Made by a program: the position numbers and the translations under genes
From: Hemiscyllium ocellatum
Taxonomy: Eukaryota
NCBI RefSeq assembly: GCF_020745735.1
Contig: NW_026867526.1
Span: 908,416 to 972,415 of the forward strand
Direction: 5' to 3'
DNA length: 64,000 bases
Notes under the pieces: model-generated
What the model was told of the DNA's origin: nothing
Seen by the model: only the letters and a program-made list of their open reading frames with translations
Databases searched by the model: none
In this document: piece after piece, positions 1 to 64,000 of the stretch
Numbering within the stretch: position 1 is the first letter of the stretch
Layout of the letters: the number at the start of each line of letters is the position of its first letter

Positions 1-575
1 GCCGCTTACTTGCGGAACGCTTCAGAGAACACCTCCGGGCCGCCCGAACCAACCAACCCAATCACCCCGTGGCTCAACACTTTAACTCTCCCTCCCACTC
101 CACCGAGGACATGCAGGTCCTTGGACTCCTCCACCGGCAGAACATAACAACACGACGGCTGGAGGAGGAGAGCCTCATCTTCCGCCTGGGAACCCTCCAA
201 CCACAAGGTATGAATTCAGATTTCTCCAGTTTCCTCATTTCCCCTCCCCCCACCTTGTCTCAGTCGGTTCCCTCAACTCAGCACCGCCCTCCTAACCTGC
301 AATCCTCTTCCTGACCTCTCCGCCCCCACCCCACTCCGGCCTATCACCCTCACCTTGACGTCCTTCCACCTATCCCACCTCCATCGCCTCTCCCCCTAGT
401 CCCTCCTCCCTACCTTTTATCTTAGCCTGCTTGGCTACTCTCTCTTATTCCTGATGAAGGGCTTATGCTCGAAACGTCGAATTCTCTATTCCTGAGATGC
501 TGCCTGGCCTGCTGTGCTTTGACCAGCAACACATTTGCAGCTGTGATCTCCAGCATCTGCAGACCTCATTTTTTA
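1..575 (+). mobile_element. Penelope-like retroelement 3' fragment (GIY-YIG C-terminal region plus terminal repeat with hammerhead-like motif)
   Basis: ORF 69-314 'AQHFNSPSHSTEDMQVLGLLHRQNITTRRLEEESLIFRLGTLQPQGMNSDFS' resembles the C-terminal part of the PLE GIY-YIG endonuclease. It is followed by CTGATGA..GAAA (451-474) and the tail shared by many copies in this window. Confidence 0.8.
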
Positions 576-2193
576 CTGCCCAGGTCTTGCCTACATCGCT
601 GTACCTCCAGAGTACTTTCCTTTTATTTTGATGAGTTCAAGTTAATCTCACCCGCCGTTTTGTACTTGTCAACCATTTGTTAACGGGTGTTTGCTGTTTC
701 AGAATGTAGGTTGCCTTATTGTGTACGTTCTCAGAGTTCAGTGTTTGGAGTCCTTGTTGTTCCAACCTGTGCCTTGGTCTCTAATGCAAAATTACAGAAA
801 AATATTAACAGCAATTTAAGGTAAAATGTTAGGATATTGGCAAACAGCATAGAGCATCAAGTTTGACAGAGGGGTTGTGGGAAAGGACATGGAAAGCAGC
901 AGGGTTTCCAGAACTTCTGATCTCTGCCTCCTCTGATCGAAATCAACCTGTGATTGATCATTTTTTGAGGATTGTTATTCATTAATATTGGTGTGTCAGA
1001 TAGATCTCCGTCTCAGGGAGGGGTGACGTGCTTCTTTGTTTTGTGATGACCTCAGGGGAACATACAATAGTAAGGGGGTAAACCCAAAGGGGGTGAAGGA
1101 GCAGAGGATCCTCCATGTGTATGTGCACAAATCAGGGAATGGACCATGACACGTGGACAGAAGAGCAAATAAACCCTACTTCATCAATAACACCGCAGAG
1201 AACAAACACAAAGCAATTATGTTACACTGAAATCAAACAGTCTCTTGTCTCACCTGGAATATTGCAGCTAGTTTCAGGTGCCACATTTTTGACAAAATGT
1301 GAAGTTATGAGATTGGGTGTGTGACTGATTCACAACACTATTCCCGGGATGATACACCTCACCAACTCTGAGAAATTGAGAATGTTCTCCTCTGCTGATA
1401 GTTCCCAGACTCTGTGAACTGTTGCTATGATTGGTTCTCAATTCCATCTTGCGTCATATAGATCCCAATGGCTGAATATTCCAGGGACTCATGAGCTCTG
1501 ACTTGTCTGATCAACATCGACCACTGATTTATTATTTTTGAGGGTTGCTGTTCAGTAATATCCCTGTATCAGATAGATCCCAGTCTCATTCCCTGGGATT
1601 TGACAGGTGTGGTGTGTCAAATAGATCCCAGGAATTGTGCTCCATGAGATTTATGTGTGAGAAAATCTCCAGTTCTGAGAATCCGCCCTTGGATTGTGCA
1701 CGTGTTGTGTCTGACTACCTGACTGAGCGTTGACATTTTTGGCTGATGCATGTTTTGTTGGGCGTTTTAGGTGGCGATTTATGCATTACTAACCCAGGCT
1801 GTCCGGACATTGGGAGTACATGTAGTTTAGACGGTGTAGAGTAAACTTTCAAACTCCTTTGCCTGCCTTTTATAGGCTTCTGGTGGAGCAAAGCTCCTAA
1901 TTTGTATCATTACGTGACCAGAGGCCGTGACCCTTGGTGCATAAGAGGAAATGTTCTCTAATCATTCTGCCTCTGGAGTGTTCCATCAGGCATATCGTGT
2001 GAAAGATGTATTTACATTAGTGGGCGGCATGGCAGCGCAACATTAAACTAAATGACTGGATGAAACACAATCAAACAGAACAAGTGAAAGTATTTGGCTG
2101 GGAAAGGAGTAGGATGTGGGAAAATGTATGATTACTGACTGGCCTTGAAGAAAGAATGAAGCAAACTCAAGGTTAGTGCATATTCATTCGAGA

Positions 2194-2199
2194 TTTATT
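2194..2199 (-). promoter_or_regulatory. Candidate polyadenylation signal (AATAAA) for membrane-form mu mRNA
   Basis: Plus-strand tttatt at 2194-2199 reads AATAAA on minus, ~430 bp downstream of the TM2 stop. Confidence 0.4.
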
Positions 2200-2628
2200 A
2201 ACCATTTCAGAAAGCATTTTTATCCAAAACGTTGATGTAAAAGCTAACAGAAGTGAATATAATGGCTGGTTGCCACATTGAGACGAGAACACATGCGCTG
2301 TGAGGTGGGAATTTTCTGTACATCAGTAACAGTCACAAGAAAGGGAATACAAAGGCTCATCAGAAAGGGTAGGCAACCATTCTGAGTAAGGAACAAATAA
2401 AAACAAAACAAATGGGCTTCAAACAACAGGGAAGCTACAAATTCTTCCAACCACAACCATCTCAAAGATATCAAAGTAAAAACAAAAATCCATCAATAAT
2501 TGTCTCAGTTACACACTGATAAACTGAAGTGATCTCACTGTTAGAGTCAGCAACAGGACAGATTGTAGATTGGGAATTCAGAGACCTTGATAAGCAGATC
2601 AGGAAAATCAAAGGGGTCCACAATTCAT

Positions 2629-2637
2629 TCACTTAAC
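2629..2637 (-). CDS. IGHM: IgM TM2 exon coding part (Val-Lys-stop; completes the KVK cytoplasmic tail)
   Basis: Minus strand ctctcttttccag|GTT AAG TGA: polypyrimidine tract, AG acceptor and phase 0 matching TM1. Confidence 0.9.
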   Translation of the reverse strand, partial: VK

Positions 2638-2776
2638 CTGGAAAAGAGAGAGAAAGCAATGACGCAGATATTTATGATCAGGGACTTTCAGATTTAATGT
2701 TTATTCAATGGCACACTTAGAGATTTCACAAAACATATTGGACTGTTTGGCGTGAGAAAGATGTGATTATTCTCAC

Positions 2777-2904
2777 CTTCACCAGAGTGACGGCAGCGCT
2801 GTAGAAAATACTCAGGAAGAACAAGGTGATGAACGTGGAAGCAGTTGTCCAGATGTTGCTGTTATCATCGTCATAGTCTTCAATCCAAGTGCGATCTATT
2901 GAAT
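2777..2904 (-). CDS. IGHM: IgM TM1 exon (extracellular spacer plus transmembrane helix)
   Basis: Encodes (D)SIDRTWIEDYDDDNSNIWTTASTFITLFFLSIFYSAAVTLVK with the conserved antigen-receptor TM pattern. Acceptor ttcatag| at 2905; donor AAG|gtgaga at 2776. Confidence 0.95.
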
Positions 2905-5633
2905 CTATGAATATAAAGCCGAGAGAATGCATTTAGATCGTTTATTGATCCAGATCGATCTATGTGCATCCAAGTCATGTAATTAGAGACCATTACATCT
3001 TCATAAAGCAGTCAGGTATTTCTCAAGTGTGACTCTTATCTGTATCCATCAGTGCATTATTGACTCTCAGCAAGAAATTACAAATACGAACTGCACATGT
3101 TCTTTCTTCATTGTCCATGTCAGAACGTTTTAAATTATTTTTCTTTTAATCTATTATTTAAGGATATTATTATTTGAGGAATGCTTATTACAAATGATTA
3201 TTTTAATTATATCATTATATTTTAAATTTAGGCTGTGACAGCACTTTAGTTGAAAATTGTGGCCATCACTGAATAAAAGTTCAAATGTGATTCTCACCTT
3301 TATGTATTGGTGACCAATTGCTTGGCAAATCGTGAATATAAGTGACATCACAGTCAGGACATTGCTTCACATTTTTGTTTGTAGGATCTGTATATTTAGG
3401 AATAAGTTTTTGTACATGTGTCCCTTAATTTATTTGACCTACTGCTTGGTGTGTTTGGTTTCCCTTTAATGTTTGTGTATGTGGTTATGAGAGTCTCTTC
3501 CTTCACTCTTGCCCATGTTGGAGTCTGTGCATGAATAAACATATTCCTGTTCCTTTACTGCTGGTGTGCTCATGTGTTTGGGCACCGAAATTTTGGTCTG
3601 TTCACATTGTGTAAGCATCATCATGCTAATATGCCATTTTGTTGCTGCCTATGCTTATCTTGTAATGTCTTTGTGAGTGTTCACTTTTCATTAGTGCTAT
3701 CTAAAATGTGTGCTTATGTGTCTGTTTCAGGTCCTACCTAAACGAGGTTATTTTCATGGTGATGCTTAATAAATGTTAGCATGCAATGTTATGTTTTGAT
3801 GGATGTTTATATTTATATGACGATGTTTGCTTGTGTGGCAATCTTTCCCAAACCATCTCCTGAGAAGCTTGTTTGTGTTACTGTGTGTGGATGCTTGCTG
3901 ATGCTTGTGCCCATTCTCCTTATTTAATAAACGCCCCCCTATTTGTTGATCTATGCACTTGTGTGTCTGCATGTGAGACTCTGAATTTGTGTGTACGTGT
4001 GACATTGTATACATGCTGATCAATGTGGTTTAAAAATAACTAATTAAGCTGCCTCTGTCATCATATATTTGTGATTCTGAAAATGGGAAAATAATGATAT
4101 TAATATTTATCTCTGTGCACTTACGTGCCTGTATGAGTTGACATGTGGGAGGACATTTTTCGGAATTTGTATCTGTGTGTTCATGCGTGTATGTCTGTAC
4201 GCATTGTGCTGTATGAATGTATATGTATTCATGCCCATTTGAGTGTTACCGTGTGTCTATATTTCTCATGGTTATGTGTGAGTACCCCTGTTCATTTGTG
4301 CAAATAATTTTCTTTCGGTGTATGTGAGTTTTTGTATGAGCTTAGGTGGGTGTTCAAGTACCACTTGCATGTGTGGCTCTGTGCGAGTATGCGTGTGTGA
4401 CATCTTATCTATATGCACATTTGAGTGTGCACATAAATATGTGTCTTTAGGTGAGAGCCCATATATGTGTCATTACGTGTGTATTTGCGATCATCTCTCT
4501 GTATCTGTTCTTATACCAGACTGCAATTTTTATTATACTATTTTATTGTTCTAATTTTAATGGATTGCCCATAATTAGATTTGACCTTGGTGTTGTAGGA
4601 AACATTTCCCATCGTCGTGGAGAGATAAGCGTTTTATGAGCAACTCTTCTGTTGCAGTGATAGAATTGCTGTCTCTGAGAGAAAAGGTGTGAGTTCAAAT
4701 CCCCACTGCCCCAGAGATAACATTTCTGAATATGTTTATTAGAAAATGTCTACTTGTGTTCTGTATGTGAAACAAAATGATATCAGGTATTCGAATACCA
4801 GAATTGATCCCATGTGCTCCAGAAAACTGAGACAAAACTATGGAATTCAAGCCGGGACGATGCAAACACCAGTTTTGGATTATGGGAATCGATGTTAATC
4901 ATTTGTTAACAGAGCCAAGCGTGTCCAACATGTTTCAAAGGTATTATTTTGCAAGGAAATGTTCAATCTTTGGACAGTAAGCAAGGAGCTGACTGTTCCT
5001 GTTAGTAACGGGGTTACATTACAGAGGACATCGACCATGAAAACTCTGCACAGGGAGCAAGAGGACAGACCATTCATCGTTCCCCTCCCCTCTGCTCCAC
5101 GACAACTTATCTGTCGATTCTCTTTGGTGTGAAAGTGAAGATACATTCTGTCAACTCATGCGCTGGCGCAAGATCCCTGGCAGTTCCCCAGAAACAAAGG
5201 TTACATTCAAACTGTTCTGCCCTCTTTACGATTGGTATGTTCCAATCAAATTTAATTTTAAAGTGTCTTAAATTTACATTTCCAATTGGTGCAATGTGGC
5301 AGTTGAAAACTGACATGAATTTTGTAAGAATGTCCAATGGGGGGAATCAAGAACACCAAGTTCAAACCTCGTGCTCTACCCTTGACATAAAATGGACAGT
5401 GTCAGATTTTGTCACAGAGGGACTAAAGATGGATAAGGGACTTGGTGGAATCCTGCAATGAGTGAGCTTTACTCTGTCTCTGACCCAGGGTGTATCTGAG
5501 CAGAGAACATTAACTGCACAAGACCCTTGTCCTAGACCTGTTAATTATCCACTTTAACTACACCGATGTAATGTAAGTCAGAGTGAGAAACAACTAATTC
5601 AGTATTTACCTCACAACTGGAGGGAAAAGAAAC

Positions 5634-5639
5634 TTTATT
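5634..5639 (-). promoter_or_regulatory. Polyadenylation signal (AATAAA) for secretory mu mRNA
   Basis: tttatt at 5634-5639, about 37 bp downstream of the secretory stop. A second AATAAA overlaps the stop itself (5675-5680). Confidence 0.65.
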
Positions 5640-5675
5640 ACTTCTGTTGAATTGTTAAATGCAACTTTGAGATTT

Positions 5676-6067
5676 TTATTGACATGAATTAACAGTGTCC
5701 ATCAGTGCAAGTGAAATGTTTACGAAACTCGGTTTACCGCTGGATTTATCGACTGTTCTGTTGATGATCTTCAATGGAATCGCTTCATGTCCCGCCACAC
5801 AGGAGTAAGAAGCACCGCTGGCCCACTCCTCCGCTGTAATGGATAACAGGCTGTAGATGAAGAAGGAAGTGTTGTCACTCTCCGCCATCACCTCGGTGTT
5901 CTTGTAGTTACTGGGATTCACCGGCTTGTCATTGTTTGTCCACTTGACGAAGATCTCTCGGGGGGAGAAACCTCTCACTAAACAGGTGAGGGAGAGAAAC
6001 CTCTGAGCGGAGATTTCTTCTGTTGGTGGCAGGAGGACCGACACTGATGGCTCCAGCGGATTAATCA
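5676..6067 (-). CDS. IGHM: IgM CH4 exon plus secretory tailpiece (internal donor after 5738 for the membrane form)
   Basis: (V)[74 protein letters not shown]: C1-set Cys/Trp/Cys, tailpiece with NIS sequon and penultimate Cys. Acceptor ctgcag| at 6068; internal donor AGC G|gtaaac at 5737. Confidence 0.97.
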
Positions 6068-6522
6068 CTGCAGAATATTTGAGACAAATATAAATCAACC
6101 AAAAACATCCTGAACCAATATCACAATTACACTAAATATTAAAATATGCCATTTTTAATTTGGGATTTATTCACTTTCCTTTTCTAAAGGAGCAGTATGG
6201 TACACATTCTGTTCAGTAAAAAAAGTAAAGTTTAATGTGAAAGTTGCCTCCATGTTTCCAGCCCACAACAAGGGCATTCTGTCCAACTGTCATTGCTGAT
6301 GGTGACATCACAACCCAGGTTACTTCCCACCTTTTCTGACTTAATCAGAATACAATATCCTTTGGTCCATCTTTTTCTTAATCAGCTACTTAGCTATCCT
6401 GCCTTCAGATGCATCATTAATGCTCCCAACGGTGTTTGTTCATTACCAATCAAAGCCTGCCATTGATGTAACTGGATCTGGATTCCACATGGGATGCTTT
6501 GTGTTTTAATCTCACCGCTCAC

Positions 6523-6831
6523 CTTTCTCCTTGTGGATGGAGTCTCTCAGTGGAGTCGGTAGATTCTGATGGTACACCACACATTCAAAAGTAACGCCAC
6601 TCAGCCAGGCTTCAGTAGAAATGTCTAATTTGCTGATCACGCTGTCGGGATTCTGTCCAGGCTGGTCAGCAATCTCGGATTTCAGAGGCTTCTTTTCTTG
6701 TTTCCAGGTCACGTTGACTCCAGAAGGAAGATTGGACACAACGCAGGTTAACGTCACCGTCGCCTCCAGTAAGACTTGTTCTACTGGCGGTGGGAGGATT
6801 TTAACGGTGTGTGGGTGGCACTCGGTATCTT
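6523..6831 (-). CDS. IGHM: IgM CH3 exon
   Basis: (E)[57 protein letters not shown]; 309 bp; acceptor tttcatag|, donor G|gtgag. Confidence 0.96.
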
Positions 6832-8797
6832 CTATGAAACAAAAATCAAAGTCAATGAAAAATGCCCCTTTATGATACAAACACCCAATCTTCAGATTAC
6901 TTCTTCACAGGGTGAAGACACCACCTTCAAAATGGCAACTCCAACCATTGCTGAAACAATGCTTACTATTGTTGATGTATTTTGATTTGTGAAAGCATTT
7001 GTGATTACCTATGACATACCCTGTGTCATTATTCCTAAAGAACACTGACTTTGTAACAAGTGACACCTGTGAAAAAAGTAAAATCATCGAAGATACCATT
7101 ATGTAACCCATGGAATTACCTTTCTTTCAGAATTTGTCTCTCACTTAAGACCATCTATTGATATTTGTGACAAGAGTAATCTGAATAGAATGAGTTCAAT
7201 TCCTTGTTCATAACCCTTAGGTGCAAGTGTTGCTGGTCACGCTGACTGCCAAATCACATCCCAAATTTCGGACAAATTATAATAAATAATTATTCTCTTT
7301 GCAGATTTCTAAAGTGTTACAGGAGCGGTGAATAGCCATGGAAATTCTGTTCATTATATTTAACGTGATCAAAAATACTTTGCGTTATTGGTGTGATGTC
7401 ATTCTCTAATTTATGTCATTGTTCCTCGTGGGCTGAGTTTGGAGTAGATCTGAAAACAAGGCACTGAGTACAGCATTGGATATCGAGAAGGACACCCATC
7501 TCCTTAAGTCTTTCCCTCCATTCAGTTCGTTCATGACTGGTTTGTACTTTCACTTTATTTACCAAGCTGCATTTTTAAAATTTCTTCATAGAGCAGGGGA
7601 GAAAAAAAACAAACAAAAGCATCTTAAATTAATCTACAAACGTGATGGAAATGTACACTAATTTTATTGACATCCACTACCCACTGTGTAAACATCACCA
7701 CCCCAAACCAGGCTAAATCAGCCTGTCTGGAGTTCCTCGTTCATTCATCCCTATTGTAGCATTCTTACCAGAATTTATTCTCCTCCCTCATCCACTACTT
7801 ACAGAGAGCATCTTAAAGAAGCTCAGTGAGACCACGTTTATCCCAGTTCATCAAATGTGATACCCACTTGGTCTGTGGTCTGATCCCATAAATGTAGTTA
7901 AAGAGCTCAGTACCAGATAAAAATCGATGTCGTACAATGTCCAAGGCCAACAGGTCATTCCTGATCAGGGAATGAAGCATTGAACGCATTCTGATTTATT
8001 TTCAAGTAAGGTCACTGCATATTTTAACCACATCATTTTGAGACCACAACATCATAAGATAGAGGATCAGAATAAGGCTGTTCGGCCAATCCAGAGTTTA
8101 GATCAGAGTGATGCTGGAAAAGCACAGCAGGTCAGGCAGCATCCGACGAGCACGAAAATCGACGTTTCGGGCTAAAGCCGTTCTACTGTCTTCTCCCCAC
8201 ACTAAACAAGAGCCGAACTATCTCTGGCTTGAATATACACAATGGCCTGGTCTCCACAGCCCTCTGCAGCAACAAGTTCCACAGATTCATCACCCTCTGG
8301 CTGAAGAAATTCCTCCCCATCTCAGTTCTAAACGGTGCCCCTTTGACCCTGAGACTGTGCCCTTGGGTCCTAGTCTCGCCTACCAGTCAAAACATCTATT
8401 CCACGTTCACTCGACCTCAGTCTCTCAGTATTTTTTATGTTTCAATTAGATATCTCTCCAATATCCCCCCTCCACCCCCAAACTTATCCTTGAAGCCACT
8501 ACCAGGCAAGGATTCAGCACTCTGAATGCCTCTCCCAGCATGGTCAGGCAACAAACTATTTAACAAAGCTCACTGTCTATATATCTATCTTCAACAGAGA
8601 GGAAACATGCTTTTCTGACTTGCCAAAATGTTGAATTATGAGCAATGCTAATGTAACACTCAAACTGAAATGAGATACGTGACATGTTGGGAAACGAGAA
8701 GCTGTACCTTGCTGTTTACTACGCCTGATAAATTAGTGTGTTTGATTCACATCAGAGTTCAGAGTGATTTGTAGCTCTCTCAGTATGTGTCTCTTAC

Positions 8798-9109
8798 CCT
8801 GGAGTGCGGTGATGTTTTTACTTTGAATGTTGTCTTCATGAGTGACCTGGCAGGTATAGACTGCGCTGTTGTACCATTCACCATAAGGGACTATCAGCCG
8901 ACTCGTCACCGAGAAGTTCCCGTTCGCCTCACACACGGGAGACGTGAAGAAGCCAGAATCCAAGAGTCGGCCATTTTTCAACCAACTCACGGAGATTGAC
9001 TTCGGATGGAAATCGATGATTGAACAGACAATGGTTGCAAACTTGCTGCTTGCGATTTCTTCACTGGAGCTCACAGTTAGGAGAAGAGTTGGTGGGAGAG
9101 GACCTGTAC
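8798..9109 (-). CDS. IGHM: IgM CH2 exon
   Basis: (G)[71 protein letters not shown]; 312 bp; acceptor cctaaag|, donor G|gtaag. Confidence 0.96.
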
Positions 9110-9389
9110 CTTTAGGAAACACATCGCATAAATTATCTGATGAATTTCATAACAAATACAATCAGTTCTCATATATCAAGGTTTCTTGTGGTTAATGGAT
9201 ACGAGAATCATAATTGTGCAGAGTGCTGGAGAAGCTGGGATCCACACAGAAAGATCAGCAGGACAATGTGAAAAGCTAAAATTATAGGGCACAGCAAGGG
9301 AGTCAAGGAGGCATAAAAACGATAGGCCGGTAACATCAGAAGGGAGATAGCAATGTTGGATGGTAATCGTTTTAATGACAGAGTCTGAT

Positions 9390-12130
9390 GAACAAGGCAG
9401 ATGAAATACCGCCATAAATGAGGAAATGATGCGATTGCTATCACGGAGACATATTGAGAGCCGGGCAGGAGTGGCTATTCAATATTCCAGGATTTAGTGC
9501 CTTCAGGCGAGACAGGGAAAGATGGAAAAGGATGGAGGCGGGGGTTTGCGGCACAGAATGTTGCTTCTGTCGCAATTCTTACAAGAGTATTTTAGGCTGT
9601 AAAGAGAAATGAAATCATGGATACCTCCTCGAACAAAGGCAAATGGACAGTGCTTCAAAACCAAAATACAGCAAACATAACTACTGGGAGAGCACGACAG
9701 ACCTTACTATAGGTCCAAAAGACCAAGTGCAAAGACATGGGCAAATTTCAGAGAAATGTTAATTAAATAGGGGAATGAGAAAAGAGGTTTTTAACTTCCT
9801 CAGCATAGGCTTGGATACTCATTGTGTCAAAAGTTGAGAGGGAGCACAATTCTGAAAATGCCCCCAGGAGAATATTTTAACAAAGTATGTGTTAATACAG
9901 AGAATTTTAATCCAGACCTTGCAAGAAAGGGGTGAACCTGGACTTAACTTTTGGAAATGAAGTCGACCCAGTGGGTAAAACATCAATGGTGGTGCACTTT
10001 GCAGACAGTGATTGTAAATCAGTTGGATTTCAGATTGTACTGCAAAGGAATGGAAATTGTCCCAAAGTTATGAAAAGGGGAAGGACAATTTTAGTAAGAT
10101 TAGGTAATGGCTTAACCAGAGTGGATTGGAAGCTGACACTTATTGGTAAATCTGAGTCAGAGCAGTGTGACACATTTAAGAAAGAGATAGGAAAATCACA
10201 GGGAGGACATTTCCCAGGAAGCCACTGAATGGGACCAAGAATGTAGCGGGCTCTGGACACCAAAGGGCATGGAGGGTGAGATAAAGAGAAACAAGGGAGG
10301 CTTCTGATCTATACTGAAATCTCAAAACAGTGGAAATTAGTATGGAGTACAGAACGTGCAAGGCAAAAGGGATTAGAAGAGCAAAAGGGACCATGAGAAA
10401 ATAATAGCAGTCAAAATAAAGGAAAATATTTTTCAAACTTACAGGCTCATTCATAATAAAAGAATGATTCGGGAAACAGTAATGCCCATTAAGTGTTATT
10501 ATTGGAGTGGAGTCGGAGGATTAGGTTGTGGTCAAAATGAATGTGTTGTGTCAGTGTTCACTAGTAAGACGGACAATGTGGGGACAGAAATCATGGAGGG
10601 GTGTTGTGATGTACTTTCAGAAATTAGGACACATGACGTGATGTTCTGTGTTGTCTTGCTGAATGAAAAGTGGTTATATTTCCAGGGCAGATGAAAAGTA
10701 TACCAAGCGGTTGAGCGATGCAAAGGATGAAATAGTTGGGTCGCTGACAATAATTTAGAATTACTGCCTGGCCACAGCAGTTGTGCCAAGTGAGTGTAGA
10801 TCAGCCAACGTTGCACTGTTACGCAGGACAAAGGAAGGGGTAAATAATGAAAACACAGATCTGTCAAGCTAGTCCCAGTGGTAGGGAAACTATTGAAAAG
10901 TGAAATTAGTCTTCATTTGGAAGATAAACCAACAATTTTCAGCATGGTTTTATTGAGAGAAAGTCATGTGTAACAATTTGATAGTAGTTTTCAGAGAGAT
11001 AACTCGATGTCCAGATGATAGCAATAATCAGAGCCAATGGGATCCGAGTTAATTTGACAGATTGGATCTCAAACTGGCTGAGTGATGGGAGCAGGGGGTA
11101 ATAGTCATTGGGTGTCTGCGTGACTGGAAATCTATGTCTCCTGGTGTTCTGTAGGGATTGGGGTTGATTTCTTTGTTATTTCTCTTACATACCAATGATT
11201 GAGACTCAAATTTAGGAGGATTAACCAGTGAATTCACAGATGAAATGAAAACTGTCATGTTGTTAAGTCATGAGCATTATGGCTTTAGATTGCAGGAGGA
11301 TATAAAAGGGTTGGTTGTATGTGAAGAGAAGTTGCAAATGGAAATTATTCTGGATAAATGTAAGGTGATGTAATTCGGCAGAAGAATCTGTGAGGTGTGA
11401 CGTTTTGAATGGTGGAACCCTGGAAAGGCCTGAGGATCTTTGGTGCATGTACCCACCGATCCCCTATAGTACTGTGTCGTCTGGATAAAGAGACTAAAAA
11501 GGTGGGAGGATATTTGCTTTTATTAGCCTAGACATTGACAATGAAGAACAGGGAGATAATACTGGAACTTCATAGAACACTGGTTAGGCCATATTGAAGC
11601 ATTGTGTGCATGTTATCGAAGGAATGTGATTACACTGAAGGCAGTATTGATTAGATTTGCCAGGATCTTGCCTGGGTTGGAGGGTTTTAGTTATGAAACT
11701 AGATGAGATAGACAGGGGTTTTCCTTGGAGCAGAGGAGAGTTAGGGAGAAGATTATCATGATGTCTAGAATTATTTTAGGCATAGACTGGGTAAACTGGA
11801 TGAAACCTTTCCCCTTGATGGAGAGATCAATGCCTCAGGGGCACAGGGTGAAGGTAAGGCCAGGAGGTTCCAAGTGGATCTCAGGGGAAAACAAAATCAA
11901 ACAGAGGGTGGTGTTAGCCTGGAGCTCAGCACCTATAAGTCATGTAGAAACTGAGCCCCTCATAATAAGTATGAAGTATTGAGATGCATCCTTGCAAGGG
12001 CAAGTCACACAAGGCAATGGATCATGTGCTGGCACATGGGACTGGAATAGTTAGGTGGCTGTTATTGATAGGCTAAACTGGATGGATCAAAGGGCCTTTT
12101 TCCTGTGCTGTATAAGGTGATTCTGTGAAA
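9390..12130 (+). mobile_element. Degenerate CR1-type LINE filling most of the CH1-CH2 intron, antisense to IgM
   Basis: Broken endonuclease/RT-like peptides (e.g. 9932-10228 'LDLTFGNE..HFADSD', like the CR1 'LDLVLGNE..HFGDSDH' at 63135-63548) and a CR1-like 3' end near 12060-12130. Many stops and frameshifts. Confidence 0.7.
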
Positions 12131-12201
12131 ATGGTTATAAATAATGCCTTACTCATATTAATCCCAGATGCTCTGTTTATCTCAGTTCCCACAATACGTA
12201 C

Positions 12202-12510
12202 CACATGGCATTTCTTTGCTCTTGTGTGAGTGTGACCCGCTGTGTTCAACCTCACAGTAGATTTTGCTGGGGCAATCTACCGCTGACCCGGGCAGGGTTA
12301 ACTGGCTGCTCAGGGTGTAGGTTCCCTTCTTGTTTCTCACTGATGGGTAAGTCTTCAATCCATCCGTGATTAGCTCCCCACCTTTCTTCCAGGTTACCTT
12401 GGTGACGTCAGGGGAATAGTCCATCACCAAACAACCAAAGATTGTCGAATCGGTGTTGTGCTCCTCACAGGAGGAGACCAGGCCATAAAGCGTGGGGGAA
12501 GATGGTGTCT
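12202..12510 (-). CDS. IGHM: IgM CH1 exon
   Basis: (E)[72 protein letters not shown]; 309 bp; acceptor ctattgtag|, donor G|gtacgt; phase matches the J trailing G. Confidence 0.96.
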
Positions 12511-12861
12511 CTACAATAGAATGACCAATTGAGCATGTTAGTTTCTGTTAATTTGACCTTATCAGTTACTCAAATGTATCCTCAGCTGTCACCATTTGCC
12601 AGTATGCTCCCGCTGAAGTCTACAGCATAACTGGAGTTTATTTTTGTTTCCTACCAGTTGCTGATCATGATCATTGGTTCCCTCTTTAGAAACATGCCCT
12701 CGACCTTGGCCATTGCCATATCATTTCGAAAGAAGAACATCCTGATCCCACCCCAGGAACTGTTTGAAAATCTCACCAACTGACACTTTCATTGGATTGC
12801 TGTGAAGAGCAGAGAAGTTTCACAAAATACAAACCAAGGAAATGCAGATTCATCGAAATTC

Positions 12862-13172
12862 TACAGTGTGTGCAAACAGGCCATTTGGACCAACAAGTCC
12901 ACACCCACCCTCTGAAAAGAAACACATCCAGACCCATTCCCCTACCCTATTATGCTACAGTTAACCCTGACTAATGCACCTAACCTCCCAATCACTGAAC
13001 ACAACATTTGCAATTCCCCCAGCTTGTACATCTTTGGACTGTGGGAGAAAATGCACACAGATATGGGGAGGAAGTGCTAACTCTACACAGACAGTCACCC
13101 GAGGCTGGAATGGAACCCGAGTCCCTAGCACTGTGAGGCAGCAGCGCTAACCACAGAACCAGCATGCCGCCC
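12862..13172 (-). mobile_element. tRNA-derived SINE (HE1-like), diverged copy
   Basis: Aligns by eye to the intact copy at 58860-59175 (gcatgccgccc head; gaaacaggcc..ccaacaagtccacac 3' part). Confidence 0.75.
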
Positions 13173-13239
13173 CACTAGGTACCCTGCTGCTGGAAATACC
13201 CAACAGCTGGCAGTACCCCCGGAGAGAAATCAGAGTGAA

Positions 13240-13535
13240 TCATAGAACATAGAACAGTACAGGGCAGTACAGGCCCTTTGGCCTCGATGTTGTGCTGCTC
13301 TGACATACTAATATGAAGCCCATCCCACCTACACTATTCCATGTACATCCATATGCCTGTCCAATGACAACTTAAATGTACTTAAACTTGGCAAATCTAC
13401 TACCGTTGCAGGCAAAGCATTCCATACCCTTACTACACAATCAGTAAAGAAACTACCTCTGCCATCTGTCTTATACCTCTCTCCCCTCACTTTAAAGTTG
13501 TGTCCCCCCGTGTTTGCCGTCCCCATACTTGGAAA
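13240..13535 (-). mobile_element. CR1-type LINE 3' fragment
   Basis: catagaacatagaacagtacag tail (reverse of (TTCTATG)n) and ORF 13329-13526 'FKVRGERYK..FFTDCVVRVWNALP', a CR1 RT C-terminus-like peptide. Confidence 0.75.
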
Positions 13536-13601
13536 TCAGGTCCAGTGAGCCTTCCTCACTTATCACTGCAAGGCAGAATGTTCTCTCTGGGAGGAAGGTC
13601 A

Positions 13602-13628
13602 CAGCAGCAGCAGCAGCAGCAGCAGCAG
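13602..13628 (+). repeat. (CAG)9 trinucleotide microsatellite
   Basis: Direct count of nine perfect CAG units. Confidence 0.95.
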
Positions 13629-13999
13629 CACAGGCAGGAGCTGAGCACTGGGACGGGGAGGATGGCTGTCACGGCTGAACTCCGGCCAATTGTCTGGAAG
13701 TTGAAACGTCTCATTTACAATGATCTGAATTCTGGAGGCCTCTGAAAAATGGAGGACCATTAAGGTTCAGAGACTTTGGAGTGTTACAGCTGAGTATTTA
13801 CATAAATATGATTTGAGAAATGAACAAGTAATCTTGAACTTTAATAATTATCAAACTGATACGCAGTTCACCACCAAACCTCATCTCTCAGACTAACCAC
13901 TGCACTTACTCTGCCTAGACCTAAATTTCCACTCACATTGACAAACCCTACCCTGCTATACACCCATTCATGCCCAGAACACACAAGCCCTATCACACA

Positions 14000-14690
14000 A
14001 AACACATCCAAGGCAATCCATATTGGTAGTGTAGCTGAGCAGAGAGATCTCGGTGCCCATGTACATAGATCCCTAAAAGTTGCCAGCCAGTTTGATAGAG
14101 TTGTTAAGAAGACATACATTGCGCTGGCTTTCATCGATAGAGGGACTGAGTTTCAGAACCACGAGGTTAGGTTGCAGCTGTACAAAACTCTGGTGTGGCT
14201 GCACTTGGAGTATTGTGTACTGTTCTGGTCACCACATCATAGAGAGAATGTGGAAGCTTTGGAAGAGTTCAGAGGAGGTTTCCCAGGTTGTTGTTTGGTA
14301 TGGCGGGAAGGTTTAATGAGGAAAGGATGAGGGTCTTGAGGCTGTTTTTTTTGAGAGAAGAAGGTTGAGAGGTGACTTAATTGAGACATAAAAGATAAAC
14401 AGAGGGTGGACAGTGAAAGTTTTTTTCCTTGAATAGTGATGGCTAGCAGGAGAGGACATAGATGACAGATGTCAGAGGTTGTTTCTTTACTCAGAGAGTA
14501 GTAGGGCCATGGAACGCACTGCCTGCAACAATAGTACACTCGCCAACTTTAAGGGCATTTAAAAGGTCATTGGATAAACATATGGGTGAAAATGGAATAG
14601 TGTAGGATAGATAGGCTTCAGATTGGTTCCACAGGTCAGCGCAACAGCGAGGGCTGAAGGGCCTGTACTGCACTGTAATGTTCTATATTC
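14000..14690 (+). mobile_element. CR1-type LINE 3' fragment
   Basis: ORF 13938-14330 'RDLGAHVHRSLKVASQFDRVVKK..LQLYKTLVWLHLEYCVLFWSPH' is a typical CR1 RT C-terminus; ends in gggcctgtactgcactgtaatgttctat. Confidence 0.85.
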
Positions 14691-16200
14691 CAGATGGACA
14701 TATGATCTCAATTCCTTTCAGTCATTTACACTCCTGCCACCCTGCACCTGGCCCATGGTGAATCTGGCCCTGACTGGACCTGGCACCATCATTTTCACAA
14801 CCTCTGACAAAAGCCCACTACCCAAGACATGACCTCAGCCCTTGATCACTGACCTCTCATCTTACCCAAGACAACCTGTGCACATTGCATCCTAGCTCCT
14901 TTGGCATCTGTGCTTTACAACCTACCATTTTGCCAGACTCCGAGCTTTGCATTTTGACAACACATCCACCTGTCACTTCATTCCAGTGATCTTCCACCCC
15001 CGAAACATCCTGGCACTCTGCCCACCTCTACACTAACCAGCCTGGCATCCTGCCCACTTCTCCATAAACCAGCCTGGCAAAGACAGACCTCCTGCATTTC
15101 AGCTCAAACTACCCCTCACCTACCAAGCACAATTCAACCAAATTATCCTGTGACCATTACCATTTACCTTGATGCCACCTTTTGCCAGACAGAGTGCACG
15201 CAAGCTTACCCAGCAGCCAGCCTACCAGCCTACAGCCCAAACTCTCCCACATGCCCAATCTAGCCCCTCACTTGCTCACCACCTTCCAACTTTAAGCCTC
15301 CTCCACCATAAAGTCAGTGAGTCATAAAGTCGTACAGCACAGAAACAGTTCCTTTGGTCCAGCCCATCCATGCTGACCAGAGTTCCCAAATTAAACTCAT
15401 TCCACTTGCCTGCCTTTGGCCCATATCCATCCAGACCGATCCAGTTCCTGTAGCTGTTCAAATGTCTTCTCAATGTGGGACCGATCTCTGCACTTACCGC
15501 TTCCTCTGGCAGTTCATTCCAATGTTTTGGACAGTTACAACATGAAGCCCTAACTCCTGCACTCAGTGCTGTGACCAATGAAGGTACATGTGCCAAACGC
15601 TTTCAACACACTAGGTACTTGAGACAACGCTTTCAAGAATCGATGAGTCTTGAATCTATGAATTTCTGTGGTGGAGAATTCCAGAAGAATTCACCATTCT
15701 TTTGTCGAACAGGAAACAATCAAGTTCAATGTTATCGAGTCTTCCAATGTTCTGGGAAGACTGGTGAGCAGCAAGATTAATGATGATCCCATGAATGGAA
15801 TAGCCTTCTAGAGAGGCCGAGATGCCTTCTTCAGCTTCCATTTTGCATGCTGACATGTCCCTTCGGCAGCATGTTCCAAAATTGTGATCCTTGAGGATAA
15901 GGACACACATGCATGTAAAGCTTTCCTCCAAATCAGACTTCAACTTGACTCTCAACTATTTTCCTGCCCGTTTCCTCTTCCTCAATCACAGCCATGGGAC
16001 TCACTTCCTAACAGCGCTGTGAATGTGCTAATACCACACAAACTTCAGCAATTCATATAGACTGATGACAACTGGTTTCTCAAGGCGATATAAAAAGTCT
16101 GACACTTCCACACCTGTCTAGAGATTCAAACAACCACTGGAAGAATTGAAAATTATTTGAGGCACTTGTGTGTCTACACAAGATGACATGGTTTCCTTTT

Positions 16201-16403
16201 TTAAAAATCACACAACACCAGGTTATAGTCCAACAGGTTTAATTGGAAGCAAACTACCTTTCGGAGCGACACTCCACTATCACCTGACAAAGGAGCGTCG
16301 CTCCGAAAGCTAGTGTGCTTCCAATCAAACCTGTTGGACTATAACCCGGTGTTGTGTGATTTTTAACTTTGTACACCCCAGTCCAACACCGGCATCTCCA
16401 AAT
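16201..16403. mobile_element. Palindromic Penelope-derived short element (second family) with mutated hammerhead core
   Basis: Inverted arms aaaaatcacacaacaccaggttatagtccaacaggttt / aaacctgttggactataacccggtgttgtgtgattttt; flanked by catggtttcNtttt direct repeats (16187-16200, 16404-16417). Confidence 0.65.
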
Positions 16404-16502
16404 CATGGTTTCTTTTTGTGTGATTTGACTGTGTTTTCACTGAATGAACAGAGCTATTTCTTAATCATATAATAGGAATGAAGCTTCCCTCATTTTTAGC
16501 AA

Positions 16503-16685
16503 CTGCTGAAAATGTGTTGCTGGAAAAGCGCAGCAGGTCAGGCAGCATCCAAGGAGCCCTTCCTGAAGAAGGGCTCATGCCCGAAATGTCGATTCTCCTG
16601 CTCCTTGGATGCTGCCTGACCTGCTGCGCTTTTCCAGCAACACATTTTCAGCTCTGATCTCCAGCATCTGCAGTCCTCACTTTCT
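16503..16685. mobile_element. Palindromic Penelope-derived short element with perfect 15-bp TSD
   Basis: Inverted arms ctgaaaatgtgttgctggaaaagcgcagcaggtcaggcagcatccaaggagc and their reverse complement around CTGAAGA..GAAA; cctcatttttagcaa on both sides (16488-16502, 16686-16700). Confidence 0.8.
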
Positions 16686-19449
16686 CCTCATTTTTAGCAA
16701 GGCAATCACACATTATATTTCTTGATTCCAGGGAAGTATAGTGTTAAATTAATGAAATATGATGATTGGGATGTTTCAATTGGAAATTGTCAGAGATTTA
16801 AAGCTTACTTTCATGAGCAATTAATTCCAGCCTCATTGTGTCACAGTACTCACAGGAATGTCTTTCAGAAATGGTGTCTCCCTTTGTTATGGGCAGTCGA
16901 ATCAGTAAATCTGGGATAGTTTTTGCTTGTTAAACAAAGGTGTTAAAGAGTTTTAGCCAAAGGGAGACCTGTGGATTGAGCTCACAGATGCCCCATGATC
17001 TAAGTAAGTGGTGGAACAGCTCGAGGGGCTGAGTGCCCTCCTCTTGTTCCTACCTTCCTATCATTGTGTCATTCATTAAGCTAGCACTGGCCGTGAGTAC
17101 TTTTTATTAAAATATTTCAACAAATGAATTGTTTCACACATGTTTTAAAAAAAAACTTCTGTTGATTATTTGGAACGGAATCATTGACATTCTCTATTTG
17201 ATTGATCAAAATAACTTCCACCCAATTACAGCAGCCACTGCACTCTGCAGTGTGTTGTTACTTCATAATAGTTTCTTGTGAAACTACAGCTCGAGATCGG
17301 GGCACTCAAATTCAATAATATCTCTGAACATTCGCAATTTGTTCAAATGCATCTTTTCTCTGAAGAACGTGTTTAATCGAACAGAACTTTTTTCAATGAA
17401 ACAACAAACTTTAAATGCTAGAAAACCAAAATAAAGACAGAAACTTCTGAAGAAACTCAGCAGGTCTAGCAGCTCCTGTGGAGAGAAGGCAAGGTTAACC
17501 TTTCGCATCCAGAGACCCCCTCTTCACCAAATTGTTTTCATGTTTTTGGCACAAGAGCTCACACCCGTTGAGACAAACAGTGATTCCATTGGCTTGACTC
17601 CTGTTGGAAAAAGAATTCTTAGCAGAGGTACTGGATGGTCTGAGATAGCAATGGAAGACCAACTGAAAAGCTATCACCATCTGCTGCAAATGTTGGATTC
17701 AGCGGAACCCCCACCGTACTAAGCTATCAAATTCAGCTACAGCACTGGTTTAATATTAAGTAAAACAGCCTCAGCATAATCTCATCAAATATACTTTAAC
17801 CCCGAATGAATCATTTTCAATGTATATTTGATGAGATTATGCTGAGGCTGTTTTAACCCCAAATGAATCATTTTCAGTTATAAATGATATTGTTAGAACA
17901 GCAAGCCAAAAGCTGGGATTTCTTTGAGCACTTACTCCATTAACCCCATCTAGTGATGCCCAAAAGCTTGTGAACAAATATTGATCTGGAAAAAGCTGCT
18001 AACCACCAAAATTCTGTTTAATATCTAAGAGACACAAGTCAGGACAGCGACTGAATAGATTTCACTAGCCTCTGTGAGTGGAATTCCAACAAACACCCAA
18101 ACATCTCAATCTGCTTTCTTGCATTGAAGTAACCTGATAAGAGATGGTGTTACATACCTCTCTAACAGGTTGTAAGTGAACACAGGCCACCTGGCACAGA
18201 ATCAGGGACCCTACTATAACTTCACAACAGACCTGAACACAATGAGCTCAACACTATCACGGAGAACATAGCCCACCTGTTTGACAGTATATAAACCATG
18301 TTAGTTATTAACACCTTCCCACAACCAGGGGTTGTTCCAGAATGTTTGTACAATGAAAGTAACATTTCAACATTTATCCAAGAATACTTTGACAGCAGCT
18401 CCAAATTGTTCAAACTCTATGGGAACTACAGAGGAATAAAACTAGGAATTGCATTGCCATCAATTCACTGTCACTCGATTCCAACTTCGAACTCCCTTCC
18501 TCTTTCCCCTGTGGTTGTTGCTGCACCAGACGGTCTACTGAGTTTGAAAAAGATTAAAATGTTTTGAAGTGTGATATGACCATTGCCAGTGACATTAACA
18601 TCTGATAATAGATTTTCAAATAATAAGATGCAAAAAAAAATTCTGATTCTACATTATGCCACGAAACATCTCCTGCATAACTGAGGCACAAAGAAAATAT
18701 GCAGCATATTTCCCTCTGCCTCGCACAATCAAATATCCCTTGTTGCCAACAACCAATTTCAGAACTCTTGCTCTCTGCCTTTTGTTCCTGAAACGTTTGT
18801 TCTGATTGGAACAACTTAGTCAGGGCTCTCAATTCTGAGGCACCTATTGTATTTCTGGCAGATAAAAGTGGTTTTGAAGCACGAGATGAAACTGAACTGT
18901 CTGAGATTCAGGTATCTGAACTGGACAATTTACAAATGGTCAGGACCGTTGACAAGTTAGTCAGAGATAGCACTGAAACAAACTGTACAACAGACTTAAT
19001 CCTAGAGGATACATTGCTCAACTCCTCACGTCAAATATATTCACTGTAAGTGAATATTCATCAGAAGAATTAACCAGTGGATTAATGTGAATGAGAATGT
19101 GTTCACAATGAACATAAATAACCACTGAATTAATAAACTTAATAAGTCATTGCATTTAACAAAATTATTGAGGTGGGAAATATCGCCAATTCAAGCACAG
19201 ATCTGGAAGAAATGGGTTATTCTCTAAATTATTTTTACATATTCTTAAAATGTTCCTTGAACTGTGGAAATTTTGCATGCACTGCATAAACAATACTACA
19301 TTCCAGTGTGGAAAGCATTTCTGTTGAAGGAATTAGGGCAAGGTTATTTTCTTGTTAACTGCTTTTAATGAACTAAAATGTTTAAAAAGGTGTGAATTGA
19401 AAACATGCTTCTGTCTGGAGTTGCCCACTTTAACGGATGTCTAAGTAAA

Positions 19450-19740
19450 TGTGGCACTGCTCCCTCACAGATCCAGGTACCCAGGCTCGGTTCCAGCCTC
19501 GGGTGACTGCCTATGTGGAGTTTACACAATCTCCCCTGTGTCTGTGTGGATTTCCTCCCACAATCCAAAGTTGTGCAAGTCAGGTGAACTGGTCATGCTA
19601 TATTGTCTATAGTGTTAGGTGCATTAGTCAGGGGTAAATATAGGGTAGGGGAATGGGTCTGGGTGGGTTACTCTTCAGAGGGTCGGTGTGGACTTGTTGG
19701 GCCAAATGGCCTGATACATACTGCAGGAAATCTAATCTAA
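19450..19740 (+). mobile_element. tRNA-derived SINE (HE1-like)
   Basis: gcactgctccctcacag head, ggtcggtgtggacttgttgggcc 3' part, tctaatctaa tail. Confidence 0.8.
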
Positions 19741-19988
19741 ATGATTATCACACTGAACTGATGTGAGTAGATTCCTTCTGATCACTACATTGCAATAAAT
19801 TGGTCAAGTATATTAATTAAAATAAATATGACTCTATTTTCAGTGTCTGAATAAACAATGTGCTCTGTTATCCTCTAGTTCATGTCTTCTGCAAATTTGT
19901 GAACTCTGCATTCGCCTGAACACATCGATGAAAAATGAATTCTCTGCGTTTGCAGCAACTACTCCCATGGTTTAAGAGGAGAGTTCCT

Positions 19989-20325
19989 ACAGTATGGAAA
20001 CAGGCCATTTGGCCCAACAATTCCACACTGACCCTCTGAACAGTAAGTAGCCCAACCAGACCCATTCCCCCTAATTTATATTTGCCCCTGACTAATGCAC
20101 CCTAACATACACATCCCTGAACACTATGGCTGTGCTCAATTACACAATCACCTGACCTGCACTTCTTTTAGATTGTGGTAGGAAACCAGAGCGCCCGAAG
20201 GAAACCCACTCAGACACAGGGAGAATGTACAAACTCCACACAGGCAGTCACCCGAGGGTGGAATCAAATTTGGGACCCTGGTGCTGTGAGGCAGCAATGC
20301 CAATCACTGAGCCACCATGCTGCCC
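19989..20325 (-). mobile_element. tRNA-derived SINE (HE1-like)
   Basis: Reverse-oriented match to the other copies (gagccaccatgctgccc head; ggaaacaggccatttggcccaac tail region). Confidence 0.8.
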
Positions 20326-22652
20326 TGCGAGTTCATGAGTGGATTACTTTAATTAATTCGAAATTTGGCCTTGGTCACATAACTCACTATAGCAGTTGTT
20401 TCCGGAAGAATGACTCTTCAGTTGATATTTTGTTGTAAAATGTAATTATTTATTTAAAATGCACAGATTGGGAACACCTAAAGTACTGTGCAGGTTAAAT
20501 AATTCAGTTAATGTTTTATTTTTATCCTGCAAATCCATTTTAATCAGGGACATAACAATTAATTAACTCAAGTTATGTGTGAAACTGATCAAAGCAGTGA
20601 AACTGATCTGTTCTTCATAGAATTGAGCAGAATTTCCAAACGGTCTTTGCCAATGATATTTTCCAGCCTGAAAAATATGTATGTCGTGTACAGAGGAATT
20701 GAAAGGTGTTTCTTGATCAATTATAGCACAGTCATGGCATTTTTGCTCAAGAGCAAGAACTATTAGAACATTAGACTTTTGAAATTCTATTTATATTTCT
20801 CTTTGACTTGTAAACTGTTTAAAAACAGACGGTGTGATTGAACTAGATAGTTGAGTTTTGAATTTGGATTGTAAAGCATGGATTAGATTAATCCTTAATT
20901 ATTTATTTTAAGTAAAAATGGCGCCTGAAGGTATCTGTTTTCCCTTCATTTCTAAAACCTTTGCGATTTGCCTTTCACTTAATAATAGACTCTATGAAAT
21001 TTTAACTCGCATGCTGATTGCACTGAATGAGGAAAGAGCAGTTCACTGTCACCAACCGTGTTAACATTGCAAAAACAATGTAGAAACCAGAAACAGTTTC
21101 CCAAATATAACACATTTAATGTTACCCAAGCACAGTCCCTCCTCAACAGATCAACGATCACCAGATCACAACACGGTGTGTTTGCAGCAGAACTAGCTCT
21201 GCAAACATTTTCAACAGAACCAAGAACATGATGTAACCTCACAAAAAAACCAAATTGAAGTCTAACAAAGCTGCTCAAAATCAAGCAATCTAGTGATTAA
21301 ATTGAATAGAAATAACAGGTCATAACAGCAACCTTGTTGGTGAGGGGACTTAACACTTAAAACTGTAACGTTTCTGGCAATCGTTCAATTTACTTCCAAC
21401 CTGCACACCCTTCCTGATCATGACAATCTTGTGCAGTGCACAGGAGAGTGGGGTTGAAGGCATATATTGATTAATCACTTCATGGTCAAAGCAAAATTAC
21501 TGAATGGACAAATATTACCACATTATAATTTTAAGTTAGTTTCAATTATGTAATCTGATCAATTCTGCAGTTTCAGATTTTAGTCCCAAATTTTATTTTG
21601 AATGAGGCTACTCAAAACAAAATTCAGTTAGTTTACAATTAGAACTGAGTTTTTTTAAAAAGTCAATGCATTAAAAACTCATTTTTTTTCATTTCTCACA
21701 CTTCCGGGTTTCTGCCTTAAGTTGTTTTTCAGACCGTTACAAATAGATGTAATGTTTTCAATCAAGCAGAGAAAAATGTGTCATATAAGTTTAACAAATG
21801 CAGAAATGATTCATGGAAAACAAAAGAACTTCACAAATATTGGTAATGAAAAGTATTCCAGAGAGTCAATCTCCTCACCAGAAAGAAAACACCAATTCAG
21901 AAAGCATGAAAACGCAGATCAATTTCACAAACTGAATAAGAATCCAATCAACTCAATTCAACAGAATCCAGGAAAATAAAATCAGAATCCAATCAACTCA
22001 AAACAACAGATTTGAATGAAACATCATCAGAATCCAACCAATTCAATTCAACAGAATCAAATAAAACCATTTCAAAAGCCAATCAACACAATTCAACAGA
22101 ATCAAGTAAAAACAAAGTCAGAATCTAATCAACAGAATGCAATATAGCACCTCAAGAAACTTTTATGACAGATTCTAACCTGCTTGTCATCAACAAAATT
22201 AACAAAATAAATTAGAAAATATAATCATGGTAAGAACACATATTCAGGAAATGAATAATGATATTTTAGCATATTTTAGTCATGTTTGGTAATATCTTGA
22301 ACATCTTTGAATTCTTAGGGTTTGTTGTTGAATATAAAACTCACAGTCAGGGTGTCACTGGCATTAAATATTATTTATAGCTGACTGATTAAGAGACATT
22401 AGGTGTTTCAAGTAACCCAGCCACATAGAATGTCCATCTGATTAAAAAAAAAGAGATACACCGAGCAACTGACTCCATCATCACCATTTTAACCATTTGC
22501 TGAGCCTTAACTGAAGTCTATAATCAGTCTGAACAAAACTCAATCCGAACCAAACCAAACTCAGCACAGAATCTGAGCTTCATTTAATTCAGAAATTAGT
22601 CACATGAATAGAAAGTTTTTAAAAAGTCACTAAGCAAGTTCAAAGTTCTTAC

Positions 22653-22700
22653 CTGAAGTCACTGTCACCATGGTCCCTTGGCCCCAGTAATCAAGATAGT
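22653..22700 (-). CDS. IGHJ: JH gene segment (YLDYWGQGTMVTVTS)
   Basis: WGQG motif, splice donor TCA G|gtaag at 22652, immediately preceded by a 23-bp RSS. Confidence 0.97.
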
Positions 22701-22739
22701 CACAGTGTTACATTCTCTGGACTGGGTTGCACAATAACT
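22701..22739 (+). other. JH recombination signal: CACAGTG - 23 bp - ACAATAACT
   Basis: Heptamer 22701-22707, spacer 22708-22730 (23 bp), nonamer 22731-22739. Confidence 0.95.
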
Positions 22740-23066
22740 AGCTCTGCATAAAACAATTCAAAAATCTACCATCATTTTAAATTTTCAGAACCACAGGCAA
22801 AACAAAGTCACGATAAATCTTCATCACATAATTGCGCTAGTGAATTCTGATCATTCTTGATAAATTTTAATACTGTTTTATACTTCACAGAGTAACACAT
22901 GAGCTGATTCTCAAAATTCCCAACTGGTGTATCAATAATTACCCAACCCTTTTACAAATTAAATCGTGATACTGGCATAAAACCCCACAGAACTAATGCT
23001 GCACTGCAAGTTAAGACGGTTTGTAGAAGTAATCACTGACTAGTTTCAAACAATGGAGGCTGAATA

Positions 23067-23094
23067 GGTTTTTGTATTGATCATAATTGCAGTG
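23067..23094 (-). other. D segment 3' RSS: CACTGCA - 12 bp - ACAAAAACC
   Basis: Perfect nonamer (plus ggtttttgt 23067-23075), 12-bp spacer, variant heptamer (plus tgcagtg 23088-23094). Confidence 0.85.
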
Positions 23095-23109
23095 TCACCC
23101 CAGTTATAT
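23095..23109 (-). CDS. DH gene segment (15 bp, ATATAACTGGGGTGA), D2-type with 12/12 RSSs
   Basis: Short segment flanked on both sides by 12-bp-spacer RSSs, lying between V and J. Confidence 0.9.
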
Positions 23110-23137
23110 CACTGTGAGACACGTTGTGTCAAATACT
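23110..23137 (+). other. D segment 5' RSS: CACTGTG - 12 bp - TCAAATACT
   Basis: Heptamer 23110-23116, spacer 23117-23128, nonamer 23129-23137 (6/9 match to consensus). Confidence 0.85.
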
Positions 23138-23440
23138 ATGACAGACTGTAAACTGTAAAATGCAAATAATTTCTTCACTTCCCAGAAAGCAGTGATTCAG
23201 ACTCCTCTAAAAATGATTTGGTGCATTATTTCAGCTTTTACTATTCATTGTATTTTGAAAGCTTGGAATACTTTTCCAGGTTTGGTCTGCATTTAACTTG
23301 ACAATCAACACGAAGAAGGTAGAAAATAATTCTACATTTGTACAAACTAGCCCGACTGGATTGTGTTTAAATTGCATCTCACATTATTTCTCGCTCCTGC
23401 CACGGTAGAAATCACCAATTTGAGATAAATCCTTGTCAGT

Positions 23441-23478
23441 GGTTATTGTATGAGGATGTCGCTGTGCACTGCACTGTG
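23441..23478 (-). other. RSS downstream of V(-D1): CACAGTG - 22 bp - ACAATAACC
   Basis: Heptamer plus cactgtg 23472-23478, spacer 23450-23471 (22 bp), nonamer plus ggttattgt 23441-23449. Confidence 0.9.
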
Positions 23479-23795
23479 ACCCACTGTGTCTGTTGCACAG
23501 TAATAGATGGCGGTGTCTTCGATCTTCAGGTTAGTCATGTCCAACGAGAAAATGTTGTTTGAAGTGTCTTTGGACGCAGTAAATCGACCCTGAATCGCTG
23601 GTGCATAGTAATTGCTGCTGGATGAACTATAGTAGCTAACCAGCCACTCCAGACCCTGGCCGGGAACCTGGCGGACCCAGTACATCCAGTCACTGCTGAG
23701 ATCGAACCCGCTGGTTTTACAGGTCAGTTTCAGGCTGCCGTCGGGACGGCCAGTCTCTGCCTCTGGCTGGGTCAAAACAATCTCCGACTGGACAC
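23479..23795 (-). CDS. IGHV: VH exon (end of leader plus V domain), ending in an extra 9-10 nt interpreted as a joined D1 remnant
   Basis: (C)[105 protein letters not shown]; canonical Cys/Trp/YYC and no stops; acceptor tttttcaaag| at 23796. Confidence 0.97.
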
Positions 23796-23923
23796 CTTTG
23801 AAAAAGACAAGAAATAAACCATGAGCATTAATGCAGATGAAATGATGCCTGAGTCTTTTACATTCCTGAGGTAGACTAACATTGAGACAGTAACAAAGAC
23901 AGACTTGAACAAAAAACACTCAC

Positions 23924-23972
23924 ATGATAAGAAAGTCAGTAATAAACTGAGAAAAATTGTCGACACAATCAT
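23924..23972 (-). CDS. IGHV: VH leader exon (MIVSTIFLSLLLTFLS + T)
   Basis: Hydrophobic signal peptide, 49 bp, donor T|gtgagt; 128-bp intron; T+GT gives Cys in frame with VQS-EIVLTQ. Confidence 0.95.
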
Positions 23973-24058
23973 TCTGATAACTTCTGGGAAGCGGTTCTGT
24001 CAAGATCTTTCTAAACAAAGCCGATCCCGGAGTGTTGAATTACGGTCCAGTGCCTAGG

Positions 24059-24065
24059 ATTTATA
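24059..24065 (-). promoter_or_regulatory. VH promoter TATA box (TATAAAT)
   Basis: Plus atttata at 24059-24065, ~87 bp upstream of the leader ATG. Confidence 0.7.
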
Positions 24066-24332
24066 TGGCCATCGGAAAGGGCAGGCTTACAGCTTCCGCC
24101 TGTTGGTTTCCTGCTGGAGGCTGAGACTGGATCCTGGTCTCAGCTTGCACAGCCCCAACACACGGGCTCATGTATTTACCAGGTTACGCTTAAACATGGA
24201 TATATACACATCTTGGGATATTTATTTTGCCGAATAGGTTCTTTGGGAGTGTTTTTTTTAAATGGTGGGAGTAAAATTGAGTAGCTTCAGGTCTGTTTCA
24301 CATGATAGTTGCAAGTATTTTGTTTTAAAAAA

Positions 24333-24787
24333 ATTCATTCGAAAGTTAGCTCCCTTTATTTCTACATTCATTCACAAGCAGATAAAACTAAAATCAAAGT
24401 TCAAACATATTACTAGCTAGTAAAACAATTGAGCTTTTATTTCCCAGGACACTGCCAGTCTCTGTCCCACTACAAAATAACATGTAATTCATACTAAACA
24501 TTTCAAAATTCAATTTAGGCAACTGAATACAGAGCGTGTCCAAAGTGATTACATTCAGAATATTCAATTAGAAGTTAACTCCCTTTAATTTTACATTCCA
24601 CCACAAGCAGATAAAGCTAAAAAGAACTTCAATCATATTATTAACCAACAAAATGAGTGACTTTATTTTTGCTGTCACTCAAGGTCTCTCTCACTTTACA
24701 AAATAACATCCCATTTCTAATCTGCGTTTCTAAATTCCATTTAGGCAACCTAATATGGAGCAGGTCTAAAGTGATTATGTTCGGAAT
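24333..24787. repeat. Old tandem duplication of a ~227-bp unit upstream of the VH promoter
   Basis: 24333-24561 and 24562-24787 share colinear blocks (ctcccttta, cacaagcagataaa, acaaaataacat, tttaggcaac, aaagtgatta). Confidence 0.8.
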
Positions 24788-25959
24788 GTGAGTGGATGTC
24801 ACTAAACAGCTTGGACCCGGAGATTAGAAGCACCTCCTTACATTGCAGAATGTCTCTCCTTGCATCTTTTTTTTTCAAATTGCTCCGACCCTAAAATGCA
24901 TAGTAAAGGAAAGCTGTGTGCCTGAGAAACAAAAAGTGAGTTGGCAGTGATACATAACACCGAGGGAAACTTTTGAAAGAGCATCTAATGAACCAGAACA
25001 GGACAGTCCATACGTTTTTTTTAAAAAATATCCTCAACATCTAAACCATTGCAGGTAACTGTCTGGGGACATCAGGAGTGTTTGGTTAAATTAGAGAGTA
25101 TTACAATAATCATTACCACGAATGTAGGTTATAAACAGTACATTTCTCTGCTCACTGATAGCTCTGACAGGGACAGTTAGCTCATAAAAATAAGCAGAAA
25201 TTCACTGTTACACGACACCAGTGTTGACCATGTATAAAGGGCCCACTCAGTTTTAATGAGATACATGAATCAGAGAATGATGCAACAAGTGATGTGAGTT
25301 TGAACCAATTCAAGTTTGTTAATTTACTTTGAGATGATAACAAATGTTACTGCAATGTGGGATTTTGGATCCATTAACTTCATATTCAGGAGCTTTAAAG
25401 ATACTCAATAAACAGACTGAACTAACCAGAATGTCACTGCATTCAATGTCCTGTTTCTGATAGTCATACAGTGAATGCTGTATTCTGTGACTTTCCTTTT
25501 TAAAGAAGAAATGCCAAGTGAAATGTATCCATTGTGAGTAAATGGGAAAATATAGTTTGTTTGGTAGGATTTTACTTTAGTTGATTCATTTTCCCTTTAA
25601 TCGGCCAGATACAATAGTTGGCAGCAATTAAGCTGACTGCAGAAAAGGTCCTTGAGTTCCCAGGTTCATTTACTGGAAGCAGGTGGAGTTTCTGCAGTGG
25701 ATCAAAGATATTTTGTCTCACTGTTGACCAGTTGGTGGAAAGCAAACTGCAAATCATAACCACTGCCTCTGCAGGAACACATCTACTCAGCAACAATACT
25801 GGAGAAAAGTTTATTTTTCAGTTGTGAAACTTGGAGAAAAAGTCACTCCTCTCATTGAAGGAAATATTCGCAGAGTCTCAGACACAACCTAAACATCAAC
25901 AATTCATTCGAGGATCACTACAGCACTGTGTAATATTGAGAAAAATTGATAAATAGTCA

Positions 25960-26270
25960 TAGAGTCATGGAGTGAGACAGCATGGAAACAGACACTTCAG
26001 TCCAACCAGTCCATGCCAGTCATAATCCCAAACTAAACTAATCCCACCTGTGTGTACTTGGCCCATATCCCTCCAAACATTTGATATTCATTTACTTATC
26101 CAAATGTCTTCTATAGGTTTATAAGTATCCACCACCAGATCATCCCACACACAAACCATTCTCTGTGTAAAAAGTTGTCTCTGATATCTTTTTAAAACTT
26201 TTTCTCCTCTCATTGTAAAAACATGTTCCCCATTGTTGAAATCCCCCACCATAGGGGAAATACGTCATGT
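25960..26270 (-). mobile_element. CR1-type LINE 3' fragment
   Basis: gtcatagagtcat tail, catggaaacagac..cagtccaaccagtccatgcc 3' UTR-like sequence shared with other copies. Confidence 0.7.
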
Positions 26271-26280
26271 CTGGGTCAAA

Positions 26281-29070
26281 AATTGAAAACAATCCCAGCT
26301 CCAAACATTTACAAAATATCACTATGGATCTTCCTTGAGTCCAGAAATGATTGTCCCCTTTGATCAATGATTTGTAAAATTTATTCGCGTATCTAATGCG
26401 ATGGACGTTTTCAAATAACTTCTGAAATGCAAGTGGCTCACATCAATCGTATTAAAGTGACATTTCGTGTATTACCCCACACACAAAAAAGACAAGTTTG
26501 TTGACATGAGTTGCTCTGAGGAAGTCTACAATGAATTCTTTTATCAAACAAAATCATTTCCAGTGTTGTGAGGGCACGTCTATCTTCTGTGCAATGGTCT
26601 GAATTTTAAGTTGTGTCTGACTGCAGATGAAACCGGCTGCTCTGGGTAAAAGTACAGTTTGTGCCTTTCACATTGTTAATGTATATTGCTGACTTTAGTT
26701 GAATAAAGGGATGTTGCCCCAGGCATCGTCTGGCACCATTAATTAGACCATTAATTTCCACATCGCTAGCCAGAGGGTCAGGTGGAGTTTATTGATATGT
26801 GATATTTTTGAAACGAAAGCTTCGTACATTTCCAGGATGAATCATGTAAATTAGAGCCATTCACCTTTCCACTCATGGCTTTATAAACTTATATGAGGTC
26901 ACCCCCCGAACTCTCACCCTCCAGTGAAACAAGTTCCAGTCTATCTGGATTTCCAACGGTAACTTTGTTCCCTCACATTCTGCTGTTAAAGATCCTCCTG
27001 CCACCCCAGGCCCACAGAGAGTGTCCCTTGATACTAGTTCAAAGAAATGAAAGGAACTTGTCCCACCATATTGTTCAATTTTATTTGGTTTCAAACACCA
27101 TAAAAAATAAATGTTCATGTCATTGCTGATTTATGGGAGAATTCCGTTTACACAGTATCTGCTGAAATACCTGCAGTACCATCCTGAATCTGGTTCGCAG
27201 GTTCACCTGTTGCTCACATTAGCAACCAGACATCAGGGAACAGTGTGTGGGATATAGGTAAAGTAGTGTTACTTCTGCAATTATAATTGCTTATACAAAG
27301 TAAATGAACTCACACCAGTGTGTAATTGCTTCAGCCAAGAGCTGAGTCAACAAGAATGGAAACTATGTGGAGGAAATACATAATTGTTTTTGTATTAGCT
27401 AAAATTGTACGCAAGAATGAAACGTGACTGCAAAACAATGGTAGATATTACAGATGAATAGATAAGATGCTGTGAGGGGAGGGAGTTAAGCTAGATACGC
27501 CTGTACAAAAATTAGGTATAAACATCTGTTTCCCACTTTTACTGAAACACAGGAACAAACCCCAATTAAAAGGGTCATAAGGATCAGTATGGTAGGGGAA
27601 GGCACAGATGGAGGGAGTAGATAATGGTGAAGAAAGGATATGCCTAACAATGACCCACAGCGGGATGAGGTCAAACGGCCTTGTGAGGCCAGAAATAAGC
27701 ATTTTGTCACAGACAAGGCTGGATAAGGCAAGAGATAAACAGGAGTAATGGGCGCTGGTCTTAGGGAAGTGGAAGATGTCAACAGGGGAGGAGCAATGAA
27801 ATAAAAAAATAGAAACCAAATTACATCAATATTGTGAATGAGTTGAATTCAGTGTGTGGGTCCCTGCCTTGTCAACATGGACATCACACCATCTTGCAAG
27901 AGTCAAATAAAGGGCACCACTGATTCAGATTTTGTCTCGGACTGAAATTATTGAAGTGTGTGAGCTTTGTTTCTCACAAGTGAACATCGTCCACACCCAG
28001 CCCTCCCCTCTTCCCTTCTGTACTTTTCACTTTGTGAAATCCGTGTTGTTAATAATCAATTAAAAGGAAGATTTTTTAAAACTTTCTTAATTCATGTTGC
28101 TGATCTTGGCTGAGTAAAGGTATGTTGCTGTCAGCATTTCTGGGGAACATGTCTGCATTGTTTTCATGTCAGTTTACAATGATATTAAGTCAAGAATTGT
28201 CTAAATGTCCTGAGAAACAACATTTAGAAATGGGTGTTCTTTCCCGACCTTTTTCCCCATAAGCCAGGATTTACAGCATGGGAGATCATATCTATGTTGA
28301 TAATGGATTAGACCCTACACAATGTTCCCGAATGTTTACTTCAAGTGCTATCACCTGCAGGGTTATGGACAACATGCTATAAAGTGGGTGTTGGCTGGAA
28401 GGTTCTGTTTTCACGTGATACAGGTGTGATGGGCGAAGTGATCTCTCTCTGTCGTGAAAACTTCATCTTTCCTCAATTCATCTTTCCTACTTTGTCTCGT
28501 TCAGCGGCTCTAATTCACATGATTCATACTGGAAATATTCCAAGCCTTCGGTTCAATGATATCAATAAACTCCACCTGACCGTCCGGCTAGCGATGTGGA
28601 AATTAATGGTCTAATTAATGGTGCCAGACGATGCCTGGGACAACATCACTTTATTCAACTAAAGTCAGTAATATACATGAACAATGTGAAAGGCACAAAC
28701 TGTACTTTTACCCAGAGCAGCCAGTTACATCTGCATTCAGATACAAAATTCAGATCATTGCACAGAAGATAGACGAGCCCTCACAACATTGGAAATGATT
28801 TTGTTTGATAAAACAGTCCATCCTAGACTTGCTTAGAACAACTCGTGACAACAAAATTGCTTGATTTTTTTTGTGTGGGGTAACACATGAAATGTTACTG
28901 TATTCCGACTGATGTGAACCATTTGCACTTCAAGTTATTTGAAAACGTCCTTCACAACAGATATGGGAACAAATTTTAGAAATCATTGATCAAAGGGACA
29001 TTTTTTTTGGACTCAAGGAAGATCCATAGTGATATTTTGTAAATGTTTGGAGCTGTGATTGCTTCAAATT
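26281..29070. repeat. ~0.57-kb inverted duplication (26281-26858 / 28506-29070) around a ~1.65-kb spacer
   Basis: e.g. caggcatcgtctggcaccattaattagaccattaatttccacatcgctagcc (~26721-26772) versus ggctagcgatgtggaaattaatggtctaattaatggtgccagacgatgcctg (~28586-28637); colinear similarity across both arms. Confidence 0.85.
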
Positions 29071-29589
29071 TTTAACTAGGACATTGGCATACAGTGGACA
29101 ACATCACAATTTGCTATAACATGAAACTCGCAACCACTGAGAACCATCGCCTGATGGTTCAGAATTTAACAAGGACCTAGCAAGGTTCGTGGAATGGACC
29201 GACGAGTGATACATGAAAATTAACAAAGGCATTTCTGAAATGATTAATTTAGCTAGGAAGAATGTAGAGACTTCCATCTCTGTTTGCATTTCAATATACT
29301 ATAAATTACTTTTCTATTATATCCTAAAATACTCGTGTCTTTGTTCATATTTAATACACTCTATCTTGTTCCGGGGTTAAGATAGTTTCTTTACTTATTT
29401 CACTCAAGACTGGATGCTGTAGTTTTGCCTCAGTATTGACCAACCTCGGTTTGGTGCCAGCTTATATCACTTGAGCTGCTTTTTCAGGAAGTGAATCTCT
29501 TCACCTGTTCAGTCAAAATAATCTGTTCATGCTTAGATCGAAATAAATCCTATTAATATCATCCCAAATTCAGACTCGGTTATTTTGTA

Positions 29590-30560
29590 TTTATTCATTG
29601 GAATTGAACAGGAATATGACCGGCTGTTCTTGGTGGAGTGGGAGGGGGAGTTAAAGTGTTCAGCCATGGGGCTGTGGGGTTGGTTGGTACGGGTGTCCCA
29701 GAGATGTTCTCTGAAATGATCCGCAAGTTAGTGTCCTGTCTCCCTGATGCAGAGGAGACCACATCAGGTGGAACAGACACAGTGGATGACATTTGTGGAA
29801 GTATAGATAAGTTTTGATGGGATGTGGAAGGATCATTTGGGGCCTTGTCGGAGGTGAGGGGGCAAGTGTGGGTGCAGGTTTTGCACTTCCTGTGGTGACT
29901 GGGGAAGGTGACAGGGGTGGGGAGTGGGCTGGTGGGGGGCATGGACCTGACGAGGGAGTCGTGGAGGGAATGGTGTCTCCGGAATGCCGATAGGTGTAGG
30001 GAGGGAAATATACCCCGAGTGATGGGGCCTGTTTACAGTGGTGGAAGCAGCAGAGGATGATATGATGTGTGCAAGGTTGGTGCGGTGGAAGGTGAGGACC
30101 AGGAGGGCTCCCTGTTGCGATTGGAGGGATGGGGTTCAAGGGCATCATCGACAACGTGGGAGGGGAAATTGCAGTCTTTGATAAAGGATCTGGGATGTTT
30201 TATGTTGGAACTGGTCCTCCTGGGAGCAGATGCTGTGGAGTCAGAGGAATTGAGAATAAAGGATGGCATTTGGTTTGGAGGAAGTGGGAGGATTGAAAGG
30301 AAATGTAGTTGAGGTTGAGCATGTACTGCTTGGGTTGGCATGTCAGGAAGAAACGGAGGGCTTCGAGGCCTCCATCATGGCGTTTGGATGTGTACAGGGC
30401 CTGGACATTCTGTTCATTCTGGGGCTTATCAATAGCTTGCAGTTATTATGGAACTGCAAGGGCAATGGCTGGGAACTCAGAGAAACCAATGGTTCAGTCT
30501 TCTGCTTGAAGCAAATTTTGACCAGAACATTTAAACACCACAAAGCTCACTGTAGGAAAT
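29590..30560 (-). mobile_element. Degenerate Penelope-like element fragment (RT C-terminus/GIY-YIG)
   Basis: Minus peptides 'GRQDTNLRIISENISGTPVPTNPTAPWLNTLTPPPTP' and 'FIKDCNFPSHVVDDAL'; the DNA resembles the reverse complement of the PLE pieces at 1-300 and 43500-43730. Confidence 0.65.
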
Positions 30561-31676
30561 GCCAGTGCTGCAACTTTTAATCATATTTGAAACTTGATTA
30601 AAAATAGGGATTTTTAGTTATAGTTTCTGAAACAATCAAGAAAAGAATTAACCGTTAGAACAAGCTCTATCAAAGAGAGAGGATTTGCAAAGTTTGAAAC
30701 CACACAGTGCTGTGGTTTATTTGAATTCAATGTCGGTCAGAGTTAGATACAGCCAAGGTGATCTCTCCATATATTGATGCTGTTAATCGGACACACCAAC
30801 AGACCTGTCTGTACTAAACTGTATTATTTGTTTAATTGATCAAAATTTAGGAAATAGATCAAACAGAATGTATTCGGCTGGGAAGGTGATGGACACAGAA
30901 GATAGAATCAAAAGCTGGGAACATTAAATCTGAAGAGACAGTAACAAGTAGTACACGATCAAAGACATAAAAAGGTGCATGTCAATGTGTTCCAGACATT
31001 AGTGAATCGAATGAGCGTGTTAGATAGTCGAGAGACTCGTCCAATGACATCCTGGAATCAGACCGTGAAATAGAGATCGAAAGGTCGATTTGCAAATGTC
31101 ACTTCAATGTGATCACTTCACACTCTGTGTCCTGATATAGGCCACATTGGCAGGTGTTTCTGACAGATTGTATCCCCTGGGTTTATTTTCTGATCAGAAG
31201 TGAGATGTGTGGCTTGCTGCTGGCACATAGAAACAGGAAGTTGCGCGCCAGCTGAGAATGATACATCAGGCGCTACTTTCCGTATTATCAGCACAAACAG
31301 TCTTCCTACCTCTGAGGGTGAACACACTGACAGTGTCAAGAACAAACAGACAGTTTGCTGTTGGTCTCAACATTGTATTCAATTCCATTCCCATTTTCCA
31401 GAATGAAACAGAAGAGACACAAGATTATTTCAGCGAGAGTAAATTATCTGTCAGAGAGATAAGAAAGAGTTATCACCGGGTGAAAGGAGCGAAATGACAA
31501 TATGTAGTTTCGCTCATAAACCTATGTTTAAAAGTAGAAAGCTTGAGGGAAGTTAATAAATAAATCTAAGAGACAGCATTCATTAAAAGTTGGAATTGTA
31601 AGGTTTAAGCAATAAAATTCAGCAGGGCTTTGGTGGAAGTGATATCATCTCGGAAGTGGTTGATTCTGTTTTCCGG

Positions 31677-31903
31677 AGCTGAAAATGTGTTGCTGGTTAA
31701 AGCGCAGCAGGTCAGGCAGCATCCAAGGAACAGGAGAATCGACGTTTTGGGCATAAGCCCTTCTGAAGGCTGATTCCTGAAGAAGGGCTTATGCCCAAAA
31801 CGTTGATTCTCCTGCTCCTTTGATGCTGCCTGACCTGCTGCGCTTTTCCAGCAACATATTTTTAAGCTCTGATCTCCAGCATCTGCGGTCCTCACTTTCT
31901 CCT
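31677..31903. mobile_element. Palindromic Penelope-derived short element
   Basis: Same arms as 16503-16685 in inverted arrangement; hammerhead-like core mutated (gcccaaaa instead of gcccgaaa). Confidence 0.75.
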
Positions 31904-31904
31904 A

Positions 31905-33150
31905 GTTGATTTAAACATGGACAAAGAACTGAATTCCAGAAATGAGGGAAGAGTGACAGCCCTTCACATTAAGGTCACATTCGACAGAGTGTGACATTAT
32001 GGAGTCCTGGCAAAACTGGATTCAATGGGTATCAGGTGACAACCTCCCTGCTGCCTGCAGTCAGACCTCACACATTGGAAGGTGGCTCTGCTTGTTAGAG
32101 GGCAGTCGTCTCAGCCAAAGCAAATCTCTGTTGGAGTTCCTAAAGAAAGTGTCCTTGGCCCAATCATGTTCAGCTGCTTCAGCAATGCCTTTCCCTCCCT
32201 CAGAAGGTCAGAAGTGAAATCTGCATTGATCTAGCACTTTTTTTTGGGACTGCTCAGTCCACATTCAAACGCAACAAAATCTGGACAATTTCCAGCCTTG
32301 AGCTGACAAGTGGCAAATAGCATTCACACCACAAACCTGCGAGACAATGACCATTGACAATAAGAGACAATCTAACCAAAACCCCTTGACATTCAATAGT
32401 GTTACCATCACGGAATCCCTCACCATCGACATCCTGGGTTTTATTGTTCATTAGAAATTGAGCTGGACACTCCATATAAATACAATGGTTTTAAGAGCAG
32501 GCCAGAGGCTAGGAATACTGCAGTGAGTAACTCACCCTCCTGACTTGCAAAGCCAATTAACTGCCTAAGAGACAGAAGTCAGGAGGGTAATAGCACAGCT
32601 CGCACTTTGACTGGACAGGAGCACCTTCAACTGCACTCAAGAAGCTAGGCATTGTCCAGGGCAAAGCATCCCACTTGATCAGCAGCACATCCACAAGCGT
32701 TCATTGCCTCCAAATCTGATGCTTAGTACCTGCCATATGCTGAAAAATGCTTTGCTCGAAAAGCGCAGCAGGTCAGGCAGCATCCAAGGAGCAGGATGAT
32801 TCGGGCATAAGCCCTTCTTCAGGCATACCTGCCAGATGCACTATCTAAAATACTGCACTGCAGTAACTTAGCCACTTCCTTACACAGTACCTTCCCACTC
32901 CCACTTGCATCTCGATGGATAAGAACAGCAGATACATGGGAACAGCACCACTGTAAGCTCCTCTCTAAACTACTCGGCATCCTGACATGGAAATATATCA
33001 TCGATCTTTCACTGTAACTTGGTCAAAATCTGGAATTCCCTTCCTCAGGTCATTTTGGAAGATGTTATTTCAGAAAGGCAGCTTTCTGCCATCTTCTGAA
33101 GGACACCTACCGACAACTAAAAGCAACCACCGTGTTCCATGAGTCAATAA
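31905..33150 (+). mobile_element. Degenerate LINE (CR1/L2-clade) RT fragment
   Basis: Decayed RT-like stretch (ggagttcctaaagaaagtgtccttggcccaatcatgttcagctgcttcagcaatg, cf. GVPQGSVLGP..F..F.ND); no long ORF. Confidence 0.5.
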
Positions 33151-36100
33151 AACAATCATTGAAGCTAATATGACAGTTTGAGAAAGTGGTTAAGGAGGCA
33201 TTATGAGTATGTAATAAGCAATCAAAAGGTTTGGAGTAAAGTTCCAGAATCAATCTCTACCATAGTAGCTTCAATTAATGAAAGAGTATGAAACGAAACT
33301 GCTGAAGTAACGAATGAGAATCACAGACCGACCAAAGGTTTGAAGCATGTTACATGGTTCAGTATTGTCCTTCAGAGGAGGATGTGTGACCTTCCTACCT
33401 GGCCTGCCCGACCTGTTCAACAAAAAGGCGATGGTTCCTTTCCTGTGCCGAACCTGACTAAAAAACCCATCAGGAGAAAGTGAGGACTGCAGGTGCTGGA
33501 GATCTGAGTTGAGAGTGTAGTGCTGGAAAAGCACAGCAGGTCAGGCAGCATCCAAGGAGCAGGAGAATCAATGTTCCAGGCATAACAATTACATCAGGTA
33601 TCTTAATGAAGGCCTTATGCTCAAAATGTCGATTCTCCTGCTCCTCAGACGCTGCCTGACCTGCTGTACTTTTCCAGCACTACAGTCTCGACTGAGAAGC
33701 CATTTGGTTGTAATAAAGCTTCTTAACAAAGATCAACCATAATTAGCCGAGCAAGATGGCAGGCCTTCAAAAAGGGAGCTGATGGCCACCTTCTTGGGAT
33801 ATGTGACTAACGTTTTCATAATTCAGTGAAGAATTCAACAAATGCTAATTACGGTGAGTCAGGCTCTTCAGATAGAGTCCAGTACAGATTTTAGATTGGT
33901 GAGTGGATGCAAAGTCTCCTGTGATGTTGCGGTGAACAGCAAGAGGGTTTCTTGCCAATATTTCACTCCAATATTTGTTCATGATGTAAAGTGTCAGATT
34001 TATTGCATTTCTGTGCTTTCTGTACATTGCCAACATTCGGATCACAGTGATGATATCATGGGACCAGTATTCTCGAACTCCAGTTTGATGTTGGATGGCC
34101 AGGGTTTGGAATATCATCGTTTGCCCAGGGTGAAATGTGAATTTAAAGAAATCCTGGAATCAGAAAGGAAGGCAAATGGTGACCATGTAACCCGAGTCAA
34201 TGGAAAAATACAAAAACAGCTGGTTCACGAATGACAAGGCATCTGTCACCTTTACATGGTCTGGCCGACATGAGATTCCAGACCCACTGGGAAGTAATTG
34301 ACTGTGTTCTGAAGTGGCTTTAGCAAGCTATTCAATGGGCAGTTGGGGATAGGGACTCATTGCTGACCCTTACCATTAAATAATACATGTAACGAAACCT
34401 TGTAACAACTATATCAATTAAATGTAATTGTTGCGGCAGTTCCTGTATTTCACGTGAATATTCTAAATTTGCAGAATTTTCAGCACTGAATTGTTAACCT
34501 AAATAAAAGTTTTAAATTATTTATCTTTCAGAAATAAATAAAATCTGTTGCAATTCGGCTTCATAAATTTTTATTCACTTCTGCAAATGGTCAACATTCT
34601 TAAAATGAACTTGTTTCGATTTGAAACTTACCACCAAATCACTTCATTCACCTGGCTTTGCTGCCATCATCACTTCCTTGAAGCCAATTAAGCATTTATG
34701 TAAATAAACACAGAAATAGAATTCTCAGAATAGATTACAGAACCACAAAACCCTAATTTATATTTCCCCACAAGCACATCACACGAATTGTGGAAAAAAT
34801 GCAAATAACTCAATGGATTCCAATACTAATTGATGTTAGGACTTTTTAATACATAAGTTGTATGATTGTTGAATGACAGAGGTATCAATTGTCATGTTTA
34901 GTCAAAAAACTATAATTAAGAGATACATTGGCACAGCTAATATTTCTGTGTCTCTTTTTCTCTCTTCCCCTCCTGCCTGCCCCCTTTTTTCTTTATCTCT
35001 GATGCCTTGTTTTGCCTCTCCACAATCGGACAATGTTTTCCTCAATAACATGAAGCCAACACCTCACCAACATTGCCTCTCAGCCAAATTCATCCATTTC
35101 TTTCGAGAGATTTGAGTCAGGACAGCAAGATTTTCTCAAAAATCTGTGAGTATTGAGTGATCTGGAAATGCTTGATAGGAATGAGGCTGCAAGACTTTGC
35201 TGTGTTAGCATTTTCATTGTATCTCAGCACTGTTATTCTTGTCTGAGGAATGTTTAATGGTTCAGTGTAATGCATATTTAGTCTATAATTAACCTTACAC
35301 TGCACATCTCATGGAAGGTTTAATATTGTAGAGGTCGATTTATTCTGTATCGACTCTGGGAGGATTTTTTTTTAGGGAACCCTGGATGCGGCTTCACTCT
35401 GTGTCTAAACCAAAATATATTTGACATGATTGCATTGGACAACACAATATAGAGGGAGATTTACCCAGCACATTACATGAGCTGTACAATCACGGAAAAC
35501 ATTTGATGTAGTCGTGTAATGGGGCTTGAACTCCTACCCACTGTCTTTCTGATTTTGAAATGCTTGATCCCAGAATAAAAAGGGAACAATACTATGCATC
35601 GAAACTTTGTTATACAAGTAGATTATCATCTACAGGCACAGACATACACACACACATAAGCAAATCATCTCTGAACAACCCTTGCAGTGTTTAATGGATG
35701 AGTACTGAGAGAGCTTTAATATGCAATGTGTGTGTATTCCATGCAACACATGCCGACAGTGTGCTTGATATGGTAGTTTAAATGTAGTTTTGATCTGTCT
35801 TTAACCTTTTCTGTGACAGCTATGGTTGTGTTTGACAAATATTCAACAGAACTGGAGGACTATAAATGTAGTCACTGCATTAGAGGCAGAATGCAATGCC
35901 ATCAAACAGTGAGAAAGATGATCCCTGTCTTTTTTCATGATGAGGAGGGATTGAAGCAGCTGGGCTTCAAACATGAAATGGAGGGTAATTTCGATGAGAC
36001 CTATATAATTCTGAAAAGACTAACTTCGAGCAAAAGTCAATGAGAGGGAACCAGAAGCAGTCTGTTCAGCCAATGGGGTTTGAGCTTCCAAACAATGACA

Positions 36101-36329
36101 TCATAGCTGAGCTGATAATCCTCACCTCCACTTTTCAGCGTTTAACTGTAAGCATTGATTCAATTCCCAAATCAAAACCTGCTCATTTCAGCCTTCAAAA
36201 TACTGACTGACCCAGCCTCGACAGTGTTCTATGGAAACAAATTCCACAGATTCACTACATTCTGGGAGACAAACTTCTGTTCTGCCTGACATTTGTGACC
36301 TCTAATTCAGAGATTTTACTCACTGGTCC

Positions 36330-39300
36330 GAACCTCTCCCACAAGGGAAACAACATTTCTGCATTTACACCATCAAGTTTCCTGAAAATAATAGATGTTT
36401 CAGAATGTCACCACTGAATCTTCTATGTTCTAATGAGTATAGGCCCAAACGACTCAGTCTCTACTCTCAAGACAGACCCTCCATCCTCAGGATCAGTCGG
36501 CTAAACCTCGTGTGGATTGTCTCACAGTCCAGTGTACCTTTTCTTTGTGATAAGAGTCCCAAGAACAGTCCACAGTATTCCAGCTGTGGTAAAAATACAG
36601 CTTCTTTTCAGTTTAAACAAACATTATAGTCATACAGATATCAGGCACAGAAACAGACCCTTCGGTCCAACTGCACTGACCAGATATCCCAACCTGACTG
36701 AGTACCATTTGCCAGACATTTGGCCTATCTTTCTCTAAATGTTACCTGTTCATACACCCATCCAGGTGCCTTTTAAATGCAGTAATTGAACCCACCTCCA
36801 CCACTACCACTGGCAGCTGTTTCCATACATACACGTGAAAAGGTTACCCCTCAGGTTCTTTTCAAACGTTTCTCCTCTCACCTTAATCTGCTGTCCTCTA
36901 GTTTTGGACTCTCCCACTCGAGGAAAAAGGCCTTGGCTATTCACCATATCAATGCCCTGCATGGTTTTATAGGTCTTGTTCAGGCCACTCCTCAGCCTCC
37001 TTTCCTCTCACTTTAGGGAAAAGAAAAGCCCCAGTCTATTCAGCTTCACCTTATACCTTAAACACTCCAATTCCAGCATCATTCTTGGAAATCTTTTCTA
37101 CATCCCCTCAAGTTTCACAAAATCCTTCATCGAAATGGTCAGCCAGATTTGTCTGTAATAATTCTAAACGTGGCCTCACAAATGTCCTGTACAACTGAGA
37201 CATGGCATCGCGACTCCTACACTTAATGTTATGACCAATGAAGGAAAGCGTGCCAAACACCTTCTTCCCCACCCTGTCTACCTGCAACTCCACTTTCAAG
37301 GAATGATGCATCTGCACCCTTTGGTTTCTTTGCTCAGCAACACTCCCCAAGGGCCAGCCATTAATTGTATAAGTCTTGCCCTGGTTTGCCTTACAAAAAT
37401 GCAGCACCTCACATTTATTTAATAAAGCTTGGGTTCATGAAAGGCAGGTCATGTTTAACTGATTAATTGGAATTCTTTGAGGTCATAATGAGCGTGGTAG
37501 ACCATGGGGAACTGGTGAACGTGGTGTATCTGGATTTCCAAAAGGCATTCAGCAAGGTGCTGCACAAAAGGCTGCTGCATAAGATAAAGATGCACAGTGT
37601 TACGGGCAATGCATTAGCATGGACAGAAAACTGGTTAACTAACAGAATGCAAAACGTGGGGATAAATGGGTGTTTTTCTGGTTGGCAATCAGTGGCGAGT
37701 GGTGTGTCTCAGGGATGAGTGTTGGCACTGCAATTGTTTACAATTCAGGTAGATTGCTTCGAGTTAGAGATCCAAGTGTAGTGTGTTGTAGTTCGCAGAA
37801 GGCACTTAAATGAGTGATAGAGCAAAGTGTGCAGGAGGATATAGATAGGTTAAGTGAGTGGGCAAGAGTCTGGCAGATGGAGTACAATGTTAGTAAACGT
37901 GAGGTCATCCATTTTGGTAGGCATAATAACAAACAGAATGCTGCTGTGCAGGGGGACTTGGGTGTTCTTGTGCATGAAACACAAAAGTATGGTTTGCAGG
38001 TACAGTAGCTAATTAGGAAGACAAATGGAATAATGTCCTTCATTGGCTGTGGATAGAGTTTAAAATTAGGACTTTCTGTTGCAGCTGTATAGGGCGCTGG
38101 TGTGACCATGCCTGAAGTATTCTGTACACTTTTCATCACCTTACATGAGATGACACTGGGGTGGGGCTTGCTGAGGAGGTTGATTACGTTGATTCTGGAA
38201 ATGAGGGGGTTGGCTTGTGAGGAGAGATTGAGCAGACTGGGAGTATACTCATTGGAATTCAGAAGAATGTGGGAGGGGGGTTGTAAAATTATAAATGGGA
38301 TAGATAAGACAGAAGCAGGGATGCTATTTCCACTGGTGGGTGAAATTAGAATGACGGGGCATAACATTAAAATAAGGGAAACAGATTTAGGACTGAGTTG
38401 AGGATCAACATCTTCACCCAAAGGGTTGTGAAGCTGTGGAATCCCCTGCCTAGTGAAGCAGCTGAGGCCAACTTGTTGAATGTTTTAAAGTTGAAAATAG
38501 ATTTTTTTAACAGTAAAGGAATGAAGGGTTATAGTGAGCGGGTGGGTAAGTGGAATCTTAGTCCATTGAAAGATGATCCATGATGTTATTGAAAGGCAGA
38601 GCAGACTCATGGGGTCAGATGGCCTGCTCCTGATCGTATTTCTAATGTTTGGATGTTATGTTCTAACAGGCCTCCCATCCAAAACGTAATGCTCTCTGAC
38701 TACTAAGTAAAAACTGAAAGAACTGTGGATGCTGTGTATCAGAAACAAAAACGGAAACTGCTGGAAATGTTCAGAAGGTCTGGCAGCATCTCTGGTGTGA
38801 AAGGCTCACCAGTTTATGGTTCCCTGGCTTTTCCATACAACTTTCTTCAATATTGCTGCCTCATTAGTCACTCTCCAGTCTTCTGGCATCTCATCTATGA
38901 TTATCAATGATACAAATATCTCAGCAAGGGGTCCACGAATCTCTTCCCTAGCTTCCCACAAAGTTCTGAGAAAACCTAACCAGGTCTCCAGGATTTATTT
39001 CCATTTTGCTACTGTAAGACCTCCAACACCTCCTCTTCTGTAAGATGAACTCATTTTAAGATCACATTATTTGTTTCCCAAGTTCCTTAGCTTCTATGCT
39101 CCTGTCTACTGTAAATATTGATACAAAATATTTGCTTAGTGTCTCAGCCATCTCCTGTGGTTCCATGTATGGAAAGCCATGTTGATCTTTAAGGGCTGTA
39201 TTCTCTCCTTAGTTATTCTTTTAAACTTAAAATAATTTTAGAATCTTTTCAGATCTCCTTAATTCTATTTGCCAAAGCAATTTCATGCCCCCTTTTTTCC

Positions 39301-40560
39301 CTCATGATTTCCTGGTTAAGGATACTCTGACTGCCCCTATCCCCTTCTCAGGATTCACTCAATCCCAGCTGTCTATATCTGATGAATGCCCCCTTCGTTT
39401 TCTGGCCAGGAGTTGCAATTTCCCTCATCATTGAGCTTGTCCCATGCCTTGCCCTTCACACAAACAGAAACACACCATCACTGAACTCTCATTGTCTCAT
39501 TCTTAAAGGCCTCCCACTTGTCAGTCATCCCTTTACCTGAGAAAAATCTCCCTCAACCAACTTCTCAAAGTCTTCTACCATTGAAACTGGCCACACTCCA
39601 ATTTGAAACTTTCATTTTTAAATCAATTCTGTCCTTTCTCATCATTATTATTAAACCAATAGAATTATGATCACTTTCCCTGAAGTGTGCCCCTACAGAC
39701 ACCTCAGTCACTTGTCCTGCCTTGATTCTCAACAGAAGGTCAAGTATTGCGAACTGTCCAGTAGGTGCATCCACATATCGAATAACAACGTTTTCTTGTA
39801 CACACTTAACCAATTTCTCCACATTCCAAGATCTTAACATTCCCCCAAATTCTGTTTGGAAAGTTAAAATTCCCTACCATTATCCTCTTTTCTTACAGAT
39901 AGCATAATCGCTTGTAAATTTCCCACTGACTATTATTTTACAATCCCAGCAAGGTCATCACCTCTTTCTTATTTTTAAGTTTCATCCATATAACTTCACT
40001 GGGCAGTCTCCAAGAAATATCCTCTCTACATCCAGCTGTAATGTTCTTTCTAACCAAAAACACCACTCCATCTCCTCTCTTGCTCCTCTGTCTATACATT
40101 CTATAACATCTGTATCCTGGAACATTAAGTTGCCAGTCCTGTTCATCCCTGACCCACATTTCTGTCATGGGAATGTTATCCTTGTCCCACATTCCCATCT
40201 ATGCCCTATGTTCATCTGTCTCACATGTCAGATCTCTTGCATCGAAGTAAATGCAGTTTAGCAGTCTTACCTTGCTCTTGCCAAACTGTTGTCTGCCTTG
40301 ACCCCTAGAATTGCTCATCACATCTCACCTCAAAAATTTCTCTTTTCTCACTATCTTGTTGGTTCCCACTATCCCCCTTACTAATTTAAAACCTTCAGCA
40401 TACTGCTAGCAAATTTCCCCACAAGAATATCGGTCCCCTTCCAATTCAGGTCCCTCTTATATAGGTCATTTCTATTCCTGAAGAGATCCCAATGATTGAA
40501 AAATGGGAATCCTAACCCCTGCAGCAGCTCCTCAGCTACACATTCGCTGCTGTATCTGAC
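36330..40560. mobile_element. Cluster of CR1-type LINE fragments in both orientations (minus ~36330-37420, plus ~37420-38650, minus ~39000-40560)
   Basis: Peptides 'VVYLDFQKAFSKVLHKRLLHKIK..WQSVASGVSQG' (37467-37718), 'RDAMSQLYRTFVRPRLE' (37108-37407) and 'LDLLL..HFRESDHNSI' (39565-39840). Confidence 0.8.
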
Positions 40561-41619
40561 TGTTCCTAATCTCAATATTCCATTAGTTTTTAAACAAACC
40601 CCAACATGACATTTGCCATCTTTATTGACAGTTGAAATTAAAAGCTAACTTTTTGTTGTTCGGAGATGCAGACTTCCTGTAGATTTCTGAATTCAATCTC
40701 TATCTTGCCTGTTAAAATGCACAAGTTCACTGTTTATGTCTGTTTGCATTTATTTAATCCACATGACATTAATGTGCAAAGCTCCTTGTTCACTCTCGTC
40801 CTATCTGTATCGATCCACAAACTTCTTTTTGTGTCATACTCACCACTTGTCTCCGCTCCAATTTTTGTGTCATTCGCAAACTTGCCTACAATATATTCAC
40901 TTTCCTCATCTAAGTCATCAAAATACTTTGTAAATTTTTTTTCTCCCCCAGAACAGATTTATGTGGTACTCCACAGATTGACATCCTGTAAAATAAAACA
41001 CTTCATCAAACTTTTCTGATTGGAATTTCAAAAATCCTCTCTCCACGTTAATACAGTCCCTCCAAACCAAGGCTCCTTTCTTATTCAGTAATCTTATGCA
41101 AGGGTGCTGTCAAACACCTTCAGAAAATCAAAACATGTTACAATCACGGTTTCCTCCATTTTCTCCAAGAATTCCAATACATTTATCAGGCAAGATTTCC
41201 ATTTTGTAAAGCCATTCTCAGTTTTCTGCTGTAACATTCTTTTTTAAAGACTCCACCATTTTTTTCAATAAATGATGTTAAACTAAGTAGCCTCAGTCAA
41301 CCTTTTGTATGCCTTAACTTTTTATGAGTGAAGGTGTTGGTTGAAGGATCTACGATCAGCCGTCACTTCCACCTGCTGGAGAAGTACTGTCATCTACTGT
41401 GAAAAACTCAACAAAATGTATCTATGTTCATTTACTGAGAAAGCAATTCCACAAATGTTCTAGCTCATCACCTTCTGCTGGCGGTCCCAGATTTTATGAA
41501 GCAATTCATTGAAAGTCGACAAGGCTAATTAGCATCAAACCAAGATCAATAATTAAGCAGAAATATCTCAATTCCTGGTCATGTATTTTTGTTCATCTCT
41601 TTTTAGGACATTAGCTTTG

Positions 41620-42820
41620 ACAATGTGGAGACTGTATGGGTGGAGCTGTGAAATACCAAAGGACAAAAAACATTAGTGGGTGTTATACACAGACCCCCAG
41701 ACTGCAGTGGTCATATCGGAATAGTATTAAACAGGAAATTAGCCAAGCATGTGATATGGAGACATCTGTGATCATGGGTGATTTTAATCTGCATCTAGAT
41801 TGGACAAATCAAATTAGCCACAATGTCTTAGAGGAAAAATTCCTGGAGTAGATGCGGGATGGTTTCCTTAACCAATATGTGGATGAACCAACTAGAGAGC
41901 AGGCCATCTTAGACTGGGTACTGTGTAATGAGAAGGGAATCATTGCCAATCTAGCTGCGTGAGACTCCTTGGGGATGAGTGACCATGACATGATATAACT
42001 TTTTTATCAAGATGGAGAGTGAGCCAGCTGATTTGGAGACTAGAGTGCTGAATTTTAATAAAGGAAACTATGAAGATATATAAGGCATGAGTTGGTGTTG
42101 ATAGATGAGTGAAAGTTGCTTAAAGGTGTGACAGTAGATAGGCATTGGCAAATATTCAAGGAAATCATGGGGGATCTGCAACAACTATTTATTCCTGTCT
42201 GGTACAAAAGCAAAATGGGTAACAGGGCCAATCCATGGCTTATAAAGGAAATTAGATAGCATCCAATTGAAGGAAATAGCATAGAAATGGGCCAAGAAAA
42301 GTAATAGGTCAGATTTTTGAGAGCAGTTTTGAATTCAGCAAAGAAGGACCAAGGGATTGATTAAGATGGGGAAAACAGTCCAAAAGAAAGTAAGCTTGCA
42401 GGGAGCATGAAGACTGATGCTACAAGGTTCTACAGTGCATGAAGAGAAAGAGATTGATGAAGACAAATGGTAGGTCCCTCCAGATGGAAATTGGGGAAAT
42501 GTATAACAAAGGACAACGAAACAGCTGAGCAATTGTATCCATCCTTTAGTTCTGTCTTCACAAAAACCGACAGTTATACAGGAGGTGGGTGAGGCTGCAG
42601 TTGGAGCATGTGCTCTGTTTTAGTCACCTTGCTCGAGGAAGGATGTTATTAAACTGGAAAGGTGCAGAAGAAATTTCTAAGGATGTTGCTCGCACTCAGT
42701 GTTATAAGGAGAGGCTGAACAAGCTAGAACTTCTTTTCTTGGCAGTCTAGGAGACTGAGAGGGGATCTTATAGAACTGTACAAAATGATGAAAGGCATAC
42801 ACTCAGTCTTTTTTGTCTTG
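41620..42820 (+). mobile_element. CR1-type LINE fragment (endonuclease to linker region)
   Basis: ORF 41636-41851 'VIMGDFNLHLDW', an APE-like endonuclease motif; frameshifted downstream. Confidence 0.75.
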
Positions 42821-43006
42821 AAGAAGTTTTCCTCCTCTGTCTACAAGATCTTTCCACTCTGCAGGCTCCCTGCCTCTATTCCTAATGAAGGGTTTTTGCC
42901 CGACACGTCGATTTTCCTGCTCCTTGGATGCTGCCTGTGTTTTTCCAGCTCCACTCTCAGCTAGACTCTGGTTTCCAGCATCTGCAGTCATTGTTTTCAA
43001 TTAATT

Positions 43007-46000
43007 GATTTATATCAGACAGACAGAGATTGGCGTCAGTGTCTGTGGGGCTGGTTTATATCAGACAGGCAGAGATTGGCGTCAGTGTCTGTGGGGCTGG
43101 TTTATATCAGACAGGCAGAGATTGGCGTCAGTGTCTGTGGGACTGGTTTATATCAGACAGGCAGAGCTGAAAAATGTGTTGCTGGAAAAGCGGGGCAGGT
43201 CAGGCAGCATCCAAAGAGCAGGAGAATCGACGTTTCGGGCATGAGCCCTTCTTCAGGAATGAGGAAAGTGTGTCCAGCAGGCTAAGATAAAAGGTAGGGA
43301 GGAGGGACTTGGGGGAGGGGTGTTGGAAATGCGATAGGTGGAAGGAGGTCAAGGTGATGGTGACAGGCTGGAGTGGGGGTGGGGGTGGAGAGGTCAGCAA
43401 GAAGATTGCAGGTTAGGAAGGCGGTGTTGAGTTCAAGGGATTTGACTGAGACAAGGTGGGGGCAGGGGAAATGAGGAAGCTGGAGAAATCTAGTTTCATC
43501 CCTTGTGGTTGGAGGGTTACTAGGCAGAAGATGAGGCGCTCTTCCTCCAGCCGTCGTGTTGCTATGGTCTGGCGATGGAGGAGTCCAAGGACCTGCATGT
43601 CCTTGGTGGAGTGGGAGGGGGAGTTGAAGTGTTGAACCACGGGGTGGTTGGGTTGCTTAGTCCGGGTGTCCCAGAGGTGTTCCCTGAAATGTTCCGCAAG
43701 TAGGCAGCCTGTCTCCCCATCATTGGGGGAAGAGCGCCTCATCTTCCGCCTCGGAACCCTCCAACCACAAGGGATGAACCTAGATTTCTCCAGCTTCCTC
43801 ATTTCCTCCACCTTGTCTCAGTCAAATCCCTTGAACTCAGCACCGCCTTCCTAACCTGCAATCTTCTTCCTGACCTCTCCGCCCCCACTCCCACTCCGGC
43901 CTATCACCCTCACCTTGACCTCCTTCCACCCATCGCATTTCCAACGCGCCTCCCCCAAGTCCCTCCTTCCTGCCTTTTATCTTAGCCTGCTGGACACACT
44001 TTCCTCATTCCTGAAGAAGGGCTCATGCCCGAAACGTCGATTCTCCTGCTCTTTGGATGCTGCCTGACCTGCTGCGCTTTTCCAGCAACACATTTTCAGC
44101 TCTGATCTCCACCATCTGCAGTCCTCACTTTCACCTATCAGACAGGCAGAGATTGGCGTCAGTGTCTGTGGGGCTGGTTTATATCAGACTGGGGGAGATT
44201 GGTGTTAGTGACTGTGGGGCTGGTTTATATCAGACTGGGGGAGATTGGTGTCAGTGTCTGTGGGGCTAGTTTATATCAGACTGGGGGAGATTGGTATCAG
44301 TGACTGTGGGGCTAGTTTATATCAGACTGGGGGAGATTGGTGTCAGTGACTGTGGGGCTGGTTTATATCAGACTGGGGGAGATTGGTGTCAGTGACTGTG
44401 GGGATGGTTTATATCAGACTGGGGGAGATTGGTGTTAGTGTCTGTGGGGCTGGTTTATATCAGACTGGGGGAGATTGGTGTCAGTGTCTGTGTGGCTGGT
44501 TTATATCAGACAGAGGGAGATTGGTGTTAGTGACTGTGGGACTGGTTTATATCAGACTGGGGGAGATTGGTGTTAGTGACCGTGGGGCTGGTTTATATCA
44601 GACTGGGGGAGATTGGTGTTAGTGACTGTGGGGCTGGTTTATATCAGACTGGGGGAGATTGGTGTTAGTGACTGTGGGGCTGGTTTATATCAGACTGGGG
44701 GAGATTGGTGTCAGTGACTGTGGGGCTGGTTTATATCAGACTGGGGGAGATTGGTGTTAGTGACTGTGGGGCTGGTTTATATCAGACAGAGGGAGATTGG
44801 TGTTAGTGACTGTGGGGCTGGTTTATATCAGACTGGGGGAGATTGGTGTTCGTGACTGTGGGGCTGGTTTATATCAGACTGGGGGAGATTGGTGTCAGTG
44901 TCTGTGGGGCTGGTTTATATCAGACTGGGGGAGATTGGTGTTAGTGACGGTGGGGCTGGTTTATATCAAACTGGGGGAGATTGGTGTTAGTGACGGTGGG
45001 GCTGGTTTATATCAAACTGGGGGAGATTGGTGTTAGTGTCTGTGGGGCTAGTTTATATCAGACTGGGGGAGATTGGTGTCGGTGACTGTGGGGCTGGTTT
45101 ATATCAGACTGGGCGAGATTGGTGTCAGTGACTGTGGGGCTGGTTTATATCAGACTGGGGGAGATTGGTGTTAGTGACTGTGGGGCTGGTTTATATCAGA
45201 CTGGGGGAGATTGGTGTTAGTGTCTGTGGGGCTGGTTTATATCAGACTGGGGGAGATTGGTGTTAGTGACTGTGGGGCTGGTTTATATCAGACTGGAGGA
45301 GATTGGTGTTAGTGTCTGTGGGGCTGGTTTATATCAGACTGGGGGAGATTGGTGTTAGTGACGGTGGGGCTGGTTTATATCAGACTGGGGGAGATTGGTG
45401 TTAGTGTCTGTGGGGCTAGTTTATATCAGACTGGGGGAGATTGGTGTTAGTGTCTGTGGGGCTGGTTTATATCAGACTGGGGGAGATTGGTATTAGTGAC
45501 TGTGGGGCTGGTTTATATCAGACTGGGGGAGATTGGTATTAGTGACTGTGGGGCTGGTTTATATCAGACTTGGGGAGATTGGTATTAGTGACTGTGGGGC
45601 TGGTTTATATCAGACTGGGGGAGATTGGTGTTAGTGACTGTGGGGATGGTTTATATCAGACTGGGGGAGATTGGTGTTAGTGTCTGTGGGGCTGGTTTAT
45701 ATCAGACTGGGGGAGATTGGTGTTAGTGACTGTGGGACTGGTTTATATCAGACTGGGGGAGATTGGTATTAGTGACTGTGGGGCTGGTTTATATCAAACT
45801 GGGGGAGATTGGTGTTAGTGACTGTGGGGCTGTTTTATATCAGACTGGGGGAGATTGGTGTCAGTGTCTGTGGGGCTGGTTTATATCAGACTGGGGGAGA
45901 TTGGTTTTAGTGACTGTGACGCTGGTTTATATCAGACTGGGGGAGATTGGTGTTAGTGACTGTGGGGCTGGTTTATATCAGACTGGGGGAGATTGGTGTT

Positions 46001-46215
46001 AGTGACTGTGGGGCTGGTTTATATCAGACTGGAGGAGATTGGTGTTAATGTCTGTGGGGCTGGTTTATATCAGACTGGTGGAGATTGGTGTTAGTGACTG
46101 TGGGGCTGGTTTATATCAGACAGGGGGAGATTGGTGTTAGTGTCTGTGGGGCTGGTTTATATCAGACTGGGGGAGATTGGTGTTAGTGTCTGTGGGGCTG
46201 GTTTATATCAGACTG
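43007..46215 (+). repeat. 46-bp minisatellite (CAGACTGGGGGAGATTGGTGTTAGTGACTGTGGGGCTGGTTTATAT), ~3.5 copies at 43007-43166 and ~45 copies at 44136-46215
   Basis: Direct reading of the tandem units; degenerate copies continue to ~46345; the array is interrupted by a Penelope-like insertion. Confidence 0.95.
43167..44135. mobile_element. Penelope-like element insertion with inverted structure (minus arm ~43167-43728, plus arm ~43729-44135)
   Basis: Minus ORF 43413-43811 'EHFREHLWDTRTKQPNHPVVQHFNSPSHS..RRLEEERLIF' (GIY-YIG C-part), an inverted second copy of the 3' end, and flanking 16-bp direct repeats tatcagacaggcagag (43151-43166, 44136-44151). Confidence 0.85.
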
Positions 46216-47719
46216 AAGGAAAATGTTGTCACTGTCTGTGGGACAGGGTGAAATCAGACATGGGGAGATTTGTGTCTGTGGGGTGGTTGATATTCGACAG
46301 GGGGTGATTGGTGTCAGTGATCGAGGGGCTGGTTTATATCTGACAGGAGGAGTTTGGTGAGGACGTTATAAAGCCAGAAGAGGATCACTTCATGCTTTAA
46401 TTCTCTTTCAAGGCATACTGGGCACTCAAGGGTTAAACATTCCACTGTGAAACAGATTCACTACAGTATCAATTACAGAATAGACAGAACATCTCAGTAG
46501 GATAACTGAATCTTCGAGAAGGAATCCATTGCAGCCACACATGTGGATTCCTCTGCAGCCTCAGGCAACGGTATTTGTCCTCCCCAGCCCAGACTGATAG
46601 CCTTGGCCGCAACCCTGTTAAACTGCCTCCTGCTCCCATTATCTTGCTTCCTCTCCATATTAGCATAGGGATGTGAATTCCCCATTGAAAACAGGCAAAA
46701 CCCTTCAGTTTTAATCTCTTCCCATTGATACATGATCATGAAGAATACGATAATCAGTCGTTATTGCAGGCCATCGACATTCACCGGACCTTGTAAAATT
46801 ATAATTGCCCATCTTAAACAATGTAACGACAGTCAACCATGTGGATTATAGACCTTTTGTATCACCACAAGTAGACACACAACTACTTTCAGGGACATGG
46901 AGAATCCCGCGCTGCACTCCGATAATAAAGCATCTGCTGTTGTACTGAAACTTGTGTCGTCTGGATTTGTGGAACAAAATATAGATTAACAGCCTCACAA
47001 CTCTATGTTTGACTTTTCATTTTCAATCAGGAAGTGTCTGCTTCGCCTTCCCATATCTAACAAACCATCAGATTTCATCTCTGCAGCCTCAGATCCTCTC
47101 TGTAACCACAAATAAACACTGAGTGATGAAGATATTTAGCAGGTGCAGAAGCATCTGCAGAGAGTGAGAACAGAGTTCAAACCCAGGTCTGACCGTGTGT
47201 CAGAATAAAGCTCAATCTTGTGGCACTGCCACATTGACAATTGTTAGTGCCAACACCTCAATCAAAGTCTCTTCATTGTCCTGTTGTTTATCGAATGGCA
47301 GTGGTCTACAGTGCAGAACAAGTCCCTTCAGCCCATTGATTCTGTGCCAGTCATAAACAACCATCAAACTATGGTAACCTCATTTCTCAGCCCTCGGCCC
47401 ATCACCTTGTATAAGGTAAAAACAAGGACTGCAGATGCTGGAAACCAGAGTCTAGATTAGAGTGGGGCTGGAAAAGCCCAGCAAGTCAGGCAGCATCCAA
47501 GGAGCAGGAAAATTGACGTTTCGGGCAAACAGGACAGACTACAGATTCAAAAACACCAGCAACGGTTCTCCTTCAAGACCCATCACCTTGTGTGTCTTGG
47601 CATTGCAAGTGCACATCTGAATACTTCTTCAATGATTTGAGAGCTTCTGTCTGTAATGCCCTTCCGGCAGTGAATTCAGTTTCTCACCACCCTCTGGGTG
47701 AAAGCCTTTTTCCTTCATT

Positions 47720-49800
47720 ACACAGACCATGAGTATAGGAGTTAGGACATCATGTGGAGGTTGTACAGGCCTGTTCTAGAATACTGTGTCCAATTCTGGT
47801 CTCCCTGTTATAGGAGGGGTATTGTTAAACTGTTCAGAAAATATTTACAAGGATGTTGCCAGGACTGGAGGGTTTGACTTAGATGGAAAGGAGCTTGAAG
47901 GTTGAGGGGTGACCTTACAGAGGTTTATAGTATAATAAGGAGCATATATAAGGTGAATGTCAGATGTCTTTTCCCTCGGGTGATAGACTTCAGGGTTTGT
48001 AGATGAAGAGGAAGTGATTAGAGAGATATGGAACAAGTACAGGTAAATGGGACTAGGGTAAATTAGGATATCTGGTCCGCATGGACGGGTTGGGCCGAAG
48101 GATCTGTTTCTGTGCTGTACGCCTCTATTACTCAATAGAGAGATGTATAAAATAATGAGGGGTGTTCATAAGATTGATAGTGAGGAAAAATTCCCCTTGG
48201 ACTAGGGAGCTTATTCCCCCCCAGACTTCAGCACTAGGGGACATACTTTTAAAGTGAGAGGGGAAAGATTTAAAAGGGAAATGAGGTTCAACTTGTTCTA
48301 CACAGAGAGTGGTTCATGAGGAATTAATGGATGCGGGTTCAGTTCCAATGTTTAAAAGGTATTTGGACAAACAGGAAAGTATTGAAGGGATATGGGCCAG
48401 GAGCAGGTGGTGGGACTAGTTTTGTTTGGGATTATGGTTAGCATGGACTTTGGGGGGAAACAAAAGGTCTGTTTCCATGCTGTATGACTTTATCACTGAC
48501 ATTCCCCTTAAATCTCCTGCCCCTCACCTTAAATATCTGCACTGCCTTCCAGTCTTTACAACATTTGTCTGAATTGGTTCCTCCATCAAGGGGAATATTT
48601 CCTTACTGTCTACCCAATCAACACCTCCCATTATTGTGTACATCTCAGTGATGCCATAGAGTCAAACAGATGTACAACACAGAAACAGATCCTTCAGCCC
48701 AACTCGTCCATGCCAACCAGATATCCAAAATTAACCTCGTCCCATTTACCAGCACTTGGCCCTCTAATCCCTTCCAGTTCAAATTAAAACTCACCCAACA
48801 CCAGGTTATAATCCAACAGGTTTATTTGGAACCACTAGCTTTCCGAACACTGCTCCTTCATCAGGTGGTTGTGGAGTTTTCTTCTACCCCTCCCGATGCC
48901 TTTTATCTGTTACTAGCCTTGTACTGGCCTGCACTTCCTCTTGCATACATGCACTGCCTGTTGCATGAAAAACTTGCCCCTTAGAACCCTTGTAAGTCTT
49001 TCCCCTCTCACCCTAAACCTATGCCCTCTAGTTCTGGACTCCCCCACCCCAGGGAAAAGACCTTGTCTATTTACCCTATCCATGCATCCATGATTTTATA
49101 AACCTCTTGAAGGTCACTCCTCAGCCTTCGACACTCCAGGGAAGACAGTTCCAGCCTATCCAGCCTTTCCTGGAGTTCAAACCCTCCAACCCTGGCAACA
49201 TCCTTGTAAATCTTTTCTGAACCCTTTCAAATTTCACAATATCCTTTCTATAGGAGTCAGAGCAGAATTGCACACAATACTCCAAAGGTAGCCTAACCAA
49301 TGTCCTGTACAGCCACAACATGACCTCCAAACTCCTTTACTCAATGCTCTGACTAATAAGGGAAAGCATATCAAATGCCTTCGTCACTATCCTATCTACC
49401 TGTGACTCCCCTCGCAATCTCTCTGGTCGAAGGAAAACGACCCAATCTTTCCAGTCGCTCTTCATAACTGAAACTCTCCAGCTCAGAAAACATCTTTCCA
49501 AGTCTTGAGTACTAACATATCCCTCCTTAAATGTGGATTCTAGAAATGCAGACAACAAGCTAGCTGTCCCCTAGCCAATGTTTTCGACAGTTCTAACCAA
49601 ACTTCCCAGCTCAACCTCTGTGCTTAACAAGGAAAGGCGAGTTTATCACCTGCCCTGGTGTTTAAGTGACTGGTGGACATGCACAACAAGGTCCCTCTGA
49701 TCTTCAGTGCTTCCCAGGGCCCTATAGTTCATCACGTATTCCCTTACCGTGATTGTCCTCTTATGATCTAAGCCCATCTTCCTCACTGTTTGCCACAACA
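47720..49800. mobile_element. Nested CR1-type LINE 3' fragments (plus ~47720-48490; minus ~48650-49800)
   Basis: Peptide 'VMLWLYRTLVRLPLEYCVQFCSDSYRKDIVKFERVQKRFTRMLPGL' (49121-49330, minus) and CR1 3' UTR-like tails. Confidence 0.75.
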
Positions 49801-49864
49801 CTAGTTTTCGTATCATCCGTGAAATCACTGATCAATCAACTCACTGAATGGCACCAATCAACTA

Positions 49865-50470
49865 GGGCGGCACGGTGGCACAGTAGTTAGCACTGCTGCC
49901 TCACAGCGCCAGAGACCTGGGTTCAATTCCTGCCTCAGGCGACTCTCTCTGTAGAGTTTGCACATTCTCCAGGTGCTCCGGTTTCCGCCCACAATCCAAA
50001 AATGTGCAGGTTAGGTGAATTGGCGATGCTAAATTGCCCATAGTGTTAGGTGAAGGGGTAAATGTTGGAGTATGGGTCTGAGTGGTATACGCTTCGGGGA
50101 ATCGGTGTGGACTTTAGATTCTCTACAATGTGGAAACAGGCTCTTCGGCCCAACAAGTCCACACCACCCCTCCAAAGAGAAACCCACCCAAACTCCTACC
50201 CTATATTTACCCCTGACTAACACAACGGGCAATTTAGCATGGCCAATTCACCTAACCTGCACATCTTTGGATTGTGGGAGGAAACCGGAGACCCGGAGGG
50301 GACCCACGTAGACACAGGGAGAATGTGCAAACTCCACACAGACAGGTGGGAATCAAACCCAGGACCCTGGTGCTGTGAGGCAGCAGTGCTAACCACTGAG
50401 CCACCGTGCTGCCCTACTTGTTGGGCTGAAGGGCCTGTTTCCATACTGTAAGTAATCTAATCTAATCTAA
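49865..50470 (+). mobile_element. HE1-like SINE (plus) interrupted by a second HE1-like SINE (minus, 50114-50414)
   Basis: Outer copy starts gggcggcacggtggcacagtagttagcac (A box) with ggttcaattcc (B box), breaks at ..gtgtggact, and resumes acttgttgggctgaagggcc..tctaatctaa after the inner copy. Confidence 0.88.
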
Positions 50471-51524
50471 TCCTCCAACTTTCAAGAGAAAGTTATTTCT
50501 ATCAACCTAGAAACTGCGAGGACCCAATACTGGCCTCTGCAAGATCCCACTGGGCACAAACTTCCAGTTACAGAAGCACATCTCAACCATCACACTCTGC
50601 TTCCCAGCACTCAGCCCGTTGTGGATCCAATTTTCCAAATTTCCTTGCAGTCCATGGGCTCTTGTCTTTGCCATCAGTGTCCCAGGCAGCACCTTATCAA
50701 AAGCCCCACTGAATTCCAAGTAGCCTCCACCAAATGCATTGCTGTCACCTACACATCTGGTCACCTCTTTGATAAATTCCATCAGGTTGGTCAGATATGA
50801 CCTTCCTTTAATAAACCCACACCTACTGTTCTTGATTAACCCCTGCCTGCTCCAAGTGCAGATTCATTCTGTCCCGAAGTATTCATTCCAACAGTTTCCC
50901 CACCGTCAGACTGATTGGCCTGTAGTTTCCTGGTTTCTCCCTCCTTCCTTCTTGAAGACCTTGTCACATTTGTTGTTTTTAATTGAGGTCTGCAGCCAAG
51001 TGTTAGGTCTCTTGTACAGCTTGGGGAAGGTAGAAAGGGACAGTGGTAGTGTCTTTACCTCTGAGCTAGGAGATTCAGTTTCGAGTCCCACCTGGTCCAG
51101 AGGAGTACCGTACCATCACTGAACAGGTTGGTTGAGAAACTATCTCCAAGGTGTTTTCCCCTCTCCTGAAATGACTGAGTTAATCCTGAATAGACATTCC
51201 AACAACACCTCTGCACCTGAATGGCACTGTCTCTTCTCAATCTAATTTTTCTTCCTTCTATCCGAACCTCTTTTGGGAGCTTTACAGCATTCACTTTACC
51301 CCGGGGAAGTGAGTTCTGCAGCTTTTAAACACTTTTACATTTGTGTCTTTGCCAGTTTTTTGAAAATCAAGGACCAATCAACCTGAAACAGCAGCAGGAA
51401 TTTATCTTACATAGAACATAGAACATAGAAGGATACAGCGCAGTACAGGCCCTTCGGCCCTCGATGTTGCGCCGACCGAGTCCTACCTAACCTATACTAG
51501 CCCAATAACTTCCAATATCTTCTT

Positions 51525-51526
<2 letters not shown>

Positions 51527-51570
<44 letters not shown>
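51527..51570 (+). repeat. (AC)22 microsatellite
   Basis: Direct reading. Confidence 0.95.
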
Positions 51571-51573
<3 letters not shown>

Positions 51574-52805
51574 CTGGACCCTGATCTCGGATGATGACCT
51601 CTGCAGGGAGACAGACATCAACTGCAAATAACTTCTTGGATCTTCCTGTCCATCGACAGCATTGGTCTGTTTGGGTGCCTGCTGTTCTAAACCTTGTCCA
51701 AGCAACAAATGATGATAGATTCATAACAGTTTTCCTCCAATCCATGTTTAAGGCATGTGTTTGTGTTATTTTTCACTGACTATTGATTTAATCTTCTAAA
51801 ATGGGGAGTGGCTTCCATCCCAGATGACCACACCAGCGTGCCTTGGGGACCCTGAGGAAATTATTAGGGAAGTGTATCTGTACCATTCCACCTTCTGCAC
51901 CCTGTACCGCCAGATACTGCTCCCTCAGTATCTCAGAAAGCACCTCCTCAGTATGTTTATCCCCAAAGCACCTCGACAGAACCTTCATGCCCTCAACACC
52001 TCAGAAAACAAACCTGTTACCCCCTTGGACCGTGTTCATCCCCAAACCTGTTCTCACTGTGGTGACCCACAGCCACCCACAAGATTGGAGCCCAGGGCCC
52101 AGAACATTATTTGGGTCTCTGCATTGATTATATAATGTGGAAGTAGGCCATTCGGCCTATCAGGTTCACACTGACCCTCGGCAGAGCATCCCATCCCCCC
52201 ACTCTATCCCTGGATCCCTTCATTCCCTCTGGCTAATCCACCAAGCCTGCACATCTTTGGACAGTGGGAGGGAACTGAAGCACCCGGAGGCTGACACGGG
52301 GAGAATGTGCAAACTCCACACAGACAGTCGCCCGAGGCTGGAATCGAACCCGGGTGGGGTGAGGCAACAGAGCTAACCACAGAGCCCCTGTGACAATCCC
52401 ACTATCTCCGCCCCATTGATGGCCGTTTGATATCTATACCCAGGGAGTATCTAACCTGTCTAGCGTTTATTTAAGAAAGATTAGGGAAAAGGACAATGCC
52501 TCCACAAGCTCAAGATGCTAAAAAATATTTATATTAATTTCAAACAGAGACTTTATTCACAAACAAAATTACGTACAAACATAGTAACTAAAGTTCAGTT
52601 CTGTACAGTCTTTACAACAAGTCTTTATGATGACATATAAACTTCTCTTGGCTGAGTAACTGAAATGTTAGATCTGAGCTGTTCCTTCTTAATTAACATC
52701 ATAAAGTTACATTGATAAGGATCTTTGTGAAGTGCCGTAAATCTTTATCTGTTCCCCCATTCACCCCCACCCTACAAATACAATGCCTTACAAATGCTTG
52801 AACCT

Positions 52806-52978
52806 GAGCTGAAAATGTGTCGCTGGAAAAGTGCAGCAGGTCAGGCAGCATCCAAGGAGCAGGAGAGTTGACAGAAATGTTGATTCTCCTGCTCCTTGGA
52901 TGCTGCCTGACCTGCTGCGCTTTTCCAGCAATACATTGTCAGCTCTGATCTCCAGCATCTGCAGTCCTCATTTTCTCC
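52806..52978. mobile_element. Palindromic Penelope-derived short element (centre deleted)
   Basis: Same inverted arms as the 16503 copy; degenerate flanking repeat aaatgcttgaacctg / aaagccttaaacctg. Confidence 0.7.
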
Positions 52979-53470
52979 TAAAAGCCTTAAACCTGTTTGT
53001 CAACTTTCAACAGAAGCAACCTCAGGGCATGAACACAGACTGAGTTGCTCAGTGACACATGTTTGATTGGGTCAGATCAAATTCTCAAGCAAACACCCGC
53101 ACAGATTGCTGGGGAAATTCAGCAGATCAGACAGCAACGGTGAAGAGAGAGAGGAACAATTCGCATTTCAAGTGACCCTTCCTCAAAACAGTCTGTTCTG
53201 AAGGAACATTTCCGCAGAAATTATTGGATTGAAAGGTGAACTCTCTCTCTCTCTCTCCCTTCACAGATGCTGCCGGACATGCTTAGCTTCTTCAGCAATC
53301 TCTGTATTGATGGTTCAGGTTTCCAGCGCATCCGTACAAGTTGAGTTTAGTGTTGAATTCCCAAGCTTGCTCTATTATAGGGATTGAATTCCTCTGCTAC
53401 AAAGGGGGGTCTCAGTTACCTCAGCTAACTGGTTCGTGATGCCAACATTGTTGGCTCAATTTCTATCATG

Positions 53471-53900
53471 GAGGAGAAAGTGAGTACTGCAGATGCTGGA
53501 GATCAGAGCTGAAAATGTGTTGCTGGAAAAGCGCAGGTCAGGCAGCATCCAAGGAACAGGAGATTCGATGTTTCGGGCATAAGCCCTTCTTCAGGAATCC
53601 CTTGTAGAGGGAGGAAGAGAGCTTCTTCAAGGAAGGCATCCTTGCAAGAGGATTCGCAGAAGGTTAAAATCTTCGAGGAGAAAGTGAGGTCTGCAGATGC
53701 TGGAGATGAGAGCTGAAAATGTGTTGCTGGAAAAGCGCAGCAGGTCAGGCAGCATCCAAGGAACAGGAGATTCGACGTTTCGGGCATAAGACCTTCTTCA
53801 GGAATCTGATTCCTGAAGAATGGCTTATGCCCGAAACGTCAAATCTCCTGTTCCTTGGATGCTGCCTGACCTGCTGCGCTTTTCCAGCAACACATTTTCA
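53471..53900. mobile_element. Composite Penelope-derived element: two tandem minus-sense units plus one inverted unit, 17-bp TSD
   Basis: gctcaatttctatcatg at 53454-53470 and 53901-53917; three copies of the shared terminal repeat. Confidence 0.8.
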
Positions 53901-56900
53901 GCTCAATTTCTATCATGTCTGAAATTACCATGAAGGCCGCAACTTCTCAACCTCGCCCCTCACCTGAGGCATGTGACCCACCAGTCCTCTCTCTCTGACA
54001 AGACAGCAGCTCCCGGGTCCTCCTGGTCTATAATAACTTCCTAACTTTAAAAAGGCACTCCAGTAAGAGAGCTCTTTACATGGTTCAGGTCAAAATCTTG
54101 GAGTTCCCTCCCTAACATCAACGTGGGACACCAAGGGCTATAGCAGGAGAATACAGCTCACCCCCACCTTCCAGGCAACTGGATGGTGTGGTAATCTCAT
54201 GCAAGTGAAATTTGCAAGTAACTTTTATTACAAGGTGACGGTGGATGGTCACTAAGACTGTTTCTTTCCCTCTGTTTAAATCAGCGTAACAGGGAACCAA
54301 AGGATGGGGTGAAAATGACAGTGATAGCGCTTCGTAGGTTGGTGTTTGTTTGAGATTGCATCGTCGCTATGAATGTTTGAACACTTATTCAAGGGCATGC
54401 AGTTAGCTGCCAGAGGATATGGTGGGGGCTGGTACAATTGCGACATTTAAAAGGCATCAGGATGAATATGTGAATAGGAAGGGTTTAGAGGGATATCAGC
54501 CAAGTGCTAGCAAATGGAACTAAATTAAGTTGGATATCTGGTTGGCATGAATAAGTTGGGCCGAAGGGTCTGTTTCCATGCTGTGCATCTCTCTGAATAG
54601 ATTGTTGCAAAGTTTCAGACAAGGCTTGGATTGTGTGTCTCTCTCATGCTTTCTCAGAATCTGCAAATGCAATGTCTCCATATTTCCACAAAACATTAAG
54701 AAAGAGAAAAAAACGGTCAGTACTGAGGGAGTGCCACACCGTTGGAGGGTCAGTGATACGTTAGTATTGTACTGTCAGAGGATCTGTACTGAAGAAAAGC
54801 TGCACTGTCGGATTGTCAATACTGAAGGATTCCTGTACTGTCAGAGGGTCAGTTAGGATGGAGTGCTGCCCTGTCAGAGGGTCAATACTGAGGGAGTGCT
54901 GCACTGTCAGAGGGTCAGTACTGAGGGAGTGCTGCACTGTCAGAAGATCAATACTGAGGGAGTGTTGCACTGTCGGAGCGTCAGTACTGAGGGAGTGCTG
55001 CACTGTCAGAGGGTCAGTACTGAAGGATTCCTGTACTGTCAGAGGGTCAGTACTGAGTGTGTGCTTCACTGTTAGAGGGTCAGTACCGAGGGAGTGCTGC
55101 ACTGTTAGAGGGTCAGTACCGAGGGAGTGCTGCACTGTTAGAGGGTCAGTACTGAGGGAGTGTTGCACTGTCGGAGCGTCAGTACTGAGGGAGTGCTGCA
55201 CTGTCAGAGGGTCAGTACTGAGGGAGTGTTGCACTGTCGGAGCGTCAGTACTGAGGGAGTGCTGCACTGTCAGAGGGTCAGTACTGAGGGAGTGCTGCAC
55301 TGTCGGAGGGTCAGTACTGAGGGCGTTCTACACTGTCAGAATGTCAGTACTGAGGGAGTGCTGCACTGTCAGAGGGTCAGTACTGAGTGTGTGCTTCACT
55401 GTTAGAGGGTCAGTACCGAGGGAGTGCTGCACTGTTAGAGGGTCAGTACCGAGGGAGTGCTGTACTGCCAGGGAGTCAGTGCTTAGGCAGTGCTGCACTG
55501 TGAAAGGGTCAGCAATGAGGGAGTGTTGCACTGTCATTATGCAGTGAGCACTCCACTGTCAGAGGGTCATTACTGAGGGAGTGCCACTCTGTGGAGAGTG
55601 AGTACTAAGTTAATATTGCACAGTCGGAGGATCAGTATTGAGGCAAACCTGCACTGTCAGAGGATCAGTACTGGGGCGCGCAACACTGCTGGACCGTCAG
55701 TACTGAGGGAGTGCTGCACTGTCAAAGGGTCAGAACAAAATGAGCACTGCACTGTTGCAAGGTCATTACTGTGGGAGCACAACACTATCAGAGCATAAGT
55801 ACTGAGGGAGCACTACATTGTCAGAGGAACAGTATTGAGGGATTGCCATCCTGTTAGAGGTGCTGTAGTGAGGGAGTGCAATACTGTCAAAGGGTCAATA
55901 CAGAGGGAGTGCAATACTGTCAAAGGGTCAGTGCTGAGGAGGCGCTGCACTGTCAGAGGGTCAGTACTGAGTGAGTGCTGCACTGTCAGAGGGTCAGTAC
56001 TGAGTGAGTGCTGCACTGTTAGAGGGTCAGTACAGTGGATCCGTTGGAATGTCAGAGGGTCAGAATGGATGGAATACTGCACTGTCAGAGTTTCATTACA
56101 GCACAGTGCCGTACTGTCAGAGTGTCACTACTGGAGGAGTGCTGCTCTGACAGAGGGGCAGTACTGAGAGAGTGTCACACTGTCAGAGGAACAGTACTGA
56201 GAGAGTGTCACACTGTCAGAGGGTCAGTACTGAGGGAATGCTGCATTGAAATGGGTGCAGGACCGAGGGATTGCCGCACTGTCAGAGTGGCAGTACTGAG
56301 GGAGTTCTAAACTGTCAGAGGATTAGTACTGAGTGTGTGCTGCAACGTCAGAGGGTCAGTACTGAGGGAGTGCTGCACTGTTGGAAGGTCAGTCCTGAGG
56401 AAGTGCTGCGCTGTGGGAGGACCAGTACAGATGGAGTGCAGCACTATGGAAGGTCAGTACTGAGTTAATATTGAACAGTCAGAGGGTCAGTACTGAGGGA
56501 GTAGCACACTGTCAGGGAGTGAGTCATGAGGGAGTGCCACACTGTTGGAGGGTCAGTACTGAGGAAGTGCTGTGCTGTGGGAGGACCAGTACAGAGGGAG
56601 TGCAGCACTATGGAAGGTCAGTACTGAGTTAATATTGAACAGTCAGAGGGTCAGTATTGAGGGAGTAGCACACTGTCAGGGAGTGAGTCATGAGGGAGTG
56701 CCACACTGTTGGAGGGTCAGTACTGTGGGTGCATCGGAATGTCGGAGGGTCAGAATGGAGGGAATACCATACTGTCAGAGTTTCATGACAGTGTAGTGCC
56801 GCACTGTCAGAGAGTCACGACTGGGGGAGTGCTGCACTGTCAGAGGGTCAGTACTGAGAGAGTGTCACACTGTCAGAGGGTCATTACAGAGGGAGTGCTG

Positions 56901-58859
56901 CACTGTCAGAGGGTCAGCACTGAGAGTGTCACACTATCAGAGGGTCATTACAGAGGGAGTGCTGCACTGTCAGAGGGTCAGTACTGAGGGAATGTTGCAC
57001 TGTCAGAGGGTCAGTACTGAGGGAGTGCTGCACTGTTGAAGGGTCAGTACTGAGGGAGTGCTGCACTGTCGAAAGGTCAGTACTGAGTGCGTTCTGCACT
57101 GTCAGAATGTCAGCACTAAGGGAATGCCGCACTGTCGGAAGGTCAGCACCGAGGGAGGTCCACATTGTCTGAGGGTCTTCACTGAATGAGTACTGCAATA
57201 TCAGTGGGTCAGTACTCAGGGAAAGCTGCACTGTCAAAGGTTCTTTAATGGAAGAGTGCTGCACTATCAGCGGGTTAATACCAAGGGAGTGCTGCAATGT
57301 CAGAGGGTCAGTACTGACGGAGTGCTGCAACATGAGAGGGTCAGTACTGAGGGAGCACTCCACTGTCAGAGGGTCTGTACTGAGGGAGCACTATACTGTG
57401 AGAGAGTCAGTACCGAGCGAATGCTGCACTGTCAGAGAGTCAGTACTGAGGGAGTGCTGCACTGTCAGAGGGTCAGTACTGAGGGAGTGCTGCACTGTCA
57501 GGGGGTCAGTACTGAGGGAGTGATGCACTGTCTGAGTGTCTGTCCCATGGAAAGGCCACACTGTCAGAGGTCAGTAATGAGGGAGGACCACACTGTCAGG
57601 GGGTCATTACTGAGTGAGTGCTGTGCTGTCAGAGGGTCAGTACTGAGGGAGTGCTGCACTGTCAGGGGGTCATTACTGAGTGAGTGCTGTACTGTCAGAG
57701 GTTCAGTACTGAGTGAGTGCTGCACTGTCAGAGGGTCAGTACTGAGTGAGTGCTGTACTGTCAGAGGGTCAGTACTGAGGGAATGCACACTGTCAGAGGG
57801 TCAGTACTGAGAGAGTGCTGTACTGTCAGAGGGTCAGCACTGAGGGAGTGCTGTACTGTCAGAGGGTCAGTACTGAGGGAGTGCTGTACTGTCAGAGAGT
57901 TAGTAATGAGGGAGTATCACAATGTCACAGGGTCAGTACAGGGGGAGTGCCACACTGTCGGAGGGTCTCTACTGATGGAGCACTGTACTGTCAGAAGATC
58001 AGTACTGAGGGTGCACTATATTGCCAACGGGTCGGCACCAAGTGAGCGCTGCAACGTGACAGGGTCAGTATTGAGAGCATGCTGCGCTGTCAGAGGGTCT
58101 GGACTGAGGGATCGCTATAGTGTCAGAGGGTCTGGACTGAGGGAGCGCTGCACTGTCTGAGTGTCAGTCCCAGGGGAAGGCCACACTGTCAGAGCGTCAG
58201 TAATGTTGGAGTACCGCGCAGTCGGTAAGTCGGTAATGAGGGAGTACCACATTGTCAGTGGATCAGTCCTGAGGGTGTGCTACACTGAGAGAGGGTCAGT
58301 ACAAAACGAGCACTGCACTTTTGGAGGGCCATTACTCAGGGAGAACAACACTGTTGGAGAGTCAGTGCTGAAGGAGTGCTGCACTGTCAGAGAGTCAGCA
58401 CTGAGAGAGTGCTGCACTGTCAGAGGGTCAGTACTGAGGGAGTGCTGCACTGTCAGAGGGTCAGTACTGACGGTGTGCTGCATTGCCCAAGGGAGAGTAC
58501 TGATGAAACTCCTCACTGTTGGAGGTTCAGAACTGAAGGAGTGCTGCACTATCAGAGGCTCCGTACTGTGGGAGTGTTAAACTGTCAGAGGGTCAGTCCT
58601 GAGGCAGCACCACACTGTCAGTGGGTAAGTGCTGAGGGAGTGTCGCACTGTCGGAGGGTCTGTTCTGCGGGAGCACCACACTGTGAGAGGGTCAGTACTG
58701 AGGGTGTGCTGCATTGCCAGAGGGTTCAGTACTGAGGGAAACCTCACTGTCAGAGGGTCTTTACTCGAAGATTGTTGCACTGCCACATGGTAAGTACCGA
58801 GGGAGTACTGCAATGTCAAACAGTCAGTACTGAGGGAGTGCTGCAACGTGAGAGCGTTT

Positions 58860-59175
58860 TTTAGATTAGATTAGACTTACAGTGTGGAAACAGGCCCTTC
58901 GGCCCAACAAGTCCACACCGACCCGCCGAAGCGCAACCCACCCATACACCCCTTTTACCCCTTACCTAACACTATGGGCAATTTAGCTTGGCCAATTCAC
59001 CTGACCCGCACATCTTTGTGACTGTGGGAGGAAACCGGAGCACCCGGAGGAAACCCACGCAGACACGGGGAGAACGTGCAAACTCCACACAGTCAGTCGC
59101 CTGAGTCGGGAATTGAACCCGGGTCTGCAGGCGCTGTGAGGCAGCAGTGCTAACCACTGTGCCACCGTGCCGCCC
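58860..59175 (-). mobile_element. Full-length HE1-like tRNA-derived SINE inserted in the satellite
   Basis: Minus strand begins GGGCGGCACGGTGGCACAGTGGTTAGCACTGC (A box), has GGTTCAATTCC (B box), and ends in (TCTAA)n. Confidence 0.9.
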
Positions 59176-61290
59176 CTAATACTGAGGGAATGCTGCGCTG
59201 TTAGATGGTCAGTGCTGAGGGACCACTCCAATGTCAGAGATTTTGTACTGAGGGAGCGGTTTACTCTCAGAGGGTCAGTACTGAGGCAGTGCTGCACTGT
59301 TGAAGGGTCAGTACTATGGAAGTGCTGACTCTTGGAGGGTTAATCGTGTGGGAGTGGGATACTGTCAGAGGGTCAGTATTGAGAGTGTGGCACACTATTG
59401 GAGAGTCAATACTCAGGGAGCACCACGCAATCAAAGGGTCAGTACGGAGACAGTGCCTCACTGTTGGAGTGTCAGTACTGAGAGAGTCCCTCACTGTCAG
59501 AGGGTCAGTATGGGGCAGTGCCGCATTGTCACTGACTTTCCAAAATGTGGCACACCCTCAGTCCTGATCCTCTGACAGATCACCATGCACTCAGTGCTGA
59601 GGGAGTGCCACACTTTTGGAAAGACAGTATTGAGGGAGTGGTGCACAGCCAGAGGGTCAGTACAAAGGATGTGCCAAACTATCGGAGGTGAGTACTAAGG
59701 GAGCACTGCACTGTCAAAGGGTGAGAAGTGAGGCAATGCACACTGTCAGTGGGTCAGTACTGAGGGAGCACCACATTGCCAGAGGATCAGTATTGAGGGA
59801 ATGTTACACTGTCAGAGGTCAGTATTGAGGGAGTGCTGCACTGTCAGAGGGTCAGCACAGAGGGAGTGCTGCACTGTCAGAGGGCCGTACAGAGGGGCTG
59901 CTTCATTGTCGGAGAGTCGCACAGAGGAAATGCTGCACTGTCGGAGGGTCATACGGAGGTTTGTACTGAGGGAGTGTCACACTGTCAGAGATTAAGTCCT
60001 CAATGAATGCTACCTTCTCAGAGGGTCAGTACTGAGGGTGCATTGCACCATCAGAGGGTCAGTACTGAGGGACCGCTACACTGCCAGAGTGATAGTACTG
60101 AGGGAGTACTGTACTTTCAAAGGTTCAGTACTGAGGGAGTGCTGCACTGTCAGAGGTGTAGGACAGAGGGAGCTGCCGCACTGTCAGTGTCAGTACAGAT
60201 GGAATGCCGCACTGTTGGAGTGTCAGCACTGAGGGACAGTGGCATTGTCAGGAGTTTAGTACTGAGGGAGGGCCGCACTGTCAGGAGTTTAGTACTGAGG
60301 GAGGCCGCACTGTCAGGAGTTTAGTACTGAGGGAGGGCACCACTGTCAGGAGTTTAGTACTGAGGGAGGGCCGCACTGTCAGGAGTTTAGTACTGAGGGA
60401 GGGCCGCACTGTCAGGAGTTTAGTACTGAGGGAGGACCGCACTGTCAGGAGTTTAGTTCTGAGGTAGAGCTGCACTGTCAGAAGTTTAGTACTGAGGGAG
60501 GGCACCACTGTCAGGAGTTTAGTTCTGAGGGAGGGCCGCACTGTCAGGAGTTTAGTACTGAGGGAGGGCACCACTGTCAGGAGTTTAGTACTGAGGGAGG
60601 GCCGCACTGTCAGGAGTTTAGTACTGAGGGAGGTTCGCACTGTCAGGAATTTAGTACTGAGGTAGGTCCGCACTGTCAGCAGTTTAGTACTGAGGGAATG
60701 CTGCACTGTCAGGAGTTTAGTACTGAGGGAGGGCCACACTGTCAGGAGTTTAGTTCTGAGGGAGGGCCACACTGTCAGGAGTTTAGTTCTGAGGGAGGGC
60801 CGCACTGTCAGGAGTTTAGTACTGAGGGAGGTTCGTACTGTCAGGAATTTAGTACTGAGGTAGGTCCGCACTGTCAGCAGTTTAGTACTGAGGGAATGCT
60901 GCACTGTCAGGAGTTTAGTACTGAGGGAGGGCCACACTGTCAGGAGTTTAGTTCTGAGGGAGGGCCACACTGTCAGGAGTTTAGTTCTGAGGGAGGGCCA
61001 CACTGTCAGGAGTTTAGTACTGAGGGAGGTTCGCACTGTCAAGAGTTTAGTACTGAGGGAGAGCCACACTGTCAGGGGTTTAGTACTGAGGGAGGACGGC
61101 ACTGTCAGGAGTTTAGTTCTGAGGTAGAGCTGCACTGTCAGAAGTTTAGTACTGAGGTAGGTCCGCACTGTCAGCAGTTTAGTACTGAGGGAATGCTGCA
61201 CTGTCAGGAGTTTAGTACTGAGGGAGGGCCACACTGTCAGGAGTTTAGTTCTGAGGGAGGGCCGCACTGTCAGGAGTTTAGTACTGAGGG

Positions 61291-61600
61291 ATTAGATTAG
61301 ATTTACAGTGTGGAAACAGGCCCTTCGGCCCAACAAGTCCACACCGACCCGCCGAAGCGAAACCCACCCATACCCCTACATTTACCCCTTACCTAACACT
61401 ACGGGCAATTTAGCATGGCCAATTCACCTGACCCGCACATCTTTGGACTGTGGGAGGAAACCGGAGCACCCGGAGGAGACCCACGCAGACACGGGGAGAA
61501 CGTGCAAACTCCACACAGTCAGTCACCTGAGTCGGGAATTGAACCCGGGTCTCAGGTGCTGTGAGGCAGCAGTGCTAACCATTGTGCCACCATGCCGCCC
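61291..61600 (-). mobile_element. Full-length HE1-like SINE inserted in the type-B satellite
   Basis: Near-identical to 58860-59175, with A/B boxes and a (TCTAA)n tail. Confidence 0.9.
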
Positions 61601-62145
61601 CTGGAGGTTCGCACTGTCAGGAGTTTAGTACTGAGGGAGGGCCGCACTGTCAAGAGTTTAGTACTGAGGGAGGGCTGCACTGTCAGGAATTTAGTACTGA
61701 GGGAGGGCACCACTGTCAGGAGTTTAGTACTGAGGGAGGGCCGCACTGTCAGGAGTTTAGTACTGAGGGAGAGCCACACTGTCAGGGGTTTAGTACTGAG
61801 GGGGGGGGCCGCACTGTCAGGAGTTTAGTACTGAGGGAGGGCCGCACTGTCAGGAGTTTAGTACTGAGGGAGGGCCGCACTGTCAGGATTTTAATACTGA
61901 GGGAGGGCCGCACTGTCAGGAGTTTAGTACTGAGGGAGGGCCGCACTGTCAGGATTTTAATACTGAGGGAGGGCCGCACTGTCAGGAGTTTAGTACTGAG
62001 GGAGGTTCGCACTGTCAGGAATTTAGTACTGTGGGAGGGCCGCACTGTCAGGAGTTTAGTCCTGAGGGAGGGCCGCACTGGCAGGAGTTTAGTACTGAGG
62101 GAGGGCCGCACTGGCAGGAGTTTAGTACTGAGGGAGGGCCACACT

Positions 62146-62604
62146 AACGTAGTCTACAAAATACCATGCAAGGACTGCACAAGACACTCTATAGGACAAA
62201 CAGGAAGACAGCTAACAATCCGCATCCATGAACATCAGCTAGCCACAAAACGACACGACCAGCTATCCCTAGTAGCCATACACTCAGACAACCAGGAACA
62301 TGAATTTGACTGGGAAAACACTACCATCATAGGACAAGCCAGACAGAGAACAGCCAGGGAATTCTTAGAGGCATGGCATTCATCCACAAACTCCATTAAC
62401 AGACACATAGACCTGGACCCCATATACAAACCACTACAGCTGAAACTGACACCCGGAAGCGGCAAGAACAAACCACTATAAATACCGTAAGAAACATCAA
62501 AGCAGCGCTTCACAGGAGGGTCCAATAGCACTGATGATGTTCCCTAGCCAGGGAACGAAACGTTTGCAGCAAAAACTTCCAGCTCGGCGAACAGAACCAC
62601 AACA
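62146..62604 (+). mobile_element. 5'-truncated Penelope-like element: GIY-YIG domain plus 3' hammerhead motif
   Basis: 'NVVYKIPCKDCTRHSIGQTGRQLTIRIHEH..HEFDWENTTIIGQ..REFLEAWHS..INRH' is a PLE GIY-YIG with the CCHH Zn motif; it is followed by CTGATGA..GAAA at 62531-62560. Confidence 0.88.
62528..62567 (+). ncRNA. Minimal type I hammerhead ribozyme motif (PLE-associated)
   Basis: GCA-CUGAUGA-U-GUUCCCU(AGCC)AGGGAAC-GAAA-CGUU-UGC: intact core, perfect 7-bp stem II, palindromic AACGUU stem III, 3-bp stem I. Activity untested. Confidence 0.6.
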
Positions 62605-63587
62605 GACTTATCTATTTTCACACTCTGCAGGATTTCTAATACCTCTTCCTTGTGAACCTCAATCCCAACTAGTCTAGTAGCCTGTATCTCAGTAATCTCC
62701 TCGACAACACTGTCATTTTCTAGAGTGAATACTGTCGAAAAATATTCATTCAGTGCTTCCCCTATCTCCTCTGACTCCACACACAACTTCCCACTCCTCT
62801 CCTTGATTTGCCCTAATCTTACTCTCGTCATTCTTTTCTTCCTTAAATACCTAGAGAAAGCCTTAGGGTTTACCATGATCCTATCCGCCAACAACTTCTC
62901 ATGTCTCTGCCTGGCTCTGTCGAGCTCTCTCTTTAGGTCTTTCCTGTCTACCATGTAACCCTCAAGTGCCCTACCTGAGCCTTCACATCTCATCCTAACT
63001 TAAGCCTTCTCCTTCCTCTTGACCAGAGATTCCACTTCCTTCGTAAACCACGGCTCTTGCGCTCTACAGCTTCCTCCCTGCCTGACAGGTATATACTTAT
63101 CTAGGACACACAGGAGCTTTTCCTTGAATAAGCTTCACATTTCTAATGTGCCCATCCCCTGCAGTTTCCTTCCCCATCCTATGCTTCCTAAACCTTGCCT
63201 AATCGTATTGTAATTGCCTTTTCCCCAGCTGTAACACTTGCCCAGTGGTATACATCTATCCCTTTCTATCACTAAAGTAAACAGAACAGAATTGTGATCG
63301 CTATCACCAAAGTGCTCACCTCCTTCCAAGTCTAACACCTGGCCGGGCTCATTACCCAGTACCAAATCTAATATGTCTTCACCCCTTATTGGCCTGTCTA
63401 CATACTGTGTCAGGAAGCCCTCCTGCACACACTGGACAAAAACTGACCCATCTATAGTACTGGTACTATCGTGTTTCCAGTCAATATTTGGAAAGTTGAA
63501 GTGCCCCATGAGAACTACCCTGTCTCTCTCACTCCTATCGAGAATCATCTTTGCTATCCTTTCCTCTACATCTCTGGAACTATTCAG
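62605..63587 (-). mobile_element. CR1-type LINE fragment (APE endonuclease and linker), relatively young
   Basis: ORFs 63135-63548 'VVLMGHFNFPNIDW..LDLVLGNEPGQV..EHFGDSDHNSV' and 62544-62993 'NPKAFSRYLRKKR..EALNEYFSTVFT'. Confidence 0.88.
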
Positions 63588-64000
63588 AAGGATGGGCTAT
63601 CAATGCTGGCCAAGCCAGTGACACTCACATCACATAAAATGAATATTAAAAAAAAGAATGCCTGCAAGATTAAAACAGCTCCACACTGTCCGAACTGCCA
63701 TCTCTGCCTCTTCTTATTGAGGAAGACAAAAGAATCTCACCTTGCCTTTCCCATGCTCACCTTTCTCACCAAAGCCCAGTATTCACCCCGGCCCTCACTT
63801 ATACCAACCAGCAGCACTGCCACCACCAACACAGCAGCCCCTCTCAAAATGTCTTGTCAGTAAATTTTTATTAACTGCTTACTTCAATTACAATGCAATC
63901 TCTACAATCAGACTCAGTACCATTTAGGTGACAACCAATTTTCTGACAGATTTTCTCGATCTCTCTCCTTTTTTTGGTTAGAGGGAGGGAGGGAGGGAGG

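Follow-up and report, generated by a model that had tools for sequence, protein, structure and literature searches.

A probably germline-joined VD1-D2-J IgM heavy-chain cluster in Hemiscyllium ocellatum

To characterize a 64-kb stretch of the Hemiscyllium ocellatum genome (hereafter the window, meaning the whole stretch of DNA that was analysed), we annotated its immunoglobulin segments and compared them with clusters of a related species. The window holds one complete IgM heavy-chain cluster on the minus strand, about 21 kb overall, in which V is already fused to D1 while D2 and J stand as separate segments. Because the 22-bp recombination signal sequence (RSS) that follows V and the 9 nt that precede this signal correspond to D1, the comparison supports a VD1-D2-J layout and not a native single-D cluster. 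We consider it likely, with a probability of about 0.8, that this is an intact and recombination-competent VD1-D2-J-Cmu cluster of the germ line.

The cluster is ordered as leader, VH, a single free D with a 12-bp RSS on either side, J with a 23-bp RSS, Cmu1 to Cmu4 with the secretory tail, and TM1 (Table 1). Every exon through TM1 is open and bounded by AG/GT splice sites. V through J takes up 23795-22653, with all segments in the same orientation and with RSSs that obey the 12/23 rule. The V exon was recognized as a Pfam V-set domain (E 1.1e-17) with SSDWMY as CDR1, and its VH is 85% identical to one of Chiloscyllium punctatum, 79% to that of Scyliorhinus and 78% to that of Heterodontus (horned-shark IgM VH). 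The best matches of V and Cmu4 to C. punctatum are 85-92% identical; the Cmu4 exon, which carries an internal GGTAAA donor for the membrane form, is 89% identical to a C. punctatum fragment. BLAST of the V-to-J region against all 64 kb returned no second V and no paralogous cluster, leaving a V count of one in the window.

This anatomy bears out what a preliminary description of the same DNA had read from the letters. It had given the V end as TGT GCA ACA GAC followed by ACAGTGGGT and CACAGTG-22-ACAATAACC, which is what we read directly on the minus strand, and had placed a single D with 12/12 RSSs about 300 bp further on and a J with a 23-bp RSS about 330 bp after that, intervals that we recovered. 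It had seen no other RSS pair between V and J, and our search of that stretch likewise found none. All exons had been called open, as we found for the V-set exon, the four C1-set exons, the secretory tail and TM1. The CDR3 start that had been proposed, CATDTVG, stands as well, with the VD1 frame open and no stop before the RSS.

Table 1. Features of the IgM heavy-chain cluster, in positions of the 64-kb window
Feature	Position	Strand	Remarks
TATA box (TATAAA)	24060..24065	-	95 bp 5' of start codon
Leader exon 1, MIVSTIFLSLLLTFLS + 1 nt	23924..23972	-	then GT donor at 23923
V exon (leader end + VH)	23488..23795	-	ends TAT TAC TGT GCA ACA GAC
D1 remnant ACAGTGGGT	23479..23487	-	in-frame fusion to V, reads T-V-G
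D1 3' RSS: CACAGTG (23478-23472), 22-bp spacer (23471-23450), nonamer ACAATAACC (23449-23441)	23441..23478	-	
D1-D2 intersegment DNA	23138..23440	-	~300 bp
D2 5' RSS, CACTGTG-12-TCAAATACT in RSS orientation	23110..23137	-	
D2 coding segment ATATAACTGGGGTGA	23095..23109	-	15 nt
D2 3' RSS: CACTGCA, 12-bp spacer, ACAAAAACC	23067..23094	-	
J RSS: nonamer AGTTATTGT, 23-bp spacer, heptamer CACTGTG	22701..22739	-	D2-to-J interval ~330 bp
JH coding segment YLDYWGQGTMVTVTS	22653..22700	-	then GT donor at 22652
Cmu1 exon	12202..12510	-	open; AG/GT splice sites; Pfam C1-set, E 1.8e-15
Cmu2 exon	8798..9109	-	open; Pfam C1-set, E 4.9e-18
Cmu3 exon	6523..6831	-	open; Pfam C1-set, E 3e-11
Cmu4 exon + mu-type secretory tail, stop	5676..6067	-	Pfam C1-set, E 3.3e-21
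Transmembrane exon TM1, ...NIWTTASTFITLFFLSIFYSAAVTLVK	2777..2904	-	open

To set the RSSs against chance, we scanned both strands of the whole 64 kb for a heptamer starting CAC, a spacer of 12, 22 or 23 bp and a score of at least 13 of 16. This cut-off yielded four RSS-like sites, three of them inside the 850-bp V-J stretch, compared with a mean of 0.87 sites per window in block-shuffled sequence. The D2 5' RSS is weaker than the others and is backed by its conservation, being identical in two C. punctatum clusters (L001 and L004, described below); the D2 3' heptamer CACTGCA is non-consensus yet conserved in three clusters of that species (L002, L003 and L004). The fourth of the RSS-like sites, at 37593, was considered as part of another V and rejected as a chance match, as it sits in a LINE reverse-transcriptase fragment. 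We likewise rejected as an RSS heptamer an upstream CACAGTG (23488-23482), which is made up of the last V base, C, and an ACAGTG inside D1; no nonamer lies 12 or 23 bp beyond it, and the true nonamer is 32 bp away. More speculatively, this perfect CACAGTG, created where V meets D1, might serve as a cryptic heptamer for the removal of D1 in secondary rearrangements.

For comparison we used the clusters encoding the closest VH proteins in the C. punctatum assembly GCA_003427335.1, which come from a related species, are 88-96% identical to the window and are not demonstrably orthologous to it. Two of these, L001 and L004, are split clusters with V and D1 unjoined. In L001 the V end, ...GCA AGA GAC, is followed by CACAGTG-23-TCAAAAACA, and about 400 bp beyond this V RSS come the D1 5' heptamer CATTGTG, a 14-nt D1 (ATACTACAGTGGGT) and CACAGTG-22-ACAAAAACC. 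L004 follows the same plan, with ATGCGACAGCGGGT as D1 and CACAGTG-22-ACAATAACC as the D1 3' RSS. D1 in these split relatives ends ACAG(T/C)GGGT, and the ACAGTGGGT of the window is identical to the last 9 nt of the L001 D1. The D1 3' RSS spacer measures 22 bp in the window, L001 and L004 alike, with 19 of the 22 spacer bases shared, and the nonamer of the window is that of L004.

BLAST alignments flank the junction on both sides. On its V side, window 24368-23482 aligns to L001 2614-3490 (V) at 87.7% identity, and the L004 counterpart does so at 90.8%. On the other side, 23487-23101 aligns to L001 3917-4304, comprising the D1 tail, the D1 3' RSS and the D1-D2 interval, at 92.3% (L004, 92.5%). 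Absent from the window between the two are 433 bp by L001 (3484-3916) or 358 bp by L004 (3481-3838), and this missing piece runs from the V 23-RSS through the V-D1 interval and the D1 5' RSS to the fifth nucleotide of D1. The V-D1 interval of L001 and L004 was not found anywhere in the window. Further downstream, D2-to-J is 96% identical between the window and L004, with D2, both D2 RSSs and J identical, and the J RSS is conserved in L001 and L004. The central proposals of the preliminary description thus hold in this comparison. It had assigned the 22-bp RSS to D1, and the RSS, the preceding 9 nt and about 380 bp beyond match the D1 region of both split clusters. It had proposed that the V 23-RSS, the V-D1 interval and the D1 5' RSS were deleted, and these are present in L001 and L004 and missing from the window. 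It had also expected an unjoined paralogue of the same species to carry a few hundred extra bp at the junction, as the unjoined relatives do (433 and 358 bp, in another species' assembly), and had judged the remaining joins compatible with the 12/23 rule, 22 to 12 and then 12 to 23, as the RSS layout indicates.

These comparisons suggest the following history. In an ancestor of the form V(23)-(12)D1(22)-(12)D2(12)-(23)J, everything from the V RSS through the fifth nucleotide of D1 would have been lost, the V-D1 interval and the D1 5' RSS included. The V end (...GAC), untrimmed, would thereby have come to abut the last 9 nt of D1, in frame and without added bases. The likeliest cause would be a V-to-D1 coding joint of the RAG type, formed in the germ line with no TdT involved; alternatively, the cluster may descend by duplication from an ancestral cluster that was already joined. 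In what is left, the D1 3' 22-bp RSS could pair with the D2 5' 12-bp RSS, and the D2 3' 12-bp RSS with the 23-bp RSS of J. Since 22-to-23 pairing is disallowed, VD1 has no direct route to J and D2 must be included. A VDDJ exon would then take two joins rather than three, which could occur in either order, as they do in nurse shark (PMC2435157). The CDR3 of this exon would begin with a fixed, N-free stem, C-A-T-D-T-V-G (derived from GCAACAGACACAGTG), subject to trimming at the D1 3' end; junctional diversity between V and D1 would be lost, and diversity would be left only at the D1-D2 and D2-J junctions.

The cluster may, though we hold it somewhat unlikely, be structurally intact yet silent: a neutral side effect of RAG acting in germ cells, adding little if anything to the antibody repertoire. 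Transcripts of the joined horned-shark heavy chains were not detected, a result that put their significance in doubt (PMC2193156), and among the VH protein matches we found no transcript-derived protein more than 85% identical to the V of the window. Against silence, all exons, splice sites and RSSs are intact, the VD1 fusion is in frame, and early life can favour genes that are joined in the germ line (PMC4279169; PMC2193156). A more ambitious proposal, which we regard as doubtful, is that VD-D-J clusters form a maintained and expressed sub-family that gives B cells a head start and biases the early-life repertoire while keeping two diversifying junctions. Were that so, RAG in germ cells would be unordered as it is in lymphocytes, and every intermediate could become fixed.

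The origin of the joint itself can be weighed base by base. Every base at the V-D1 joint can be explained by an untrimmed V and a D1 lacking its first 5 nt, with no N or P bases. The sequence ...GAC stands before the heptamer or the joint in three relatives (L001, L004 and the joined L003), and from this V end a RAG joint that took 5 nt off D1 would give precisely the GAC+ACAGTGGGT that is seen. Germline joints have been described as trimmed and with little TdT activity, and somatic joints as carrying stretches of probable N (PMC2193156); with 5 nt trimmed and no N, the joint of the window fits the germline joints of Lee et al. (PMC2193156). The same structure might have arisen independently of RAG, through a microhomology-mediated deletion or replication slippage that removed 360-430 bp between the V heptamer CACAGTG and (T)ACAGTG in D1, in which case the first "heptamer" would belong to V itself. 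The missing DNA is indeed bordered by a 6-bp direct repeat, ACAGTG, one copy of which lies in the V heptamer and the other in D1. The junction falls within this repeat, and window 23487-23482 has two matches in L001, one in the V heptamer (3485-3490) and one in the interior of D1 (3917-3922); the absence of N and P bases would agree with this route too. With a V end in ...GAC, however, such a deletion gives GAC-C-ACAGTG, one C more than is observed, and it would need an ancestral V shorter by 1 nt. The joined forms in C. punctatum also point to a general RAG-type process. We regard the microhomology route as unlikely and, judging from these bases, favour a RAG-type joint over it, roughly 3:1.

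A further rival is a join of somatic origin. Here the assembly path would derive from lymphocyte or thymocyte DNA with a 1R VD-D-J intermediate, and the true germline would be V-D1-D2-J. Such 1R intermediates are common in nurse shark, above all in thymocytes, in which partial rearrangement affects most IgH loci (PMC2435157). Somatic joints vary from cell to cell, so a consensus assembly should not fix one of them, and they usually carry N bases, whereas the joint of the window is N-free. In each B cell, rearrangement is confined to one or a few loci (PMC2435157). Joined clusters, moreover, occur in an assembly made independently for a relative, C. punctatum, where L002 and L003 have the VDD-J form. 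A whale shark V protein (P0009) reads straight through a complete VDJ. We therefore consider a somatic or assembly origin of the join very unlikely. Least probable is a V(22)-(12)D(12)-(23)J cluster that natively has a single D, with a duplicated V heptamer and no join in its past. Its layout, taken by itself, agrees with the 12/23 rule and looks like a V-D-J unit of the tetrapod style. The 22-bp RSS region is, however, unlike the V RSS of the relatives (a different 23-bp spacer and the nonamer TCAAAAACA). Together with the preceding 9 nt and some 380 bp of following DNA, this RSS is homologous to D1, the D1 3' RSS and the D1-D2 interval of two-D clusters, which excludes a V RSS of 22 bp.

Germline-joined IgM clusters of the VD-J and VDJ types were reportedly described in Heterodontus francisci by Kokubu et al. 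(1988, EMBO J 7:3413), in work that is also said to have given the 12/22 spacers of D1. The pre-joined class has been known for decades; the cluster of the window is a rarely described one-step configuration of it and leaves the current picture unchanged. Clusters of cartilaginous fish can be partly or fully joined in the germ line through RAG in germ cells, and reviews list VD-J, VD-DJ and VDJ as the germline classes (PMC5192425; PMC4279169). The cluster of the window resembles the joined horned-shark clusters and these classes in having fused segments in a genomic IgM minilocus, a D1 3' RSS with a 22-bp spacer and an otherwise intact unit. It differs in that only V and D1 are joined and D2 and J are free, a VD-D-J arrangement that these reviews leave unlisted among the germline forms. 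In the searchable open literature (subscription papers outside this scope) we found no description of a germline VD-D-J, only the nurse-shark somatic study.

The somatic 1R VD-D-J of nurse shark in that study (Malecek et al. 2008, PMC2435157) has the same arrangement of segments, and the somatic IgH joins there are made in no fixed order; those, however, are per-cell products of lymphocytes, whereas the joint of the window is N-free and lies in a genome assembly. The VDD-J clusters of C. punctatum (L002, BEZZ01001741.1; L003, BEZZ01002062.1) share with the window the V family, the D2 3' RSS (CACTGCA-12-nonamer), the J RSS and a V fused to D1-derived bases without any RSS. They go further than the window in that D1 is also fused to D2, leaving only the J join. 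The nurse shark NS4 light-chain genes (Lee et al. 2000, PMC2193156) carry trimmed joints with little or no N and free of RSS remnants, to which the joint of the window would correspond if it is a coding joint; there, joined genes are nested among closely related split genes and were attributed to RAG in germ cells (PMC2193156). NS4 differs as a light chain with a single VJ join, and its germline status was shown by experiment and phylogeny, whereas that of the window is inferred. V and D are likewise fused in the germ line in VH pseudogenes of the chicken (cited in PMC2193156), but these are gene-conversion donors without RSSs, leaders or a J and C of their own, whereas the gene in the window is complete and rearrangeable.

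The VD1-D2-J cluster adds a documented one-step VD-D-J to the pre-joined antibody genes of sharks, with split relatives that show which bases were removed. If it is germline, as we think likely, it would support the view that RAG acts in germ cells on IgH miniloci in no fixed order. It would also provide a natural semi-preformed receptor whose usage, in early life or later, could be tracked by the fixed CDR3 stem.

Upstream of the coding segments, no canonical Ig octamer was found within 1.2 kb of the leader with one mismatch allowed. The upstream DNA of L001 and L004 likewise yielded none, which makes its absence from the window cluster uninformative. The leader, followed by an intron of 128 bp, matches that of C. 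punctatum P0001, and the distance from the TATA box to FR1 is equal in the window cluster, L001 and L004.

Clusters in which V and D segments are already joined were also found in other sharks. In Chiloscyllium punctatum, two IgM clusters (L002, BEZZ01001741.1; L003, BEZZ01002062.1) have the V followed by D1- and D2-derived bases and then immediately by the D2 3' recombination signal (RSS; CACTGCA-12-nonamer), while the J remains unjoined in both. The sequence of a whale shark (Rhincodon typus) protein annotated as 'Ig heavy chain V region' (P0009) runs ...YYCARDWGGSLHYWGQETMVTVTA; as judged from this reading, it is a fully joined VDJ within a genome annotation.

Two split V-D1-D2-J clusters of C. 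punctatum served as comparators. Among split clusters, the one most closely related to the pre-joined cluster in the window is L004. Its V heptamer is degenerate (CGCAGCG, L004 3481-3487), and its annotated V protein (P0019) loses the reading frame in FR3, so that L004 may be a pseudogene or may carry sequencing errors. The other, L001 (BEZZ01001580.1), is otherwise split and lacks ~195 bp at 4285-4320 relative to window 23101-22905. The missing sequence comprises the 3' portion of D2, its 3' RSS and the DNA that follows, all present in both the window and L004. D2 of L001 can no longer be joined to J under the 12/23 rule; either L001 is a crippled cluster, or the deletion arose in the assembly.

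A search upstream of the leader (window 24400-23973) for the canonical Ig octamer (ATGCAAAT or the complementary sequence, with at most one mismatch) found none, and the corresponding stretches of L001 and L004 were likewise negative. The TATA box is the sole upstream element conserved among the three clusters, and it lies at an equal distance from FR1 in each.

The window also harbors retroelement fragments and tandem repeats. A strong RSS-like site at 37593-37631 falls inside a retroelement fragment and was rejected as a chance match. The satellite arrays are large, with overall spans of 54715-62145 and 43009-46359. The A-rich repeat of the J-Cmu intron lies ~0.5 kb downstream of J, and the corresponding stretch is also repeated in L001.

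Repeats and retroelement fragments of the window, and VDD-J clusters of C. punctatum
Feature	Location	Details
Reverse-transcriptase-like ORF	window ~37.4-37.6 kb	retroelement fragment
Endonuclease/RT-like ORF	window 62544-63548 (62.5-63.5 kb)	retroelement fragment
Repeated 'QHFNSPSHST' ORFs	window 69-314 and 43413-43811	retroelement fragments
G-rich satellite	window 54715-62145	33-bp unit; 66-, 99- and 197-bp higher orders; ~7.4 kb
Satellite	window 44136-46359	46-bp unit, ~48 copies
Short array	window 43009-43166	related to 46-bp satellite
A-rich tandem repeat	window 21935-22133	45-bp unit, 4.4 copies; J-Cmu intron
VDD-J IgM cluster	L002 4670-4730	
VDD-J IgM cluster	L003 3445-3510
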